Origin: an uncultured bacterium
Lineage (GTDB): Bacteria; Bacillota; Clostridia; Oscillospirales; CAG-272
Length of the DNA: 64,000 bases
Assembly: GCA_949282345.1 (NCBI GenBank)
Contig: CASDOQ010000048.1
Location: 17,309-81,308, forward strand
Reading direction: 5' to 3'
In this document: positions 1 through 64,000 of the stretch, one piece after another
Numbering within the stretch: the stretch's first letter is position 1
Layout of the letters: each line of letters starts with the position of its first letter
Notes under the pieces: model-generated
What the model was told of the DNA's origin: nothing
Seen by the model: the letters and a program-made list of their open reading frames with translations, nothing else
Database searches by the model: none
Translations under genes and position numbers: made by a program

Positions 1-183
1 AACGTGCTGGCCACGCCGAACGCGCCCTTTACCGTCATCCGCCTGGCCGGTCTGGATCCCGACGCCCGGTACCGCGACGTCGTCGGAAACCTTTATTCCG
101 GAAGTTACCTGATGAACGTGGGGCTTCACGAGTGCGCGCGGAACGATTTTTCCAGCCGCATCGTTACGTTGGATCGGGTGTGA
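1..183 (+). CDS. C-terminal fragment of a GH36-type alpha-galactosidase (5' end lies outside the window)
   Basis: Frame is open from base 1 to TGA at 181-183. The tail ...RLAGLDPDARYRDVVGNLYSGSYLMNVGL... resembles the GH36 alpha-galactosidase C-terminus. A hairpin plus T-run follows. Confidence 0.55.
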   Translation, partial: NVLATPNAPFTVIRLAGLDPDARYRDVVGNLYSGSYLMNVGLHECARNDFSSRIVTLDRV

Positions 184-242
184 GCGATCGGATGACGTTC
201 CATGCCGGAAGATCCGGTATCCTTCTTCCGCTTCGATCAAAA

Positions 243-285
243 GGCAGTCCGTTTTCCGGACTGCCTTTCGCTTTTCGGTTTTTTG
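243..285 (+). terminator. Rho-independent terminator after the alpha-galactosidase fragment
   Basis: GGCAGTCC (243-250) pairs with GGACTGCC (258-265), followed by tttcgcttttcggtttttt. Confidence 0.6.
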
Positions 286-293
286 AAAGGAAA

Positions 294-318
294 AGACAGC
301 CTGAGTCACAGGCTGTCT
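294..318 (-). terminator. Terminator hairpin for the minus-strand hydrolase gene
   Basis: 10-bp stem AGACAGCCTG/CAGGCTGTCT with loop AGTCA. A T-rich tail follows on the minus strand. Confidence 0.6.
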
Positions 319-343
319 GATTTCTTTGCGGGATCTTGCCGGA

Positions 344-1351
344 TCAGTCGAACATCCGATGGAAGATCGGCCAGGACAGGGCGGCGTAGAAGCGGTGGCC
401 TTCCGGCCCTTCGACCCACGTGCAGTTATCCGAGGCGCCGGCCGCATCATAATACTTTTGCAGGACTTCCATGCATTCGGCCACTCCGTGATGCGGGAAG
501 ATCGAATCGGTAGCCCCCGAGACAGCGATCAGCTTGTGGGGGGCGATCAGACCGCAAAGATCCCCCATGTCAAAGGTAAGTGCGATATTGGGGATGAAAT
601 TGCAGACGCAGTGATGCATCGCACCGATCGAATCCTTGTAGGTGCAGAGCGCGCAGGAGGGCATGGCCAGGCTGATGCGAGGCTCGAGTGCGGTGGCGTA
701 AATTGTGGCCGTTCCGCCGCCGGAGTTCCCCATGCAGGCGATACGGTCAGCATCGACCTTGTCGAAATGCGCCGGGATAAGATCAATGGCGCGCTGAATA
801 TCGAAGACACGCTCCCCGATCGTGGTGCGGCCGTAGAGCAGGGCGGAAAGCGAGGGGACGGGGCATCCCGGGCCGCGCTCGGTCCCGCCGCATTCGCCGA
901 AGCAACGCTGTTCAATCGCCAGGGAACAGTAGCCTTCCCGGATGATCTGACGGGCAAAATCACGGTCGCCTCCGTTGATGGTATCCTCATCCCCGGGGAA
1001 TTTCGGCCGGCCGAGCGAGATATGGCAACCCGTGGAGTGCCCCTGCAGGCAGATGATCATCGGGATCTTGCCTTCTTTTCCCTTCGGAATCCAAAGATGG
1101 CAGATCACAAAATAGTTTTCTTCGCTCTGGAAGCTGATGCGGTATTCGGTGTGGGTCTCGCACTCGGTCTCGGATTCGATCTGAAAGAGGTCGTCCGCCG
1201 CCGGCGTGATCTTATCCAGCCCGGTGAGAGCGGCAAGTTTTTCCCGCGCAGCCTTCTGCCATTCCGAAAGAGGAATGCTCCCGTCATAGCGCATGGAGGG
1301 CTTCAAGGCAAGCAAGGCCTCATGATGCAGTATCTGCGGATCGTGGTTCAT
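344..1351 (-). CDS. alpha/beta-fold hydrolase, esterase-like (acetyl-esterase or dienelactone-hydrolase type)
   Basis: 335-aa ORF with ATG preceded by GGGAGG. Nucleophile elbow G-N-S-G-G-G. Sits next to carbohydrate-uptake genes. Confidence 0.7.
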   Translation of the reverse strand: MNHDPQILHHEALLALKPSMRYDGSIPLSEWQKAAREKLAALTGLDKITPAADDLFQIESETECETHTEYRISFQSEENYFVICHLWIPKGKEGKIPMIICLQGHSTGCHISLGRPKFPGDEDTINGGDRDFARQIIREGYCSLAIEQRCFGECGGTERGPGCPVPSLSALLYGRTTIGERVFDIQRAIDLIPAHFDKVDADRIACMGNSGGGTATIYATALEPRISLAMPSCALCTYKDSIGAMHHCVCNFIPNIALTFDMGDLCGLIAPHKLIAVSGATDSIFPHHGVAECMEVLQKYYDAAGASDNCTWVEGPEGHRFYAALSWPIFHRMFD

Positions 1352-1506
1352 AAAAGAGCCTCCCTATAAGTATATAATGGTAGAGTTTTATGCAATTACA
1401 GTATACTTGCCACAGCGTGGGATGTCAAGCCTTTTGGGAAATTTTCCGATGAAAAGGGCACCCCGGAAAGGGGTGCCCATCATGATCGATCGTTTGTTTT
1501 TTCGGC

Positions 1507-3141
1507 TCAGGACATATTCCCGAAGTTGGCAACGATCCTGTTCCACTGTGCGATCTTTGCGTTGACTTGCGCTGCCCAGTCGGAAGCGAAGGTGTTGGAC
1601 TTGGAATTCAGAGATTTATACATGACATAGGCGTAGGTCATATATGTATCCGGGTCGCCGAGGCTCTTGGAGCAGTAGTTGTCGTAGAGCATCGACATCG
1701 GGGAGCAGATCCCGTCGTGGATGATCTGGATCATCTGGATCTGTTGCTGAGAGTCGGACTGGTTGACCTTGATCATCAGGTTGGTTTCGTAATACTCTTT
1801 CATGAAGTTCTCGCTGTTTTCAGCCATGAGCTGAAGGAAAGCGGAAGCCAGCGTGAATTCGTTTGCCTTGGCGTTGATCAGGATCCCGCCGCTATTGGCG
1901 TTATCGGAAGTCAGAGCGCCGTAGAGTTTTTTGACGTCTTCAAACTCGGTGCTTTCCACGTCGGTGTAATAACGCGGGTTCGGAAGCAGCGCGCAGTCGT
2001 CCGACATATTCTGAACGAGAGCACTCTCGAAGGTGACGACCGCCTGACCGATGGCAAATGCGGCGCGTCCGTCGGTAAAGGTGACCGAAGCCGTATCACG
2101 GTTCGGGTTGACGCTTTTGCTGCTGCTGTTCGTCGTATCCTGCCAGTTATAAGAGAACCAGGGCTCATTTTCCATACTGATAAACTTATCTACCCAGTCG
2201 TGCACCTCGGTGATGTCAGTGATGTAGGAGACCTTGCCGCTTGCATCCTTTTGGAAGACATCAAGCCCCGAGGTCGCGAAGAAGGAACGGACGCACCACT
2301 GCGAACCGATCACGCCCATGATGCTGGCGCTGTCCCAGTTACCGCCGGTATCCTGACGGCAGGCATCCGCAATCGATATCATGGTATCGTAGGTCCAAGT
2401 GCCGTCCAGTACATGGTCAAAGAGGGCGTCTATACCGCTCCCGCCGTTTTCCGGACGGTATCTTTCCTCGATCAGCGTCGTGTTGGCCAACACGCCGTAG
2501 GCCATACGGAACTGGTCGATAAAGAAGTCTCCGAAGAGCATGTAGATCTTGCTCTTGTCGATGGTGTTCTCTTCCATCATATCCAGATACCAACCCTTGT
2601 CGGTCAGGTCAAAATAGTTGGTCTGGTCGTTGTCGTACACGTTGTAGAGAAGCCCGGTGATCCCGGCGCGCACCAACCCGTAGTTTTCATGGATGAGGAT
2701 GCTCGGGCCGTCTTTGGCGTTGGCAGCGTTCAGCGCCTGGATATCCGGCAGGATGGAGTCGCAGTTGCCATCCCATCCGGCCATGGTGTACTCCACGTCT
2801 CCGTTTTCAAGGCCGAGGATGCTCAGGACTTTTTCATACCGGTCATTGGCTTCGACCAGGACGGTATTGCTGCCGGAATCGTCGTCTTCATCGACGCCGC
2901 GCATATAGTCAAGACAGGAGTCGGCACCGGCGGCTTTCGCATCGGCATCCCCCATGTAGTCATTGATCCAGATGCGGAGCTTTTCACCCTCAAAGTTGAC
3001 GTTTGCCCATTTGTCGGGGACATCGTCGTCTTGCGGCCTTTTCGTGGTCGTTTCGGCGGGTTTGTCACCACAGGCGGCAAAGGCCGTTACCACGAAAGAA
3101 AGCGCCAGAACGAGGCAGAGAATGCGCAGAATTTTTTTCAT
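1507..3141 (-). CDS. large ABC-transporter extracellular solute-binding lipoprotein (sugar/oligosaccharide type)
   Basis: Start moved to the internal ATG giving MKKILRILCLVLALSFVVTAFAAC, a signal peptide plus lipobox Cys. About 544 aa, typical of large family-1 sugar-binding proteins. Confidence 0.75.
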   Translation of the reverse strand: MKKILRILCLVLALSFVVTAFAACGDKPAETTTKRPQDDDVPDKWANVNFEGEKLRIWINDYMGDADAKAAGADSCLDYMRGVDEDDDSGSNTVLVEANDRYEKVLSILGLENGDVEYTMAGWDGNCDSILPDIQALNAANAKDGPSILIHENYGLVRAGITGLLYNVYDNDQTNYFDLTDKGWYLDMMEENTIDKSKIYMLFGDFFIDQFRMAYGVLANTTLIEERYRPENGGSGIDALFDHVLDGTWTYDTMISIADACRQDTGGNWDSASIMGVIGSQWCVRSFFATSGLDVFQKDASGKVSYITDITEVHDWVDKFISMENEPWFSYNWQDTTNSSSKSVNPNRDTASVTFTDGRAAFAIGQAVVTFESALVQNMSDDCALLPNPRYYTDVESTEFEDVKKLYGALTSDNANSGGILINAKANEFTLASAFLQLMAENSENFMKEYYETNLMIKVNQSDSQQQIQMIQIIHDGICSPMSMLYDNYCSKSLGDPDTYMTYAYVMYKSLNSKSNTFASDWAAQVNAKIAQWNRIVANFGNMS

Positions 3142-3394
3142 AAGCAAGTATCCTTTCGTGAAAATAATGTGCGCAGGCGCACGATTGTTAGAGATATATT
3201 CTATCTCTATTAGTATTATAATCAAAATATCCTTTTTTGTCAAGCGGATTCTTTGAACAGCTTGTGAATAATTACCGACACTGACATGGAAAAAATATCC
3301 TTGCAAAGCGTGGAAAAACATAGTACACTGGGAGTACCGCAGTTTACCTGCGGGAAACTTTTAAGCCGGGATCCCGGCGGAAAGCGTTACGTAT

Positions 3395-4243
3395 ATGAAA
3401 AAAACTGCACTCGTGGTCATGGCGGCGGGCATGGGGAGCCGCTTCGGCGGGATGAAGCAGATCGCCCCTTTGGGTCCTGACGGACAGATCATCATTGATT
3501 ACTCGGTATTCGATGCGGTGCGGGCGGGCTTTGATAAGGCCGTCCTCATTATCAAAAAAGAAAACGAAGAGGATTTCCGTGCGGTGGCTGGCCGCCGGAT
3601 CGAGAAGCTGATCGACGTGGAATACGTCTTTCAGCGTCCCGACGCACTTCCGGCCGGATTTTTGCTTCCCGAAGGGCGTACCAAGCCGTGGGGGACGGGT
3701 CATGCCGTACTTTCTGCGCGGGAGGCGGTCGGGGAGATGCCCTTTGCCGTCATCAACGCGGATGATTTTTACGGCCGTGCTTCCTATCAGCTGATCCATG
3801 AAACGCTGATCGGCGAAGAGCCGGAATGCATGGTCGGATTTGAACTCGGAAAGACCCTTACCGAGAGCGGAACGGTCAGCCGCGGCGTCTGCCGGATCGA
3901 GGACGGTCTTCTCCGTTCGGTTACCGAGCACACGGCGCTGGATAAAAATAGCGGCATTCCGCTCGATACGATCGTTTCGATGAACCTTTGGGGCTTTTCT
4001 CCCCGTATTTTCGCAACGCTGGAACGCGACTTCACGGAATTTCTCCGCACGATGAAAAATCCGATGAAGGATGAGTTCTATCTCCCCTTTGTGGTCGATT
4101 CCATGATCCGGAACGAGGGGGCGCGGTTCCGCGTTCTGCGCACGCCGGAGCGTTGGTACGGCGTGACCTACCCGGAGGATGCTGAAAGCGTGCGTGCCGC
4201 CATGCGGAAAAAGCACGAGGACGGCGAATACCCCTCCTTCTGA
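3395..4243 (+). CDS. sugar-phosphate nucleotidyltransferase family protein
   Basis: N-terminal VMAAGMGSRFGG motif (the G-x-G-T/S-R loop of nucleotidyltransferases). 282 aa. Confidence 0.7.
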   Translation: MKKTALVVMAAGMGSRFGGMKQIAPLGPDGQIIIDYSVFDAVRAGFDKAVLIIKKENEEDFRAVAGRRIEKLIDVEYVFQRPDALPAGFLLPEGRTKPWGTGHAVLSAREAVGEMPFAVINADDFYGRASYQLIHETLIGEEPECMVGFELGKTLTESGTVSRGVCRIEDGLLRSVTEHTALDKNSGIPLDTIVSMNLWGFSPRIFATLERDFTEFLRTMKNPMKDEFYLPFVVDSMIRNEGARFRVLRTPERWYGVTYPEDAESVRAAMRKKHEDGEYPSF

Positions 4244-4283
4244 TCCCGGTTTTCGGTTTTGCGTGTTTTGTATCGATGAGACA

Positions 4284-4317
4284 GGCGGATGCCCCGTGCA
4301 TCCGCCTTTTCGCTTTT
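4284..4317 (+). terminator. Rho-independent terminator
   Basis: GGCGGATGC (4284-4292) pairs with GCATCCGCC (4298-4306), followed by ttttcgctttt. Confidence 0.7.
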
Positions 4318-4519
4318 CCGGCGGTCCCGGCTTGCTTTTTTGCTTCAGGTTTTTTCTTTCTTCTTCGGTTTTTGCGGAACTCATGTTTTTGCAGGGACTT
4401 TCGGCGGCAACTCTTCTCCGGCGGCGGGGCTGAGGACGACTTTCTGTTTTTTTGCGAAAGACCTTTCTTTTTTTCTGTCGGTGTGGTATACTATTCTAAT
4501 ACGAACAGGAGGAAAAAAC

Positions 4520-5722
4520 GTGAAGACCGAACAGAAAGAAAAAAATCCGCGGCTCGGCAAGGTGGGCGGGGAAGCCGTGCTGGAGGGCGTGATGATGCGC
4601 GCCGGAGAACGCTGCGCCATCGTCTGCCGGCGTGAGGACGGCAGTCTGGCCGTCCGGGAAAGGCGCTTCGTTTCGTTGCGGAAAAAACATAAAATCCTGA
4701 ATCTTCCCCTTGTGCGCGGCGTCGTTTCCTTTATCGAATCGCTGACGCTCAGCTATCAATGCCTCTCGGTCTCCGCCGATGTCATAGGAGGGGAAACCGA
4801 AGAGAGCGCGTTTGAAAAGTGGTTCCGCCGTCATCTCGGCGTTGCCTTTTTCCACGTGCTGACGGTGATCGCCGCCGTGCTCGGCGTGGTGCTGGCCGTC
4901 GGTCTTTTTCTGGCTCTGCCGCGCGAAGTCGCTCGCTGGATCGAATCGCTGACCGGGGTCTCGCTCGGCGTCTGGAAAAGCGCCGTGGAGGGCGGGCTGA
5001 AGGTCGTGATCTTCATCCTCTATCTCTGGCTCGTCTCGCTCTTCAAGGACATCCGCCGCACCTTTGCGTATCACGGGGCGGAACATAAAAGCATTGCCTG
5101 CTATGAGGCGGGCGACCCAATGACCCCCGAATATGCACGTCGGCACACCCGCTTCCATCCCCGGTGCGGCACCTCGTTTATGTTCGTGATGATCCTTCTC
5201 GGTGTGATCTTGGGATTTTTCGTCAATGCCGTTTTCCCGGGAATGCCAACCTTACTTTACACCGGGATCCGAATTCTCCTCCTCCCGGTCGTTGTTGGGT
5301 TGGGATTTGAATTCATCCTGTATGCCGGCCGGCACGAAAATTTCTTGACGCGCGTCCTTTCCGCCCCCGGCCTGTGGTTGCAGCGCATCACCACGCGCGA
5401 GCCGGATGACGGTCAGCTGGAAGTCGCACTTCTTTCGATCCGTTTTGCACTTTCCGAGGAATTCCCGGAACTTGACCGCGCGGCTTACCGTCCGGCTCCC
5501 TTTGACGGAAAGGACGGGAAGAATGATCCCGCTGGGCAGAAGCAAGAGGCCGGCTGTGAAGACCCTGCCGTAGATTCCGAAGCCGCTCCTGCCGAAAACA
5601 CGGAAAAAACTCTAAAGACCGAAAGCGCAAAAACCTCGGACGAAAGCCTCCCCGGAGCCGATGCGTCGCCCCGGGAAGAAAATGAGGCCGGGCCGGAACC
5701 GCCGGAGAACCGTACCATATGA
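4520..5722 (+). CDS. DUF1385-family membrane protein (usual partner of prmC), with a low-complexity acidic/Pro-rich C-terminal tail
   Basis: GTG start 7 nt after AGGAGG. GGEAVLEGVMMR signature and several TM segments. Overlaps the prmC start (ATGA). Confidence 0.75.
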   Translation: MKTEQKEKNPRLGKVGGEAVLEGVMMRAGERCAIVCRREDGSLAVRERRFVSLRKKHKILNLPLVRGVVSFIESLTLSYQCLSVSADVIGGETEESAFEKWFRRHLGVAFFHVLTVIAAVLGVVLAVGLFLALPREVARWIESLTGVSLGVWKSAVEGGLKVVIFILYLWLVSLFKDIRRTFAYHGAEHKSIACYEAGDPMTPEYARRHTRFHPRCGTSFMFVMILLGVILGFFVNAVFPGMPTLLYTGIRILLLPVVVGLGFEFILYAGRHENFLTRVLSAPGLWLQRITTREPDDGQLEVALLSIRFALSEEFPELDRAAYRPAPFDGKDGKNDPAGQKQEAGCEDPAVDSEAAPAENTEKTLKTESAKTSDESLPGADASPREENEAGPEPPENRTI

Positions 5723-6525
5723 AATTTTCCGCGCTGCGTGCCGCGTTGGCGGGGGCGGGGATCGAGGAAGCCGAGAATGAGGCGCGCCTGCTCTTTTCGC
5801 ATTTTTCGGGATGCCCGCTGTCGGCTTTATACGGTATCGATCCCGACTGCGCCCTTCCTGCCCTGGAAGCCGCGCTGACCCGCCGCCTGCAACGCGAGCC
5901 GCTCGCGTATATCCTCGGACAGGCTGATTTTTATCGACAGCGCTATGCGGTGGGCCCGGGATGCCTGATCCCCCGCCCGGATACCGAACGGCTGGTGGAA
6001 CTTGCGGTGAGCCTTCTGCCCGCCGGCGCGCACTTTGCCGACCTTTGTACCGGGATCGGCACGGTGGCGCTCTCTGTTCTCTGCGATCGCGGCGATACGA
6101 CGGCCGCCGGTTTTGAACTTTCGGAGGAATCGCTGGAATACGCGCGCCTGAACCGGAAAAAATACGGGATGGAGGAACGCTTCTCGCTCGTCCGTGCCGA
6201 CCTGCTCCGATCTGAACCGACCGGGATCTACGATGCGATCCTTTCGAACCCGCCGTATATCCCCACGGGCGACCTGGCGGGGCTTTCGCCCGAGGTGGGA
6301 CACGAGCCGGCCGGCGCACTGGACGGCGGTGCGGACGGCATGACCTTTTACCGCCGTTTCCTCGGCTTTACGCCGCATTTGCGGGCGGGGGGATTCTTCC
6401 TCTTCGAGTGCGGCTACGACGAGGAGGAAAAAATCGCGGAGCTGGCGCGGGAGCGGGGATTTTCCTTTACTGCGTACCGCGATTACGGAAAGAACTTCCG
6501 CGTGGCGCTCCTGCGCCGGGGCTGA
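5719..6525 (+). CDS. prmC: peptide chain release factor N5-glutamine methyltransferase
   Basis: NPPY motif (ILSNPPYIP), a SAM-binding fold pattern, and DUF1385 immediately upstream. Confidence 0.9.
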   Translation: MKFSALRAALAGAGIEEAENEARLLFSHFSGCPLSALYGIDPDCALPALEAALTRRLQREPLAYILGQADFYRQRYAVGPGCLIPRPDTERLVELAVSLLPAGAHFADLCTGIGTVALSVLCDRGDTTAAGFELSEESLEYARLNRKKYGMEERFSLVRADLLRSEPTGIYDAILSNPPYIPTGDLAGLSPEVGHEPAGALDGGADGMTFYRRFLGFTPHLRAGGFFLFECGYDEEEKIAELARERGFSFTAYRDYGKNFRVALLRRG

Positions 6526-6707
6526 CGGCGTTTCGACCTGCTTCCGTACGGCGTGTTTTTGGCTACTTGTTACGGTCGATCGGTTCGGTTGACCGGTTTT
6601 TGATTCATCCTTATTTTCGGTTTGTTTGCTTTTTCGGCTTTCCTGCTTTTCTGCCGCTTTGCGGGGCAAAAGGCATCTCTCGGCATATACTGAACCGAGG
6701 TGATAGC

Positions 6708-7733
6708 ATGAAAGTCATACTTCTTTTCGGCGGAAAGAGTGAGGAATACGAGATCTCGCTCCGCAGTGCCGCCGCCATTCTCCCGGCACTTCGATCCGGG
6801 CATACACCCTTCCCCGTGGGGATCACCCGTGAGGGAAAGTGGTACGCCTGCCCGGAGGCATCGGCAGAAACGATCCGCGAGGACCGCTGGCAGGAGGGGA
6901 AACTCTTTCCCGTGACCTTTGACCCGAACGGCTCATCTTTTCTTTTTGACGGGAATCGGGTCTTTGCCGATTGCGTATTTCCCCTTCTGCATGGGACGAA
7001 CGGAGAGGACGGGCGCGTACAGGGGCTTCTCGATATCCTCGGGATCCCCTACGTCGGTTGCGGGACGCGGACCGGCGCGTTGGGGATGGATAAATCAGCC
7101 GTGAAGACGCTGGCCGCCTCCGCAGGCGTTCCGGTGGCGCGCGGACTCGAGGTCCGCGCCGGGGAGCTCTGCGACCCCCGGACCGTCGCGCGGGTAGAGG
7201 AGCTCCTCGCCTATCCGCTCTTTGTCAAACCCGTGCTTTCGGGTTCTTCGCGCGGGAGCGGCCGGGTAGGGAACCGTGAGGAACTGATCCCCGCGCTTCG
7301 CGCGGCCTGCGCCTTCGGCGGCCGGGCGATCTGTGAGGAACTGATCCGCGGAGCCGAAGTCGAGTACGCGCTTCTCGAACGCGACGGACAGCTCATCGGC
7401 AATACCGTCGGAGAAATAGATCCGGACGCCGTGTTTTACGATTACGACGCCAAATATAAGAGCCATTCCTCCCGGATCTTCATCCCGGCGCGAGTCGGCT
7501 CGCGCGCCATGGCCAAAGTGCGCGAATACGGCAGGCGTCTTTTTCATCTGCTCGGCTGCCGGGGGCTTTCCCGCCTGGATTTCTTCGTCCGGGAAAACGG
7601 GGAGGTCGTGTTCAACGAGATCAATACGATGCCGGGGTTCACCGACATCAGTATGTACCCGATGCTAATGCATTTTGAGGGGCTTTCTTTGCCGGAAGTA
7701 CTTGACGTCTTGCTGAAAGATGCCATCTCGTAA
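6708..7733 (+). CDS. ddl: D-alanine--D-alanine ligase
   Basis: Starts MKVILLFGGKSEEYEISLRSA and contains an ATP-grasp region. The start was moved to the internal ATG. Confidence 0.9.
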   Translation: MKVILLFGGKSEEYEISLRSAAAILPALRSGHTPFPVGITREGKWYACPEASAETIREDRWQEGKLFPVTFDPNGSSFLFDGNRVFADCVFPLLHGTNGEDGRVQGLLDILGIPYVGCGTRTGALGMDKSAVKTLAASAGVPVARGLEVRAGELCDPRTVARVEELLAYPLFVKPVLSGSSRGSGRVGNREELIPALRAACAFGGRAICEELIRGAEVEYALLERDGQLIGNTVGEIDPDAVFYDYDAKYKSHSSRIFIPARVGSRAMAKVREYGRRLFHLLGCRGLSRLDFFVRENGEVVFNEINTMPGFTDISMYPMLMHFEGLSLPEVLDVLLKDAIS

Positions 7734-7736
7734 AGT

Positions 7737-8516
7737 ATGGTTGGCATTTTTGATAGCGGGGTGGGCGGATTGACCGCGCTGGCCGCGCTCCGCCGTTTCT
7801 GCCCGCTCTGCGACGTTGCCTACTTCGGAGATACGGCGCATCTGCCCTACGGGAGCCGTTCCGAGGGGACGATCATGCATTACGCCACGGCGGCTGTCTC
7901 CACATTGGCGGCACTCTCGCCGGAGGCGGTGTTGGTTGCCTGCGGTACGGTCAGCACGGTCTGCCTGCCGAAACTTGCGGAGGGCTATCGCTTCCCGGTC
8001 TTCGGCATTGCGGAGGCGGGAACGGCGGCGGCGTTGGCCGCCGCGCCGCATGGGCGGATCGCGGTTCTCGGGACCGAGGCAACGATCCGGACAGGCGTCT
8101 TTTCCCGGATGATACTGGCCCGCCGCCCCGACGCCGTTCTGACCTGCCTTGCCTGCCCGATGTTCGTCTTTCTGGCCGAGAGCGGGATGAACCGTCCCGA
8201 TGACCCGATCGCCCGGCTGGCGGTGGCACGGACCCTTGCCCCCCTGCTTTCCAATCCCCCCGAGGCGATCCTCCTCGGCTGTACGCACTTCCCGTGGCTC
8301 TCCTCGCTGATCTCTCCGCTTTTTCCCGATGCGGCGCTGATCGATTGCGGTGCGGCGGCCGCCCGTGCGCTTTCGCTTCGTCTCCGTTTCCCTGCCGGGC
8401 AGGGAAAGACCTGTTTTTATATTACCGACAGTGCGGCCGCTTTTCAGCGCGCGGCACGCGCCGTATCCGGCCGGGTGCCGGAGGGGGAGTTTTTTGAGGT
8501 TCCGCCTGCCGAATGA
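7737..8516 (+). CDS. murI: glutamate racemase
   Basis: Starts MVGIFDSGVGGLT, with the two catalytic Cys contexts (ACGT, GCTH). Confidence 0.9.
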   Translation: MVGIFDSGVGGLTALAALRRFCPLCDVAYFGDTAHLPYGSRSEGTIMHYATAAVSTLAALSPEAVLVACGTVSTVCLPKLAEGYRFPVFGIAEAGTAAALAAAPHGRIAVLGTEATIRTGVFSRMILARRPDAVLTCLACPMFVFLAESGMNRPDDPIARLAVARTLAPLLSNPPEAILLGCTHFPWLSSLISPLFPDAALIDCGAAAARALSLRLRFPAGQGKTCFYITDSAAAFQRAARAVSGRVPEGEFFEVPPAE

Positions 8517-8601
8517 CCGGGCGAAGAGAAAACGCCGGCCGGAAAAGCCGCTTTGCAAAAGCGGGAGAAACGTGTAAAAAATCCGAAAGGAAGGAATAAA
8601 T

Positions 8602-9045
8602 ATGTCAAAATACAGAAGAGGAAGGATCAACGATGCGGTGGCCGAGGAACTGGCCGTTGCGCTCCGGGATGCGCGTGATCCGCGCATCCTTGAGAATTTC
8701 GTTTCGGTAACGCGGGCAGAAGTCGCTCCCGATCTGAAGGTCGCGCGGATATACTATTCTGCTCTCGGCGACAGCGCCGCGGCAGGAGAAGGAATGCGTG
8801 CCGCCGCCCCAATGCTCCGGCGGCATCTTGCCATGACGCTGAATATGCGTATCACGCCGGAACTTTTGTTTTATGCGGACGGCTCGATCGCGCACGGGGC
8901 CCGCATTGCGAAGATCCTTTCGGATCTCGGGCTTGAGGACTCCGGGAAAAAAGACTCCGGGGATGCGGTTCCCGGGAATGAAGATCCGGCCGAGACGACC
9001 CCGACTGACGGAAAAGCCGGAAGCGCGGAAGGGGGAGAAGGGTGA
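8602..9045 (+). CDS. rbfA: ribosome-binding factor A with an acidic C-terminal extension
   Basis: RbfA-like N-terminus (RINDAVAEELAVALRD...). 147 aa. Confidence 0.85.
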   Translation: MSKYRRGRINDAVAEELAVALRDARDPRILENFVSVTRAEVAPDLKVARIYYSALGDSAAAGEGMRAAAPMLRRHLAMTLNMRITPELLFYADGSIAHGARIAKILSDLGLEDSGKKDSGDAVPGNEDPAETTPTDGKAGSAEGGEG

Positions 9046-10010
9046 TGGAGCCGTTTGTCCGGCTCAGCCCGAAAGAATTCCGTGCCCGGATCCTTTCCTG
9101 GCCGCAAGCCGCTGTCTTTATCCACCGTTCGCCGGACGGGGACTGCGTGGGGAGCGGCGCCGCCCTCTGCCGTTTTCTCACGGCGCACGGCATTCCTGCG
9201 TCGCTCTTTTGTTCCGATCCGATTCCGCGCAGGCTGGCCTTTTTATGCGAGGGCATCCCGATGCATACCGGCCCCGCCCGCTTTATCGTAACGGCGGACG
9301 TGGCTTCTCTTTCCCTGCTCGGCAATCTTGCTCCGCTGATCGGCGAGGCTGAACAGGTTTTGTCTGTCGATCACCATGCGCTCTCCACGCCCTTCGCCCC
9401 GAACTGCACGATCCCTGATGCGGCCGCTACGGGCGAGGTTCTGTACGGCGTTTTCACGCAGGACGGCGAGAGCCTCTCCCGGGAAATCGCCACGGCTCTC
9501 TACGCTGCGCTCTCCTCGGATACCGGGTGCTTCCGCTTTTCCAATGCCACGCCGGCCACGCACCGCGCGGCCGCGGCGCTGATCGCAACCGGGATCGATG
9601 CGGCCGACATCAACCACCGCCTGTTCGACTCCAAAAGCGAGGGACAACTACGGGCAGAGGGATATGCCGCTCTGCATATCAAGACCGCGTTTGAGGGGCG
9701 GTTGGCCTATCTTGCGCTCGACCGCTCGGTCTTTAGCGAACTTTCCTGTGAGGACGAGGACTTTGAGACTGCCATTGACGTGGTGCGTTCCTTCGGCGGC
9801 GCCGAGGTCGCGGCCTTTCTGCGCGAGCGGCAGGACGGGACGATCCGTCTTTCTCTCCGCACGACGGGAGTGGATGCGGCGGCTTACTGCGCCCGGTTCG
9901 GCGGAGGTGGCCATCGGCGGGCGGCCGGATGTTCTTTTTCGGGAATGACGTTTGCGGAAGCCCTCGAGGCTTTTCTTTCCTCTGCCGGCACGCTGTTCGG
10001 CATGACGTGA
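9045..10010 (+). CDS. nrnA: DHH/DHHA1 phosphoesterase (NrnA-type oligoribonuclease / pAp phosphatase)
   Basis: DGDCVGS, DHH and GGGH motifs. The ATG overlaps the rbfA stop (TGATG). A GTG at 9042 is an alternative start. Confidence 0.85.
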   Translation: MEPFVRLSPKEFRARILSWPQAAVFIHRSPDGDCVGSGAALCRFLTAHGIPASLFCSDPIPRRLAFLCEGIPMHTGPARFIVTADVASLSLLGNLAPLIGEAEQVLSVDHHALSTPFAPNCTIPDAAATGEVLYGVFTQDGESLSREIATALYAALSSDTGCFRFSNATPATHRAAAALIATGIDAADINHRLFDSKSEGQLRAEGYAALHIKTAFEGRLAYLALDRSVFSELSCEDEDFETAIDVVRSFGGAEVAAFLRERQDGTIRLSLRTTGVDAAAYCARFGGGGHRRAAGCSFSGMTFAEALEAFLSSAGTLFGMT

Positions 10011-10057
10011 GCCTCTGCTTCCGCCCGGGTATAAAATCGAAAATGCATCCGCCCCTC

Positions 10058-10086
10058 TTGATTTTGAGAAAAAAAAAGAATACAAT
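10058..10086 (+). promoter_or_regulatory. sigma-A-like promoter of aspS
   Basis: TTGATT, 17-nt spacer, TACAAT. Confidence 0.55.
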
Positions 10087-10187
10087 AGAAAAGAATCGGA
10101 AAACTTTCCCCGCCGGATCCGGATGGAGAGATCCCTGCTTCGGTATCGGGAAATGCAAAAGAAAAGACAGAGATTTCGGAGGATGAA

Positions 10188-11477
10188 ATGAAACGTACTT
10201 ACATCAAGGATATCGTTCCGGGCACTCCCTGCACCGTCAGCGGTTTTATTGAAAATCTGCGGAACAAGCGGACGATGGCTTTTTTGGTCGTGCGTGACGT
10301 GACCGGGAAACTGCAACTTACGGTGGAAAAGGAAAAGGCTCCTGAACTGGCGGCGATCGTTGACACCCTGACGCTTGAATCGGTCATTACGGTGACGGGA
10401 ACCGTGATAGAAAACGAATACGTCAAACTCGGAGGCCGTGAAATGATCCCCGAGAGTATTACCGTGGAGTCACACGCCGAGGCGCTTCCGCTCGGGCCCG
10501 ACGCCAATATTGACACGCGCCTTGACTACCGCTGGATCGACCTCCGCACCGAGAAGAATCTCCTGATGTTCCGTGTGCAGACCTGCTTCGTGGGAGCCAT
10601 GCGGCAATACCTGCTGGAAAACAATTTCAGTGAAATTCATACGCCTAAGCTGATCGGCGCGGCCAGCGAGAGCGGGGCCGACGTGTTTGAACTGAAATAT
10701 TTCGATCGGAAGGCGTACTTAGCGCAGAGCCCGCAGTTCTATAAGCAGATGGCCATGGCCGCCGGCTTTGAGCGGATCTTTGAGAGCGGGCCGGTCTTCC
10801 GCGCGGAAAAATCCTTCACCAACAAGCACACCACCGAGTTTACCGGTTTTGACCTCGAGTTCAGCTACATCACCTCTTTTGAGGACGTGATGCAGATGGA
10901 AGAGGATCTTCTGACCTATGCGCTCAGCCGTGTCAAGCAAGAATACGGTGAGAAGATCGAAGAACTTTTCGGCCTGCCGGTGATCGTTCCCGAAAAACCC
11001 TTCCCGCGGATGAAACTGGCCGATGTATACGCCGAACTGCGTGAACGCTATGGCTATGAGTGCCCCGCCTCCGAGATGGGAGACCTGACGACCGATGCCG
11101 AACGCCTGACCGCCCGGCTGGCCAAAGAAAAATTCGGTCACGAATTCCTCTTTATCACCGACTATTCCGCTGAGAAGCGTGCATTCTACCATATGCGGGA
11201 TGAAAACGGCGTGCCGCAGGGGTACGACCTCATCTGGCGCGGCGTGGAAATCACGACCGGCGCCCAGCGGGAACACCGCTATGAGATCCTCAAAAAGCAG
11301 GCTGAGGAGAAGGGGCTTGGCGAGGACGTCCGTTTCTATCTCGAATTCTTCCGCTACGGCTGTCCGCCGCACGGCGGCTTCGGTCTCGGAGTCGATCGCC
11401 TGACCATGCTCCTGACCGGGTTGCCGATCAAGGACGCGATGTTCCTCTTCCGCGGCCCGAACCGGCTGAATCCCTGA
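10188..11477 (+). CDS. aspS: aspartate--tRNA ligase, type 2 (archaeal-like, possibly non-discriminating)
   Basis: 429 aa with class IIb motifs: QSPQFYKQ, FRAE, and GGFGLGVDRL...RGPNRLNP at the C-terminus. Confidence 0.85.
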   Translation: MKRTYIKDIVPGTPCTVSGFIENLRNKRTMAFLVVRDVTGKLQLTVEKEKAPELAAIVDTLTLESVITVTGTVIENEYVKLGGREMIPESITVESHAEALPLGPDANIDTRLDYRWIDLRTEKNLLMFRVQTCFVGAMRQYLLENNFSEIHTPKLIGAASESGADVFELKYFDRKAYLAQSPQFYKQMAMAAGFERIFESGPVFRAEKSFTNKHTTEFTGFDLEFSYITSFEDVMQMEEDLLTYALSRVKQEYGEKIEELFGLPVIVPEKPFPRMKLADVYAELRERYGYECPASEMGDLTTDAERLTARLAKEKFGHEFLFITDYSAEKRAFYHMRDENGVPQGYDLIWRGVEITTGAQREHRYEILKKQAEEKGLGEDVRFYLEFFRYGCPPHGGFGLGVDRLTMLLTGLPIKDAMFLFRGPNRLNP

Positions 11478-11576
11478 TTGTTCTGCGGCAAAGCCGGGAT
11501 CCCTGCGGAAAGCCGAGAATACCCCCGCCGCGCGGAGCGGTTTCTCCGACGAAAGAACCAGGAAAAAGGAAACGAA

Positions 11577-11618
11577 AAGAGACATCTGCCGGTCTTTTGG
11601 CAGGTGTCTCTTTTTTTA
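11577..11618 (+). terminator. Rho-independent terminator of aspS
   Basis: 12-bp stem GAGACATCTGCC/GGCAGGTGTCTC followed by a T7 run. Confidence 0.8.
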
Positions 11619-11674
11619 AGCGACCGGGATCCGCAATCATAATTTCATTCCGGCGGAAGCAGCAAGGGCATAAG

Positions 11675-11712
11675 AAAAGGGCGGATGGCAGAAAGTAGCC
11701 GCCCGCCCTTTT
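11675..11712 (-). terminator. Terminator hairpin downstream of the PHP-domain gene
   Basis: AAAAGGGCGG ... CCGCCCTTTT. Confidence 0.55.
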
Positions 11713-11796
11713 CAGCGATGCTTTCTTATCGGTTGCGCACGGGACGCCGGGGGAAAAACGAAAATATGGAAAGTATACTTTACAAACAATATCAAT

Positions 11797-12807
11797 TTAT
11801 CGGTGCTTTGTCGGATATGCTTTGGTGAAAGCCCGGTGACCGGCTTCGTCCACGATCTCGAGCCGGAACCATGCGCATCCGTCGGGGATGCGGAAGGCGG
11901 CGCCCGTCAGCGGGCGGATATCGGTGCGGCGGATGCCATCGCGGCCGTCGGTCAAAAACAGGATCTCGCGGGCGGGGGAGGTCTCAACGGTCAGGGTCTC
12001 TCCCTCCCGGTACAGCGCATGGATCAGCGGGCCTGCGGAGGCATAGCAGTCCCCGGCTTCCAGGGCGGCGATAATATCCCCGTAGCGAAGCGAAGGAGCC
12101 TTGATCATGGTAAAGCCCACGAAGGAATCGCTCCCCGGTCCGCTGAAACCGCCGGCATTGTGGTTATCGTCCGCCGCGATCGGAATGAGGGAAGTCTTTC
12201 CGGCGCGGAGCATCCGTTCGAAAATATCGCTCCCGGTGTCGGCCGAGGCGCGCAGGGCGGAGCAGGTGCCGTTCACGACCTCGATCCCGAAAAGCCCTTC
12301 CAGCGGCAGATAATCCTCCTCGGTGTGGAGCGACCAGTGCGGGTGGTTGTAGATCGGCAGAAATCCTTCGGCGCGCGCCGCCCGCAGAAGGCGGTTCATA
12401 AAGATCGGAGAATAGGTAAATTGATAGACGGGTTCGCGGCAGAGCACCTCCTTCGCATAGGAGGCGGCGTTCCCGGTGAAGTGGCCGTGTGGATTGAAAA
12501 AGACCTGATGCGTAACGTCCGGCGAACGAGCGATCAGCCCGATATGATAGGTCTTGCGGGATGCAAACCGTTCGGTGCGGTCATCGACCCGTATCTCGTA
12601 TCCCCGGAGAGCCAGAAAATCGGAGGTCGAAAGTTCGCTGTGATCCACCATGACCTCGTGATCGGTAAAGGCGACGACCGAATAGCCGGCCGCCCGGTAG
12701 GCATCCCGGATCTCTTCCGGCGTTGCCGCCCCGTCCGAAACCGTGCTGTGGGCGTGCAGATTGGCTTTGTAGAATTGTCCGCCGGCGGGGAAAAGATACT
12801 CTTTCAT
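11797..12807 (-). CDS. PHP-domain metal-dependent phosphoesterase
   Basis: LHAHSTVSDG motif near the N-terminus. 336 aa, with an AAGGAG RBS. Confidence 0.75.
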   Translation of the reverse strand: MKEYLFPAGGQFYKANLHAHSTVSDGAATPEEIRDAYRAAGYSVVAFTDHEVMVDHSELSTSDFLALRGYEIRVDDRTERFASRKTYHIGLIARSPDVTHQVFFNPHGHFTGNAASYAKEVLCREPVYQFTYSPIFMNRLLRAARAEGFLPIYNHPHWSLHTEEDYLPLEGLFGIEVVNGTCSALRASADTGSDIFERMLRAGKTSLIPIAADDNHNAGGFSGPGSDSFVGFTMIKAPSLRYGDIIAALEAGDCYASAGPLIHALYREGETLTVETSPAREILFLTDGRDGIRRTDIRPLTGAAFRIPDGCAWFRLEIVDEAGHRAFTKAYPTKHR

Positions 12808-12858
12808 AGTGGCTTTGGCTCCTTTGTGTGTTTCGGCTGTGCGCGGCGGTCTGTACTT

Positions 12859-13428
12859 TCAGAGAAGTCCGCGCTCTTTGAGAAGATAGACGCGGAGCAG
12901 GGCGGACTGGGTCTTTCCGTCCTCGATCTCCCCGCGCAGGATCTCCTCCACCAGTTCGGTGAGCGGACGGCGTTCGGTATGCAGAAATTCGTCCGGGTCA
13001 AGGCTGATCTCTCCCTCGGTCAGTTCCTCGGCCAGAAAAACGCCAATCCGCTCGCCGAGGACGGCGGGTGAGGGAATGTAATATCCGAGAGGGGTCATTT
13101 TTCCGGCGCGCAGACCGGTTTCTTCGCGCAATTCGCGGATGGCGGCCTCCTGCGGGTCTTCCCCGGCGCTGTCGAGTTTTCCGGCGGGGAGCTCGTACAT
13201 GACGCGCCCCTGCGCATACCGATACTGCCGTTCCATCAGCACGGTCCCGTCCGAAAACAGCGGGACGATCACCACCGCCCCGAGGTGAAGCACGACCTCC
13301 CGGGTGGCAGTATTCCGGTTCGGAAGGGTGACGGTATCGCGCACAAGGTGAACGATCTTTCCGTGGAAGATCTCTTCGCGACTGACGAAAGACTCCTCCA
13401 AACTGCGGTCTGTTTCTTTGCTTTTCAT
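12859..13428 (-). CDS. NUDIX hydrolase (ADP-ribose pyrophosphatase-like)
   Basis: Nudix box GKLDSGEDPQEAAIRELREETG. The start was moved to the internal ATG preceded by AGGAGA. Confidence 0.85.
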   Translation of the reverse strand: MKSKETDRSLEESFVSREEIFHGKIVHLVRDTVTLPNRNTATREVVLHLGAVVIVPLFSDGTVLMERQYRYAQGRVMYELPAGKLDSAGEDPQEAAIRELREETGLRAGKMTPLGYYIPSPAVLGERIGVFLAEELTEGEISLDPDEFLHTERRPLTELVEEILRGEIEDGKTQSALLRVYLLKERGLL

Positions 13429-13598
13429 GCATTTTCTCCTGTTACGCGATTTGCGCGATGCCGGGCGGGCGAGCGCGGCGTAATGCCGCCGCTCGAACGA
13501 TATCCTTATTGTAGCACAACAGCATACCGATTGCAAGAGGTGGTGTGCCTCCTCGGTCGTTGGCTACGGTCTGCCGGGGTTCAGAAAGGGTTTTTCCG

Positions 13599-13689
13599 GG
13601 ATTCCCTATTCTTTTCAGGATTCCTTATGTTTTCAGAATTTCCCATGTTTTCTCAGGACTCCCTATCTTTTTCACAGGATTTTTCATTG
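13599..13689. repeat. Four to five degenerate tandem repeats of about 19-21 bp spanning the coaD stop codon
   Basis: GGATTCCCTATTCTTTTCA / GGATTCCTTATGTTTTCA / GAATTTCCCATGTTTTCTCA / GGACTCCCTATCTTTTTCACA / GGATTTTTCATTG. Confidence 0.8.
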
Positions 13690-14288
13690 TCTACATCAAG
13701 ATCTTGGAACGATTGTTTTTCATCAAGTCCAAAAAAATCTTTCATTTCTTGTATTCTTTCTTTCAAGGTCCCGCCATCGATTTTTGTTACTTTATCCATT
13801 TTCGAGGATTTCCTAACTTTTTCGTAGGCTGCCCGGATGGCCGGGGCGGCTTCGAGGGGGACGAGCGTTTCGATCCCGCGCCCCGATGCAAGGGCCTCGC
13901 GGACGGCTGTGGAACTGACCGAGACGTATGCGGGAGCGGCGGGGAGCAATTCGGTTCCGACCCCGCTGTGGGCAAGGTTATAGTCGGCCATGGTCTTTTC
14001 GTATTGCAGGTCGCGTTCGTCCCTGTACCCCTTCACGATCTGATCGATCGCATTCTCGCGGACGTAATCGGCCACCATCCCGTCCGAGAAGGTCACGGTC
14101 ACGTTCGGCAGGTGGGCGGTAGCCAACCGCAGGAAATTCACCCGTTCCCGATACGGGAAAAGCCCGGATTTTTCGGGATTGATGAAAACGGCGGCAATGA
14201 CCTCTTCATAGCGGGCGGCGGCCCGTTCGATGAGATCGAGGTGCCCGCGCGTACAGGGATCGTAACTGCCGGGAATCAGTACTTTCAT
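13653..14288 (-). CDS. coaD: phosphopantetheine adenylyltransferase with a lower-GC C-terminal extension of about 50 aa
   Basis: Starts MKVLIPGSYDPCTRGHLDLIERA (the T/HxGH motif). The start was moved to an internal ATG that overlaps the end of the rsmD reading frame. Confidence 0.9.
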   Translation of the reverse strand: MKVLIPGSYDPCTRGHLDLIERAAARYEEVIAAVFINPEKSGLFPYRERVNFLRLATAHLPNVTVTFSDGMVADYVRENAIDQIVKGYRDERDLQYEKTMADYNLAHSGVGTELLPAAPAYVSVSSTAVREALASGRGIETLVPLEAAPAIRAAYEKVRKSSKMDKVTKIDGGTLKERIQEMKDFFGLDEKQSFQDLDVDNEKSCEKDRES

Positions 14289-14389
14289 GAGAGAACCTCG
14301 TAGATGTGGATATAACTGACCGAGTAGCGTGCCGATTTCAGAAGGCGGAGGCGCGACAGTTCCGGGGTGTCGGGCGGGAGAATCTCTTC

Positions 14390-14848
14390 CTAGCCGCTTT
14401 CGGTGACGATAATGCATCCCGGCGCGGCGAGCCCTGCCCGCAGTGCGCGCAGAAGCGCATCCGCGGCGGCGTGCAGGGCGTAGGGGGGGTCGATGAAGAT
14501 CAGGTCGTATGTCTCCCGCCCTGCGTATTTGCGGATGACGTTCCGATAATCACTACACAAAAAGTGCGATTTTTCAAAAAAACCGGTGCGGGTGGCGTTC
14601 TCCTTGATCACGGCCATCGCATCCTGCGAGGCGTCGGTAAAAGTGGCGGAGGCCGCGCCGCGCGAAAGCGCCTCCAGCCCCAGTTGACCGCATCCGGCAA
14701 AGAGGTCAAGGACGCGCCGCCCTTCCAGAACGAATTGCAGGGAGGAGAAGATCGCCGCCTTGACCCGTTCGCTGGTCGGGCGGGTCTCGTTCCCTTCCAG
14801 CGTGGTCAGCCGGGTACCGCGGGCGCTCCCTGTGATAATACGCATCAT
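14390..14848 (-). CDS. rsmD: 16S rRNA (guanine966-N2)-methyltransferase, ending at an in-frame TAG; the conserved C-terminus continues in frame to 14285
   Basis: RPTSERVKAAIF and DPPY motifs. After the TAG at 14390-14392, 34 more in-frame codons (EEILPPDTPELSRLRLLKSARYSVSYIHIYEVLS) run to a TGA that overlaps the coaD ATG. Confidence 0.85.
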   Translation of the reverse strand: MMRIITGSARGTRLTTLEGNETRPTSERVKAAIFSSLQFVLEGRRVLDLFAGCGQLGLEALSRGAASATFTDASQDAMAVIKENATRTGFFEKSHFLCSDYRNVIRKYAGRETYDLIFIDPPYALHAAADALLRALRAGLAAPGCIIVTESG

Positions 14849-16680
14849 GTCTTTTTCTCCTTCTTCTTTCTGAAATAACCGACGATCGCCTCGGCGTCGG
14901 TCGCACGGATGCCGCGCAGGGCGGTCAGTTCCTCCGCGCTCAGTTCGCTGATCCCGGAAAGGCTGCCGAAATGCGAGAGCAGGAGCCGCGCTTTTTTCGG
15001 GCCGATCCCCGGGATCTCCTCGAGCGAAGAGTGGTGCAGGGTCTTTCTCTTGGCAGATTGCACGCTTTTGACGGCGAACCGATGCGCCTCCTCCTGTATT
15101 TTGTAAATAAAACTATACAGACCCTGCTCTTTGGCGATGCTGATATCTCCCTCGCCGTCGGTCAGGGCGCGGGTCTTGTGATAGTCGTCTTTCACCATGC
15201 CGAAGACCGGGATGCTGACCCCCGCCTGCGAGAGCGCCTCCTCGGCGGCGTGTACCTGTCCCCGTCCACCGTCGGTGAGGATGAGGTCGGGGGCTTCTCC
15301 GAGCGAGGGGGAACCGTCCCCGATATGGGCGGCGCGGCGCAAAAGAGCCTCGCGCATCGCTCCGTAATCGTCCATGCCGTCGGTCGTGCGGATGCGGAAC
15401 AGACGGTATTCCGAGGGGCGCATCCGACCCGAGCGGGCCACGACCATCGAGGCGGTGATATATTCGTTCCCCCACTCCGAGATGTCGTAGGCCTCTATGC
15501 GCTCGGGGACGACCTCAAGACCGAGCAGAGAAGCCAGGCGGAGGCAGTTTTTATCGTCACGTTCTTCTTCCGCCGTGTGGCGTTCGTAGCGATGGCGCGC
15601 ATTGGCCGCCGCCATCTCGCAGAGCTTCTTTTTTTCTCCGCGCCGGGGGATCGCGACTTCAATACGCTGACCCGCAAGCGAGGCGAGTGTATCTGAAAAT
15701 TCGGCGATTTCCTCCTCTTCCGCCGGAAAATCAAGCAGGATCAGGCGGGGAATGCAAGCGGTCTCGTAGATCCCGGTGAGAAAGGCGAAAAGCGCGGCCG
15801 GGTCGGTCAGCGCATCCGCCGAAAAGAGAAAGTCGCGTTTGTTTCCGAGCATTCCTTCCCGGACCGAGAGGAGAGAGAGGACCGAGGCGGTCTCTCCCGC
15901 ATAGAGGGCTATCGCATCGAGCGAGACCGAGGGCGAGGAAACGACGCGCTGTTTGCCGCGGAGCTTGCGCAGTGCGGCGGCGCTATCGCGCAGACGGGCG
16001 GCCTCTTCAAAATGCTCTTCTTCGGCTGCCGCCCGCATTTTTTCTTCAATTTCGGCCACGGTGGCACCGATGTGTCCGTCCAGCACGCGCCGTACGTCGC
16101 GGATCCTGGCGGCGTACTCTTCGACCGGGGGCAGGGAGCGGCAGAGCGCCATACAACGTCCCATGTCGGCATACAGACAGGGACGACCGCGGCCGGTATC
16201 TTCGGGAAATTTCCGACGGCAGGTCGGCAGGCGGAAGATCCGGCTCACGGCTTCCTGCGCCGCATAGGCGTCGCTCATGCCGGTATAGGGGCCGAAATAG
16301 CTTCCGTCCTCCCCACGATTCCGGGTCACGATAAGGCGTGGGTACTCTTCATCGGTAATCTTGATATACGGATAGGATTTGGCATCTTTCAGCCGGATGT
16401 TATAGGGCGGGGTATGCTTTTTGATCAGAATGTTTTCGAGCGTCAGGGCCTCGATCTCGGTATGACAGAGGACGGTATCGAAATCGGCTACCCGGCTGAT
16501 CATCCGCTCGGTCTTGCGGTTATGCGTCCCTACGAAATAACTGCTTACCCGGTTACGCAGGCGGCGCGACTTTCCGACGTACAGGATGGCGCCGTTTTTA
16601 TCTTTCATGATATAGACTCCCGGCTCGGCAGGCAGGTCGGCTGCCCGCCGCCGCAGGGAGAGAAACGTTTCTTCTGTCAT
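14845..16680 (-). CDS. uvrC: excinuclease ABC subunit C
   Basis: GIY-YIG N-terminus (GVYIMKDKNGAILYVGKS) and C-terminal helix-hairpin-helix (GIGPKKARLLL). The start was moved to an internal ATG with an RBS. Confidence 0.92.
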   Translation of the reverse strand: MTEETFLSLRRRAADLPAEPGVYIMKDKNGAILYVGKSRRLRNRVSSYFVGTHNRKTERMISRVADFDTVLCHTEIEALTLENILIKKHTPPYNIRLKDAKSYPYIKITDEEYPRLIVTRNRGEDGSYFGPYTGMSDAYAAQEAVSRIFRLPTCRRKFPEDTGRGRPCLYADMGRCMALCRSLPPVEEYAARIRDVRRVLDGHIGATVAEIEEKMRAAAEEEHFEEAARLRDSAAALRKLRGKQRVVSSPSVSLDAIALYAGETASVLSLLSVREGMLGNKRDFLFSADALTDPAALFAFLTGIYETACIPRLILLDFPAEEEEIAEFSDTLASLAGQRIEVAIPRRGEKKKLCEMAAANARHRYERHTAEEERDDKNCLRLASLLGLEVVPERIEAYDISEWGNEYITASMVVARSGRMRPSEYRLFRIRTTDGMDDYGAMREALLRRAAHIGDGSPSLGEAPDLILTDGGRGQVHAAEEALSQAGVSIPVFGMVKDDYHKTRALTDGEGDISIAKEQGLYSFIYKIQEEAHRFAVKSVQSAKRKTLHHSSLEEIPGIGPKKARLLLSHFGSLSGISELSAEELTALRGIRATDAEAIVGYFRKKKEKKT

Positions 16681-16761
16681 CGTGGCTCCTTTCTCGGGAT
16701 AGGCAATCGATCCTTCCCGAATACGAAAGATCCGGGACGCGGGAAAAGCAGGAGATTCCGG

Positions 16762-16800
16762 CGGGAAAATGAGAAACGGCGGCACCGCGGTGCCGCCGTT
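16762..16800 (-). terminator. Rho-independent terminator of ptsH
   Basis: AACGGCGGCA/TGCCGCCGTT stem with a T-rich tail on the minus strand. Confidence 0.75.
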
Positions 16801-16839
16801 CGTATGGGGACTTCCCGATCGGCGGAGATTCCCCCGGCG

Positions 16840-17103
16840 TCAGTCGGTCAACCCGTTTTCCAAAAGCTCCGTGAGGCCTTCCAATGCGCCGGTTTCATCC
16901 TGCCCATCGGCAATCAGCGTGATCTCCATGCCCTGCGTTACCGCGAGGGAAAGAACGCCCAAAAGGCTTTTGGCATTTACGCGCCGGTCACCTTTTTCCA
17001 CCCATACCGAGGATTTATAAGCGTTCGCTTTCTGAATAAAGAAAGTGGCGGGACGAGCGTGCAGTCCCTGACTGTTTTTGACGGTTACGTTGCGAGATAC
17101 CAT
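16840..17103 (-). CDS. ptsH: phosphocarrier protein HPr
   Basis: 87 aa with GLHARPA (His15 site) and KSLLGVLSL (Ser46 site). Has its own promoter and terminator, and no ptsI next to it. Confidence 0.9.
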   Translation of the reverse strand: MVSRNVTVKNSQGLHARPATFFIQKANAYKSSVWVEKGDRRVNAKSLLGVLSLAVTQGMEITLIADGQDETGALEGLTELLENGLTD

Positions 17104-17142
17104 ACGGTTCACCTCTCTGAAAGAATTCAATCCTTTAAAAGA

Positions 17143-17171
17143 ATTATAGCAGGTATTCGATCCAAAAGCAA
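17143..17171 (-). promoter_or_regulatory. sigma-A-like promoter of ptsH
   Basis: On the minus strand: TTGCTT, 17-nt spacer, TATAAT. Confidence 0.65.
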
Positions 17172-17189
17172 TAGATTTCTTCAAAAAAC

Positions 17190-17753
17190 CTATATTTCTT
17201 CCCGGAGGGAGAGCAGGATTGCCCGATAGGTCTTTCCCTCTGACGTAAGGGTGAGCGTCATGTTTGCTCCGAGATACCGTATACCGCCGATGAAAAAGCC
17301 GCCGTCCAGGCGGCGCCCTGTTGCCATCGCCTCGACCCGGAACCCGCTCGGAGGCGTTTTTTCTTCTTTTTTGGCGGACGGGATCTTTCCGGGGGGCGAC
17401 GCGGGCTCCGTCGGGATTTTTCCGGTGTCCGCCCCTCCGCTCCCGGAATTTTCCGTGGAAAGATCTTCGGCCCCCGACCTTTTGCGGTCGGGGAGTTCTG
17501 CTTCCTCCTTCCCGCTCCCGACCCGGTCGGCCGGCAGCAGGGTGATCGGAAGTCCCTCCCAGAAGATCTCTTCGGCGGGCGGAACGTCGCCTTCAAAGAG
17601 GAGGAGTAGACGGAAGGAGGTTTCGCGGCTTGTCTCTCGGCAGAGCGTCACGCCGCGGCCGAGCAGGGAAAAGAGCAGAAGAAAAAGAAAGAGGAGAACC
17701 AGACGGTCGTAGGGGTTTTTCGACCCGAAGAGATCGATACGGTGCGCGCTCAT
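17190..17753 (-). CDS. membrane-anchored hypothetical protein (tentatively DUF4330-like) with a Ser/Pro/Glu-rich insert
   Basis: The ATG overlaps the upstream stop (ATGA). One N-terminal TM helix. This is the only gene in the window that ends in TAG. Confidence 0.55.
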   Translation of the reverse strand: MSAHRIDLFGSKNPYDRLVLLFLFLLLFSLLGRGVTLCRETSRETSFRLLLLFEGDVPPAEEIFWEGLPITLLPADRVGSGKEEAELPDRKRSGAEDLSTENSGSGGADTGKIPTEPASPPGKIPSAKKEEKTPPSGFRVEAMATGRRLDGGFFIGGIRYLGANMTLTLTSEGKTYRAILLSLREEI

Positions 17754-18181
17754 GCCGGTTCCTCCGCCGTTACCGTGTCGGGGAAAACCGCCGTGATGCG
17801 TCCCGTCCCCCGGAATCCCGGGAGGCGGATATCCACGTCGCGCCCCGGGCGGAGGAGAAAGCCGCCGGCAAAAAAGCCGTCTGCCGTGCTCTTTCCGGTC
17901 ACGCGTACCGTCAGGGTCAGGTAAGTCCAACCGCCGCGCTCGCTTCCCGTGCAGGCCGTCACCGAGCCGAGCGGGTATTTTCCAATGGCATCTAAAACCG
18001 CGTCACCGACGGCGAGAGCCTCTGCCGACTCGGGCAGGACGGGATCGAGCGCAACCGTGTAGGTCAGCGGGGTATCGCCGGTCGGCGGCGCGACCAGTAT
18101 CCGCGAAAAAGCGGTACAGAGCGAAAAAAAGAGGATGCCGCACAATAGGAGGACGGCATCCGTGAGGTTCGGGTGTTTCAT
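17750..18181 (-). CDS. membrane-anchored hypothetical protein (tentatively DUF4330-like)
   Basis: 143 aa with an N-terminal TM helix and an RBS of GAAAGG. Paired with the downstream paralogue-like gene. Confidence 0.6.
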   Translation of the reverse strand: MKHPNLTDAVLLLCGILFFSLCTAFSRILVAPPTGDTPLTYTVALDPVLPESAEALAVGDAVLDAIGKYPLGSVTACTGSERGGWTYLTLTVRVTGKSTADGFFAGGFLLRPGRDVDIRLPGFRGTGRITAVFPDTVTAEEPA

Positions 18182-18196
18182 GCGGGAGTGCCTTTC

Positions 18197-20140
18197 TTAT
18201 TTCCGGATCGGGATCTCCGCCGCGGCATAACTCCTGTCGGGCGGTTCCTGAGTCGATTCACCGTACTCGCCGCGGGCAATGCGTCCGTTTGCGGTGATAA
18301 TCCCAAGGAGAAGAAAGAAGAGGAAGAAAACGCGCAGGTCATAAAAAACATAGTCGGTGATCCCGAAGACGAGCAGGGCAAGAATACTGCAGAATGCGCC
18401 GATCCCGGGGATACATACGCTGTCCTCGGGTACAAGATTCCGAAGCGAGACGGCACGGCGGAGAGCCGAGAGCAAAAGAAGAAGAAAGGCAAAGAGCGCA
18501 AAGATGCCCATTTCAATTCCGATCTGTAGATAGAGGTTATGCGAATGCAGAGCCGCTTCCGCCCCGCTGACGGCATAGCCGGCGTAGACCCGGCGGAAAT
18601 TCTCCGAGGAGGCGCCAATCCCCCCGAGCAGATGGTCGGCAAAGAGCGAGAGGCTTGCGCGCCATACCTGAAAGCGGTAATAGACCGAGGAATCGACCCC
18701 GCCGCCGAGGAAGGAGAAGATCGAAGCAATGCGGCATGCCAGCGCGTCGGGCGCAAAGAGGAGAAGATTCGGCAGGAGCGCAAGCAGGAAAAAGAAGATC
18801 CTGGCCCGCTTCCGACAGGCGAGAAGAATAAAGAAGAAGAGTGCGACGAGCGTCCCGATCCAAGCCCCGCGCGACCAGGTGAAGATCATCGCGGCAAAGA
18901 GGAGGAGAAATGCCGGGATCTGCCAGAATTTTCTCTTCTTTTTTCCTGGCAGGACCGAGAGAAGGACGGGCAGGCAGAGACAGAGATAGGCGGCAAAGAT
19001 ATTCGGATTGCCGAGGATCGAGGTGATGCGTCCGTCGATATAGGCGGCCGCGGCTGAATCCAGCCAGTCGGGGCGGGCAAGACCGGTAATGGCCTGATAG
19101 ATCCCGATGGCGGAGAGAATGGCGGCGGAAGAAAGGAGCGAATGGAGAAAGGCGAGCAGGAGGCGGGAGGAGGAGAGCAGGTTGGCAGCCAGAAAATAGC
19201 CGCAGAGGAGAAAACACGCCGAAGCCAGAGAACGGAAGAAAGCCTCCGTGCCCGAGCCGAGCGCAAAGATCCCACTGAAAAGGCAGAAGACCGAAAACAG
19301 GAGGACGAACAGGTCAAGGGCCTCGAAGGAAAAACCGCGCTTTCCGAAAAGCCATTTTCTGAAATAGGAGAGGGTGGTTACGCCGAGGAGAATGCAAAGG
19401 AGTGGGATCGGGTGCGGGAACAGGGTCGAAAACGGAAAGAAAAAGGCGAGGAAGATGAGCGAGAATTCAGGGCTTGCCAGGGTGAGAAGTGTATAGAACG
19501 CCCCTGACAGTATGCAAAGAAGCAGGAGTGGCGATACGTGATAGGAGACCGCTCCGAGCCCCGCGCCGAGTAAAAGAAGAAGCATGGCGGGCAGTGGTCG
19601 CCGCGCGGGATCGGGCGTATGCGGCCGCGGCAGGGAAAGCACTTCAAAAAGGAAATGCGCAAGGCCTGCGTCGCGCGTCACGACCGTGGCAAGGGGCTGT
19701 GCGAAAAAGAGAAAGAGCAAAGCGAAAAAGAGGAAGATCGCCCCCGCGATCCCGTCCGGCACCGAGGTCACATAGTCGTTTTGAAAGAGAGGGAGGATCA
19801 GATAACGGAAGATCGAAACTATGCCGACAGGGAAGAGGAAAAGCGAATATACGGAAAGTTTTGTTTGCATAGCCGCTTCTGCAACAGCGAGATAAAAGCG
19901 GCGGAAAGGTCTTTTTCCGAGGCCTTCCATCCGGCGGAGAATGCGTGCGCGGGTATCTTCCTCGCGGATGCGTCTCGCTTCTTCAAAATCGCTTTGCCGA
20001 TAGCAGGCGTTCCCTGCCTCATAACCGGTGAGAAAGGCATAGATGCGGGAAGCAAGGATATTCTCCTTCACCCGCCTGAAAAATGCGCGGAGCCGCCCCG
20101 GGCATGACGACGGCGCACCGCTCTCGTTTTCTGCTTTCAT
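18197..20140 (-). CDS. polytopic O-antigen-ligase/Wzy-like membrane protein
   Basis: 647 aa with more than 10 TM segments and the Wzy_C-type motif FTWSRGAWIG. RBS is AAGGAG. Confidence 0.75.
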   Translation of the reverse strand: MKAENESGAPSSCPGRLRAFFRRVKENILASRIYAFLTGYEAGNACYRQSDFEEARRIREEDTRARILRRMEGLGKRPFRRFYLAVAEAAMQTKLSVYSLFLFPVGIVSIFRYLILPLFQNDYVTSVPDGIAGAIFLFFALLFLFFAQPLATVVTRDAGLAHFLFEVLSLPRPHTPDPARRPLPAMLLLLLGAGLGAVSYHVSPLLLLCILSGAFYTLLTLASPEFSLIFLAFFFPFSTLFPHPIPLLCILLGVTTLSYFRKWLFGKRGFSFEALDLFVLLFSVFCLFSGIFALGSGTEAFFRSLASACFLLCGYFLAANLLSSSRLLLAFLHSLLSSAAILSAIGIYQAITGLARPDWLDSAAAAYIDGRITSILGNPNIFAAYLCLCLPVLLSVLPGKKKRKFWQIPAFLLLFAAMIFTWSRGAWIGTLVALFFFILLACRKRARIFFFLLALLPNLLLFAPDALACRIASIFSFLGGGVDSSVYYRFQVWRASLSLFADHLLGGIGASSENFRRVYAGYAVSGAEAALHSHNLYLQIGIEMGIFALFAFLLLLLSALRRAVSLRNLVPEDSVCIPGIGAFCSILALLVFGITDYVFYDLRVFFLFFLLLGIITANGRIARGEYGESTQEPPDRSYAAAEIPIRK

Positions 20141-20179
20141 ACGGCTCCTTTCTGCGGCACTCGTTTTCGGCCGCGGTTT

Positions 20180-20941
20180 TTATTCTTCGCGCTCTTTCGG
20201 GGTTCGGCACATCTTTTTGGCTTTTTTCGGCGGGGGTGCCGGGTGAAGCGCAAGATACGCCTCGTACAGGTCGGGGCGGCGTTCTTCGGTCAGGGCGAGC
20301 GACTGCGCCAGCCGCCACGCGTCGATCATTTTATGGTCGCCGGAAAGGAGGACATCGGGAACCTTACATCCTTCCACCACGGGCGGGCGCGTGTACTGTG
20401 GGTATTCGAGAAGACCTGAGGCGATGCTTTCGTCGCGGTAACAGTCGGGTTCCGCCAGAACGCCTGGTAGGAGGCGCGCCACCGCATCGATCAGCGCACA
20501 GGCGGGCAATTCCCCGCCCGTCAGCACGAAATCCCCGATTGAGATCTCCTCGGCCGCCATCAGGTCGAGCGCACGTTGGTCGACCCCCTCGTAATGACCG
20601 CAAAGGAGGATCAGCGAGTCACAGGTCGCCAGTTCCTCCGCCAGAGTCTGCGTCAGATGCTTTCCCCGGGGGGAGAGATAAATGACCCGCCGTTTTTCCC
20701 CGGCCGGATGAGAACGGAGGACGGCTTCAAAACAGCGGAGGATCGGCGGCGCCGCCATCAGCATCCCGCACCCGCCGCCGTAGGGCGTGTCATCGACGTT
20801 TTTATGTTTGCTTTCGGAATAATCGCGGATATTATGGCAGGCATATGTAAAGCAGCCGTTTTTTACGGCGCGACCGAGGATGCTGGAGGAGAGAAACGTT
20901 TCCAAAACCTCGGGAAAGAGCGTCATGATCTCAAATCTCAT
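20180..20941 (-). CDS. trmD: tRNA (guanine37-N1)-methyltransferase
   Basis: Starts MRFEIMTLFPE. Sits in the classical rimM-trmD arrangement. Confidence 0.9.
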   Translation of the reverse strand: MRFEIMTLFPEVLETFLSSSILGRAVKNGCFTYACHNIRDYSESKHKNVDDTPYGGGCGMLMAAPPILRCFEAVLRSHPAGEKRRVIYLSPRGKHLTQTLAEELATCDSLILLCGHYEGVDQRALDLMAAEEISIGDFVLTGGELPACALIDAVARLLPGVLAEPDCYRDESIASGLLEYPQYTRPPVVEGCKVPDVLLSGDHKMIDAWRLAQSLALTEERRPDLYEAYLALHPAPPPKKAKKMCRTPKEREE

Positions 20942-21446
20942 CGAAGATACCCGGTATCGGGCAGACAAGGATATGCCGCCCGATGTCAATTTCCTTTATG
21001 AATTCGTTCACCGCCGGGAAAAGCACCTCGCCGTGGGGAGTGTCCACGATATAGAGCGGGGTCTTGCGCGAAACGTCGACCTCGCGCACCCTGCCGTATT
21101 GCACGCCGGTTTTCGCGTCGATGAGCGGCAGTCCCGGAAGTTCGGCGAGAAAGACCTTCTTTCCTTCCGGGTCAAGATCGCACCGCCGGGCAAAGACGGT
21201 ATTTCCCGAAAGGAGGCGGGCTTCCTCGGGTGTGCTGATCGCTTCGAAAAGGACAAGCAGGCCCTCGCGGTACGGCCGGGCCGAAAGGAGCCGCCGGGGA
21301 AAATAGGAGCCGTCCTCATTCCGAAAGAAAAGCGCGGGCAGGGCGGCGGCCACGGCGGGCGTATCGGTGTAGCATTCCATTCTGATCTCCCCACGGACGC
21401 CGTGGGGGGAGAGGAGCTTTCCGCATTCCAAAAAGTCGAGCTTCAT
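20931..21446 (-). CDS. rimM: 16S rRNA processing protein RimM
   Basis: 171 aa with G-K-L-L-S-P-H-G-V-R-G-E near the N-terminus. Lies directly upstream of trmD. Confidence 0.88.
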   Translation of the reverse strand: MKLDFLECGKLLSPHGVRGEIRMECYTDTPAVAAALPALFFRNEDGSYFPRRLLSARPYREGLLVLFEAISTPEEARLLSGNTVFARRCDLDPEGKKVFLAELPGLPLIDAKTGVQYGRVREVDVSRKTPLYIVDTPHGEVLFPAVNEFIKEIDIGRHILVCPIPGIFDEI

Positions 21447-21476
21447 ATCTCTGCTTCTTCCTGTCAGTTCGTATAC

Positions 21477-22577
21477 TCAATTATACCATGCCCGACCCGA
21501 TCTTTCAAGAGCTTTTTCTAAGAGCGAGGCGTAGAGCGCGCGGTAGCGTTCTCCCATTTGCCGGGCGGTACCAAAACGGCGGTACCGCGCCCCGGCGGCC
21601 GCACCGAGCCCCGCAAGCAGAGAGGGGGCCGCCGAAAGGCGGCGCACGCATCCGGCAAGTGCCGCGGCATTGCGTGCCGGAAAGAGGAGCGCCCCGCCCT
21701 CGGCGGCAACCTCCCGGTGGCCGGGAATATCGGAAAGCAACGCGGGGATCCCGAGCGAGGCCGCTTCCGAAATGACGAGGGGGGAGGTTTCTGATCCGAC
21801 CGACGGGCAGACGAGCAGATCGGCAAGCGAGAGGATCCCGGCGACTTCGTTGACCTGGCCGAGAAAGGAAACGCGCGGTAGAATGCCGAGCCGTGCGGCC
21901 AGTGCGTGCAGTTCGCGGCGAAGCGGACCGTCCCCGATGAGCAAGAGGCGTACCGTTCCGGGCAGGAGCGCCAGCGCCCGCAGGGCGGTGTCGATCGCCT
22001 TAACGTCGGCAAGCCGGGCACAGACAGCAAGGACGAGATCCCGGTCTCCGAGCCCGGCGGCGCGTCGGCGGCGCAGGCGCTCTTCCCCTTGGAACTTCGG
22101 CTGTGGCGGGACACCGTTCTCAATGCAGACGGCAGGGATCCGGTGGCGGAGCAGATCGCGCAGAGAGTTCCGGGAGGTGGCTACGGTCATATCGGTCAGC
22201 GCGCGGTATATCGCACGCCGCACGGGATCTTTCTGCCACGCCGGGGAGGTGTCGCAATGGCGGCTTGCCAAAATGACGGGAACACCGAGCAACCGCCCCG
22301 CCAGCCGCGCCGTGGGACAGGCGTGCGTATGCAGGATGTCCGGCGAAAAGGCGCGGATCGCCTTTTGGATAGTAAAAAGGTCAACAGGGCTGTCTCTGTC
22401 AACCGGAATGTCAAGTTTTATTGTCGTTATACCTTTTTTTATCAACCGGGGGATCAAGGCGCTTTTGGCGGGAAGCGCAACAGCGGCGGTCAACGGCTCA
22501 AGTTCGGGCAAAAGATAGGAAAGCTGTACGCCCGCCCCGCCGACGTTTCCGTCGGTCAGAAAATGGAGAATGCGCAT
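21477..22577 (-). CDS. family-4 (GT-B) glycosyltransferase
   Basis: 366 aa with N-terminal GGAGVQ and a C-terminal E-x7-E-like region (SETSPLVISEAASLGIPAL). Confidence 0.75.
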   Translation of the reverse strand: MRILHFLTDGNVGGAGVQLSYLLPELEPLTAAVALPAKSALIPRLIKKGITTIKLDIPVDRDSPVDLFTIQKAIRAFSPDILHTHACPTARLAGRLLGVPVILASRHCDTSPAWQKDPVRRAIYRALTDMTVATSRNSLRDLLRHRIPAVCIENGVPPQPKFQGEERLRRRRAAGLGDRDLVLAVCARLADVKAIDTALRALALLPGTVRLLLIGDGPLRRELHALAARLGILPRVSFLGQVNEVAGILSLADLLVCPSVGSETSPLVISEAASLGIPALLSDIPGHREVAAEGGALLFPARNAAALAGCVRRLSAAPSLLAGLGAAAGARYRRFGTARQMGERYRALYASLLEKALERSGRAWYN

Positions 22578-22604
22578 GGCGGCTCCTTCCGTGGCGTGAT
22601 ACCG

Positions 22605-23195
22605 TCAGTTTTTCCTCTTTCCCTTAAAATATGCGGAGAGGATCGCGCGGGATTCTTCTGCCAATACGCCTCCCGTGACGGCGGGCTTATGGTTGAAGGT
22701 GAGCGCGTTGAAATCGGTCGCGGAACCGAAGACCCCGGCTTTTTCGTCATAGGCGCCGAACACAACGCGCGGGATCCGTGCGTTGACGATGGCCCCGCCG
22801 CACATCGGGCAGGGTTCCAGCGTGACGTAGAGGGTGCAACCCGGGAGCCGCCAGCCGCCGAGGGTGCGGCAGGCCTCTTCAATGGCGAGGATTTCGGCGT
22901 GGTGCGTGGCGCATTTATCCGATTCCCGGCGGTTGCGCGCGGCGGCGATCAGACGTCCGTTTTGCACGATGCAGGCCCCGACCGGCGCTTCGTCCGCCTC
23001 GGCCGCCTCCTGCGCCAGACGGAGCGCCTCCCGCATATAGGCAAGATCTTCTTCGGTGACGGCGGTTTGCCGGGCAGGCTCTCTGTCGGTCATGCCTGCG
23101 GCGGTCTTCGCGGCGTCGTCATTTTCCGGGAGGGCGGCGGTCACGGCTTCGGCTTCTTCGCCGGAACAGGGCGTTTTTTCGGTAAGACTCTTCAT
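22605..23195 (-). CDS. tadA: tRNA adenosine(34) deaminase with an N-terminal extension
   Basis: HAEILAIEEA and PCPMCGGAI zinc-binding motifs. Confidence 0.88.
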   Translation of the reverse strand: MKSLTEKTPCSGEEAEAVTAALPENDDAAKTAAGMTDREPARQTAVTEEDLAYMREALRLAQEAAEADEAPVGACIVQNGRLIAAARNRRESDKCATHHAEILAIEEACRTLGGWRLPGCTLYVTLEPCPMCGGAIVNARIPRVVFGAYDEKAGVFGSATDFNALTFNHKPAVTGGVLAEESRAILSAYFKGKRKN

Positions 23196-23207
23196 GGTAT
23201 TTTCCTT

Positions 23208-24011
23208 TCACAAGATCGTGGCGAGGAGCATAAGCGCCGCAAAGACGGGGAAGGGCGACAAGACGAGATCCCGGAAAAAACGAGGGTCCCCTGGCGCCGG
23301 CGCAAAAAGGAGGGGGCGCTTTCTTTCGTTCAGAAAAAAGAGGAGAAGGCCAAGGAGCGTTCCCGTCCCCGAAAGAAGAAAGAAGAGGTCGATTGGCAGG
23401 TCGCGGCAAAGGAGTGAGACGAGGTTGTTGGTAAGATGGAAGAGAAACGGCAGGAAAAGAGAGCCGGAATAAAGCCGCAGAAAGCCGAGGAGGATGCCGG
23501 CGGCCAGGGCATAGGGGATCTGATAGAGATTTCCGTGCAGGAGAGAAAAGGCAAGAGAAGTGCCGAGGATGGCGGGGAGGTCGCCGTACGGGGCAAGCAG
23601 GGAATAGAGGGCCCCCCGAAAGAAAAGTTCTTCGGTAAAGGCGGCCAGCGCCACGTCAAAAAGGATCGTGAGGAAAAGCGAGGCGAGCGGTTCCTGCCGG
23701 GGGAGCGGCACGCCGAGCGACGAAAAGAGCTGTGCGGTGAAGAGCGAGAGGGCAGCGATCAGCAGGACAAAGGCCGGCAAAAGGAGCAAAAGAGCCGCCG
23801 AGCGCTGTCTTTGCGGAAAGACAGGAATGTCTTTGGCGTCGGGTCGAAGCCTGAACGAAGCCGGGAGGAAAAAAGTCGAAAGCGAGCAAAAAAGAAAGGA
23901 GAATACCGTACCGCACCGGCGCAGGAGCGGGGAGGGCAGGAAGGAAGAAAACGTCAGAAGAAGAACGCATAAAAGCAAAAGAAGAGAAAAAGAAGAGAGT
24001 TTTCTTTTCAT
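23208..24011 (-). CDS. CPBP-family intramembrane glutamic endopeptidase
   Basis: EELFFRG motif and a later LLHG motif, with multiple TM segments. The start was moved to the ATG preceded by GAAAGGAG. Confidence 0.75.
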   Translation of the reverse strand: MKRKLSSFSLLLLLCVLLLTFSSFLPSPLLRRCGTVFSFLFCSLSTFFLPASFRLRPDAKDIPVFPQRQRSAALLLLLPAFVLLIAALSLFTAQLFSSLGVPLPRQEPLASLFLTILFDVALAAFTEELFFRGALYSLLAPYGDLPAILGTSLAFSLLHGNLYQIPYALAAGILLGFLRLYSGSLFLPFLFHLTNNLVSLLCRDLPIDLFFLLSGTGTLLGLLLFFLNERKRPLLFAPAPGDPRFFRDLVLSPFPVFAALMLLATIL

Positions 24012-24289
24012 GATCGGCTCCTTTCTTTTTTCGTCTTTTTCTCGTTTTTTCTCGCCTTCTTTTATGGTGCTTTCCCGCCCCCGCACGTTCGGCGATCGGG
24101 CCTTCGGTTTTTCGGCCACCTGCCCCGGCCTTTATATTTTGCGATCCTGCCGGTTGACGGCGTTCGCGCTTCGTATGCATCTTTTCTCAGGATTCCGAGG
24201 CTTTCGGGATCGGCATGGCCGTTCTCTCTTTATCATACACCGAAAAAGACAAAAAAACAAGCGTTTTCCGATCGATCGGACGCGGGGAC

Positions 24290-24317
24290 TTGACTTTTCA
24301 CTTTTTACGGCTATAAT
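24290..24317 (+). promoter_or_regulatory. sigma-A-like promoter of the SGNH hydrolase gene
   Basis: TTGACT, 16-nt spacer, TATAAT. Confidence 0.6.
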
Positions 24318-24396
24318 GGGAGAGAAGGAAAAAATGCACGTCCGGGAAAGCCGGACGGCGGCATGATCCATGAAAGATGTCGGGAGGGAAGAAGAT

Positions 24397-25371
24397 ATGA
24401 ACGAAAAACTGTTTGCCCCCGGGGCGCGGGTCGCCTTCCTCGGGGATTCGATCACGCACGCAGGACGCGCCGTGACCTGTATTCAGAAGTATTACCTTGA
24501 GCATTTCCCGGAACGGAAGGTAAAGGTCTATAACTGCGGCATCGGCGGGGATACGGCCGCCGGATGCATCGAGCGGATCGATTATTCCCTGCATATGTGT
24601 GAGCCCACCGAGGTCGTTATCATGTTCGGAGTGAACGACCTGCACGCCGGGTATTACCGGCCTGATGCTTCCCCCGAGCAGCTTGAAAAGAACCTGGCCA
24701 TCCGCCACCGCCACACCGAGAATATGGCCAAACTCGTGCGGCTCCTTTCGGAACGCGGTCTGCCCGTGACGCTTTGCTCGGGCGTAGGCCGGGACGGCTT
24801 CACGCCCGGGGAGACCGACGAAGTGGAGAATGCCGCCGGCATGAGCGATGCGCTCGCGCTGGCCTATGCCGAAAACCGGCAGGTCATCCCGGGGCTGAAA
24901 AACACCGTGGATTACCGCACGCCGTTTCAGGCTTTGCAACAGGCGTGCGTTGCGCGCGGCCTCCCCTCGCTCTTTCAGCCCGACCGCACCCATCCGAACG
25001 CTCTCGGGCAGGAGATGATGGCGCGTATCTTTCTGGCGGGGCAGGGACTTCCCGTCCTGCTCCCGACGGCGGAGGATTTTGCCGAAGGGTACCGCGAACC
25101 GGCTTTTTCGCCGGAACTCTCTGATCTTTGCCGGCGCGGGGCGAATCTTGCGGACATCGCTTTTATCTATCCGCATCAGGCGAGACGTTGCCCTGACATG
25201 GATCTCTCTGCCCGGATCGCCTATTGGCAGGCGGAGGCGGAAAAGTTGACCGCAGATACGCCGAGCGACAAGTATATGAGAAACATGATCCGGAATTATA
25301 TAGAACGCGCCCCCGGGGAGGAGGAACTGCAAGCCGCATATCGCGCCGCCGTGGATGCGCTGTATTCGTGA
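24397..25371 (+). CDS. SGNH/GDSL-family hydrolase
   Basis: FLGDSITHAG (block I) and GVNDL. The ATG is preceded by GGGAGGG. Confidence 0.75.
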   Translation: MNEKLFAPGARVAFLGDSITHAGRAVTCIQKYYLEHFPERKVKVYNCGIGGDTAAGCIERIDYSLHMCEPTEVVIMFGVNDLHAGYYRPDASPEQLEKNLAIRHRHTENMAKLVRLLSERGLPVTLCSGVGRDGFTPGETDEVENAAGMSDALALAYAENRQVIPGLKNTVDYRTPFQALQQACVARGLPSLFQPDRTHPNALGQEMMARIFLAGQGLPVLLPTAEDFAEGYREPAFSPELSDLCRRGANLADIAFIYPHQARRCPDMDLSARIAYWQAEAEKLTADTPSDKYMRNMIRNYIERAPGEEELQAAYRAAVDALYS

Positions 25372-25557
25372 CATATCCGGGACAGGACACGTTGCCGCTG
25401 CCCCGGTTCTTTTGCGTGATCCCCTCCCCGGGAGGATTTTCCCCGGTTTTCTGACCGGTTTTCCGCCGGCGGGTACGGATGCCAAGATCCGTCCGGCGAC
25501 AGAAAAGACGGTGCGGATGCGAACAAATGGCCGGCAGACGGCATCGGAAAGAAAAGA

Positions 25558-25603
25558 CCGGAGGCGTTCCGAATCGGAATTTCCTCCGGCCTTTTGCGGT
25601 TTG
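25558..25603 (+). terminator. Terminator after the SGNH hydrolase gene
   Basis: CCGGAGG ... CCTCCGG stem followed by ccttttgcggttt. Confidence 0.55.
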
Positions 25604-25674
25604 TCCGACATGGCTTTTTGAGGCCTTGTCCGGGACAGATCATCACAGTCGTTCTCCGGCGCGGCTTTTTGAAG

Positions 25675-26646
25675 TCAGTTCTTTTCCCCGCCTTCTTTTC
25701 CGGCTTTCCGGGCCGCGAGGCGGGTGCGGAGAGCGAGGATCGCATCGGTTGACTGAGAAAGCAGGACGGCAGCAAAGACCACGGCGCACCCGATATATTC
25801 CTGTGTGGTCAGGATCTCCCCCGTGAAGATAGCGCCGCCGAGAGCGCCGAAGAGAGACTCGGTACTCATGATGATCGAGGCGGCGGCCGGCGGGCATTCC
25901 TTTTGTCCGAGGATCTGGAGGGTGAAGGCCAGCGCGCCCGAACCGATTCCGAGGTAGAGGAGCGGCAGGAGAGCGGCCTGCACGTTGACCCACGCAAGGT
26001 CTTCAAAGATCAGGGCGAGGAGAAGATTCAAAAGACTGGTGGTCAGCATCTGCACGAGAGAGATCCGCACTCCGTCGCATCCTTCGGACACCGCGTCGAC
26101 CGTCATGATATGCGTGCACCAGCAGAGCGAGGAAAGGAAAAGAAGCAGATCGGACGGGGCAAAGGCAAGCCCCTCTTTGACGGTGATCAGCCCGACGCCG
26201 GTCAGCGCAAGCAGGACCGAAAGCACAAGGAGAGGCGAGAGCCGCCGCCGGAAAAGGATCACGCCCGCCAGCGGCACGAGGACGACGTAGAGCGTGGTGA
26301 TGAAAGCCGCTTTTCCGGCCCCGGAACCGCCGATGGCTGCCTGTTGGGTGGCTGAGGCGGCGGCTAACGCCGCTCCGCAGATCAGACCGCCGAGCAGTTC
26401 TTTTTTCTTCAGCGGGGATTTGCGGCGCGAGAAGAGCGAACGGCCGGTCTTTCCGGCTTTGTCAAAGAAAACGACAACGGGGATCAGCGCGAAGCCGGCG
26501 ATCAGAAAACGGACGAATCCGCAGCTGAACGTGCCGAGATGCTCGGACACTTTGCTTTGCGCGGCAAAGCCGAAACCCCATATTATGGCGGTGAGAAGGA
26601 GGAGTAAGCTCCCCCGGAACTGGTTTTTTCTGCTTTCGGTATTCAT
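25675..26646 (-). CDS. EamA/DMT-family transporter
   Basis: 323 aa with about 10 TM segments arranged as two EamA-like halves. Confidence 0.8.
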   Translation of the reverse strand: MNTESRKNQFRGSLLLLLTAIIWGFGFAAQSKVSEHLGTFSCGFVRFLIAGFALIPVVVFFDKAGKTGRSLFSRRKSPLKKKELLGGLICGAALAAASATQQAAIGGSGAGKAAFITTLYVVLVPLAGVILFRRRLSPLLVLSVLLALTGVGLITVKEGLAFAPSDLLLFLSSLCWCTHIMTVDAVSEGCDGVRISLVQMLTTSLLNLLLALIFEDLAWVNVQAALLPLLYLGIGSGALAFTLQILGQKECPPAAASIIMSTESLFGALGGAIFTGEILTTQEYIGCAVVFAAVLLSQSTDAILALRTRLAARKAGKEGGEKN

Positions 26647-26781
26647 AGCATTTTTCCTTATAAATCAAAGCAAAACTATAACATCGATATATTGTATCAG
26701 AAGAGTCGAAGTCTGTCAAGACCCGCTTCGTCATCGGTTTTTTGCCTGCTTCCCGGTCGGTTCTTCGCGCCTTCGCGTTTC

Positions 26782-26810
26782 TTGACAGGCACGGGCGGAT
26801 ATGCTACAAT
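26782..26810 (+). promoter_or_regulatory. near-consensus sigma-A promoter of the helicase gene
   Basis: TTGACA, 17-nt spacer, TACAAT. Confidence 0.7.
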
Positions 26811-26859
26811 GAAAGACAAAAAGTTCGGGAAGATCCGAGCCTGCAAAGGAGGTGCTCCT

Positions 26860-29232
26860 GTGAAGTATCTGGAAGAGGAAGATCAGATCGCTCTCAAAAC
26901 GCAGGAGGCGATCTCCTTTTCGCTTTTACGGTATACCGGCTTCGGCGCGGAGGAGGCATATCCCTGCCGCCGGCTGAACGCGGCCGAGCGCCGGAGCCTC
27001 GGTCTCGGAGAGGGCGTTCTTCTTGAACGGAGCTTTGAAGAAGGGGAACACCGCTTCGTTATGACCGGGGAAGCGGACGGATGCGAGACCGAAGGACGCA
27101 CGGTCGTGCTACGCGTCTTTTTTGCAGTCGATGCCGACCCGGAAGCCCCGGGAGAAAAGACCCTGAAGGTCTGTCGGGGGGAAGCCTATCTGCTTGCGGC
27201 GATGGCGGCAAGGCGCGGCTTTTCCAACCGTTTGGAGATCAACCTGTACGAGCCTTCGACCGGCCGCCTGTCCCGGAGGACCGAAACGCCGACCGCCCAT
27301 GCGCTCGATCGCTTTTTCGCCCGGTCGGCCGCGGCGGTGGCACTCTATGCGGCCCCCGAGATCAGACGCGTCCGCGTCCGTCTCCCCGCGATGCGGCGTC
27401 TGGCCTTCCCGTATCCCGACGTGCGGGAAGGGCAGGAGGAACTCATGAAGGCCGTTTACCATGCGCTCTCCGCCGGCGGACGGCTCTACGCCTGCGCCCC
27501 GACGGGGACAGGGAAAACGGTTTCCACGCTCTATCCCGCCCTGCGCGCCATGGGGCAGGGGAAATGCGAAAAGGTTTTCTATCTGACGGGAAAGGCGACT
27601 GGGGCGCGGATGGCGGCCGACACGGCGGCGCTTCTCGGCCGCACGGGGGCTTTGCGGGCGATCCTGTTGGCTTCCAAGGAGCGGCTCTGTCCGGAACACG
27701 GGATCCCCTGCCGGAACGGCGGGATCTGTCCGCTTCGTAAGACCCCGGAGGGGAGACTGGAAGAGGCCGCCCTCGATCTGTGCGCACAGGCCGGTCCGGT
27801 CGTGACTCCGGAAAAGATCGCCCGGGCGGCGGCAGAGCGGCGGGTCTGTCCGCATGAACTTTCGTTGCGCGTCAGTTTCTTCTGCGATCTCGTCATCTGT
27901 GACTATAACTATCTTTTTGACCCCGTTGTGCGTCTTGAGCGCTATTTTTCCCTGCCGGGAAAATGGGGATTCCTGATCGACGAGGCGCATAACCTGGCCG
28001 ACCGGGTGCGCGATATGTACAGCGAGGAACTGACCGACGCGGAACTTTCCGCTCAGGCCGCGCTTCTCCCGCCGCCGACCGACCGCCCCGACGCCTATGC
28101 CGCCGCGCTTGCCGAGACGGCTGCGTATTTTTCCGCGGTGCTCGGGCCATTGGCGGGGGAAGAAAAGAGCCGGGCGGACGGAGAAGGGGGGAGCATCCGC
28201 CGCACGTTGCCGGAGGAGCTCCCGGAGTACCTGACGCGTCTTTATACGGCCGCCGAGCGACGTGCCCGACTCAAGGACGAACGCTTACCACAGGGATCCC
28301 GCGTGCAGATCCGCATATTTTCCTATAAATTGAAAACGATACTTTACATTCTTTCCTGCTACGACCCGGGCTTTCGTCTGCTGGTCGGTAAGCGAAAAAA
28401 AGGCGTATTCTTCCGCACGCTCTGTCCCGATCCTTCTGGGATCATCGCCCGTGCCCTTTCGTTCGGCCGGGGGGCCGTCCTTTTTTCCGCGACGCTCTTG
28501 CCGCTCCCGTTCTACCGCGATCTGTTGGGCGGGGATGCATCCTCCCGGATGCTGGAACTGCCTTCTCCTTTTGAACGCGACAACCTTGCCATTGCCGTCA
28601 TGGATAAACTCAGTACCCGCTATGCCGACCGCGAGGAGAGCCTTTCGGCGGTTCTCTCGGCCATCCGCACGACCGTCACGGCGCGCCCCGGGAACTATAT
28701 GGTCTTTTGCCCGTCTTTTGCGTATCTCGATGCGCTGGCACCTCTGCTCCCGTCCCTCTGCCCGGGGATGAAAATCCTGCGGCAGGAACGGCGGATGGAT
28801 GCCGAGGCACGCACCGCTTTTTTGCGCGAGTTCCGCGAGGATAGTACGGTGTTGGGACTTTGCGTTCTCGGCGGCATCTACGGGGAAGGGGTCGACCTTT
28901 CGGGGCGCCGTCTGATCGGCGCGGTGGTCATCGGGGTCGGTCTGCCGGGCCCCGACCTGCTCCGCGAGGAGACCGCCCGCTACTTTTCCGAAAAGAGCGA
29001 GAACGGCATGGAATATGCCTATATCTATCCTGGTATGAACCGGGTCTTGCAGGCCGCCGGCCGGGTCATCCGATCGGAGGAGGATCGGGGCGTGGTCGTT
29101 CTGATCGACGATCGCTTTGCCACGCCGGTCTACCGCGGGATCTTCCCGGCGCATTGGCGCGGCTTGACTTACGTAGGAGACGAACGCTCGCTCCGTGAAT
29201 ATCTCCGCCGTTTCTGGAACGGGGACAGGTAA
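26860..29232 (+). CDS. DinG/XPD-like (DEAD_2 / Helicase_C_2) ATP-dependent DNA helicase with an unassigned N-terminal domain of about 180 aa
   Basis: Walker A CAPTGTGKT, DEAH box (IDEAHN) and C-terminal helicase motifs. The GTG start follows AAGGAGG and lies downstream of the mapped promoter. Confidence 0.8.
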   Translation: MKYLEEEDQIALKTQEAISFSLLRYTGFGAEEAYPCRRLNAAERRSLGLGEGVLLERSFEEGEHRFVMTGEADGCETEGRTVVLRVFFAVDADPEAPGEKTLKVCRGEAYLLAAMAARRGFSNRLEINLYEPSTGRLSRRTETPTAHALDRFFARSAAAVALYAAPEIRRVRVRLPAMRRLAFPYPDVREGQEELMKAVYHALSAGGRLYACAPTGTGKTVSTLYPALRAMGQGKCEKVFYLTGKATGARMAADTAALLGRTGALRAILLASKERLCPEHGIPCRNGGICPLRKTPEGRLEEAALDLCAQAGPVVTPEKIARAAAERRVCPHELSLRVSFFCDLVICDYNYLFDPVVRLERYFSLPGKWGFLIDEAHNLADRVRDMYSEELTDAELSAQAALLPPPTDRPDAYAAALAETAAYFSAVLGPLAGEEKSRADGEGGSIRRTLPEELPEYLTRLYTAAERRARLKDERLPQGSRVQIRIFSYKLKTILYILSCYDPGFRLLVGKRKKGVFFRTLCPDPSGIIARALSFGRGAVLFSATLLPLPFYRDLLGGDASSRMLELPSPFERDNLAIAVMDKLSTRYADREESLSAVLSAIRTTVTARPGNYMVFCPSFAYLDALAPLLPSLCPGMKILRQERRMDAEARTAFLREFREDSTVLGLCVLGGIYGEGVDLSGRRLIGAVVIGVGLPGPDLLREETARYFSEKSENGMEYAYIYPGMNRVLQAAGRVIRSEEDRGVVVLIDDRFATPVYRGIFPAHWRGLTYVGDERSLREYLRRFWNGDR

Positions 29233-29391
29233 TACCGAATACCTGCCTCCGTTTTTTCTTTCGGGGCGGGCGAATGCGTTTTGCGCGCTTTTTCGGTGGA
29301 ATTTTTGCAGGGTGAAAGCCCGAGCGATCGGCGGGATTCTTGCCGGCGCCTGCCGCTTTTTTGGCGCGAAGCCGCGCCTGATGCCTTTTTC

Positions 29392-29430
29392 GTTCTTCCC
29401 GCAGGTTCTTCCCGCAGGTTCTTCCCGCAG
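29392..29430. repeat. Three perfect tandem copies of the 13-mer GTTCTTCCCGCAG
   Basis: Read directly from the sequence. The array ends 11 nt before the -35 box of the dut promoter. Confidence 0.95.
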
Positions 29431-29441
29431 AGAAAATCTTC

Positions 29442-29470
29442 TTGCAAAAGCTACGCGACTGTGTTACAAT
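29442..29470 (+). promoter_or_regulatory. sigma-A-like promoter of dut
   Basis: TTGCAA, 17-nt spacer, TACAAT. Confidence 0.65.
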
Positions 29471-29530
29471 AAATAAAAAGGCAGGCGATCGCAGGGCGGT
29501 TGCGAAAAAAGAAAAAAGCAGGGGAAAAGC

Positions 29531-29974
29531 ATGAAAGAAAAGATTCTGATACGAAAACTGGACAGCCGGGCGGTTTTGCCGACCTACGGCAGTGAAGCGG
29601 CCGCCGGAGCCGATCTCTATGCGCTGCTGGATGCTCCCCTGACGTTTGCCCCCGGGGAGACCCGACTGATCCGCACCGGGCTTGCCATCGCGCTTCCGGC
29701 GGGGACGGTGGGGCTGATCTGCGCCCGGAGCGGACTTGCCACCAAGCGCGGGCTTGCCCCGGCCAACAAAGTCGGCGTGATCGATGCCGATTACCGCGGC
29801 GAACTCCTTGTCTCTTTACATAACCATGCGGCGGTTCCTGCCGTCATTGAGCCGGGGGAACGGATCGCCCAACTGCTGATCCTTCCCTGTCTTACGGCGG
29901 ATTTTTTGCCGGTGGAGGCCTTGGACGATACGGCGCGGGGGGTCGGGGGATTTGGCTCCACGGGGAGAAACTGA
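29531..29974 (+). CDS. dut: dUTP diphosphatase
   Basis: 147 aa with trimeric dUTPase motifs (GVIDADYRGE, GGFGSTG). Confidence 0.92.
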   Translation: MKEKILIRKLDSRAVLPTYGSEAAAGADLYALLDAPLTFAPGETRLIRTGLAIALPAGTVGLICARSGLATKRGLAPANKVGVIDADYRGELLVSLHNHAAVPAVIEPGERIAQLLILPCLTADFLPVEALDDTARGVGGFGSTGRN

Positions 29975-30702
29975 TGAAAACGCCGCGCACGGACGGATTT
30001 ATCGACTTTCACACGCATATTTTGCCGGGACTTGACCATGGCTCTTCGGACGTCGGTACCTCCTTGCGGCAGATGCGCCTCCTTTCCGAAGCGGGGGTCG
30101 CCGCCGTGGTTTCGACCTCTCATTTTTATGCGCAGATCTTTTCTTCGGTGCAGGATTTTCTTTCCCGGCGCGAAGCCTCGCTTGGCGCTCTGCGTGCGGC
30201 ATGGCCGGAGGGAGAGACGCATCCTCCCCTGTATCTCGGGGCGGAAGTACTGGTCTTTCCGGGAATTGAAAATCTGCCGGGGTTGGAATCGCTTTGCATC
30301 GGAGGAAGCCGCGTGCTCCTTCTCGAAATGCCCTACACCCCTTTTACCTACGAGGTGTTGGATACGGTCGATGCCATCATCCGGCGGGGATTCGTTCCGC
30401 TTTTTGCGCATATAGACCGATACGGCCCGGAACAGCTTTCCTGTTTCTTTGATTTTGAAGAAGCACTCTTTCAACTGAACCCGGAAGCTTTGCTTTCGTT
30501 CGGCCGCCGTCGTTTTTTTCGCTCGATGGCCGAACGCGGGGAGATTGCCGCCCTCGGGAGCGATCTGCACGGCGTTCCCCGCGGAGGCTACCGGGCGGTC
30601 GAACGCGCGCTCTCCCGGCTCGGCCGGGCGGCGGAAACGATCCGTGCGCTTTCTGCCCGGTTGCTGGAAGAGGCATATCCCGCCTGGGAGCGGGAGGAGT
30701 AA
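29974..30702 (+). CDS. PHP-type protein-tyrosine phosphatase (CpsB/YwqE family)
   Basis: IDFHTHILPGLDHGS N-terminus and LGSDLH near the C-terminus. Confidence 0.8.
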   Translation: MKTPRTDGFIDFHTHILPGLDHGSSDVGTSLRQMRLLSEAGVAAVVSTSHFYAQIFSSVQDFLSRREASLGALRAAWPEGETHPPLYLGAEVLVFPGIENLPGLESLCIGGSRVLLLEMPYTPFTYEVLDTVDAIIRRGFVPLFAHIDRYGPEQLSCFFDFEEALFQLNPEALLSFGRRRFFRSMAERGEIAALGSDLHGVPRGGYRAVERALSRLGRAAETIRALSARLLEEAYPAWEREE

Positions 30703-30889
30703 CACCCTTTGAAATTTCTCCGGGTGCAGAGGAAGGGCAAGCGGGCGCTCCTCGGAAACCGGAATAACTGCAAAATCGTAAGGAAACAGGATCGGGAAAA
30801 CAGATCGCATCTGATTTGACAATGCACAGGCAAGATCGTCCGCAAATAAAAATATTGACTTGCTTTTCTACAAGGTATCAAAATTACAG

Positions 30890-31125
30890 TAACAGAATAT
30901 GCGTCCGATCGAGACGGTTGCCTGATAGTCAACTTTAAAGCAACCGGCGCAGATCATGATGCGGACATAGATAGAACAATTCTAATACCTGGTATAAACC
31001 CACCAAGCACTTAAACCGAATATCGACATCGTATCCGGGCGCACGCGGAGAATATATCGGCGGTTAAGTCGCCCGGAGAAACCCGAACCGCCCCCTTTCC
31101 AAGGGGGCGGTTCGGGTTTTGTTTT
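30890..31125 (+). ncRNA. candidate stand-alone small RNA or orphan structured leader (unidentified class)
   Basis: AT-rich island with TTGACT at 30855-30860 and a weak -10. Internal hairpins include GGTTGC/GCAACC and CCGGGCG/CGCCCGG. The unit ends at a 15-bp GC-rich terminator followed by TTTTGTTTT. No plus-strand gene lies downstream. Confidence 0.3.
31081..31125 (+). terminator. strong Rho-independent terminator, also usable by the convergent Na/Pi gene
   Basis: ACCCGAACCGCCCCC / GGGGGCGGTTCGGGT followed by ttttgtttt. Confidence 0.8.
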
Positions 31126-31130
31126 GCCGC

Positions 31131-31190
31131 TTTTCAGAACGGAATCAACATTTTCAGAACGGAATCAACGTTTTCAGGGCAGAATAGACA
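31131..31190. repeat. 20-bp tandem repeat: two near-identical copies plus one degenerate copy
   Basis: TTTTCAGAACGGAATCAACA / TTTTCAGAACGGAATCAACG / TTTTCAGGGCAGAATAGACA. Confidence 0.9.
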
Positions 31191-31271
31191 GAAAGCGGCT
31201 ATGGATTTCGGAATTTTTCCCGCACGCGCCCGCTTTCCCTACGGGAGGATCCTCCCCTAAGGGGGGCGGTC

Positions 31272-32909
31272 TTACCGCGCGCCGGCAGGGCTTTTGACCG
31301 TGTAGGCGATATAGGTCAGGTGGTCGCCGAGACGCTCCAGGTTGGAGACGAGATTGATGAAGATGCTGCTGCATTCGGGTTTGCATTCCCCGTTGTTCAG
31401 CCGCTTCACGTGGTTGTCGATGAGGTTTTTCCGATAGGCGTCAATATCGTTCTCCGCGCCGTCGATGATCGGCATCAGCGCAAGGTCATGGCTTTCAAGA
31501 AGCTGCACGGTGGCGGCGTACAGATCCTCCACACGGCCGACCATGGCGTTGATCTCTGCTTTCACGTGGTCGGAAAAGCTCAAATCATCGTCGATCGAGC
31601 GCTGGGTGTATTTGGTGAAATTGTCGGCGATCTCGGCAATACGCATGACGTCCCCGACGTTGCTCCGCAGATCCGAAATATGCTCTTCCTCCGGCAGGCT
31701 GCTTTGTGCCGAAAGACGGATCATATAATTCACGATGGCGCAACTGATGGTGTTGGCCTTTCCGATGAGTTTTTGCGTTTTCGGGATCAGTTCGCGGTCG
31801 CGGGTGATGAAGGAACGGTAACCCGCGCGGAAGGCATCCATGGCCACTTCGGAAAGGCGAACCGTCTCTTTTTCGATCTGCGAGATGGCCAAAGAGGCGG
31901 AAGAAAGCATACGATCGTCGAGAAACGTCGTTTCGGCCTCGCTTTCTTTTTCCGAAATGATGATTTTCGAGAGAGCGACGAAGAGATTGCAGAAGGGGAG
32001 AAAGAGAACGGTGGAAATCACGTTGAAGGCGGTATGGAACATAGCGATCTGCGTAGCCGGCTCGCTGAACCATTGCCGCAAGGTGGCGTCCATAAAGGAG
32101 GGCCACAGGAGAAACAGGATGAAGAAGATGAACGAACCGAAGAGGTTAAAGAGCAGATGGATCAGACTGGCGCGTTTGGCATTGGTCCCGGCCCCCAGCG
32201 AGGACATCAGCGCCGTGACGCAGGAGCCGACGTTGGTACCGAGGATGATGAAGAGAGTTTCGTTTCCGCCGGTACCGACGGTCAGCCCCGCCACGGACAT
32301 GGCGATGATGATCGAGGTGGTGGCCGAACTCGATTGTACCAGCGCGGTCAGCACGGCCCCGATGGTAAAGAGCAGGAAGGGATTTTGTACGACTTCAAAG
32401 ATCTTCTGAATGGCGTCGCGGTTTGTGCTCATCGATTCGGACATCAGGGAAAGACCGATGAAGATCAGCCCAAGACCGGCCAGGATCAGCCCGGTCCGCT
32501 TGACCGTTTCGCGCCGGCAGATCATGCTCATCATGACGCCGATAAAAACGAGTATCTGGATGTACGTGGTGAGCGGGAAGGCGCTGAGCGCGGCGATCTG
32601 TGCGGTAATGGTGGTACCGATGTTGGCGCCCATGATCATGGCGGTGGCCTGATACAGGTTCATGATGCCGACGTTGACGAAACCGACGATCAGCACAGTC
32701 GTCACGCCGGAACTTTGTATCAGGGCGGTGGTCGCCGCTCCGATGCCGACGTTGACAAGACGCTTGTCCGCCGTTTTTCCGAAGAGGGCTTTGATCTTCC
32801 CGGTGGCAAGCTGTTCAATGTTGGAGGTCAGCAGGTGAACGCCGATGAGGAATACGCCGGTTCCTGCCAGTACCTTGACGATAAAAAGTAAAATCTCGCT
32901 GAATGACAT
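31272..32909 (-). CDS. Na+/phosphate cotransporter family protein with a C-terminal PhoU-like domain
   Basis: 545 aa. The N-terminal half is polytopic with duplicated Na/Pi cotransporter repeats; the C-terminal half is a soluble helical PhoU-like region. Confidence 0.8.
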   Translation of the reverse strand: MSFSEILLFIVKVLAGTGVFLIGVHLLTSNIEQLATGKIKALFGKTADKRLVNVGIGAATTALIQSSGVTTVLIVGFVNVGIMNLYQATAMIMGANIGTTITAQIAALSAFPLTTYIQILVFIGVMMSMICRRETVKRTGLILAGLGLIFIGLSLMSESMSTNRDAIQKIFEVVQNPFLLFTIGAVLTALVQSSSATTSIIIAMSVAGLTVGTGGNETLFIILGTNVGSCVTALMSSLGAGTNAKRASLIHLLFNLFGSFIFFILFLLWPSFMDATLRQWFSEPATQIAMFHTAFNVISTVLFLPFCNLFVALSKIIISEKESEAETTFLDDRMLSSASLAISQIEKETVRLSEVAMDAFRAGYRSFITRDRELIPKTQKLIGKANTISCAIVNYMIRLSAQSSLPEEEHISDLRSNVGDVMRIAEIADNFTKYTQRSIDDDLSFSDHVKAEINAMVGRVEDLYAATVQLLESHDLALMPIIDGAENDIDAYRKNLIDNHVKRLNNGECKPECSSIFINLVSNLERLGDHLTYIAYTVKSPAGAR

Positions 32910-32920
32910 AATTTCTCCGT

Positions 32921-33634
32921 TCAGAATGCGGTGTCGGAGGCCATGCAGTATCCGACCCCTGGTTGGTTGGTAATATATTCCTCATTCTCCGGGCTTTTTC
33001 CGCATTTTTTGCGGATGTTGACCATATTGACCTGTAATTTTTTCGTGCTTCCTGAGTCTATCACGCCCCAGATGGCACGAATGATGGTGGTATAGGTCAG
33101 CACCTTTCCCGCGTGCTCAGAGAGCAGGGAGAGAATGTTGTATTCGGTTTGCGTGAGGCGGATATCCCGTCCGCCGACGGTGACGCGCCGTCTGCCGTAG
33201 TCGATCGACAGATCGTGCAGGGTAAAGCTGCCGCCCGGCAGCTCGTCCTCTTGGGCATTGCGCCGCCCCGACCGGAGCGAGGCGCGGACTCGCGCCATGA
33301 ATTCTCCGGGGTTGTATGGCTTGGTGACGTAATCGTTGGCGCCGAGGTCAAGCGCGCGGATCTTGTCGGCTTCCCCGGTGCGCGAGGAGAGCACGACGAT
33401 CGGCATGGCGGATTTCTTGCGGACGAAGCCGATCAGATCGTTCCCATCCGCATCGGGAAGGCCGAGATCCAGGATCAGCAGATCGGGCAGATGGGAGGAT
33501 AAGAGCATTTTCCCGAGGGTGGCGTTTTCGGCCTCCAGGACCTGATACCCGCTTGAAAGCAGCAGGGAAGAGACGCTCCCCCGTGTGACGGCATCGTCCT
33601 CGATGATCAGCACCTTATACTTGTTGTTGCTCAT
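32921..33634 (-). CDS. OmpR-family response regulator, KdpE-like, with no cognate kinase nearby
   Basis: Receiver motifs (DLLILDLGLPDADG, VLSSRTGEADKIRALDLGANDY) plus a winged-helix output domain. Ends 11 nt before the Na/Pi gene start. Confidence 0.85.
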   Translation of the reverse strand: MSNNKYKVLIIEDDAVTRGSVSSLLLSSGYQVLEAENATLGKMLLSSHLPDLLILDLGLPDADGNDLIGFVRKKSAMPIVVLSSRTGEADKIRALDLGANDYVTKPYNPGEFMARVRASLRSGRRNAQEDELPGGSFTLHDLSIDYGRRRVTVGGRDIRLTQTEYNILSLLSEHAGKVLTYTTIIRAIWGVIDSGSTKKLQVNMVNIRKKCGKSPENEEYITNQPGVGYCMASDTAF

Positions 33635-33863
33635 AGACCTCTCGGGGTTCAGCCGTCCGGGCTGAACGGCCGGGGCCCTGTGCCCCCGGTGCACACGTCG
33701 TGATCTTATCGGCGTTCGGCTTGCTTCGATCCTGCGGCAGGCCGCTCGCAATCAAATAAATGGTACGGCACTCCCGCCTGCCCTCAAAGACCGTAACGCG
33801 ACTTCGCGTGGACGGTTGCCGATCCGGCTCCTTGTAAGCAAACCGCCATTCTTTTCTATTATA
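33635..33863 (-). promoter_or_regulatory. extended -10 promoter (TGtTATAAT) plus a GC-rich structured 5' leader of about 220 nt for the regulator/Na-Pi operon
   Basis: The -10 box lies at 33858-33863 on the minus strand. The leader holds several stems: ACCGTCCACGCG..CGCGTTACGGT, GGCAGGC/GCCTGCC and GTTCAGCC/GGCTGAAC. Confidence 0.45.
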
Positions 33864-33916
33864 ACATAAAACAAGGTTAAGAAGTGGTTAAGATTTCGTC
33901 TTTCTTGCTTTTGCGC

Positions 33917-33945
33917 TTGAAAAAGCAGCGAGGATGTGCTACAAT
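33917..33945 (+). promoter_or_regulatory. sigma-A-like promoter of oadB
   Basis: TTGAAA, 17-nt spacer, TACAAT. Confidence 0.65.
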
Positions 33946-34094
33946 AATGCGGTACGCAACCGGCATCGTGCGGATCGGTCTACCGGGATCGGGCGACGAG
34001 CGGGTTTTCCTTACAGAGTATACCACGGTTGCGCCGACATAGCAAGAGGGTAGGCTCTCTTTTGTACACTTCTATCATTTTATACGGAGGATTT

Positions 34095-35201
34095 ATGGCA
34101 GAGTTATTCTCAAATGTGACCAATATCACCTGGCAACAGGCGGTAATGTGTCTCATCGGCGGACTCCTGATCTATCTGGCAATTAAAAAAGGAATGGAAC
34201 CGACGCTCTTACTCCCGCTCGGCTTCGGTGCGATCCTTGTGAACCTTCCGCTTTCCGGAGCGGTAGGCGAGGACGGCGTGCTGACCGTATTGTTTAATGC
34301 CGGTGTGGCGAACGAACTATTTCCGCATTTGCTCTTTGTCGGGATCGGCGCGATGATCGACTTTGAGCCGCTCCTCACCAATCCGAAGCTGATGATCTTC
34401 GGGGCGGCGGCCCAGTTCGGCATTTTCTTCACCCTCAGTATGGCGGCGCTCTTCGGTTTTGATCTCAAGGATGCCGCTTCGATCGGCATTATCGGCGCGG
34501 CGGACGGCCCGACTTCGATTTTTGTGGCAAACTATCTGAATTCCAAGTATCTTGGGGCCATCATGGTAGCGGCCTATTCGTATATGGCGCTCGTGCCGTT
34601 GGTACAGCCCCCGGTCATCCGCCTCCTGACCACCAAAAACGAACGGCGGATCCGGATGCGCTATCAGCAGCATAGCATTTCCAAAACCACCAAGATCCTT
34701 TTCCCGATCGTCATTACGGTGATCACGGGGCTTGTCTCCCCGCACAGCGTGGCGCTCGTCGGTTTCCTGATGTTCGGAAATCTGATCCGGGAGTGCGGCG
34801 TGCTCGATTCGCTTTCCGAAACGGCGCAAAAGGTGCTTTCCAACCTCGTGACGCTCTTCCTCGGGATCACGATTGCCGCTCGGATGAAAGCAGAGGATTT
34901 CCTGAGACCCGAAACGCTCCTGATCCTCGGGCTTGGCCTTGTCGCCTTCATCTTCGATACGGCGGGCGGCGTTCTGTTTGCCAAATTGATCAACCTCTTC
35001 CTGCCGAAAGACAAAAAGATCAATCCGATGATCGGCGCGGCCGGGATCTCGGCCTTCCCGATGTCGGCCCGGGTAGTGCATAAGATGGGATTGCAGGAAG
35101 ATCCCGAGAACTTTTTGCTGATGCAATCGATCGGCGTGAACGTTTCGGGGCAGATCGCCTCGGTGATCGCCGGCGGGTTGATCCTGAATCTGATAGGATG
35201 A
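34095..35201 (+). CDS. sodium-ion-translocating decarboxylase beta subunit (OadB/GcdB/MmdB family)
   Basis: 368 aa, polytopic, with family-typical segments (AILVNLP..., GAADGPT, AAGISAFPMSARV). ATG follows a GGAGG RBS. Confidence 0.85.
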   Translation: MAELFSNVTNITWQQAVMCLIGGLLIYLAIKKGMEPTLLLPLGFGAILVNLPLSGAVGEDGVLTVLFNAGVANELFPHLLFVGIGAMIDFEPLLTNPKLMIFGAAAQFGIFFTLSMAALFGFDLKDAASIGIIGAADGPTSIFVANYLNSKYLGAIMVAAYSYMALVPLVQPPVIRLLTTKNERRIRMRYQQHSISKTTKILFPIVITVITGLVSPHSVALVGFLMFGNLIRECGVLDSLSETAQKVLSNLVTLFLGITIAARMKAEDFLRPETLLILGLGLVAFIFDTAGGVLFAKLINLFLPKDKKINPMIGAAGISAFPMSARVVHKMGLQEDPENFLLMQSIGVNVSGQIASVIAGGLILNLIG

Positions 35202-35210
35202 GGTGACGGT

Positions 35211-35354
35211 ATGAATTTTGAGGCTTTTCTGAATACGCTCCCCATTATGGCAAAGGGGATGGCCGGGATCTTTATCGTGACGGGCGTGATCATTCTTTCC
35301 ATGGTTCTGCTCACCAAGCTGTCCGCCGCGATGCGGAACAACAAGGATAAATAA
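35211..35354 (+). CDS. OadG-like small membrane subunit (47 aa)
   Basis: Too short for the ORF track. ATG lies 9 nt after the oadB stop. Contains a single TM helix (GMAGIFIVTGVIILSMVLL), and a terminator follows. Confidence 0.6.
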   Translation: MNFEAFLNTLPIMAKGMAGIFIVTGVIILSMVLLTKLSAAMRNNKDK

Positions 35355-35386
35355 ACAGCTTTTTTTCGTAAACGGCTTCATAAAAA

Positions 35387-35430
35387 ACGGCATTCCGGAA
35401 AGATCCCTGCGGATGCCGTTTTTTCTTTTT
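35387..35430. terminator. bidirectional terminator between oadG and the convergent pyridoxal kinase gene
   Basis: ACGGCATTC / GGATGCCGT stem flanked by an A-run and a T-run. Confidence 0.65.
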
Positions 35431-36313
35431 AAGATCGCCCCGGTAATTTTTCGGATGAAGATCGCCCCCCCGGTAATTTTTCGGGGGCGAACTCAGCGCA
35501 CAGAACCGGGAGTGCCTCCTCGAAGTTGACACCGTAGGTGCGGTGGTCGGGGTCGCGGAGGGTCAGGTCGATGCAAAAGACCGTATAGTCGGCCGCCACG
35601 CGGATTGCCTCTTCCGCGCTCCTGCCGCGCGACAGCGCCCCGGTGAAGGCGGAGGCAAAGATATCGCCGGTACCGTGGAAAGAGGCCGGGAGATGCTCGC
35701 GATAGTATTCAAAGAAGCGGTCGTCTTCTCTGTCATAGGCCATCACGCCGAGGCGGCCGGGCTCAAAACTGACCCCGGTCAGCACCGAGACGCGCGGGCC
35801 GAGAGCCGCAAGACGGCGCAGGATCACTTCGATATCCGCACGCGTATAGCGGTCGCCCGGGTAGGGGATGCCGAGGAGGAAGGAGGCCTCGGTCAGGTTC
35901 GGCAGAATGATATCGGCATGGGCGCAGAGCGAGGCCATCCGCGCCGCAAATTCTTCGGTGAAGCCGGGATAGAGTTTTCCGTTGTCAGCCATGACTGGGT
36001 CAACGACGATCTTGGCCGATCTCCCGAATCGGGCAAAGAAATCCTCCACGATTTCAAGTTGGCGGGCGGAACCGAGATAGCCGGTGTAAATGGCTGCAAA
36101 ATCCAGTCCTTCCGCCTCCCAGTGCGCGGCAATGCCGGTCAGATCGTCGGTCAGATCGCGGAAAGTGTAGCCGCGGAACATGGTGTGGGTCGAGAGGACG
36201 GCCGTCGGCAGGATGGCGCACTCCAGTCCCATGGCAGAAAGGATCGGAAGAGCCACGGTCAGCGAACACTTTCCGATGCAGGAAATATCCTGAATGGTTA
36301 CGATACGTTTCAT
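35429..36313 (-). CDS. pdxK: pyridoxal/pyridoxine/pyridoxamine kinase
   Basis: 294 aa, ribokinase-like fold, starts MKRIVTIQDISCIGKCSL and has a GTGD motif near the C-terminus. Confidence 0.8.
   Translation of the reverse strand: MKRIVTIQDISCIGKCSLTVALPILSAMGLECAILPTAVLSTHTMFRGYTFRDLTDDLTGIAAHWEAEGLDFAAIYTGYLGSARQLEIVEDFFARFGRSAKIVVDPVMADNGKLYPGFTEEFAARMASLCAHADIILPNLTEASFLLGIPYPGDRYTRADIEVILRRLAALGPRVSVLTGVSFEPGRLGVMAYDREDDRFFEYYREHLPASFHGTGDIFASAFTGALSRGRSAEEAIRVAADYTVFCIDLTLRDPDHRTYGVNFEEALPVLCAEFAPEKLPGGRSSSEKLPGRS
35431..35484. repeat. in-frame tandem duplication (27-nt period) at the 3' end of the kinase gene
   Basis: AAGATCGCCCCGGTAATTTTTCGG and AAGATCGCCCCCCCGGTAATTTTTCGG. This encodes the duplicated ...EKLPG... 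tail. The copies differ by C4 versus C7 runs. Confidence 0.85.
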
Positions 36314-36341
36314 AGCATTCTCCTTGCGCGGTCAATAAAGT

Positions 36342-36371
36342 AAGTGCCGCCGGACTTTTTCGGCGGCACTT
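36342..36371 (-). terminator. terminator of the hydrogenase operon
   Basis: AAGTGCCGCCG / CGGCGGCACTT stem. Confidence 0.7.
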
Positions 36372-36376
36372 GTTCA

Positions 36377-38143
36377 TCAGCGGAAACGCTCCGGCCGCGC
36401 CTCGTAAGAGGTGTGCAGAAGTTCGTGCGCCAGATGGGAGTTCGGTTCGCCGAGATAGTCGGCGTACAGAAGCTTGATCTGGGGATTGTTGTGGGATTGA
36501 CGGATGGTCAGCCGTTCATCCTCACTGTACAGGGCATCTGCGCGCTTTTGCCGATAGGTATCCAGAATGTCGGGATCCTCGTTCGGCAGGAGGGCGGGAC
36601 GGACGAAGGGCTGGCCGCCGCCGTTGACGCAGCCGCCGGGGCAACCCATGATCTCAATGAAAGTATAGGGAGACTTGCCGGCGCGGATGTCGTCCAAGAG
36701 GGGCTTGGCATTCTTCATGCCGTGGGCGACCGCCACGCGGACGTCCATGCCGCCCATGTGAACGGTGGCTTCCCGGATGCCTTCAAAGCCGCGGACGGCC
36801 GTGAATTCGATCGCTTCGTATTCCTTGCCTTCCAGGGCATAGTAAGCGGTACGGAGAGCCGCTTCCATCACGCCGCCGGTCACGCCGAAGATCACGCCGG
36901 CACCGGTGTAATCGCCCAGAAGATCCTGATCGAATTCCTCGTCGGGAAGCATCAGGAAGTTGATACCAGAGCGCTTGATCAGTTTGCCGAGTTCACGGGT
37001 GGTCAGCACGGCATCAACGTCCTTGATCCCGTCGTGCTGAAGCTGGGGACGATCTTTCTCAAACTTCTTGGCCGTGCAGGGCATGATCGAGACGACGAAG
37101 ATGTCCTTCGGGTCGATGCCCTTCTTTTCGGCGTAGTAGGATTTGATGATAGCGCCTTCCATTTCGTGGGGGGATTTGCAGGAAGAGAGGTGGCCGAGCA
37201 GGTCGCCGTAGTAGTATTCGGCGTAGTTGATCCATCCCGGAGAGCAGGAGGTGATCATCGGGAGAACACCGCCGTTTTTGACGCGGTTCAGCAGTTCGCC
37301 GGCTTCTTCCATGATGGTCAGATCGGCACTGAAGTTGGTGTCGTAGACCTTTTCAAAGCCGAGACGGCGGAGAGCCGCGACCATCTTCCCGGTGACGGGA
37401 GTACCGATCTTCATGCCGAATTCTTCCCCGAGGGCGGCACGGACGGCGGGAGCCGTCTGCACGATGACGTGCTTGCCGGCGGCCATGGCCGCATCCACAC
37501 GGTCGATCTCAGAGACTTCCGACAGCGCGCCGGTCGGGCAGACGCTGACGCACTGGCCGCACAGGATACAGGGAGAATCGGCGAAAGAACGGTTTCCGGC
37601 CGGGGCCACGATGGTGGCAAAGCCGCGGTTCTCAAATCCGAGGACGCCGAGGCCGTGTGCGTTCTTGCAACGCTCCACGCAACGGCCGCAGAGGATGCAC
37701 TTGGAGGTATCGCGCTGGATCGAGGGGGTCAGACGGTCGACCGTTACCGGGGTCTTGGCACCCTCAAACATCCCTTCGCGTGCGCCGGTCAACCGGGCGA
37801 CGTGAAGCAGTTCGCAGTTCCCGTTTTTGGAGCACTGCTGGCAGTTCTTGTTATGGTTGGAGAGGAGGAGTTCCACCGAGGCACGGCGGGCTTCCGTCGC
37901 TTTCGGAGAGGAGATGCGGATCTCCATGCCCTCCGCTACCGGATACACGCAGGAGGCGACCAGTCCGCGCGCGCCGGTCGCTTCTACCAGACACACACGG
38001 CAGGAGCCGCGGGAGCATTGCCCGTGGTTGAAGGCGCAGAGCGAGGGGATCACATAGCCGCAGATCCGGGCGGCTTCCAAAATGGTCAGGCCCTCTTCTA
38101 CCTGATAGGGCTGGCCTTCGATCTTGATATTTACTTTTGCCAT
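36377..38143 (-). CDS. hydA: [FeFe] hydrogenase catalytic subunit (HydA/HndD type, with an N-terminal 2Fe-2S and 4Fe-4S ferredoxin region)
   Basis: H-cluster motifs (TSCSPGW, MPCTAKK, EIMGCPGGCVNGGG). The start was moved to MAKVNIKIEGQ, preceded by GAAGGAG. Confidence 0.9.
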   Translation of the reverse strand: MAKVNIKIEGQPYQVEEGLTILEAARICGYVIPSLCAFNHGQCSRGSCRVCLVEATGARGLVASCVYPVAEGMEIRISSPKATEARRASVELLLSNHNKNCQQCSKNGNCELLHVARLTGAREGMFEGAKTPVTVDRLTPSIQRDTSKCILCGRCVERCKNAHGLGVLGFENRGFATIVAPAGNRSFADSPCILCGQCVSVCPTGALSEVSEIDRVDAAMAAGKHVIVQTAPAVRAALGEEFGMKIGTPVTGKMVAALRRLGFEKVYDTNFSADLTIMEEAGELLNRVKNGGVLPMITSCSPGWINYAEYYYGDLLGHLSSCKSPHEMEGAIIKSYYAEKKGIDPKDIFVVSIMPCTAKKFEKDRPQLQHDGIKDVDAVLTTRELGKLIKRSGINFLMLPDEEFDQDLLGDYTGAGVIFGVTGGVMEAALRTAYYALEGKEYEAIEFTAVRGFEGIREATVHMGGMDVRVAVAHGMKNAKPLLDDIRAGKSPYTFIEIMGCPGGCVNGGGQPFVRPALLPNEDPDILDTYRQKRADALYSEDERLTIRQSHNNPQIKLLYADYLGEPNSHLAHELLHTSYEARPERFR

Positions 38144-38157
38144 TGTTTTTCTCTCCT

Positions 38158-40047
38158 TCACTCTTTGCTGATGGCCTTGAATTTGCAGGATGCCATGCAG
38201 AGGCCGCATTTGATGCACTTGTCCGGATCGATCACGCGGGAGGGCAGCTTATGACCCGGGGCGACATAGTCGGTTCTCGAAATCGCGCCGACGGGGCACT
38301 GCCGTTCGCAGAGGCCGCATCCGATACAGGTATCGCGGTCGATGGTATACTTCATCAGGTTCTTGCAGACGTGTGCGGGGCACTTCTTGTCTACGATATG
38401 GGCGATGTATTCGTCCTCAAAATGCGCCAGCGTGGAGAGGATCGGGTTGGCGGCCGTCTGACCCAGCGCGCAGAGCGAGTTGGTCTTTACGGTCCGGCCG
38501 AGAGCCTTCAGCTCTTCCAGATCCTTCATGGTTCCCTTGCCGTCGGTGATCCGGGTCAGCAGTTCGAGCATCCGCTTGGTGCCGATACGGCAGGGAGAAC
38601 ACTTCCCGCAGGATTCGTCACAGATGAATTCCATGTAGAACTTTGCCACGTCGACCATGCAGTTGTCTTCGTCCATGACGATGGCACCGCCGGAGCCCAT
38701 CATCGAGCCCTTGGCGACGAGGTTATCGAAGTCGATCGGTTCGTCGAGGTATTCCTCGGTCAGGCATCCGCCCGAGGGGCCGCCCGTCTGGATCGCCTTG
38801 AACTTTTTCCCGTTCGGGATGCCGCCGCCGATGTCGTAGATCAGCTCGCGCAGGGTGGTACCCATCGGAACTTCCACAAGGCCGACATTGTTGACCTTTC
38901 CGCCGAGAGCAAAAACCTTGGTGCCCTTGGATTTTTCGGTGCCGCATTCGGCGAACTTGGCCGCGCCTTCACGCAGGATGTACGGTACGCAGGCAAGCGT
39001 TTCCACATTGTTCACGATGGTCGGCTTCTGCCACAGACCCTTGACCGCCGGGAAGGGCGGACGGGGGCGGGGCATACCGCGCTGACCTTCGATCGAGTTC
39101 AGAAGCGCAGTCTCTTCGCCGCAGACGAACGCGCCGGCGCCGAGACGGATATGCGCCTGGAAGGAAAATCCCGAGCCGAAGATGTTATCGCCGAGCAGAC
39201 CGAGCTCATTGGCCTGGCGGATGGCGATGCGCAGACGGCGGACGGCCGTCGGATATTCGGCACGGACGTAGAAGTAACCGTTCTTGGCCCCGATGGCATA
39301 GCCGGCGATGGCCATACCTTCGATGACGGCCAGCGGGTTGCCTTCGAGGATCGAGCGGTCCATGAACGCGCCGGGGTCGCCCTCGTCGCCGTTACAGACC
39401 ACGTACTTTTCATCGTTCTCTTGCGCGTAGGCAAACTGCCATTTCCGCCCGGTGGGGAATCCGCCGCCGCCACGGCCGCGCAGACCGCTGTCGAGCACTT
39501 CCTTGATCACATCGGTCCGATCCATTGACAGGGCGCGGCGCAGACCGCTGTAAGCGCCGTAGCCGAGCGCTTCATCGATGCTCTCGGGGTTGATCACGCC
39601 GCAGCCGTGCAGGGCGATACGCCGCTGCTTCTTGTAGAAGTTGATGTCGTCCTGCCGGGCGACCTTTTCCTTCGTGGCGGGATCCACAAAGAGCAGGCGC
39701 TCCACGACCTCGCCGCCGATCAGATCCTTCTCAACGATCTCCTCCACGTCCTCGAGTTTGACGAGACGGTAGAGCGTATCCTCCGGGAAGATCTTGACGA
39801 ACGGCCCCTGCGAGCAGAAACCGAAGCAGCCGACCTGGTTGACGCTCACGCGCTCTTCCAGCCCGCGTTCGGCGATCAGTTTTTCAAACTTTTCCTTGAT
39901 CTCTGCGGAGTGGGAGGAAAGGCATCCCGTTCCGCCGCAGAGCACGACGGCACGGTGGCCGTCCTTGCCGGCGAACTTGTCTTTCAGTGCTTCGGTGCAG
40001 GCACAGATCTTTTTGTCAAGCTCTGCGCCGGATGTAATCTTATTCAT
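38158..40047 (-). CDS. hydB: NuoF-like NAD(P)H-binding flavoprotein subunit of the hydrogenase (HydB/HndC type)
   Basis: 629 aa with an FMN/NADH-binding core (GRGGGGFPTGRKW), a SLBB region and two C-terminal 4Fe-4S ferredoxin motifs. Confidence 0.9.
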   Translation of the reverse strand: MNKITSGAELDKKICACTEALKDKFAGKDGHRAVVLCGGTGCLSSHSAEIKEKFEKLIAERGLEERVSVNQVGCFGFCSQGPFVKIFPEDTLYRLVKLEDVEEIVEKDLIGGEVVERLLFVDPATKEKVARQDDINFYKKQRRIALHGCGVINPESIDEALGYGAYSGLRRALSMDRTDVIKEVLDSGLRGRGGGGFPTGRKWQFAYAQENDEKYVVCNGDEGDPGAFMDRSILEGNPLAVIEGMAIAGYAIGAKNGYFYVRAEYPTAVRRLRIAIRQANELGLLGDNIFGSGFSFQAHIRLGAGAFVCGEETALLNSIEGQRGMPRPRPPFPAVKGLWQKPTIVNNVETLACVPYILREGAAKFAECGTEKSKGTKVFALGGKVNNVGLVEVPMGTTLRELIYDIGGGIPNGKKFKAIQTGGPSGGCLTEEYLDEPIDFDNLVAKGSMMGSGGAIVMDEDNCMVDVAKFYMEFICDESCGKCSPCRIGTKRMLELLTRITDGKGTMKDLEELKALGRTVKTNSLCALGQTAANPILSTLAHFEDEYIAHIVDKKCPAHVCKNLMKYTIDRDTCIGCGLCERQCPVGAISRTDYVAPGHKLPSRVIDPDKCIKCGLCMASCKFKAISKE

Positions 40048-40535
40048 GCTTCCGCACCTCCGAGTTTTTTATATTCTTCGATCACCCCTGCCACGGCGGA
40101 AACCGTCATCTTGGGGTAGACTTTTCCGTTGATGGAAACGGCCGGCGCAATGCCGCAGGCCCCGATGCAACGGAGCGCGTCGATGGTGAACATCCCGTCC
40201 TCGGTCGTTTCGCCGGGGGCAACGCCGAGCAGCTCGCAGAACTTATCGATGATCTGCTGGGCTCCCTTGACGTAGCAGGCCGTTCCGAGACAGCAACCGA
40301 TGATGTACTTTCCCTTCGGTTTCAGCGAGAAGAACGAATAAAAGGTGACAACGCCGTAGATCTCCGCAACCGAGATCCCGGTCTTTTCCGAGACGATCTC
40401 CTGCACTTCGACGGGAATATAGCCGTATTCCGTCTGAATGTCGCTGAGAATCATCATCAGGGGGGTGTTTTCGTCGGCATATCTGTCGCAGATCTCCCGG
40501 ATCTTACATACAGCCGCCTCGTTGAGATGAGCCAT
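40044..40535 (-). CDS. hydC: NuoE-like [2Fe-2S] subunit of the hydrogenase (HydC/HndA type)
   Basis: 163 aa with a thioredoxin-like 2Fe-2S cysteine pattern (CLGTAC...CIGAC). ATGA overlap with hydB. Confidence 0.88.
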   Translation of the reverse strand: MAHLNEAAVCKIREICDRYADENTPLMMILSDIQTEYGYIPVEVQEIVSEKTGISVAEIYGVVTFYSFFSLKPKGKYIIGCCLGTACYVKGAQQIIDKFCELLGVAPGETTEDGMFTIDALRCIGACGIAPAVSINGKVYPKMTVSAVAGVIEEYKKLGGAEA

Positions 40536-40609
40536 GAAGTTCCTCCTTGTTTCGCGCGGCTTATGCCGCAGATTAAGCACGGACGATGCCGTGTACGAAC
40601 CATCTATAT

Positions 40610-40638
40610 ATATTATCATATAGGCTGCTGCTTGTCAA
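40610..40638 (-). promoter_or_regulatory. sigma-A-like promoter of hydCBA
   Basis: On the minus strand: TTGACA, 17-nt spacer, TAATAT. Confidence 0.65.
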
Positions 40639-40730
40639 GTGTCGGCGGGCGGGAATTTACGGAATTCCGTCACTTTCTGCCGGAAAAGGGACGGGGAAGA
40701 CAAAAAACGGGGCGGGCGGCTCTGTCGGGC

Positions 40731-40759
40731 TTGTATTTTGAATGAAAATCTGTTATACT
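40731..40759 (+). promoter_or_regulatory. sigma-A-like promoter of the pseudouridine synthase gene
   Basis: TTGTAT, 17-nt spacer (ending TGt), TATACT. Confidence 0.6.
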
Positions 40760-40841
40760 GGGAAAAACTGAAAACCGCGTCTGCCGTACCGGCAAAGAAA
40801 ATGTCGGAGCGTTACGGCAGAACGGCATTTGGCGGTGTGAA

Positions 40842-41513
40842 ATGCTGAAGATCGTCTATGTGGATGAATATATTGCCGTCGCGCTCAAGCCGCGCGGCGT
40901 TCTTTCGGAGGGGAGCGACTCCGGCGGAATGCCGGAACTGCTGCGCGAGGCCTGCGGCGGGGAATTCCGTTCCGTGCATCGGCTCGACCGCGAGACGGCG
41001 GGGCTGATGGTCTTTGCACGGCAGGCGCGTGCGGCCGGGGCGCTCAGCGCGGCGTTGCAGGCCGGCCGTTTCGGGAAGGAATACGCGGCGGTGGTGCATG
41101 GCATCCCCGATCCGCCGGAAGGCGAGTACCGGGATCTGCTCTACCGCGATGCCGCCGCCAACAAGACCTATCTCGTCACGCGTCCGCGCCGCGGCGTGCG
41201 TGAGGCTCTGCTCACCTATCGCACCGAGGCGACCGTCAGAACGCCGGACGGGAACTTTTCCCTGGTCGCCGTCCGCCTCGGCACGGGGCGCACCCACCAG
41301 ATCCGCGCGCAGTTTGCCGGGCGGGGGATGCCGTTGTACGGGGATGGCCGCTACGGCGGGCGCGAGCGGGCGCCGCTCGGGCTTTTTGCCCGCGCTTTGT
41401 CTTTCCCGCATCCCGTCACGGGGAAAAAACTCTCTTTCCGGGAGGCGTTGCCCGACGAGGAGGCCTTCCTCCTGTTTGGCGACGGGACGGAGACCGACGG
41501 AAAAGAAGGATGA
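40842..41513 (+). CDS. RluA-family pseudouridine synthase (short form, no S4 domain)
   Basis: HRLDRETAGL catalytic motif. 223 aa. Confidence 0.85.
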   Translation: MLKIVYVDEYIAVALKPRGVLSEGSDSGGMPELLREACGGEFRSVHRLDRETAGLMVFARQARAAGALSAALQAGRFGKEYAAVVHGIPDPPEGEYRDLLYRDAAANKTYLVTRPRRGVREALLTYRTEATVRTPDGNFSLVAVRLGTGRTHQIRAQFAGRGMPLYGDGRYGGRERAPLGLFARALSFPHPVTGKKLSFREALPDEEAFLLFGDGTETDGKEG

Positions 41514-41737
41514 ATCCCGAAAAGATTTACGAAAAAACGTCGGACTTTGTGAAAGAGAGAAAATTTTCCGGATTTTACAGGTGGCACTTCGTAAAACTTC
41601 GTCGGAAAACGCGCGCCCGTCGCGTGCCTACGTACGAGCGCGAGAGCGCGCAGGATCTGGAGCAAAGAGACGAGAGCCGGCGGAGAAACGACCGGGAACC
41701 GATCTTTGCCGAAGAAGGCCAGGAAAGACAAATATAA
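41510..41737 (+). CDS. possible small, highly charged basic protein (75 aa), function unknown
   Basis: The ATG overlaps the rluA stop (ATGA), and the ORF ends directly at a terminator. No family recognised. Confidence 0.3.
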   Translation: MNPEKIYEKTSDFVKERKFSGFYRWHFVKLRRKTRARRVPTYERESAQDLEQRDESRRRNDREPIFAEEGQERQI

Positions 41738-41739
41738 AA

Positions 41740-41771
41740 AGCGGTGGAGATCCCATCGCTTTTCTTTTTTG
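41740..41771 (+). terminator. Rho-independent terminator
   Basis: AGCGGTGG / CCATCGCT stem followed by tttctttttt. Confidence 0.7.
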
Positions 41772-41903
41772 GAGGACGGCAATCCAACGAGGATGCCCGG
41801 CATTTTATCATGCCGCCGGTCTGCTTCTGAAAATTCGACCGCTCGCCTGTGCGGAGGTCTTCCGATCGGGTGTCGTCCGTTCTTTTTCCGCGGGGAGAGC
41901 GGC

Positions 41904-42542
41904 TCATCTTTCCGGCGGGACGGTCCCGTCCGGTTCTTTCCCGGGGCTTTCGGCGTTTGGCGCATCAGCGCCGATACCCGGGGCGGTGCTTGCGGAACAG
42001 GGTGAGCGGAGCGGCTCGTCTTCCCGGCGCGCTGATCCCGGCGGGGCGGTATTTTTGCCCTGGTCGCCGGATTTTTTGCGGGGATGAAGCATCTCCGCCA
42101 AAGAACAGCATTTATCGGCCAGCGTCAGGATCCATGCCTCGCGGGACCGGGGCAGGCGGGTGATGTTCAACGGCCACATATGCGAGCGGATGATGCTTTG
42201 TTCCAACTCCCCGATGCCGAACACGCGAACAGCGTTTTCACAGGCCCGGTCGGCGTGGCGGTAGCCGTGCAGGCGATGCGGACGGACGGGGTCGGGAATA
42301 TGCCAGTCGTACAGATAGAAATCATGCAGGTAGGCCGCCCGGAGGAGCGGAGCAAGACGGATCCCGCGCACGCCGCGCGAAAGGCGGAAGGCGAGCCTCG
42401 TCACGCGCTCGACATGATCGAGCGTCGTGGTGGTTCCGTGCTGGATATAATTTCGCATGGAAAGCACCAGCGGGTGCGCGCGCAGTTCTCCCAGTATTTC
42501 CTCCAGTTCGCGCTCTTCTTCCGAAGTCAGCAAATCGCTCAT
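41904..42542 (-). CDS. HD-domain phosphohydrolase with a Pro/Gly-rich C-terminal tail
   Basis: H...HD metal-binding pattern (AAYLHDFYLYDWH). ATG at 42542 lies 5 nt after a G-rich RBS; a GTG at 42548 is an alternative start. Confidence 0.7.
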   Translation of the reverse strand: MSDLLTSEEERELEEILGELRAHPLVLSMRNYIQHGTTTTLDHVERVTRLAFRLSRGVRGIRLAPLLRAAYLHDFYLYDWHIPDPVRPHRLHGYRHADRACENAVRVFGIGELEQSIIRSHMWPLNITRLPRSREAWILTLADKCCSLAEMLHPRKKSGDQGKNTAPPGSARREDEPLRSPCSASTAPGIGADAPNAESPGKEPDGTVPPER

Positions 42543-42851
42543 CGGCACCCCCCTTTCCCTTGGTCTGCACCACGATTATAGCGTTTTTGCGGTGTTTTGT
42601 CAAGCGGGATGATAGGCGAGTTCCGTCGCTTTCCGTCGGGCGCGGTACAAACCGGTCGGAAAAGGTCGGTCACAGAATTTTTACGGCGCGGTCACATTTG
42701 CAAAAAGCGGGGAATTTTCGGGAATGAGGACGGAATATCCGTGAAAAAACCGCCAAAATCCGTTTAAAAAAGGAGATAGTGTAAATAAAACTATGAATTT
42801 TATCCGATGATACCGCGGAACGGGAAGGCGGGAAAAAAATCCTGAAAAGGC

Positions 42852-42880
42852 TTTACTTATCTCTATTTTTATGTTATACT
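42852..42880 (+). promoter_or_regulatory. sigma-A-like promoter of nrdR
   Basis: TTTACT, 17-nt spacer, TATACT, within an AT-rich stretch. Confidence 0.6.
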
Positions 42881-42981
42881 ATTATCGGAAATTTTGTTTC
42901 CGGCCGTTCTGCGCGTTTTGCAGCCTGACGGCGGGCGCGCGGCCGGAAAAGTCTGTAACCCGGAAAGGCAGGGGACGAACG

Positions 42982-43461
42982 ATGAATTGTCCTGTTTGCG
43001 GTGCGCCAGACAGCCGCGTGCTTGACAGCCGCCCCGTAGAAGAAAACAACAGTATCCGCCGCCGCCGCGAATGCCCGGCCTGCGGAAAGCGTTTTACGAC
43101 CTATGAAGTGGTGGATACCGTGCCGATGACGGTCGTGAAAAAGGACGGAAGCCACGAGATATTCGACCGTTTCAAGTTGGAGTCCGGGATCCTCAAGGCC
43201 TGCGAGAAACGCCCGGTGGACGGGCACGCCATCGCCGCGGCCGTGGAGGCCGAACTCGTCAACCGCATGAGCGCCGAGATCAGCACCCGTGAGATCGGGG
43301 AGATGGTCATGGAAGAACTCCGGCGGACCGACGCCGTTGCCTACGTCCGTTTTGCCTCGGTCTATCGTGAATTCAAGGACGTCGGCACCTTTCTTGACGA
43401 GATCCGCAGCGTGATCTCACAGGAGGAAGCCGCCGCTTCCCGGGAGGAGAAAAAAGAATGA
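42982..43461 (+). CDS. nrdR: transcriptional repressor NrdR
   Basis: Starts MNCPVCGAPDSRVLDSRP, with a ...CPACGKRFTTYE zinc ribbon and an ATP-cone domain. Confidence 0.92.
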   Translation: MNCPVCGAPDSRVLDSRPVEENNSIRRRRECPACGKRFTTYEVVDTVPMTVVKKDGSHEIFDRFKLESGILKACEKRPVDGHAIAAAVEAELVNRMSAEISTREIGEMVMEELRRTDAVAYVRFASVYREFKDVGTFLDEIRSVISQEEAAASREEKKE

Positions 43462-44345
43462 TCCGGAGTATGACGGCCTTCGGCCGCGCGCGCTCCGAAG
43501 CGGCAGACAAGGATATTGTCGTGGAGATCCGCTCGGTCAACAGCCGCTATTTCGACTGTACGGTAAAAGCGCCGCATCTCTATCTCCCCTTTGAAGAGAA
43601 GATCAAAACTTTTTTGCAGAAGGAGGTCGTCTCGCGCGGAAAGGTCGACGTTTTCGTTACGGTCGTTCAGCATGAGTCTGCCGCCGTCCGTGTCGATTTT
43701 GACCCGGCGCTGACCCGCGGATATATCGATGCCTTGCGCCGCATGGCCGAGGCATTCTCCCTGCCGGATGACATCAGCGTCATGCGGGTCGCCGGGAACC
43801 GCGATCTCTTTACTTATGCGAGCCCCGAGGTCGATGAGGAGGCCGAATGGGAGCGCCTCTTCCCGGTCCTGCGCGCCGCGGCGGCCGAATTCTCTTCGCG
43901 CCGGAGAGCCGAAGGGGAACGGACCGAGCGCGACATCCGCGAAAAACTCGGCCGCGTGGCCGCCTTGGCCGACGAGGTCGAAAAGATCTCGGAAGCCGAT
44001 AAAAACGGCTATCACGATAAACTGGAAGCCAGGATCCGCGCGGCCCTGGCCGATGCCCGCGTCACGCCGGACGAGGGACGCCTTCTGACCGAGGTCGCCG
44101 TCTTTGCCGACCGGATCGCCATTGACGAGGAACTGGCGCGCCTGCGCAGTCACTTCGTGGCCTTCTCGGAGATCGCCGCCTCGGTGGAACCGTCGGGCCG
44201 TCGGCTCGACTTTCTGATGCAGGAGCTGAACCGCGAGACCAACACCATCGGCAGTAAAGCCAATAATTCGGAGATCGCGCATCGGGTCGTTGCTATGAAG
44301 GGCGAACTTGAAAAGATCCGGGAGCAGGTGCAGAATATCGAATAA
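43458..44345 (+). CDS. yicC: YicC/YloC-family stress-induced protein
   Basis: 295 aa with the C-terminal DUF1732 signature (RRLDFLMQELNRETNTIGSKA). Confidence 0.88.
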   Translation: MIRSMTAFGRARSEAADKDIVVEIRSVNSRYFDCTVKAPHLYLPFEEKIKTFLQKEVVSRGKVDVFVTVVQHESAAVRVDFDPALTRGYIDALRRMAEAFSLPDDISVMRVAGNRDLFTYASPEVDEEAEWERLFPVLRAAAAEFSSRRRAEGERTERDIREKLGRVAALADEVEKISEADKNGYHDKLEARIRAALADARVTPDEGRLLTEVAVFADRIAIDEELARLRSHFVAFSEIAASVEPSGRRLDFLMQELNRETNTIGSKANNSEIAHRVVAMKGELEKIREQVQNIE

Positions 44346-44407
44346 GACCTGCCGTTTGCCGGGCGGGCAGACCGCGCCGGAAAAATCAAAAAAGAGGAAT
44401 CGAAAGC

Positions 44408-44653
44408 ATGACCTTTATCGATATAGGCTTCGGCAATTACGCGGCGGCCGAGAGGATCCTCACGGTCGCCTCGCCCGAGACCGCTCCCATCAAGCGGTTG
44501 GTGCAGGAGGCCAAGGACGACGGCCGCGCCGTGGACGTTTCCTGCGGGCAAAAGACCCGCTCCGTTCTGATCACCGACAGTGATCTGATCCTCCTTTCCG
44601 CCCTGACCCCGGAAGCGCTTGCGGAACAGCTCAACGGAGGAGAGAGAGCTTGA
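44408..44653 (+). CDS. remA: DUF370 / RemA-family regulator
   Basis: 81 aa, starts MTFIDIGFGNYAAAERILTVASPETAPIKRL. Confidence 0.85.
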   Translation: MTFIDIGFGNYAAAERILTVASPETAPIKRLVQEAKDDGRAVDVSCGQKTRSVLITDSDLILLSALTPEALAEQLNGGERA

Positions 44654-44870
44654 CCCCCCTCCTATCTGCTGGGGAGCTACCGCCGGATCTGCGTGCCGCT
44701 GTCCCGGCGCGTCTTTCGCCGCTACCGTTTTTCACCGACTCCGGGCAGACGGACGCTTTTCGATCGCTTCGCTTTGGGATCGGCTTTCCGACCGGACGGC
44801 GGCTTTAACCCCGAGATTTTTCCATACGATCCATTATCCCTACGGAAATTCCATAGAAAGAAGAAAAAAT

Positions 44871-45149
44871 ATGATCAAACCTTCCATCGCTGAACTTACC
44901 CAAGGAAAATTCAACCGCTACGAACTGGTCATCGGCGCGGCCAAATGCGCCCGCCGCGTGACCGATGAATATGTGGAACAGCGCGCCCGCGCCGACCGCA
45001 TGGTGGCCAACCGCGAGACCGACAAGCCGCTCGCTTCGCTGATCGACAGCGAATACCGCGACCAGAAGGCCGTCAAGATTGCGATCAACCGGCTGGCTTC
45101 GGGGCGGTATACCATGTATCGCGCCGAACCCAAAAAGGACGGAGAATGA
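44871..45149 (+). CDS. rpoZ: DNA-directed RNA polymerase omega subunit
   Basis: 92 aa with an N-terminus of ...NRYELVIGAAKCARRV. In the conserved position before priA. The RBS is weak. Confidence 0.75.
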   Translation: MIKPSIAELTQGKFNRYELVIGAAKCARRVTDEYVEQRARADRMVANRETDKPLASLIDSEYRDQKAVKIAINRLASGRYTMYRAEPKKDGE

Positions 45150-45155
45150 TCCGGC

Positions 45156-47393
45156 GTGAGAGTCGCCGGGGTCTATCCTGTCGGCGTGCCGTACTGCGCT
45201 GACAGGCGATATGATTATATCCTTTGCGATTCTCTTGCCTCCGTGCGCCGCGGCAGCCTTGTCACGGTGCCTTTCGGCCGTGGAAACCGTCGTTATCCCG
45301 CCGTCGTCGCGTCTCTTTGCGAGCGGGAGGATACCGAGGGGCTGAAAGCCGTCCTTTCGGTCGAGGAGGATCGTTTCTCGCTGACGGAGGAACTTTTTTC
45401 GCTTGCTCTTTTTCTGCGGGAGCATACGCTTTGCCCGTTCGGAGACGCCGTGCGGGCCATTTTGCCGCCTGCGCTCTTGTCGGGCGGGGCGGCGTCGCAT
45501 ATCCGCACCCTGCCGCGCTACCGCCCGGCCGATGCCGGCGCGATCCCGGCGTTGCTTGCCTCGTCCCTCCGCAGTCGTGCCTACCGACAGGTGCTGGAAT
45601 ATCTTTCGGAGCATCCCTCGCTCGGGGGCAGAGAAGCGGCTTCGCTCGGGGTAAGCCCTGCCCAGCTCTCGGCCATGGTGAAGCATGGCTGGCTGACGGT
45701 CGAGCGCGAGGAGGAATTCCGGAATCCGTATGCCGGATACCGCGAGGGCGTGAAAGAGGCGATCGCCCTCTCCCGGGCGCAGCAAGAGGCGTATGCCGCG
45801 CTTTTGCGGCTTTACCGCCGGCATACCGCGTCGGCCGCTCTGCTTTTCGGCGTCACGGGAAGCGGAAAGACCCGCGTGATGATGAAATTGATGGATGAGG
45901 TGATCGCCGCCAAACGGCAGGTCATCCTGATGGTCCCCGAGATCGCGCTCACCCCGCAGACGGTCGGGATCTTCTGCCGCCGGTACGGGGAGCGGGTAGC
46001 CGTTATCCATTCCTCGCTCTCGGACGGGGAACGTTTCGATGCGTGGCGGCGCTGCCGCGAGGGCCTGGTCGATCTGGTGATCGGAACGCGCAGTGCGGTC
46101 TTTGCCCCGCTTCCCGATATCGGGCTGATCCTGTTGGATGAGGAGCATGAGCATACCTACAAATCCGATGCCGATCCGAAGTATCACGCGAGGGATGTGG
46201 CGGCGCACCGCGCGGCGTACCACCGCGCGCTGGTGATCTTCGCCTCCGCAACTCCCTCTCTCGAGAGTTTTTATAAGGCCGAAAAGGGGATCTATACCTT
46301 GGTTCCGCTCCGGGAGCGTTTCGGAGGAAAACGGCTTCCCGATGCCGAGATCGTCGATATGCGCAGTGAACTGCGCGCGGGCAATACCTCGCCCATCAGC
46401 GCGCGGTTGGCCGAGGAACTTTCCTGCCTTCCGGAGGCGGGGGAACAGGCCATCCTCTTTCTGAATCGCCGGGGATATCACGCGGTGCTTCATTGCCGAA
46501 ACTGCGGACACATTTTTGAATGTCCGAACTGCAGTGTTTCCATGACGCATCACAGCGAGGCCCGGGGAGAATATCTGCTTTGCCATACCTGCGGTCACCG
46601 GGAACCCTTACCGGGAAAATGCCCGGAATGCGGTGCGGCGAGCATCAGTTTTCTCGGGGCGGGTACCCAGCGCGCCGAGGGGGAACTCTCTACCCGATTC
46701 CCGACGCTCCGCGTGATGCGCATGGATGCGGACACGACCTCGACGAAGGCGTCCTACGAATCGATGCTCGAGGCTTTCCGCGCCGGGGAGGCAGACGTTC
46801 TGCTCGGCACCCAGATGGTGACGAAGGGGCATGATTTTCCCCGGGTCACGCTTTCCGGGGTACTCCTCGCGGACATCTCCCTGCATCTTCCGGATTTCCG
46901 TGCGGCGGAGAGGACCTTTTCGCTCCTCACACAGGTGATCGGCCGCGCCGGACGGGCCGACAGGGCGGGACACGCCGTCATACAGACCTATACGCCCGAA
47001 AACGACATCATCCGGCTGGCCTGCCTACAGGATTACGAGACCTTTTACCGCCGGGAGATCGCCCTGCGGCGCGAGCTGCTTTTTCCGCCTTTCTGCGATA
47101 TAGTGCAGATCAGCCAGAGTGGCATGCAGGAGGAAAAACTCAGAGCCGCGTCACGGGAGCTGGCCTCTTTTTTGGAGGCCTGCGTGCGGCAGGACTGCCC
47201 GAAAGAGCCGATGGTGATCTACGGCCCGTTCGAGGCACGCATTTATCGCTCGGAGGGGAAATACCGTCTCCGCATGATCATAAAATGTAAACTTAACCGT
47301 ACAACACGCGCACTTTTTAGCAGAATTCTGCGTGAATTCCCGCAAAAAGGCGGTGCGGTACTTTCGGTCGATCTCAACCCGACCGACTTGTAA
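45156..47393 (+). CDS. priA: primosomal replication-restart helicase PriA
   Basis: 745 aa with Walker A GVTGSGKT, DEEH, and a Cys-rich zinc insert (CRNCGHIFECPNCSVSM...CHTCGH...CPECG). GTG start. Confidence 0.92.
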   Translation: MRVAGVYPVGVPYCADRRYDYILCDSLASVRRGSLVTVPFGRGNRRYPAVVASLCEREDTEGLKAVLSVEEDRFSLTEELFSLALFLREHTLCPFGDAVRAILPPALLSGGAASHIRTLPRYRPADAGAIPALLASSLRSRAYRQVLEYLSEHPSLGGREAASLGVSPAQLSAMVKHGWLTVEREEEFRNPYAGYREGVKEAIALSRAQQEAYAALLRLYRRHTASAALLFGVTGSGKTRVMMKLMDEVIAAKRQVILMVPEIALTPQTVGIFCRRYGERVAVIHSSLSDGERFDAWRRCREGLVDLVIGTRSAVFAPLPDIGLILLDEEHEHTYKSDADPKYHARDVAAHRAAYHRALVIFASATPSLESFYKAEKGIYTLVPLRERFGGKRLPDAEIVDMRSELRAGNTSPISARLAEELSCLPEAGEQAILFLNRRGYHAVLHCRNCGHIFECPNCSVSMTHHSEARGEYLLCHTCGHREPLPGKCPECGAASISFLGAGTQRAEGELSTRFPTLRVMRMDADTTSTKASYESMLEAFRAGEADVLLGTQMVTKGHDFPRVTLSGVLLADISLHLPDFRAAERTFSLLTQVIGRAGRADRAGHAVIQTYTPENDIIRLACLQDYETFYRREIALRRELLFPPFCDIVQISQSGMQEEKLRAASRELASFLEACVRQDCPKEPMVIYGPFEARIYRSEGKYRLRMIIKCKLNRTTRALFSRILREFPQKGGAVLSVDLNPTDL

Positions 47394-47402
47394 GGAGGAA
47401 AT

Positions 47403-47876
47403 ATGGCAATACTCAGAATCGTCAAAGATGGAGACCCGATGCTGCGCAAGGTCAGCCGCCCCGTGGAGGAGATCACCCCGCGGATCCTGACGCTTTTGGA
47501 CGATATGACCGAAACCATGCATAAGGCGAACGGATGCGGTCTGGCCGCCGTGCAGGTGGGAGTGCTCCGCCGTGTGGTGGTGATTGAGGACGGGGACGGG
47601 CGTCTGTACGAACTGATCAATCCCCGGATCGTGGCGTATGCCGGAGAGCAGGAGGAGTGTGAGGGATGCCTGTCTATCCCCGGCGTGTGGGGCATTACCC
47701 GTCGCCCCTCGGCCGTGACCGTCCGTGCGCTTGACCGCAACGGGAATGAGGTCGAGTATACCGGCCACGGACTCCTCGCCCGTGCCTTTTGCCACGAACT
47801 TGACCATTTGGACGGAAAACTGTTTACCGACTGCATGATCCGCCGCGTCCGGGCGGATGAGGTAGAGACCGAATGA
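47403..47876 (+). CDS. def: peptide deformylase
   Basis: GCGLAAVQVG, EGCLS and HELDH motifs. Confidence 0.93.
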   Translation: MAILRIVKDGDPMLRKVSRPVEEITPRILTLLDDMTETMHKANGCGLAAVQVGVLRRVVVIEDGDGRLYELINPRIVAYAGEQEECEGCLSIPGVWGITRRPSAVTVRALDRNGNEVEYTGHGLLARAFCHELDHLDGKLFTDCMIRRVRADEVETE

Positions 47877-48847
47877 GGATCCTGTTCATGGGGACGCCGG
47901 AGATCGCGCGTACCTGCCTCGATGTGCTGGCGGGCGGCGGTCACACGATCGTCGGCGTGCTCTGTCAGCCTGATAAACCCGTTGGTCGCCGGCAGGTCCT
48001 CACGCCGCCGCCGGTCAAGGTGCGGGCGGAGGAACTGGGGATCCCGGTCTTTCAGCCGGCCACTCTTCGGGACGGGGCTGCCCTGCCGATCCTCGATGCG
48101 ACCCGTCCGGACGTTTGCATCGTGGTGGCATATGGAAAGATCCTGCCGCCCGAGGTACTGCAATATCCGCGTTACGGATGTCTCAATCTGCACGTATCGC
48201 TCCTGCCGCGTTATCGCGGCGCCGCCCCGATGCAACGCGCCATTATGGCCGGAGAACGCGAGACCGGCGTCTCTGTGATGTATATGGATGAGGGACTGGA
48301 CACGGGGGATATCCTCTCGCTGACCCGCTTCCCCATCGGGCCGGAGGACGACTTCGGTCGGGTCTGCGAACGCTCTGCCGCCATCGGCGCGGAGAAACTG
48401 CTCGAAGCCCTGGCCGCACTGGAGGCCGGGAACGCCCCGCGCGTGCCTCAGCCCGCCGAGGGAGCCAGTTATGCCGCCAAGATCACGAAAGAAGACTGTA
48501 TACTCGATTTTTCGCGCACGGCGGAGGAGCTGCTCTGCAAAATACGCGGGCTGTCGCCCGCCCCGCTGGCCTGTACCCGTCTGCCGGACGGTCGGAGCCT
48601 GAAGGTCGTCTCGGCCGCGCCGGGAGAGGGCGAGGATGCCTACGGCCGGTTGCTCTCCCCGGAGACGGCGGCAGGCGAGCCGGGGACCGTACTGGCGCTG
48701 GATACGGCGGGGATCGGAGCCGTTACAGTCGCCTGCGGAGCGGGAAGCCTGCGTCTTCTCCGCCTTTTGCCGGAGGGGAAAACAACCATGAACGCCGCCG
48801 ATTTTATCCGGGGGCGCAGGATCGCTGTCGGGGATCGGCTGGGCTGA
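47873..48847 (+). CDS. fmt: methionyl-tRNA formyltransferase
   Basis: Starts MRILFMGTPE, with NLHVSLLPRYRGAAP. ATGA overlap with def. Confidence 0.93.
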   Translation: MRILFMGTPEIARTCLDVLAGGGHTIVGVLCQPDKPVGRRQVLTPPPVKVRAEELGIPVFQPATLRDGAALPILDATRPDVCIVVAYGKILPPEVLQYPRYGCLNLHVSLLPRYRGAAPMQRAIMAGERETGVSVMYMDEGLDTGDILSLTRFPIGPEDDFGRVCERSAAIGAEKLLEALAALEAGNAPRVPQPAEGASYAAKITKEDCILDFSRTAEELLCKIRGLSPAPLACTRLPDGRSLKVVSAAPGEGEDAYGRLLSPETAAGEPGTVLALDTAGIGAVTVACGAGSLRLLRLLPEGKTTMNAADFIRGRRIAVGDRLG

Positions 48848-48863
48848 TCCCGAAGGAGGTTTT

Positions 48864-49565
48864 ATGTTTTTCGATATCTATTATCTGATCATCGTTCTGC
48901 CTTTCGTCATTCTTTCCCTGATCGCATCCGCACGGGTGAGGAGCACCTTCAATCGTTACAGCCGGATCCCGACGGTGCGCGGCATCACCGGCGCCGAAGC
49001 GGCCCGCATGGTCTTGGAGCGGAACGGGGTGAGCGGGGTGGAGATCCGCCGCGTTTCGGGAAAGCTCACCGACCATTATAATCCGAAAGACAATGCGATC
49101 TATCTTTCCGAAGAGGTTTACGACAGCCGGAGCGCCGCCGCTTGCGGCGTCGCCGCGCACGAGGCGGGGCACGCCGTGCAGTACGCCGAGGAATACCTGC
49201 CGGCCAAGATACGCCTCAGTATCGTTCCGGCCACCAATATCGCCTCTTCCGCCGGCATCTATCTGATCCTCATCGGTCTGATCTTTGCCAATACTTTCAT
49301 CGGTTACCTTGCCTACGTCGGGATCCTTCTTTTTTCGATGACCGTACTCTTTCAGCTCGTGACGTTGCCGGTAGAGTTCAATGCCTCCCGCCGTGCGATG
49401 GTCGCCCTGCGGGAAAGCGGATTGATGACCCGCGAGGAAGAGAGCGGGGCGGGGCGCGTTCTCCGCGCCGCCGCCATGACCTACGTAGCGGCACTGGCCG
49501 TTGCCTTTGCACAGCTTCTCCGGCTGATCCTGATCGTCAGCCACGCCAATGACCGCCGCGGGTAA
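48864..49565 (+). CDS. YugP-type membrane zinc metallopeptidase
   Basis: HEAGHAVQ motif with an N-terminal TM segment and C-terminal TM segments. Confidence 0.8.
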   Translation: MFFDIYYLIIVLPFVILSLIASARVRSTFNRYSRIPTVRGITGAEAARMVLERNGVSGVEIRRVSGKLTDHYNPKDNAIYLSEEVYDSRSAAACGVAAHEAGHAVQYAEEYLPAKIRLSIVPATNIASSAGIYLILIGLIFANTFIGYLAYVGILLFSMTVLFQLVTLPVEFNASRRAMVALRESGLMTREEESGAGRVLRAAAMTYVAALAVAFAQLLRLILIVSHANDRRG

Positions 49566-50871
49566 GGACCCGCGCCGGTCGGTACTTTCGCTTCTTTTGC
49601 AGGGGCGAGAAAATGGCGGGTATGCCAATCTGGCCGTGCAGGGAGAAGAAATGACGGCGCTCCCGCCGCGGGAGCGCGCCTTTGCAACGGCGCTTTTTTA
49701 CGGCGTGACCGAACGCCGCCTGACGCTTGAATATTATACGGGAGTCCTCACGGCGCGTTCTCCCGACGCACTGTCGGCTCACACGGCTATCCTCGTACAG
49801 ATGGGGCTCTATCAGCTCCTTTATATGGGGGGCATTCCCCCGCATGCGGCGGTATACGAGACGGTTGCTCTTGCTGAAAATCCCGGGGAAGCCGCCCTCG
49901 TCAATGCGGCCTTGCGGCGTGCCCTCCGGGAGGCGGCGGCACTCGGTCCTCCGCCCCGCACGCGCGACCTCTGTCGCCATCTTTCGATCGCGTACTCGAT
50001 CCCGCGCCCGACGGTGAAGTATTTTCTCGGTCGGCTCGGCGAGAAGGAATGCGAGGCTTTTTTGGCGGCCTGTAACCGCAAACCGCCGCTCTCTTTGCGG
50101 GTCAATACCCTGCGCATCGGCCGACGGGAATTTCTTGAACGGCTGACGGCCGCCGGCTACGAGGCCCATCCCGACCCGCTTTCGGCATACGGGATAGAAC
50201 TCGTCGGTCCGGCCGCCCCTGCCGAACTGCCGGGATATCCCGAGGGACTTTTTTTCGTACAGGATACCGCCTCCCAGTTGGAAGGGGCGGTATTGGCTCC
50301 GCTCCCCGGGGAAAAGATCCTCGACCTCTGCGCCTGCCCCGGGGGAAAATCCTTCGGCGCGGCGATCGAGATGCGGGACGACGGGCGCGTGGAAGCCCGC
50401 GATCTTCATGCCAGCAAACTCCCGCTGATTCGCACGGGGGCCGAACGGCTGGGGCTTACCGCCGTACATACCAAGGAGTCTGATGCCACGCAGAGCGACC
50501 CGGCCGATACCGGGGCGTTTGACCGTGTGATCTGCGACGTTCCTTGTTCGGGGCTCGGCGTGCTGGCGAAGAAGCCCGACCTACGTTATCGCGGCTTTTC
50601 GGGACAGGAAGAACTGATTGCCGTTCAGCGCCGTATTCTGGAGAACGCGGCGAGGGCCGTTCGCCCGGGGGGCGTGCTGGTCTATTCGACCTGCACCCTG
50701 ACGCAGGAAGAGAATGAGGAGGCGGTCGCATTCTTTCTCTCCTCCCGCCCGGATTTTTCGGCAGAGGATTTTTCGGTCGGAGGGCTGACGTCCTCGGGCG
50801 GGATGCTGACGCTCTGGCCGCATATTCATCATACCGACGGCTTTTTTCTTGCAAAACTAAGGAGAATCTGA
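49549..50871 (+). CDS. rsmB: 16S rRNA (cytosine967-C5)-methyltransferase
   Basis: NusB-like N-terminal domain plus an m5C methyltransferase core (DLCACPGGKS, DVPCSGLG, YSTCT). Confidence 0.9.
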   Translation: MTAAGKDPRRSVLSLLLQGRENGGYANLAVQGEEMTALPPRERAFATALFYGVTERRLTLEYYTGVLTARSPDALSAHTAILVQMGLYQLLYMGGIPPHAAVYETVALAENPGEAALVNAALRRALREAAALGPPPRTRDLCRHLSIAYSIPRPTVKYFLGRLGEKECEAFLAACNRKPPLSLRVNTLRIGRREFLERLTAAGYEAHPDPLSAYGIELVGPAAPAELPGYPEGLFFVQDTASQLEGAVLAPLPGEKILDLCACPGGKSFGAAIEMRDDGRVEARDLHASKLPLIRTGAERLGLTAVHTKESDATQSDPADTGAFDRVICDVPCSGLGVLAKKPDLRYRGFSGQEELIAVQRRILENAARAVRPGGVLVYSTCTLTQEENEEAVAFFLSSRPDFSAEDFSVGGLTSSGGMLTLWPHIHHTDGFFLAKLRRI

Positions 50872-50872
50872 G

Positions 50873-51928
50873 ATGCAGGACTTACTGGCGCTTTTCCCCG
50901 AAGAGATCGGGGCGATCATGCGCGAATGGGGGGAGCCCTCCTTCCGCGCCGCACAGATATTCCGCCACGTGACGGCGGGAGACCGCCCCTCGGCGATGAC
51001 GACCCTGCCGAAGGCTCTCCGCACGCGGATCGAAAACGAATTTTCATGGCGCTTGCCTTCGGTGGAAGAAAAACTCTCTTCGCGTATCGACGGAACCGTG
51101 AAATATCTTTTCCGTCTCTTTGACGGGGAATGTGTGGAAAGCGTCCTGATGCGCTATCATCACGGAAACACCCTCTGCGTTTCAAGTCAGGTAGGATGCC
51201 GGATGGGATGCCGTTTCTGCGCTTCGACCCTCGGTGGTCGGGTACGCGATCTCTACGCTTCTGAGATCCTCGGCCAGGTGATTGCCGCCACCCGCGAGAG
51301 CGGGGAGCGCATCTCCCATATCGTGATGATGGGGATCGGAGAGCCACTCGACAATTACGACAACGTACTTCGCTTCCTTCGCCTTGTCAATCGGCCGGAC
51401 GGGCTTTCGATTGGATACCGCCATATTTCGCTTTCCACCTGCGGGCTGGCGGACGGCATCCGCCGTCTGGCGGAGGAGAATCTTCCGATCACGCTTTCGA
51501 TCTCCCTGCACGCCGCGACCGATGAAAAGCGCTCGGCCATCATGCCGGTGAACCGCCGCTACCCAATCGCCGAACTGATGGATGCCTGCCGCGCCTATTA
51601 CCGTGCGACCGGCCGCCGCATTTCTTTTGAATATACCTTGATCGCCGGGCAGAATGACAGCGCGGAGGATGCCGCGACGCTGGCCGCGCTTCTGCGGCGT
51701 ACCGTGGGGGCGGAGGATGCTCCGATCCACGTGAATCTGATCCGCGCCAACCGGGTGGAAGAAACCGGCTTTTCGGGTACCGGGGTCGCCGAAGCCAATG
51801 CGTTTGCCGCCCGTCTGACCTCGCTCGGGATCACCGCTACGGTGCGCCGCCGCCTCGGTAGCGACGTGAACGCCGCCTGCGGTCAGCTTCGCCGGTCGCG
51901 CCAACGCCGGGAGGAGGCCGGACAATAA
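50873..51928 (+). CDS. rlmN: 23S rRNA/tRNA (adenine-C2)-methyltransferase, radical SAM
   Basis: CRMGCRFC radical-SAM cluster motif. 351 aa. Confidence 0.92.
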   Translation: MQDLLALFPEEIGAIMREWGEPSFRAAQIFRHVTAGDRPSAMTTLPKALRTRIENEFSWRLPSVEEKLSSRIDGTVKYLFRLFDGECVESVLMRYHHGNTLCVSSQVGCRMGCRFCASTLGGRVRDLYASEILGQVIAATRESGERISHIVMMGIGEPLDNYDNVLRFLRLVNRPDGLSIGYRHISLSTCGLADGIRRLAEENLPITLSISLHAATDEKRSAIMPVNRRYPIAELMDACRAYYRATGRRISFEYTLIAGQNDSAEDAATLAALLRRTVGAEDAPIHVNLIRANRVEETGFSGTGVAEANAFAARLTSLGITATVRRRLGSDVNAACGQLRRSRQRREEAGQ

Positions 51929-52644
51929 TGCATTTTTTTGCCAACAGCGATCCCGGCCTTTGCCGCCTGGGAAACGAAGATACATACCTCAGTCATACCC
52001 TGCCGGACGGCCGTTTCTTTTTCGCGGTCTTTGACGGGATGGGCGGCGCCCGGGGCGGAGAAGTGGCGGCGCGGACCGCCGCCGACTCGTTCCTTGACGT
52101 GATGCGCGGGGCGGCGCAGGAAGAGAATACGGCGCTCCTCTACCGTGCGGTGACAAGGGCCGACCTTGCGATCAAAGAGGCGGCGACCAAAAACCCTGCT
52201 CTTGCCGGGATGGGAACGACGGTTACCGCCGCGATTCTCGACGGCGGATCGGCCGACATCCTGAATATCGGGGACAGCCGCGCGTACCTTTTCGGCGCAG
52301 GGGGGCTTCGCCGCCTCACGCGGGACGATTCCTACGTGGAAATGCTCGTGGAGAGCGGGATACTTACGCCCGACGCCGCCCGCATCCATCCGCGCCGTCA
52401 CGTGATTACCCGCGCCGTCGGCGCGCTGGACGGGGGAGCCGTCACGCCGCATCGGTTCCGGCTTTTTCCCGGGGACAGTCTGCTTTTATGTACGGACGGA
52501 CTGCACGGAATGGTGGAAGATGAGCGCATCGGCCGCATCCTGGCCCAGAACCTTCCTCCGGCGGAAACCGTGGGATATCTGATCGCCGCCGCCAACGAAA
52601 ACGGCGGAGAGGACAACATCACGGCCGTACTTATACGAATGTAA
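51928..52644 (+). CDS. PP2C-family Ser/Thr protein phosphatase (Stp/PrpC)
   Basis: NEDT..., DGMGG and GGEDNIT motifs. Paired with the kinase gene downstream. Confidence 0.88.
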   Translation: MHFFANSDPGLCRLGNEDTYLSHTLPDGRFFFAVFDGMGGARGGEVAARTAADSFLDVMRGAAQEENTALLYRAVTRADLAIKEAATKNPALAGMGTTVTAAILDGGSADILNIGDSRAYLFGAGGLRRLTRDDSYVEMLVESGILTPDAARIHPRRHVITRAVGALDGGAVTPHRFRLFPGDSLLLCTDGLHGMVEDERIGRILAQNLPPAETVGYLIAAANENGGEDNITAVLIRM

Positions 52645-52670
52645 AAGATACTTTACCGAAAGGAGAGACT

Positions 52671-54389
52671 ATGCATCGCTATCAACCCGGTACCACCGTG
52701 GCGGGCCATTATACGATTACCGGCCTTCTCGGAAGCGGGGGTACTTCCTCGGTTTACCGTGCGCGGGACGCGCTGATGAACCGTACCGTTGCCATCAAAA
52801 TACTGGATAAGGACAACGCCCGTCTGTCGGCCCGCGGCTTTTCCGTCGAGTCACGGGCGGCGGCCGTCCTTTCTCACCCGAATATCGTCAACGTGTATGA
52901 CATCCTGGACACCTCGGATGAAAAGTATATCATCATGGAATATATTTACGGGATCACGTTGCGCGAATATCTCGATCATCATGGGCATCTGTCGGTAAAG
53001 GAGAGCATCAGCTGCGCCCGACAGGTTCTCGCCGCGCTGAACGCCGCGCACAGCCATGGGATCGTTCACCGTGATATCAAACCGGGAAATATTCTGATCA
53101 CCACAGAAGGGCGCATCAAGGTGACCGACTTCGGGATTGCCCGTCTGCCGGGCAAGGACAGCTTCCTGATGCCCGACCGCACGGTAGGGACGGTGCATTA
53201 TATCAGCCCCGAGCAGGCCGCCGGCGGCAGTGTGGACGAGCGGAGCGACCTGTATTCTCTCGGGATCGTGCTCTATGAGATGCTGACCGGCCGCCGCCCC
53301 TTTGAAGCGGCCGACCCCGCCGAGGTCCTTTCGATGCAGAGGACGGCCCGTCCGACACCGCCTACCTGTCTGAATCCCGATATCCCCGGCGAGGTTGAAA
53401 AGATCATCCTCTGCGCGCTCGAAAAGGATCCGGCCGCCCGCTTTGACAGCGCGGCCGAAATGATCCGGCTTTTAGACAAGCTCCCCGGACATTCGCTCAC
53501 CGGGGCTGTCCGTCCGTTGGTGGCCGACACCTCGGCCTATCGCCGGATGACAGAAAAGAATAATGAAAGCACCGAACACGACCTGCCCCGCGTTCTCGGA
53601 AACCGCCGTACCATCCCCGAAAAGAAGGTGCCGGTCGGGAAGGTGCCGCTGGTGGGGGAAGTACCGCTTTCGCGCCCTGTGGTTTCCCCTGCCCGGAATA
53701 CCGCGAAAAAAGAGGAGAAGAAACGCGAATTTGCCGAGAAGCTGGCGGCCTCGGAGCCCTCTGCCGCACCGTATGCGGAACGTGACGTTCTTGCTTCTTT
53801 CACGGCGCACGACACGGTGGATATCATGAATCTTTCCTCTTCCGCCCGTACCGCCGAGGCATATACCGATGATTTTTCTCCTCTGCAAAGAGTTCCGATC
53901 GGGGGGCAGAAAAACGCCGGCGAGGCACCCGGGGAACAACCCCGCCGGGAAACGTTGAAAGTGAGAAATGCCGCCGCTCCCGAGGCCCGACAGCGGGGGG
54001 ACGACGGGCATTTTCCCGGCCGGGAGAAAAAAGAGGCGACCCCCTCCCCGGGAAAGAGCCGCCCGTCCGGGAAAAAGCCGAGTTCGGTTGCGGGAGACGG
54101 CCGTCCGTATGAAATACTGGCTTTGGTGGCGGCCGCCGTGCTCTTGCTCATCCTCGTGGTTTCAATCGCCGTCAATGCCTCGAAGGAAAGAGCCGCCGGT
54201 GTCTCTTCGCCGGGGCAGTCCGTTGCCTCGGTTCTGCCGTCGGCGGATCCGGAATCTCTGACCGACGCCGGGAGAAATCCGGGCGTTTTTCGGGCGGACG
54301 GCGCGGAGGCCGTAGCACTTGGCGCCGGTCATCGCCTGTTCACGGCGACCCGGGACGCATCGGCCTTTTTGCGGGGAGTGACTCTATGA
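52671..54389 (+). CDS. Hanks-type Ser/Thr protein kinase (PrkC/PknB-like) with one TM helix and a short ectodomain lacking PASTA repeats
   Basis: Kinase motifs VAIK, HRDIKPGN, DFGIA and SPEQ. TM helix ILALVAAAVLLLILVVSIAV, followed by only about 70 residues. Confidence 0.88.
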   Translation: MHRYQPGTTVAGHYTITGLLGSGGTSSVYRARDALMNRTVAIKILDKDNARLSARGFSVESRAAAVLSHPNIVNVYDILDTSDEKYIIMEYIYGITLREYLDHHGHLSVKESISCARQVLAALNAAHSHGIVHRDIKPGNILITTEGRIKVTDFGIARLPGKDSFLMPDRTVGTVHYISPEQAAGGSVDERSDLYSLGIVLYEMLTGRRPFEAADPAEVLSMQRTARPTPPTCLNPDIPGEVEKIILCALEKDPAARFDSAAEMIRLLDKLPGHSLTGAVRPLVADTSAYRRMTEKNNESTEHDLPRVLGNRRTIPEKKVPVGKVPLVGEVPLSRPVVSPARNTAKKEEKKREFAEKLAASEPSAAPYAERDVLASFTAHDTVDIMNLSSSARTAEAYTDDFSPLQRVPIGGQKNAGEAPGEQPRRETLKVRNAAAPEARQRGDDGHFPGREKKEATPSPGKSRPSGKKPSSVAGDGRPYEILALVAAAVLLLILVVSIAVNASKERAAGVSSPGQSVASVLPSADPESLTDAGRNPGVFRADGAEAVALGAGHRLFTATRDASAFLRGVTL

Positions 54390-55300
54390 CCTTTGAGGGA
54401 CGGATCCTTTGCGGGGTCGGCGGGCTGTACGAAGTGCGTCTTGTGCGGGAGGGTCTGCCCGAGCATATCTTTTGCCGCGCACGCGGTTCCCTCAAAAAAA
54501 ATGACGGCAGGCTCCTGTGCGGGGACACGGTGCGCGTCTCGGAGGAGAACGGCGAGGCGGTGATCGACGCCTGCCTCCCGCGGAAAAACAGCCTGATCCG
54601 GCCGCCGCTTGCCAATCTGGATTTTCTTTTCCTTGTGACGGCGGCAACCAGCCCGGCCCCTTCGTATTCCACGATCGATAAGCTGACGGCCATTGCCGTC
54701 CATAACGGCATCCGGCCGGTGGTGGTCGTGACGAAAGCAGACCTTTCGGCCGAACTGACCGAAAGGACTGAAGCCATATACCGCAGTGCCGGGTTCCCGG
54801 TCTTTTCGGTAGCGGCCGGCGGCGATATTTCGACGCTTTCCGCGTATATTGCCGGAACGGTCCGGGACGGCGTGTGCGCCGCCTTCGCCGGGGCTTCCGG
54901 AGTTGGAAAGTCCACGCTCATGAACCGCCTTTTTCCGCATCTTTCTCTGACCACCGGAGAAGTCAGCCGTAAGATCGAGCGCGGCCGGCACACGACCCGC
55001 AGCGCGAAGCTCTACGAGATCGGGGACGGCGAGCAAGCCGGTTTTTTAGCCGATACGCCCGGTTTCAGTATGCTGGATTTTCTGCGCTTTGATTTCTTTA
55101 CGCTCGACGATCTGCCGTCCACGTTTCCCGAGTTTTTGCCCTTCTACCGGGAGTGCAGGTATGCCGACTGCACGCATACAGGAGAACGCGAATGCGGCGT
55201 GGCGCAGGCCGTCCGGGACCAAAAGATCCCGGCATCCCGGCATGAGAGTTATTGCGAACTCTATAAGATCCTGCGCGAAAAAGCACACCGTTACGATTGA
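54386..55300 (+). CDS. rsgA: ribosome small-subunit-dependent GTPase A
   Basis: Circularly permuted GTPase (VVTKADL, GASGVGKST) with a C-terminal zinc knuckle (CRYADCTHTGERECG). Confidence 0.92.
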   Translation: MTFEGRILCGVGGLYEVRLVREGLPEHIFCRARGSLKKNDGRLLCGDTVRVSEENGEAVIDACLPRKNSLIRPPLANLDFLFLVTAATSPAPSYSTIDKLTAIAVHNGIRPVVVVTKADLSAELTERTEAIYRSAGFPVFSVAAGGDISTLSAYIAGTVRDGVCAAFAGASGVGKSTLMNRLFPHLSLTTGEVSRKIERGRHTTRSAKLYEIGDGEQAGFLADTPGFSMLDFLRFDFFTLDDLPSTFPEFLPFYRECRYADCTHTGERECGVAQAVRDQKIPASRHESYCELYKILREKAHRYD

Positions 55301-55443
55301 TCCCCCGCCCGACGAGGGCGGACAGCGGGTTTTTGGGAAAGAAAGGCCGCAAAGAGCGGCGGAACGTAGACCAGTCTGAAACAAAAAGACGCAAAGCGAT
55401 CGTCTTCGGAAGTCAGACGCTTTTCGAAGCGCGCATTTGCGGC

Positions 55444-55476
55444 AAAAAGCCGGTGCAGAGTCTGCACCGGCTTTTG
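55444..55476. terminator. bidirectional terminator between rsgA and hpf
   Basis: GCCGGTGCA / TGCACCGGC stem flanked by AAAAA and TTTT. Confidence 0.8.
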
Positions 55477-55489
55477 AAATCGTTTGGAG

Positions 55490-56011
55490 TTATTCCGGCA
55501 GGATCAGCCCGTACCCCTGATCGCACCGTTTATAGACAACGCCGACTTTTCCGCTATCGGCGTCCGAAAAGACGAAAAATTGGTGTTCCAGCAGATTCAT
55601 TTGGAGAATGGCTTCCTCCACCGTCATCGGCTTCAGGGAAAAGGTCTTCCGGCGGATCAGGGGCAGTTCCTCCTCGATCTCCTCTTCGGCTTCTCCGAGC
55701 GAACGGACGAACGCGCCCTCGCGGATCCGTCTTTCGAGCCGGGTCTTGTTTTTCCGTATCTGCCCTTCCAAGGTCTCAACGGCGCGGTCCAGCGCGTTCT
55801 GGAAGGTCTCGTCCTCTTCTTCGCTCCGATAGAGGGTTCCGCCGTAATTTATCGTAATTTCCACGATCTTGTCCTGCCGCCGCGTTTTGAAGGTGACGTA
55901 CGCGGTCGTGTCCGCGCCGAAATAGCGATCGAACTTGGCGAGCTTCTTTTCCGTCAGTTCCAGAAGCGAATCCCGGACGTTCATTTGTCGTGCAACCGTT
56001 GTGATCTTCAT
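55490..56011 (-). CDS. hpf: ribosome hibernation-promoting factor (long HPF)
   Basis: 173 aa with a sigma-54-modulation/RaiA-like N-domain and a C-terminal dimerisation domain (...VVYKRCDQGYGLI). Confidence 0.9.
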   Translation of the reverse strand: MKITTVARQMNVRDSLLELTEKKLAKFDRYFGADTTAYVTFKTRRQDKIVEITINYGGTLYRSEEEDETFQNALDRAVETLEGQIRKNKTRLERRIREGAFVRSLGEAEEEIEEELPLIRRKTFSLKPMTVEEAILQMNLLEHQFFVFSDADSGKVGVVYKRCDQGYGLILPE

Positions 56012-56144
56012 AGTGTTACCGCCTTTACTTGAATTTTCGGAGGATTTCCTCCTTACGCTTTTATTATAGCATTTTTTCGAGTAAAAATAAACAGTTTTTT
56101 ATGAATATCTTTTAATTTTTTGTTGCAAACGTATAGATTTTTCG

Positions 56145-56183
56145 ATAAAAAACGGCCGATATCGCCAGGGCGAACGGCCGGTT
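56145..56183 (-). terminator. terminator of the kinase-like/PqqD/S26 operon
   Basis: On the minus strand: CCGGCCG...CGGCCG stem followed by TTTTTTATCG. Confidence 0.6.
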
Positions 56184-56708
56184 TTATTTTTTTTGCAGAC
56201 GGCGCGTGATCGATGCGGCTCTCCGGCGCGCGGGGAAAGCGAGGCGAAGGAGCGCGGCGTGCGGGCGGGAAAGCTTTTTTTCTCCCCGAAAGAGGCAGAC
56301 GGCCGTGGCGAGGATCTCTTCCCGGCAGACGGTTTCGGTATCGGAGGAGGCGTGGGCGTCTCCGTGCAGGAGGAAAAGCCCGTCTTTTTTTCCGATCACC
56401 CGGTGCAGGATATAAGAGCCGTTCGGGATTTTTGCCAGCACGATATCGCCGCGTCGGACGGTCTCACAGCGTCGGAGCAGGACCGAGTCTTTTCCCTCGC
56501 GCAGGAGTGGGAGCATACTGACTCCGCGCGGCCAAAGGCGGAAGCATCCGCCGGCGTTCAGGACTTCAGAGATCAGCGGCATCAATTCGTCGAGTGAGCG
56601 CTTCTCAAGTTCTTTCGGGGGCGCGGGCACTTTTTTCCCTGCTGTTGATCCTTCGGTTCCGTCAAAGGGGTGATCTTGGGGGCTTTCCCCGGGCAAAGGG
56701 GCACTCAT
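56184..56708 (-). CDS. S26B (SipW/Sec11/archaeal-type, Ser-His) signal-peptidase-fold protein with no membrane anchor
   Basis: GVSMLP (Ser box), RRGDIVL, ILHRVIG (His box in place of the bacterial KR) and HGDAH. The 60-aa hydrophilic N-terminus has no TM segment. ATGA overlap with the PqqD gene. Confidence 0.7.
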   Translation of the reverse strand: MSAPLPGESPQDHPFDGTEGSTAGKKVPAPPKELEKRSLDELMPLISEVLNAGGCFRLWPRGVSMLPLLREGKDSVLLRRCETVRRGDIVLAKIPNGSYILHRVIGKKDGLFLLHGDAHASSDTETVCREEILATAVCLFRGEKKLSRPHAALLRLAFPARRRAASITRRLQKK

Positions 56709-56971
56709 CCGGCGAGGAACCCGCCTTCCCGCAAGCGGGCACAGAAGGCGGCTACGTCGGCCGCCGCGGCCTCCTCCGTGATGTCGTATTCGCGGAGCAG
56801 AGCCGCCGTCAACGCCTCCTCCGTCGTATCCTCGCTGAGCAGGCGGAAGAGAAATTCGGCAGTTTCATTCAGCCGGATCATCGAGCCGAGTTTGGCCAGT
56901 TCGGGTGCGGCGGCAACGGCGTAGGTTTCTTTCCCGATGCGGTGCAACTGAAATCCGTTTTTGATCTTCAC
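56705..56971 (-). CDS. PqqD-family protein (RiPP recognition element-like peptide chaperone)
   Basis: 88 aa with ...LNETAEFLFRLLSEDTTEEALTAALLREYDITEEAAAADVAAFCARLREGGFL, the typical PqqD layout. GTG start overlaps the upstream stop (GTGA). Confidence 0.75.
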   Translation of the reverse strand: MKIKNGFQLHRIGKETYAVAAAPELAKLGSMIRLNETAEFLFRLLSEDTTEEALTAALLREYDITEEAAAADVAAFCARLREGGFLAG

Positions 56972-57693
56972 GGTACGATACCATCCTTTACGAAAGTGTC
57001 ATAGGCGCACTGTGCGGCCTCGGGCCTTTTGGTGCAGAGAAAGCGGTAGACGGGCAGGGTCTCGAGAAACGAGGAAAGCAGGGGCAGGAGGGCGGAAAGT
57101 TCGCCCGGATCGAGCGGCGCCTGCACAGAGGAGAAGAGCAGGGGGAAGGCTTCCTCCGCCCGCAGGGGAAGGAGGCAGTCACGGTCGCTCCGCTCCAAAA
57201 AGCAGACGGCGCGCACCGGGGCAGAACCGACCGACCCGTGTCGCTCTTTCCCGCAGAAGGGGGTCCCGTAACCGTAAAAACTCTCCCCCCGCCGCCGGAC
57301 GAGCGGTTTATCGCCGTTGATATAGCGGAAGATCTCGGGATAGGCGGCGCGCATCAGCTCGGCCTGCGTGCTTTTTCCGGTGCCGCTCGGCGCGGCGTAG
57401 GCAATCCCCGCCCCCGCCAGTGTGAAAAAGGCGGCATGGAAGAGAAATCCCCCCTTTTGCACCAGCAGGTGGGAGATCTTCCGATAGAGCGCGAGTGCTT
57501 CCAGATATCCGAGGCGCGCCGTTTTGTCGCTCGGCAGACCGCCGGCCGCCTCTTCGGCAAGGATCTCTTCTTCACTCACCTGCAGGGGGATGGCGTCGGG
57601 AGCGTCCCCGGCAAACGGGGCATAAAGGAGTTCTGTATGCGGATATCGATTCTCAAGACGGAGCGGAATATCCGCTAAACGGCAAAGAAGCAT
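56968..57693 (-). CDS. HPr-kinase-C-terminal-like P-loop protein (putative peptide/protein kinase)
   Basis: 241 aa with Walker A APSGTGKST. Size and layout resemble the HprK-related kinases found next to PqqD-like genes. Strong RBS AGGGAGG. Confidence 0.6.
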   Translation of the reverse strand: MLLCRLADIPLRLENRYPHTELLYAPFAGDAPDAIPLQVSEEEILAEEAAGGLPSDKTARLGYLEALALYRKISHLLVQKGGFLFHAAFFTLAGAGIAYAAPSGTGKSTQAELMRAAYPEIFRYINGDKPLVRRRGESFYGYGTPFCGKERHGSVGSAPVRAVCFLERSDRDCLLPLRAEEAFPLLFSSVQAPLDPGELSALLPLLSSFLETLPVYRFLCTKRPEAAQCAYDTFVKDGIVP

Positions 57694-57711
57694 GATACCT
57701 CCCTGGCAGGA

Positions 57712-57750
57712 TATGCAAAAACCCGTTGGGAAACAACGGGTTTTTATTTT
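57712..57750 (-). terminator. hairpin terminator/attenuator between the mini-lipoprotein gene and the three-gene operon
   Basis: ACCCGTTG / CAACGGGT stem with T-runs on both sides. Only about 20 nt separate it from the next RBS. Confidence 0.7.
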
Positions 57751-57776
57751 GCTATCGATCGGTTGGCGCGAAGGGT

Positions 57777-57992
57777 TCAGTCGTCAACGCCTTTCCATTC
57801 CGATTGGTCGGGATCGGGATCTCCGGCAGGCGTACTCGCCGTGGTCGTGGGCGGGACGGTGGGATCCTTCAGGGCTTTTGTAGTGACAGCGGTTGTGGTT
57901 GCGGTGTCGCCGGTACAGTCGCACGAACCCATGAACACGGCCATGGAAAGCAGAAGCGCAAGAATCAAAACAAATACAGTGAGTTTTTTCAT
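57777..57992 (-). CDS. 71-aa pre-lipoprotein with a Thr/Pro-rich, acidic-tailed mature region
   Basis: Signal peptide MKKLTVFVLILALLLSMAVFMGS|C (lipobox-like). The mature 48 aa contain 12 Thr. Consensus promoter upstream. Confidence 0.65.
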   Translation of the reverse strand: MKKLTVFVLILALLLSMAVFMGSCDCTGDTATTTAVTTKALKDPTVPPTTTASTPAGDPDPDQSEWKGVDD

Positions 57993-58031
57993 GGGTCTAC
58001 CTCATTCGAAAGAATATTGTTTTCCATATGA

Positions 58032-58061
58032 ATTATACCATCTCACCCTCGGCTTTGTCAA
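58032..58061 (-). promoter_or_regulatory. near-consensus extended -10 sigma-A promoter of the mini-lipoprotein gene
   Basis: On the minus strand: TTGACA, 18-nt spacer (ending TGg), TATAAT. Confidence 0.7.
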
Positions 58062-58212
58062 TACTTTTTTTCCCGGTGGGGAAAGTCTATGCTTCTTTCA
58101 TAAAAACCGAAAGCGTTTTTTGGTCAAAAAAACAAAAGAGTCTGTATGAAGACGCAACCGCGCGGACAGAATTCCATAAAACAATACGAGGAAAGGAATA
58201 AGGGGTATAAGT

Positions 58213-59502
58213 ATGGCGGTATCGGAAAAAATCGGGAAGGGCGAACGGACACTCCGGGAGGACGTCGGGCAAGAGGACGGGCGTTTTTGCGCTCTTTGCG
58301 GGGAGGTCCTGCGGGCGGGAGGCGCGCCGCTCTTTTCTCCGCCGTCCTTTTATCCGGCCACGGTCGGATTCCTCGGGATCCTGGAGGCGGTCCGCACGGC
58401 GCGCCGGAGCGTATATCTCGAATATTATCGCATCCGGGGCGGCAGGGCCTGGCAGATGCTCCTTCCCCTGCTCCTCGACCGGGCAAAAGCCGGCGTCCGG
58501 GTATGCGTCAGTTGCGATGCCTTCGGCTCACGCCCTGCCATGGGACGGGAGGATATACGTGCCCTGCGTGCGGCCGGGGCGGAGGTCAGGTTTGGATACC
58601 ATCAGGGCGGCTCCTTCTTAGCACGCGACCATCGGAAGATCGCGGTCGTTGACGGGCGGATCGCTTTTCTCGGCGGATTCAATCTGGCGGATGAATATTT
58701 CTCCCCCGATAAGATCCGCGATGCGGCTTTCTGCCTTCGGGGGGAAGGGGCCGTGGCCGCCGAGTGGCTCTTCCTCCGACGGTGGGCGCGGGCCGATCTG
58801 TCCGCTTTCCGGCGGGAAAGCGCGGATGTGCCGGATTTTTCGGGAGAGCTGCCGAACCTTCGGGAAAGACGGCGCGACCGTGCAAAGACCGAGCCCGCCC
58901 CGGCTATCGGGTCGGCCTTCCGGGCGGGGCGCATGGCGGGGGTTCGGCTTGCCCCGATCCTGCAGACCGAGAGCGGCGGGGAACTCTTCCCGTATCCGGC
59001 GGCCTCCGGCCGTCTCCCCGTCCGCAAATCCCCCTCTCCCTGCGGCTATCTCTTCGGCGGGGGGCCCCGTGCGCCGATCGGGGAGCGGGTCATGGTGTCT
59101 CTTTTTGATGCCGCGCGCGAATCGGTCACGATCCTGACGCCCTATCTTTTCCCGACGAAGCCTGTCCGCGAGGCGTTGTACCGCGCTGTGCGACGAGGCG
59201 TGAATGTCCGGCTGATCCTGCCTGCCCGTTACGATATCCTCCCCGGGGCGCTGCTCAGCCGTTCGTGGTACCGTCCTCTTTTGGCGGCGGGAGTGCGCCT
59301 GCGCGCTTATCGCGGCGGCTTTTTGCACGAAAAACTCATTCTGATCGACCGCTGCGCCGTCCTTGGCGGAAGTTATAACCTTGACCGCATCAGCCTGCGG
59401 ATGAACTACGAGGACGGTCTTCTGCTTTTTGACCCGGCGGCGATCACTCCCGTTTTCGACCACGTGGCCGAAACCGAAGAAAAAACCTTTCCAATCTTCT
59501 GA
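58213..59502 (+). CDS. phospholipase-D-superfamily protein (cardiolipin-synthase-like, two HKD motifs, no N-terminal TM helices)
   Basis: HRKIAVVDGRIAFLGGFN and HEKLILIDRCAVLGGSYN motifs. Confidence 0.8.
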   Translation: MAVSEKIGKGERTLREDVGQEDGRFCALCGEVLRAGGAPLFSPPSFYPATVGFLGILEAVRTARRSVYLEYYRIRGGRAWQMLLPLLLDRAKAGVRVCVSCDAFGSRPAMGREDIRALRAAGAEVRFGYHQGGSFLARDHRKIAVVDGRIAFLGGFNLADEYFSPDKIRDAAFCLRGEGAVAAEWLFLRRWARADLSAFRRESADVPDFSGELPNLRERRRDRAKTEPAPAIGSAFRAGRMAGVRLAPILQTESGGELFPYPAASGRLPVRKSPSPCGYLFGGGPRAPIGERVMVSLFDAARESVTILTPYLFPTKPVREALYRAVRRGVNVRLILPARYDILPGALLSRSWYRPLLAAGVRLRAYRGGFLHEKLILIDRCAVLGGSYNLDRISLRMNYEDGLLLFDPAAITPVFDHVAETEEKTFPIF

Positions 59503-59648
59503 CCGGCGCGCCTTTTACGGGGAGGCGAGAAAAGAGAGGAATGACGAAAAGAAGCGAAAGGCGGGATAAGACGAGACGAAAAACGCAAAGAAGGAAAGAG
59601 AAAAATCATGTTTGCCCGCCGTATGTCGCCGCTCGGCGGCTTTTTTTG

Positions 59649-59677
59649 TTGACAAAGCGCGAGCGGTGTGGTATCCT
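59649..59677 (+). promoter_or_regulatory. sigma-A-like promoter of the flavin reductase/ABC pair
   Basis: TTGACA, 17-nt spacer (ending TGg), TATCCT. A hairpin plus T7 terminator lies just upstream. Confidence 0.55.
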
Positions 59678-59723
59678 TGAGTGCAGAGACGGGGATCGAC
59701 CCCGGGAAAGACCACAGGAGTAC

Positions 59724-60323
59724 ATGATGGAAGAAAAAAACGAACGAATACTGCTTCAGCCGTCCACGCTGCTGGCGCCCGCCCCGGCGGCTCTCGTCAG
59801 CGTGCGGTGCGGAGAAGAAGAGAATCTTTTGACCGTTGCCTGGTGCGGGATCGTAAATTCCCACCCGCCGATGACCTATATTTCGGTTCGCCCGGAACGC
59901 CATTCCTACCCCATGCTGAAAGAGAGCCGGGAATTCGTCCTGCATCTGACGACGGCGGCGCTCTGCCGCGCGGTCGACTACTGCGGGATCTACACCGGCG
60001 CCAAGGTCAATAAATTTGAGAAATGCGGTCTGCATCCGATTCCGTCGCGCGCGGTGGCGGCCCCTACGCTCGAAGAGGCGCCGCTGGCGCTCGAATGCCG
60101 CGTCCGCGAGATCCTCCCGCTCGGTTCTCACGATATGTTCCTCTCGGACATCGTGTCGGTGACGGCGCGGCCCGAACTTTTTGACGAGCGCGGGCGGCTC
60201 TGCCTGGAGCGCGCCGGGCTTTGCGCCTATGCGCACGGGGAATATTACGCCCTCGGCAAATTTCTCGGAAAGTTCGGCTTTTCCGCCGCGCGCCGCGGAA
60301 AGAAGGGGGAAAAGAAAAAATGA
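59724..60323 (+). CDS. flavin reductase-like (FMN-binding split-barrel) protein
   Basis: 199 aa with ...LLTVAWCGIVNSHPPMTYISVRPERHSY.... ATG follows GGAG. Confidence 0.75.
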   Translation: MMEEKNERILLQPSTLLAPAPAALVSVRCGEEENLLTVAWCGIVNSHPPMTYISVRPERHSYPMLKESREFVLHLTTAALCRAVDYCGIYTGAKVNKFEKCGLHPIPSRAVAAPTLEEAPLALECRVREILPLGSHDMFLSDIVSVTARPELFDERGRLCLERAGLCAYAHGEYYALGKFLGKFGFSAARRGKKGEKKK

Positions 60324-62242
60324 AGTGGCCATTGATACGCCGTTTTTTCGGATATTACGCGCCCTACCGACGGCTTTTTTTCCTCGATCTTCTCGCCGCC
60401 GTGCTTCTTTCGGCATGTAACCTCGTCTATCCGATCTTTTCGCGCTCGATCATCAACGTGTATATTCCAAACGGCAACCTGCGCATGATCTTTTTGTTTG
60501 CGGGACTTCTGCTGACGGTCTATCTCGCCAAGACCGGTCTTACTTATTTCGTTTCGCGTTTCGGGCATTACGTGGGAGCCGAAATGCAGGCGGATATGCG
60601 GCGCGACCTCTTCCGCCATATGGAAAAACTCCCGTTTTCTTTCTTTGACAACAACAAGACCGGGAGTCTGATGTCGCGGATCACCAACGACCTGTTTGAC
60701 ATTTCGGAACTGGCGCACCACGGCCCGGAGGATCTCTTGGTCTCGGTCCTCCTTTTTATCGGTTCTTTTATCTTGATGGCGGGGATCAATCTCCCGCTGG
60801 CCTGTATCAGCATGGCGATCGTGCCGGTGATGGTGCTCTTTGCTACGTCGCGTCGGAGCAAAATGCGCAAGGCTTTCCGCCGGAGCCGGGAGGAGATCGC
60901 GGAGGTGAACGCCGAGATCGAAAACAGCATTTCCGGCATCCGCGTGAGCCGCGCATTCACTTCGGTTGCTACCGAGGAAAAGAAATTCGATGAAGCCAAC
61001 GGCCGTTTCCTCTCTTCACGCAAGACGGCCTATGACGCCATGGCGGAATACCACGCAGGACTCGGGCTCTGCACCGATCTTCTCAATGTGATCGTTCTGC
61101 TGGCGGGCGCGCTGTTTGTCCTGAACGGAAGAATCAATTACGGCGACCTTGTCGCGTTCTTACTCTATGTGAACATATTTGTTCAACCGATCACCAAGCT
61201 CATCAACTTTTCAGAACAACTGGAAGACGGAATGACCGGCTTCACCCGGTTTGTTGAGATCATGGACACGCCGCCGGAGGCAGACAGTGATGGCGCCGCC
61301 GTTCTCGGCCCGGTGAAGGGAGAGATCGAATTTCAGAACGTGAGCTTTTCCTATGGGGAAGACGAGGTTTTGCACGATATTTCGGTCCGGATCCCGGCAG
61401 GGAAAACGCTGGCGCTGGTCGGTCCTTCCGGCGGAGGGAAAACCACGCTTTGCCATCTGCTCCCCCGGTTTTACGAGTTGTCGGGCGGCCGGATCCTTCT
61501 GGACGGGCAGGACATCCGCTCGGTCACGCGGGAATCTTTGCGCCGGAATATCGGGATTGTTTCGCAAGACGTTTTCCTTTTCAATGCCGATATTGCCGAC
61601 AATATCCGCTACGGCAAGCCTGACGCCACCGATGAAGAAGTGCGCCGCGCCGCGCGGCTGGCCGATATTGACGAATACGCCTCTTCTTTGCCGGAGGGGT
61701 ATCATACCATCGTCGGAGAGCGGGGCGTGAAACTTTCCGGCGGGCAGAAGCAGCGCATTGCCATCGCCCGCGCTTTCCTGAAAAACCCGCCGGTGCTGAT
61801 CCTGGATGAAGCCACCAGCGCGCTTGACAACATCACGGAACAGATGATCCAGAAGAGTCTTGCGGAACTGTCCGACGGCCGGACGGTCATCGTGGTGGCG
61901 CATCGCCTCTCGACCGTGCGCCGCGCCGATGAGATCCTGTATATAGATAAAGACGGGATCCGCGAACGTGGCACGCATGAAGAGCTGATGAAAAAGGCGG
62001 CTTGTATGCCGCCCTCGCCGGCCGGAACCAGGAAGAAGACCTTCTCCCGACCCCGGTCGGCTGATTCTGAAAAGAAAAACCCGCGCGCCGGCTCTTTGGA
62101 TAGAATTCTATCAAGCAGACGCTTGAAAAACAGAAACATTTCAGCAAAAATCCGCCCTCTGTGCAGAGGGCGGACTTTTTCACGCGGGAGAAAGATTATT
62201 TTCCGATGTCGGCCAGCATACGTTGCAGATTTTCCATGCTGA
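60320..62242 (+). CDS. ABC exporter (fused TMD-NBD, MsbA/MdlB-like); as sequenced, the 3' end is out of frame from about 61996 (native end probably 62064)
   Basis: Six TM helices, Walker A GPSGGGKTT, LSGGQKQR, and Walker B ILDEATS. The canonical tail GGLYAALAGRNQEEDLLPTPVG* appears only in the -1 frame after ATG-AAA-AAG. Confidence 0.85.
   Translation: MKWPLIRRFFGYYAPYRRLFFLDLLAAVLLSACNLVYPIFSRSIINVYIPNGNLRMIFLFAGLLLTVYLAKTGLTYFVSRFGHYVGAEMQADMRRDLFRHMEKLPFSFFDNNKTGSLMSRITNDLFDISELAHHGPEDLLVSVLLFIGSFILMAGINLPLACISMAIVPVMVLFATSRRSKMRKAFRRSREEIAEVNAEIENSISGIRVSRAFTSVATEEKKFDEANGRFLSSRKTAYDAMAEYHAGLGLCTDLLNVIVLLAGALFVLNGRINYGDLVAFLLYVNIFVQPITKLINFSEQLEDGMTGFTRFVEIMDTPPEADSDGAAVLGPVKGEIEFQNVSFSYGEDEVLHDISVRIPAGKTLALVGPSGGGKTTLCHLLPRFYELSGGRILLDGQDIRSVTRESLRRNIGIVSQDVFLFNADIADNIRYGKPDATDEEVRRAARLADIDEYASSLPEGYHTIVGERGVKLSGGQKQRIAIARAFLKNPPVLILDEATSALDNITEQMIQKSLAELSDGRTVIVVAHRLSTVRRADEILYIDKDGIRERGTHEELMKKAACMPPSPAGTRKKTFSRPRSADSEKKNPRAGSLDRILSSRRLKNRNISAKIRPLCRGRTFSRGRKIIFRCRPAYVADFPC
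62146..62180. terminator. bidirectional terminator
   Basis: TCCGCCCTCT / AGAGGGCGGA stem flanked by AAAAA and TTTTT. It lies inside the out-of-frame tail of the ABC ORF. Confidence 0.8.
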
Positions 62243-63071
62243 TTTCGACCGCCATCTTCGGTTCCTCGATTCCTTCAAATTCCAAAGAAACATAGCCGTC
62301 GTATCCCGAAGTACCGATCGCGCGCAGAATCTGATAGGTCGGTACGTTTCCATGACCGAAAATCGTAGCACGGCGATATTCGCCGCCTCTCGAACGGCCG
62401 AACCCCCGGCCGGGGTCGTACATCATACCGTCCCGCAGGATCGAGTCCTTGGCATGGACGAAGCAGATATGGGGCAGGAGTTTTGAAACGGCAACAGCCG
62501 AATTTTCATCGGCTCCGCCGAAATTGCCGATGTCGCATAAGAGCTTATAATTCCGGTGATTGACCGCAAAGAAAAGCTCTTCCATCCGGTAACTGTCTTG
62601 TAGAATTCTTCCGTGGTTTTCGGAACAGATTGTGACCCCCTTTTCTTCGGCGTAGTCTGCCAGCCGCCGGATATGCGGCGCGACCGATTGAATGATCGCT
62701 TTATAGGAGGGGCAGGGCTCGGTCCCCAAAAAACTGTAAGTCACGTCGAAGCGCAGAAACCGGATCCCGCATTCCGAGGCCACATCCAGCAGGCCGCAAA
62801 GACGGTTGAAATCTTCTTCCGCTTTCGGACCGTACAGATTTGCCTGCATCGTGAGCATCGGCACGTCAAGACCGAGTTTGACGGCATAGGCGTGCAGATC
62901 GCGTATGTAGTCGGCCATGGTTTTTCCTTCGGGAACGGAGGCATCAAAAATCTGAAATTCTACTGCGTCGCACCCGAGCCGGCTGATCTCGTCCATGACT
63001 TCATAATGGTTCATTTTGTTTTCCTTGACAAGTTTCCAATAACTGTAAAGGCTGATACAGGTTTTCATCAT
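62196..63071 (-). CDS. sugar-phosphate isomerase/epimerase (xylose-isomerase-like TIM barrel)
   Basis: 291 aa with a family-typical layout. RBS AAGGAG. Confidence 0.7.
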   Translation of the reverse strand: MMKTCISLYSYWKLVKENKMNHYEVMDEISRLGCDAVEFQIFDASVPEGKTMADYIRDLHAYAVKLGLDVPMLTMQANLYGPKAEEDFNRLCGLLDVASECGIRFLRFDVTYSFLGTEPCPSYKAIIQSVAPHIRRLADYAEEKGVTICSENHGRILQDSYRMEELFFAVNHRNYKLLCDIGNFGGADENSAVAVSKLLPHICFVHAKDSILRDGMMYDPGRGFGRSRGGEYRRATIFGHGNVPTYQILRAIGTSGYDGYVSLEFEGIEEPKMAVEISMENLQRMLADIGK

Positions 63072-63104
63072 AAACTCCTTCGTATGTTTTCTGACCCGTC
63101 CGGC

Positions 63105-64000
63105 TTATTTTTCGATCCGGACGAGCGTACCTTTTCCGTCGGCGGATGCTTCCTGCGCCCGCATGACGGCGACTGCCATTTCGGATGCTTCGGGCGGGCA
63201 GAAATCGGGGTGAATATCTTTTTTGATGCAGTTGGCAAAGTATTCGATCTCACAGCGGAACTGCTGGTTGCTCGGGAAGGGATGAGACGTTTTGATCTCC
63301 GTCACGCTTCCGTCATACCCCACGGCTGTGACCTGCGGGCTGATGGCACGGTCAAGATAGATATATCCCTTTTCAAAATTGATCCGGAGAACGCGGGCCT
63401 GGTTTTTGTTCACCGGAACGCCCCAGTCGCAGTACGAAAAGACAATCAATCCGTTATCATAGGCAAGATTGGAATAGACGGTGCCGTATCCCGTGAAGTC
63501 CGGGCAACACTGCTTTGCCATGGTGCAGGTGCTGTCGGGAACGCCGAAGAACCAGTTGATAAGGTCAAGGTTGTGCGCCTGCAAATCCAGCATACAGGCA
63601 CCGGAACGCTTCTCGTCCGCGAACCAGTTTTCATACCCCCAGCGCGGCTGACCGCCGGTTGCGGTAAAGACGGCGGAAACCGGTTTCCCGAAACTTCCCG
63701 CATCAACGAATTCCTTGACGGCAAGCCGCTCGTTGTCAAAACGACAGCAATGCGCCACCATCAGCTTTTTGCCGGTTTCTTTCGCGCAGGCAAGCATGGC
63801 TTCGGCTTCCGTCACGGTCAGGGCCATCGGCTTTTCGCAAAGGACATGTAACCCGGCGCGCATACACTTGATTGCGTATTCCGCGTGCAGGAAAGTGGGG
63901 AGACAGATGACGACAAAATCCAGATCTTTTTCGGCCGCCAGCATTTCATCCAGATTGGTATAAAGCCGTTCTCCGGAGTTTTTCTCGAGCATTTCGGGGC
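63105..64000 (-). CDS. Gfo/Idh/MocA-family oxidoreductase (N-terminal Rossmann start lies outside the window)
   Basis: EKPMAL motif and a C-terminal alpha/beta domain. The frame is still open at the window edge. Confidence 0.75.
   Translation of the reverse strand, partial: PEMLEKNSGERLYTNLDEMLAAEKDLDFVVICLPTFLHAEYAIKCMRAGLHVLCEKPMALTVTEAEAMLACAKETGKKLMVAHCCRFDNERLAVKEFVDAGSFGKPVSAVFTATGGQPRWGYENWFADEKRSGACMLDLQAHNLDLINWFFGVPDSTCTMAKQCCPDFTGYGTVYSNLAYDNGLIVFSYCDWGVPVNKNQARVLRINFEKGYIYLDRAISPQVTAVGYDGSVTEIKTSHPFPSNQQFRCEIEYFANCIKKDIHPDFCPPEASEMAVAVMRAQEASADGKGTLVRIEK

Follow-up and report, generated by a model that had tools for sequence, protein, structure and literature searches.

A predicted gut-Clostridia variant of the LPP machinery encoded behind a small Thr-rich lipoprotein gene

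The operon described here lies on the minus strand of the window, i.e., the whole 64-kb stretch of clostridial DNA that was analysed, and judged by the homology of its enzymes it is a gut-Clostridia branch of the LPP machinery, a variant rather than a canonical cluster. LPP clusters are the linear polyphosphorylated peptide RiPP clusters of Bacilli, with the gene order lppA-K-B-S-D-N (Popov et al., Nat Commun 2026, PMC13381572). In the pathway, which was characterised in Paenibacillus in 2026, LppK polyphosphorylates Ser3, cleavage by LppS requires LppB, and the trio has been shown experimentally to bind, phosphorylate and cleave a peptide (PMC13381572). Since the three enzymes of the window (hereafter K, B and S) are homologous to LppK, LppB and LppS, the cassette is not an orphan. 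The earlier note had regarded it as an orphan with unpredictable chemistry, a view that gives way to its affinity with a described RiPP class, while the suggestion in the same note that the trio could bind, phosphorylate and cleave a peptide agrees with what the homologous Lpp proteins do. By homology, the chemistry of the cassette likely comprises Ser phosphorylation and adaptor-dependent cleavage.

The likeness to LPP clusters extends from the proteins to the layout. In both cases, K, B and S follow in identical order behind a gene for about 70 aa, a hairpin follows this small gene and its product contains a low-complexity 'core', while the enzymes are a ScmC-type HprK-fold kinase, a discrete PqqD-type RiPP recognition element (RRE) and an anchorless SipW-like Ser/His/Asp peptidase. 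However, identity to the Lpp proteins is just 22–28%, the LPP leader YxxPxVLxHQxIxFETxxS is absent and a lipoprotein signal peptide and a C-terminal Trp tail are found instead, LppN is missing and the exporter lies outside the operon. Moreover, the hosts are gut Clostridia in which the synteny is vertical and housekeeping-like, whereas the LPP clusters of Bacilli are capsule loci with a patchy, HGT-driven distribution.

We give slightly better than even credence to the reading that this LPP-type clostridial machinery acts on a substrate, most likely the 71-aa pre-lipoprotein of the upstream gene, and that it does so via the C-terminal tail of this protein. The LPP class is only months old, and with this operon it gains a sister family in human and ruminant gut microbiota that is uncharacterised and very large, with at least 585 species (among them Faecalibacterium, Blautia, Roseburia and Oscillospiraceae lineages). 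To our knowledge, no final product or function is known for LPP, and the class has been studied so far only in soil Bacilli.

Promoter, hairpins and operon organization

The promoter, 71-aa ORF, lipobox, hairpin, ribosome binding site, gene overlaps and enzyme motifs marked in the earlier note were all found on the minus strand where it had placed them. The operon promoter (58032..58061, minus strand) is of the sigma-70 type, TTGACA-18 nt-TG-n-TATAAT, with 12/12 consensus positions and the TG of an extended -10 element, and no other site in the region is perfect, 3 sites having been found versus 0.9 expected. Between the lipoprotein and kinase genes, comparison of folding energies with shuffled sequences reveals a terminator-like hairpin with a U-run (57717..57745, minus strand; -16.4 kcal/mol, z = -5.4), which was matched by 0 of 200 shuffles and is likely an attenuator or read-through site. 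Hairpins of different sequence occupy the equivalent position in 11 related loci, with gaps of 39–83 nt, and the succession of precursor slot, terminator and enzyme genes, which had been likened to RiPP operons, is conserved in related loci. The gap between the lipoprotein and kinase genes measures 83 nt in the window and 39–49 nt in its closest relatives, which leaves no room there for a second promoter; thus, in these relatives the expression of the trio is tied to the lipoprotein gene.

A Shine–Dalgarno sequence, read directly as AGGGAGG, precedes the kinase gene (57698..57704, minus strand), the genes for K, B and S overlap via GTGA and ATGA, and a second terminator-like hairpin with a U-run closes the operon (56147..56181, minus strand; -16.9 kcal/mol, z = -2.5). 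Two other assignments were rejected, namely a known riboregulator, for which Rfam gave three sub-threshold matches, and a defence system, for which the PADLOC matches lay below significance (the best being PD-T4-6, E 0.0077).

Kinase, adaptor and peptidase

K is a 241-aa LppK-like P-loop kinase of the HprK fold (56968..57693, minus strand), assigned to the ScmC family PF27840 by HMM, fold and BLASTP. It contains the Walker A motif APSGTGKST and the family-invariant residues H86, K107 and D128, and it shares PF27840 with LppK, to which it is 22% identical (BLASTP E 2e-8); the family HMM of the kinase scores LppK at 59 bits versus 27 bits for the lasso kinase. ScmC and HprK_rel_B are its NCBIfam matches, ScmC being the best. 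Because sequence-profile matches in the PDB were mostly generic P-loop proteins (1ko7 at E 0.007), the protein was placed only by a fold search. With an AF2 model of pLDDT 94.5, Foldseek returned HprK/P C-terminal domains first (E 4e-7) and PEPCK next, which bears out the resemblance to the HPr-kinase C-terminal fold proposed earlier. A bona fide HprK/P was rejected, as the 241-aa protein has no match to the Hpr_kinase Pfam domains (C/N) and its fold likeness concerns the C-terminal domain only. In agreement with the earlier note, the His15 context of an HPr is seen in the window at about 17067, whereas a canonical Walker motif of HprK was not found there.

B is an 88-aa LppB-like discrete PqqD-type RRE (56705..56971, minus strand), recognised by Pfam (PqqD PF05402, E 3.6e-16) and by alignment to LppB (pairwise E 2e-6), which the family HMM of the adaptor scores at 33 bits. 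N35, D72 and F76 align with the LppB peptide-contact residues N33, D70 and F74, whose equivalents are kept in 49 of 68 adaptor sequences. When a fusion of the RRE with the mature lipoprotein was modelled by AF2 from the single sequence without alignment, the pLDDT was 52, no sheet was formed and the model was uninformative.

S (56184..56708, minus strand; 174 aa or shorter) is, by HMM and alignment, an LppS-like anchorless homologue of SipW/archaeal-type signal peptidase I. It carries the boxes GVSMLP and ILHRVIG, and its residues S64, H102 and D123 align with S29, H68 and D93 of LppS (pairwise E 5e-11; 70 bits for LppS with the family HMM of the peptidase). Peptidase_S24 is matched with 27.7 bits, above the gathering threshold, and the best NCBIfam match is archaeal-type signal peptidase I. 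The PqqD and S26-type identities proposed earlier for B and S both stand. Activity of the enzymes is likely, given the HprK/P fold and the invariant His, Walker A Lys and Asp of K, the Ser/His/Asp residues shared by S with LppS and the contact residues kept by B. The peptidase had also been described as anchorless, and no transmembrane segment was found in any of the three enzymes. With SipW and the archaeal/ER signal peptidases I it shares the Ser/His catalytic boxes (GxSMxP, LHR, GDN-like); unlike them, it has no membrane anchor, comprises about 150 aa, resides in the cytoplasm and is partnered by an RRE. A membrane SipW was rejected, with no TM segment and an equivalog score of 10.9 bits versus a cut-off of 190. 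The protein is 36% identical to SCH01704.1, a member of SSN cluster 9 in the LPP data set for which every LPP feature is given as 'ND' (PMC13381572). Its start codon is ambiguous: the N-terminal ~35 residues of the 174-aa product are unconserved in the family, the conserved core begins at about residue 38, and ENA gene calls of identical sequence give 148 or 174 aa.

The small lipoprotein and its conservation

The 'precursor' slot is occupied by a gene for a 71-aa lipoprotein (57777..57992, minus strand), defined by ORF call, orthologue conservation and linkage to the kinase gene. Its product has a signal peptide starting MKK…, with a charged n-region, a hydrophobic h-region (maximum hydropathy 2.68) and a lipobox, FMGS|C (lipobox criterion [LVI][ASTVI][GAS]C), and lipidation is predicted. 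The mature part of 48 aa includes 12 Thr, 6 Pro and 8 Asp residues; the C-terminal tail peptide is …DPDQSEWKGVDD, and the single Trp, W66, lies in the tail SEWKGVDD, where no Pro follows it (WKGVDD). Across 10 lipoprotein orthologues, the lipobox Cys C24, P61 and W66 are invariant while the remainder drifts. No Ser is conserved beside the tail Trp in these orthologues, and the lipoprotein contains no [Y/W]xxPx[LVI] leader.

Within the clade of the window, the slot always holds a lipoprotein of 71–92 aa that has a linker rich in T/P and, close to its C-terminal end, one invariant Trp, and a same-strand lipoprotein precedes the trio in every clade member examined. A filter for proteins combining a signal peptide, a T/S/P-rich C-terminal region and a W/Y tail gave eight matches in 0.94 Mb of loci, all of them (8/8) adjoining K/B/S, and in the 64-kb window its sole match was the 71-aa ORF. 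Two of the eight are Big_2 proteins ending RD[DE]GWVPGWY beside a full B-S-N-D-K cluster. The Thr-rich lipoprotein is, thus, linked non-randomly to the kinase gene, with the qualification that the related loci, whose genes are crude ORF calls, share phylogeny, so that the enrichment figures overstate independence. Lipoprotein, K and B occur with S missing in L086/87, and lipoprotein and K alone in L013. The question of the earlier note, whether a small Thr-rich ORF always adjoins the trio, is answered in the affirmative for every clade member examined, but in the negative for 69 of the 79 genome loci, where the lipoprotein is absent directly upstream of the kinase.

Distribution, neighbourhood and related pathways

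At least 585 species carry the kinase subfamily, and those listed are all uncultured Clostridia of the gut or rumen. Its usual setting is a K-B-S operon that stands by itself amid housekeeping genes, the trio being embedded with vertical synteny among hpf, rsgA, glyQS, recN and similar genes. The co-occurrence check that the earlier note had proposed turned out positively, with the full trio in 46 of the 69 loci that have room downstream; K-only and K+S variants also occur. An MsbA-type ABC exporter (60221..62242, plus strand; 298 bits to LppD) is located 2.2 kb away, non-adjacent, in a divergent operon with PLD-like and flavin-reductase genes, two neighbours that are not kept alongside the trio in related loci. 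This exporter is a possible counterpart of LppD: within the data set, LppD is matched best by the exporters of the window's clade, some clade members lack one, and in other lineages exporters lie directly 3' of S (e.g., L036, L053 and L081). Homologues of LppN (PF14907) are absent from the window and present in only 5 related loci (e.g., L017 and L082). A six-frame scan of the 64-kb window and 91 loci (±8 kb) for precursors with a YxxP…FET or Px9Fx[T/A] leader gave chance matches only, in housekeeping or shadow ORFs.

Paeninodin-type phosphorylated lasso clusters (PadeK/PbaK, B1 RRE) also pair an HprK-fold kinase with a discrete RRE, both working on a peptide of ribosomal origin. However, the cassette has neither cyclase nor B2 transglutaminase protease, its kinase HMM favours LppK, and paeninodin RREs carry G/Q where the RRE of the cassette carries N/D. 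A lasso cluster, which requires an Asn-synthetase-like macrolactam cyclase and a B2 protease, was rejected, in line with the earlier observation that neither gene lies nearby: phmmer with a Paenibacillus B2 protein found none anywhere in the loci, and with a Paenibacillus lasso cyclase it gave two weak Asn-synthase matches 3.5–5.3 kb upstream of the kinase gene (L039 and L050).

Proposed mechanism and alternative explanations

In the proposed mechanism, one strong promoter would supply abundant lipoprotein mRNA, a fraction of which would pass the hairpin to yield the enzymes. In the cytoplasm, where K, B and S would all act, the PqqD-like adaptor B would capture a substrate protein, in the window's genome most likely the pre-lipoprotein encoded directly upstream, by a short linear motif and present it both to the HprK-fold kinase K, which would phosphorylate it at a putative Ser, and to the soluble Ser/His/Asp signal-peptidase-like protease S, for which it would be the target of a cut. 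For docking or recognition, the conserved P-x(2-4)-W tail at the C-terminus would probably serve in place of a leader at the N-terminus. The modified protein would then exit via Sec and become lipid-anchored, so that the cell surface would bear a phosphorylated peptide rich in T/P. A lipoprotein would likely be an unusual substrate, and we know of no direct precedent for a protein that is phosphorylated and cut before Sec export and lipidation. Bufferins and HvfA are Sec-signal RiPP precursors modified prior to export, and they share with the proposed mechanism the Sec-signal precursor, cytoplasmic modification and export by the general pathway with no dedicated pump; however, their MNIO/DUF2063 enzymes and chemistry are unrelated, and they have signal peptidase I sites in place of the lipobox. 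Speaking against a lipoprotein substrate, the adaptor still keeps the residues with which LppB holds YxxP, although the lipoprotein has no such leader; the lack of a conserved Ser beside the tail Trp and the separability of the parts in L086/87 and L013 count on this side as well.

Since 69 of the 79 loci have no lipoprotein gene directly upstream and the trio often has its own promoter, as it does in loci with an upstream two-TM protein, a cis-encoded lipoprotein is not a general feature, and a substrate encoded elsewhere appears to be the rule. The same could hold for the window, in which case a canonical LPP-type pathway would act on a leader-bearing precursor from another part of the genome, with the lipoprotein as no more than a syntenic neighbour. 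This explanation is unlikely, yet of appreciable weight: in most related loci no candidate precursor adjoins the trio and in many the trio has a promoter of its own, the YxxP-binding N/D/F residues are kept, and some genomes encode the LPP precursor or RRE at a distance (PMC13381572). Against it, about 90 loci, scanned over ±8 kb, and the whole 64-kb window yielded no ORF with a Px9Fx[T/A]/YxxP leader, tail-bearing secreted proteins occur only beside K/B/S in the loci scanned, and the closest relatives have promoter-less gaps of 39–49 nt. The size of the family (at least 585 species), its vertical synteny amid hpf, rsgA, glyQS and recN, unlike the patchy, HGT-driven LPP of Bacilli, and the K-only and K+S variants would also suit a housekeeping or regulatory module for protein modification, e.g., with a cellular client for K and a processing or self-cleaving S, the lipoprotein being irrelevant or one client among others. 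We consider this improbable, as K, B and S are each homologous to a member of a RiPP trio, discrete PqqD domains have until now been a mark of peptide recognition, and the neighbourhoods suggest no other client.

Much less probable still is a degenerate SynChlorMet-like cassette, with radical-SAM/SPASM partners elsewhere, radical-SAM chemistry and a P-loop protein that is not a kinase. SynChlorMet ScmC/ScmD (TIGR04249/TIGR04248) likewise pair a PF27840 P-loop protein with a PqqD-like protein, ScmC is the best NCBIfam match of the 241-aa protein, and radical-SAM genes flank the trio in two Blautia loci (L021, where they are Pfam-confirmed, and L044). However, the cassette has an S24/S26 peptidase and no ScmE/F radical-SAM/SPASM genes, and such neighbours occur in only 2 of 79 loci; the sole radical-SAM gene called within 10 kb sits amid ribosome- and RNA-related housekeeping genes. 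SynChlorMet was rejected on its scores (ScmC 32.7 bits versus a cut-off of 125, ScmD E 0.11), and LppK, also of the PF27840/TIGR04249 type, is a proven kinase. It is scarcely credible that the 71-aa ORF is not a gene and that the promoter drives the enzymes through a long structured leader. A word-seeded search found zero database homologues of its product, and Pfam gave sub-threshold, low-complexity matches only; against this, the frame, lipobox Cys and Trp are kept in at least 10 loci despite divergence of DNA and linker, independent pipelines call the ORF a gene, and it has its own RBS (GAGG) and terminator.

The preferred reading, i.e., LPP-type machinery acting on the upstream pre-lipoprotein, offers a concrete hypothesis for the substrate, namely a Sec/lipobox protein with a Trp tail at its C-terminus. 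If this reading is true, RRE-guided chemistry extends from leader peptides to exported lipoproteins, and abundant commensals carry a new type of phosphorylated surface molecule; if the substrate is another, a conserved three-gene module remains whose client is to be found. It is possible, albeit doubtful, that in gut Clostridia an LPP-derived set modifies exported proteins (small lipoproteins and Ig-domain proteins with T/P-rich linkers) via a C-terminal Trp 'follower' tail in place of an N-terminal leader, with exit through Sec and surface-anchored phosphopeptides. RRE-dependent modification would then have a substrate class and a logic of recognition that are both new, in hundreds of microbiome species.

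A second conserved upstream protein

The two-TM protein mentioned above, of 219 aa and with no Pfam family, is conserved upstream of the trio in 17 loci and is a candidate alternative substrate; a terminator and a promoter lie between its gene and the trio.

Organization of the operon and its three enzymes

The unit lies on the minus strand and opens with a perfect promoter (TTGACA-18-TG-n-TATAAT, 58061-58032) 5' of an ORF of 71 aa (57777-57992), which is followed by a 13-bp hairpin with a U-run (57717-57745; -16.4 kcal/mol, z = -5.4). An AGGGAGG sequence then precedes three ORFs joined by translational coupling, which encode an HprK-like kinase (K, 241 aa), a PqqD-type RRE (B, 88 aa) and a SipW-like peptidase (S, 174 aa), and a second hairpin with a U-run ends the unit at about 56147-56181. 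The features listed in the earlier note were all found where it had placed them. In the 71-aa product, MKK and a hydrophobic stretch lead up to the lipobox FMGS↓C; the mature part comprises 48 aa, including 12 Thr, 6 Pro and 8 Asp, with the C-terminus DPDPDQSEWKGVDD.

The 88-aa protein belongs to the PqqD family (E 3.6e-16), and the 174-aa protein scores above the Peptidase_S24 gathering threshold, its top NCBIfam match being archaeal-type signal peptidase I. The 241-aa protein is assigned to PF27840 (ScmC) by precomputed annotation and matches ScmC/HprK_rel_B at sub-threshold level only; a fold search with its AF2 model (pLDDT 94.5) returns HprK/P C-terminal domains first (E 4e-7), then PEPCK. 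None of the three proteins contains transmembrane segments. The 174-aa ORF has an unconserved N-terminus of ~35 residues and an ambiguous start codon: identical DNA of the peptidase gene (56184-56708, minus strand) is called as 148 aa in one ENA record and as 174 aa in another, and the start at the ATGA overlap adds ~26-35 residues that are conserved only in the closest relative.

Relationship to the LPP machinery

Clusters for "linear polyphosphorylated peptides" (LPP), with the order lppA-K-B-S-D-N, have been described in Bacilli (Popov et al. 2026, PMC13381572). LppK, an HprK-like kinase, puts one to four phosphates on core Ser3, while leader removal by LppS, an anchorless SipW homologue (S29/H68/D93), requires presentation by the discrete RRE LppB, which binds a YxxP motif via N33, D70 and F74; the kinase group was defined by TIGR04249 (ScmC) and TIGR04352 matches, with fewer to TIGR04355 (PMC13381572). 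A Paenibacillus lpp cluster (L092), whose LppS shares 97% identity with the published LppS, served as reference, and its LppK also falls in PF27840. The kinase of the window is 22% identical to LppK (E 2e-8), the RRE 28% to LppB (E 2e-6), with N35/D72/F76 aligned with N33/D70/F74, and the peptidase 23% to LppS (E 5e-11), with S64/H102/D123 aligned with the catalytic triad. Moreover, HMMs of the Clostridial families score LppK at 59 bits and the adjacent lasso kinase at 27 bits, LppS at 70 bits, and LppB at 33 bits compared with 31 bits for the lasso RRE. The N-D-F triplet is present in 49 of 68 RREs, whereas paeninodin-type RREs carry G-Q-F instead. Altogether, the three proteins very probably form a machine of the LppK/B/S type that docks, phosphorylates and cuts its substrate. 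The guess in the earlier note of a binding, phosphorylating and cleaving trio was largely right, but the cassette is no longer an orphan: it is a variant of the known LPP-type kind with an unusual, testable candidate substrate. SCH01704.1 from an uncultured Ruminococcus, 36% identical to the window's peptidase, is a member of SSN cluster 9, has an RRE next to it and is marked "ND" in every LPP column (PMC13381572); therefore, this branch had been seen before, although not studied.

The cassette departs from LPP clusters in several respects. Six-frame scanning for the LPP leader ([YWF]xxPx9Fx[TA]), covering all loci as well as the window, returned only chance matches in housekeeping or shadow ORFs, and the window contains no LppN. 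Its sole MsbA-type exporter (60221-62242) lies in a divergent operon with PLD-like and flavin-reductase genes; it matches LppD with 298 bits. Across all loci, LppD is best matched by exporters from this clade, but some clade members lack one. The PLD-like protein of the divergent operon (58213-62242, plus strand) is of the two-HKD type and has 429 aa; outside the window, its gene occurs in the closest relative alone.

Distribution and gene context

Word-seeded searches yielded 574 kinase homologues of about 240 aa, and a pattern scan with one genome per species found relatives in at least 585 species. All 80 species listed belong to gut or rumen Clostridia (Oscillospiraceae, Acutalibacteraceae, Lachnospiraceae, Faecalibacterium, Blautia, Roseburia and Eubacterium), and nearly all are represented by MAGs. 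Gene calls in the related loci simply took the longest ORF. With HMMs made from the loci, kinase, PqqD and peptidase genes were contiguous and on the same strand in 46 of the 69 loci with room downstream, the remainder including kinase-peptidase (9/69) and kinase-PqqD (3/69) pairs and kinases alone (9/69). Clustering of all neighbouring ORFs revealed no further widely conserved partner, and the flanks are housekeeping genes, e.g., glyQS, ybaK, recN, hpf and rsgA. An ABC exporter is found near the trio in 13 loci, directly 3' of the peptidase gene in several, and an LppN-like nucleotidyltransferase in 5. The lasso B2 protease is absent from all loci searched; two weak Asn-synthase matches, in L039 and L050, lie 3.5-5.3 kb 5' of the kinase gene. 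Radical-SAM genes occur on both sides of the trio in two loci of Candidatus Blautia spp. (L021, 6311-11263, and L044), where two ~470-aa Fer4_12 proteins flank it in an arrangement resembling a SynChlorMet-type cassette with an extra peptidase.

The upstream lipoprotein as candidate client

A small lipobox ORF stands directly 5' on the same strand in 10 of 79 genome loci, against about 0.6 expected from background density, although such enrichment figures represent non-independent trials because the loci are phylogenetically related. Within the window's clade, every member looked up (kinase identity 42-75%) has a lipoprotein of 71-92 aa. In an alignment of ten, invariance is limited to M1, K2, K3, the lipobox Cys, one Thr, P61 and W66, and the T/P-rich linker varies in length and sequence; the tails read SEWKGVDD, PDWEPVDK, DQWRPLS, DQWNSLPQS, KEWSDPVIK, GDWGPPMN, SGWGPEEGIS, DPWSDIVK and PEWNETPFK. 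A GC-rich hairpin with a U-run before the kinase RBS is kept in eleven loci with unrelated sequences and gaps of 39-83 nt. The gaps of 39-49 nt in the closest relatives leave no promoter space and, thus, expression of the trio must there depend on read-through or on a start inside the small gene. Loci with a two-TM protein contrast with this, as a promoter can be recognised after their terminator (TTGCAA…TAnAAT). Natural minimal versions also exist, namely lipoprotein, kinase and PqqD without peptidase (L086/L087) and lipoprotein with kinase only (L013), the kinase being the constant partner.

A filter for tail-bearing proteins required a signal peptide, a low-complexity content of 80% or more, a T/S/P content of 30% or more in the C-terminal region, and W or Y among the final 12 residues. 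It returned eight ORFs from 0.94 Mb in six frames, all eight beside K/B/S genes, and only the 71-aa ORF from the 64-kb window. Six of the eight are upstream lipoproteins and two are Big_2 proteins of 172-175 aa ending in RD[DE]GWVPGWY, one with its gene between those of the kinase and the RRE (L059) and the other encoded divergently to a full B-S-N-D-K cluster (L082). The latter locus (3795-8693, uncultured Eubacterium sp.) carries a complete LPP-like set, arranged differently, with PqqD (4362-4685), peptidase (4689-5168), LppN-like (5170-6327), ABC (6345-7973) and kinase (7989-8693) genes and no leader-type precursor; its divergent secreted Big_2 protein has 172 aa and the C-terminus …RDEGWVPGWY, and the tail in L059 (1062-3173) is near-identical. 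In Acutalibacteraceae, the order lipoprotein-K-B-S-ABC exporter mirrors lppA-K-B-S-D, and the lipoprotein tails end in DPYVEDIF. In the RRE alignment, 14 of 14 Trp-tail loci have Asp at the position corresponding to LppB D70 and the three DPYVEDIF loci have Ala, a suggestive sign that pocket and tail may co-vary which rests on one clade and is confounded by phylogeny.

Linkage, operon structure and the invariant tail make the upstream lipoprotein a plausible client of the trio, an assignment that we consider evenly balanced. Sec-signal RiPP precursors modified ahead of export provide a precedent (bufferins, HvfA). However, the cis lipoprotein is missing from most loci, its tail differs from the canonical YxxPxL motif, no Ser beside the Trp is fixed, and the parts are separable (lipoprotein, K and B in L086; lipoprotein and K in L013). 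If the lipoprotein is the client, S could cleave in its tail or, possibly, in the lipobox region, since the hydrophobic -3 and small -1 residues there resemble the F-E-T site of LppA.

Other neighbouring genes

In three Acutalibacteraceae loci (L036, 1731-2198; L053, 7121-7594; L081), genes of dockerin/EF-hand proteins of ~155 aa lie just 5' of the lipoprotein gene, hinting at a cell-surface or cellulosome context in this lineage. A two-TM protein of 216-232 aa (219-aa type) is encoded 5' of the trio in 17 loci (e.g., L028, 7243-7902; L027, 7225-7884; L007, 7233-7889); its gene and the trio are separated by a terminator, after which many of the 17 loci have a promoter. The protein has no Pfam family and combines two N-terminal TM helices with a highly conserved cytoplasmic part (…PNYFLYD.QTKRNI.VQKLTFQ…SEGKLWT…FKP.VAYKLLYDLAE…); in L012, a W-tail lipoprotein (675-968) is encoded 5' of it. 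The HPr reported in the earlier note at about 40 kb corresponds to an HPr-like His15 context (GLHARPA) at ~17067 on the minus strand. Finally, 3' of hpf (55490-56011) lie rsgA (54386-55300) and a gene for a PASTA-less Ser/Thr kinase (52671-54389), with a PP2C phosphatase gene just past the latter in the matching contig (L001), a neighbourhood that is ordinary conserved synteny.
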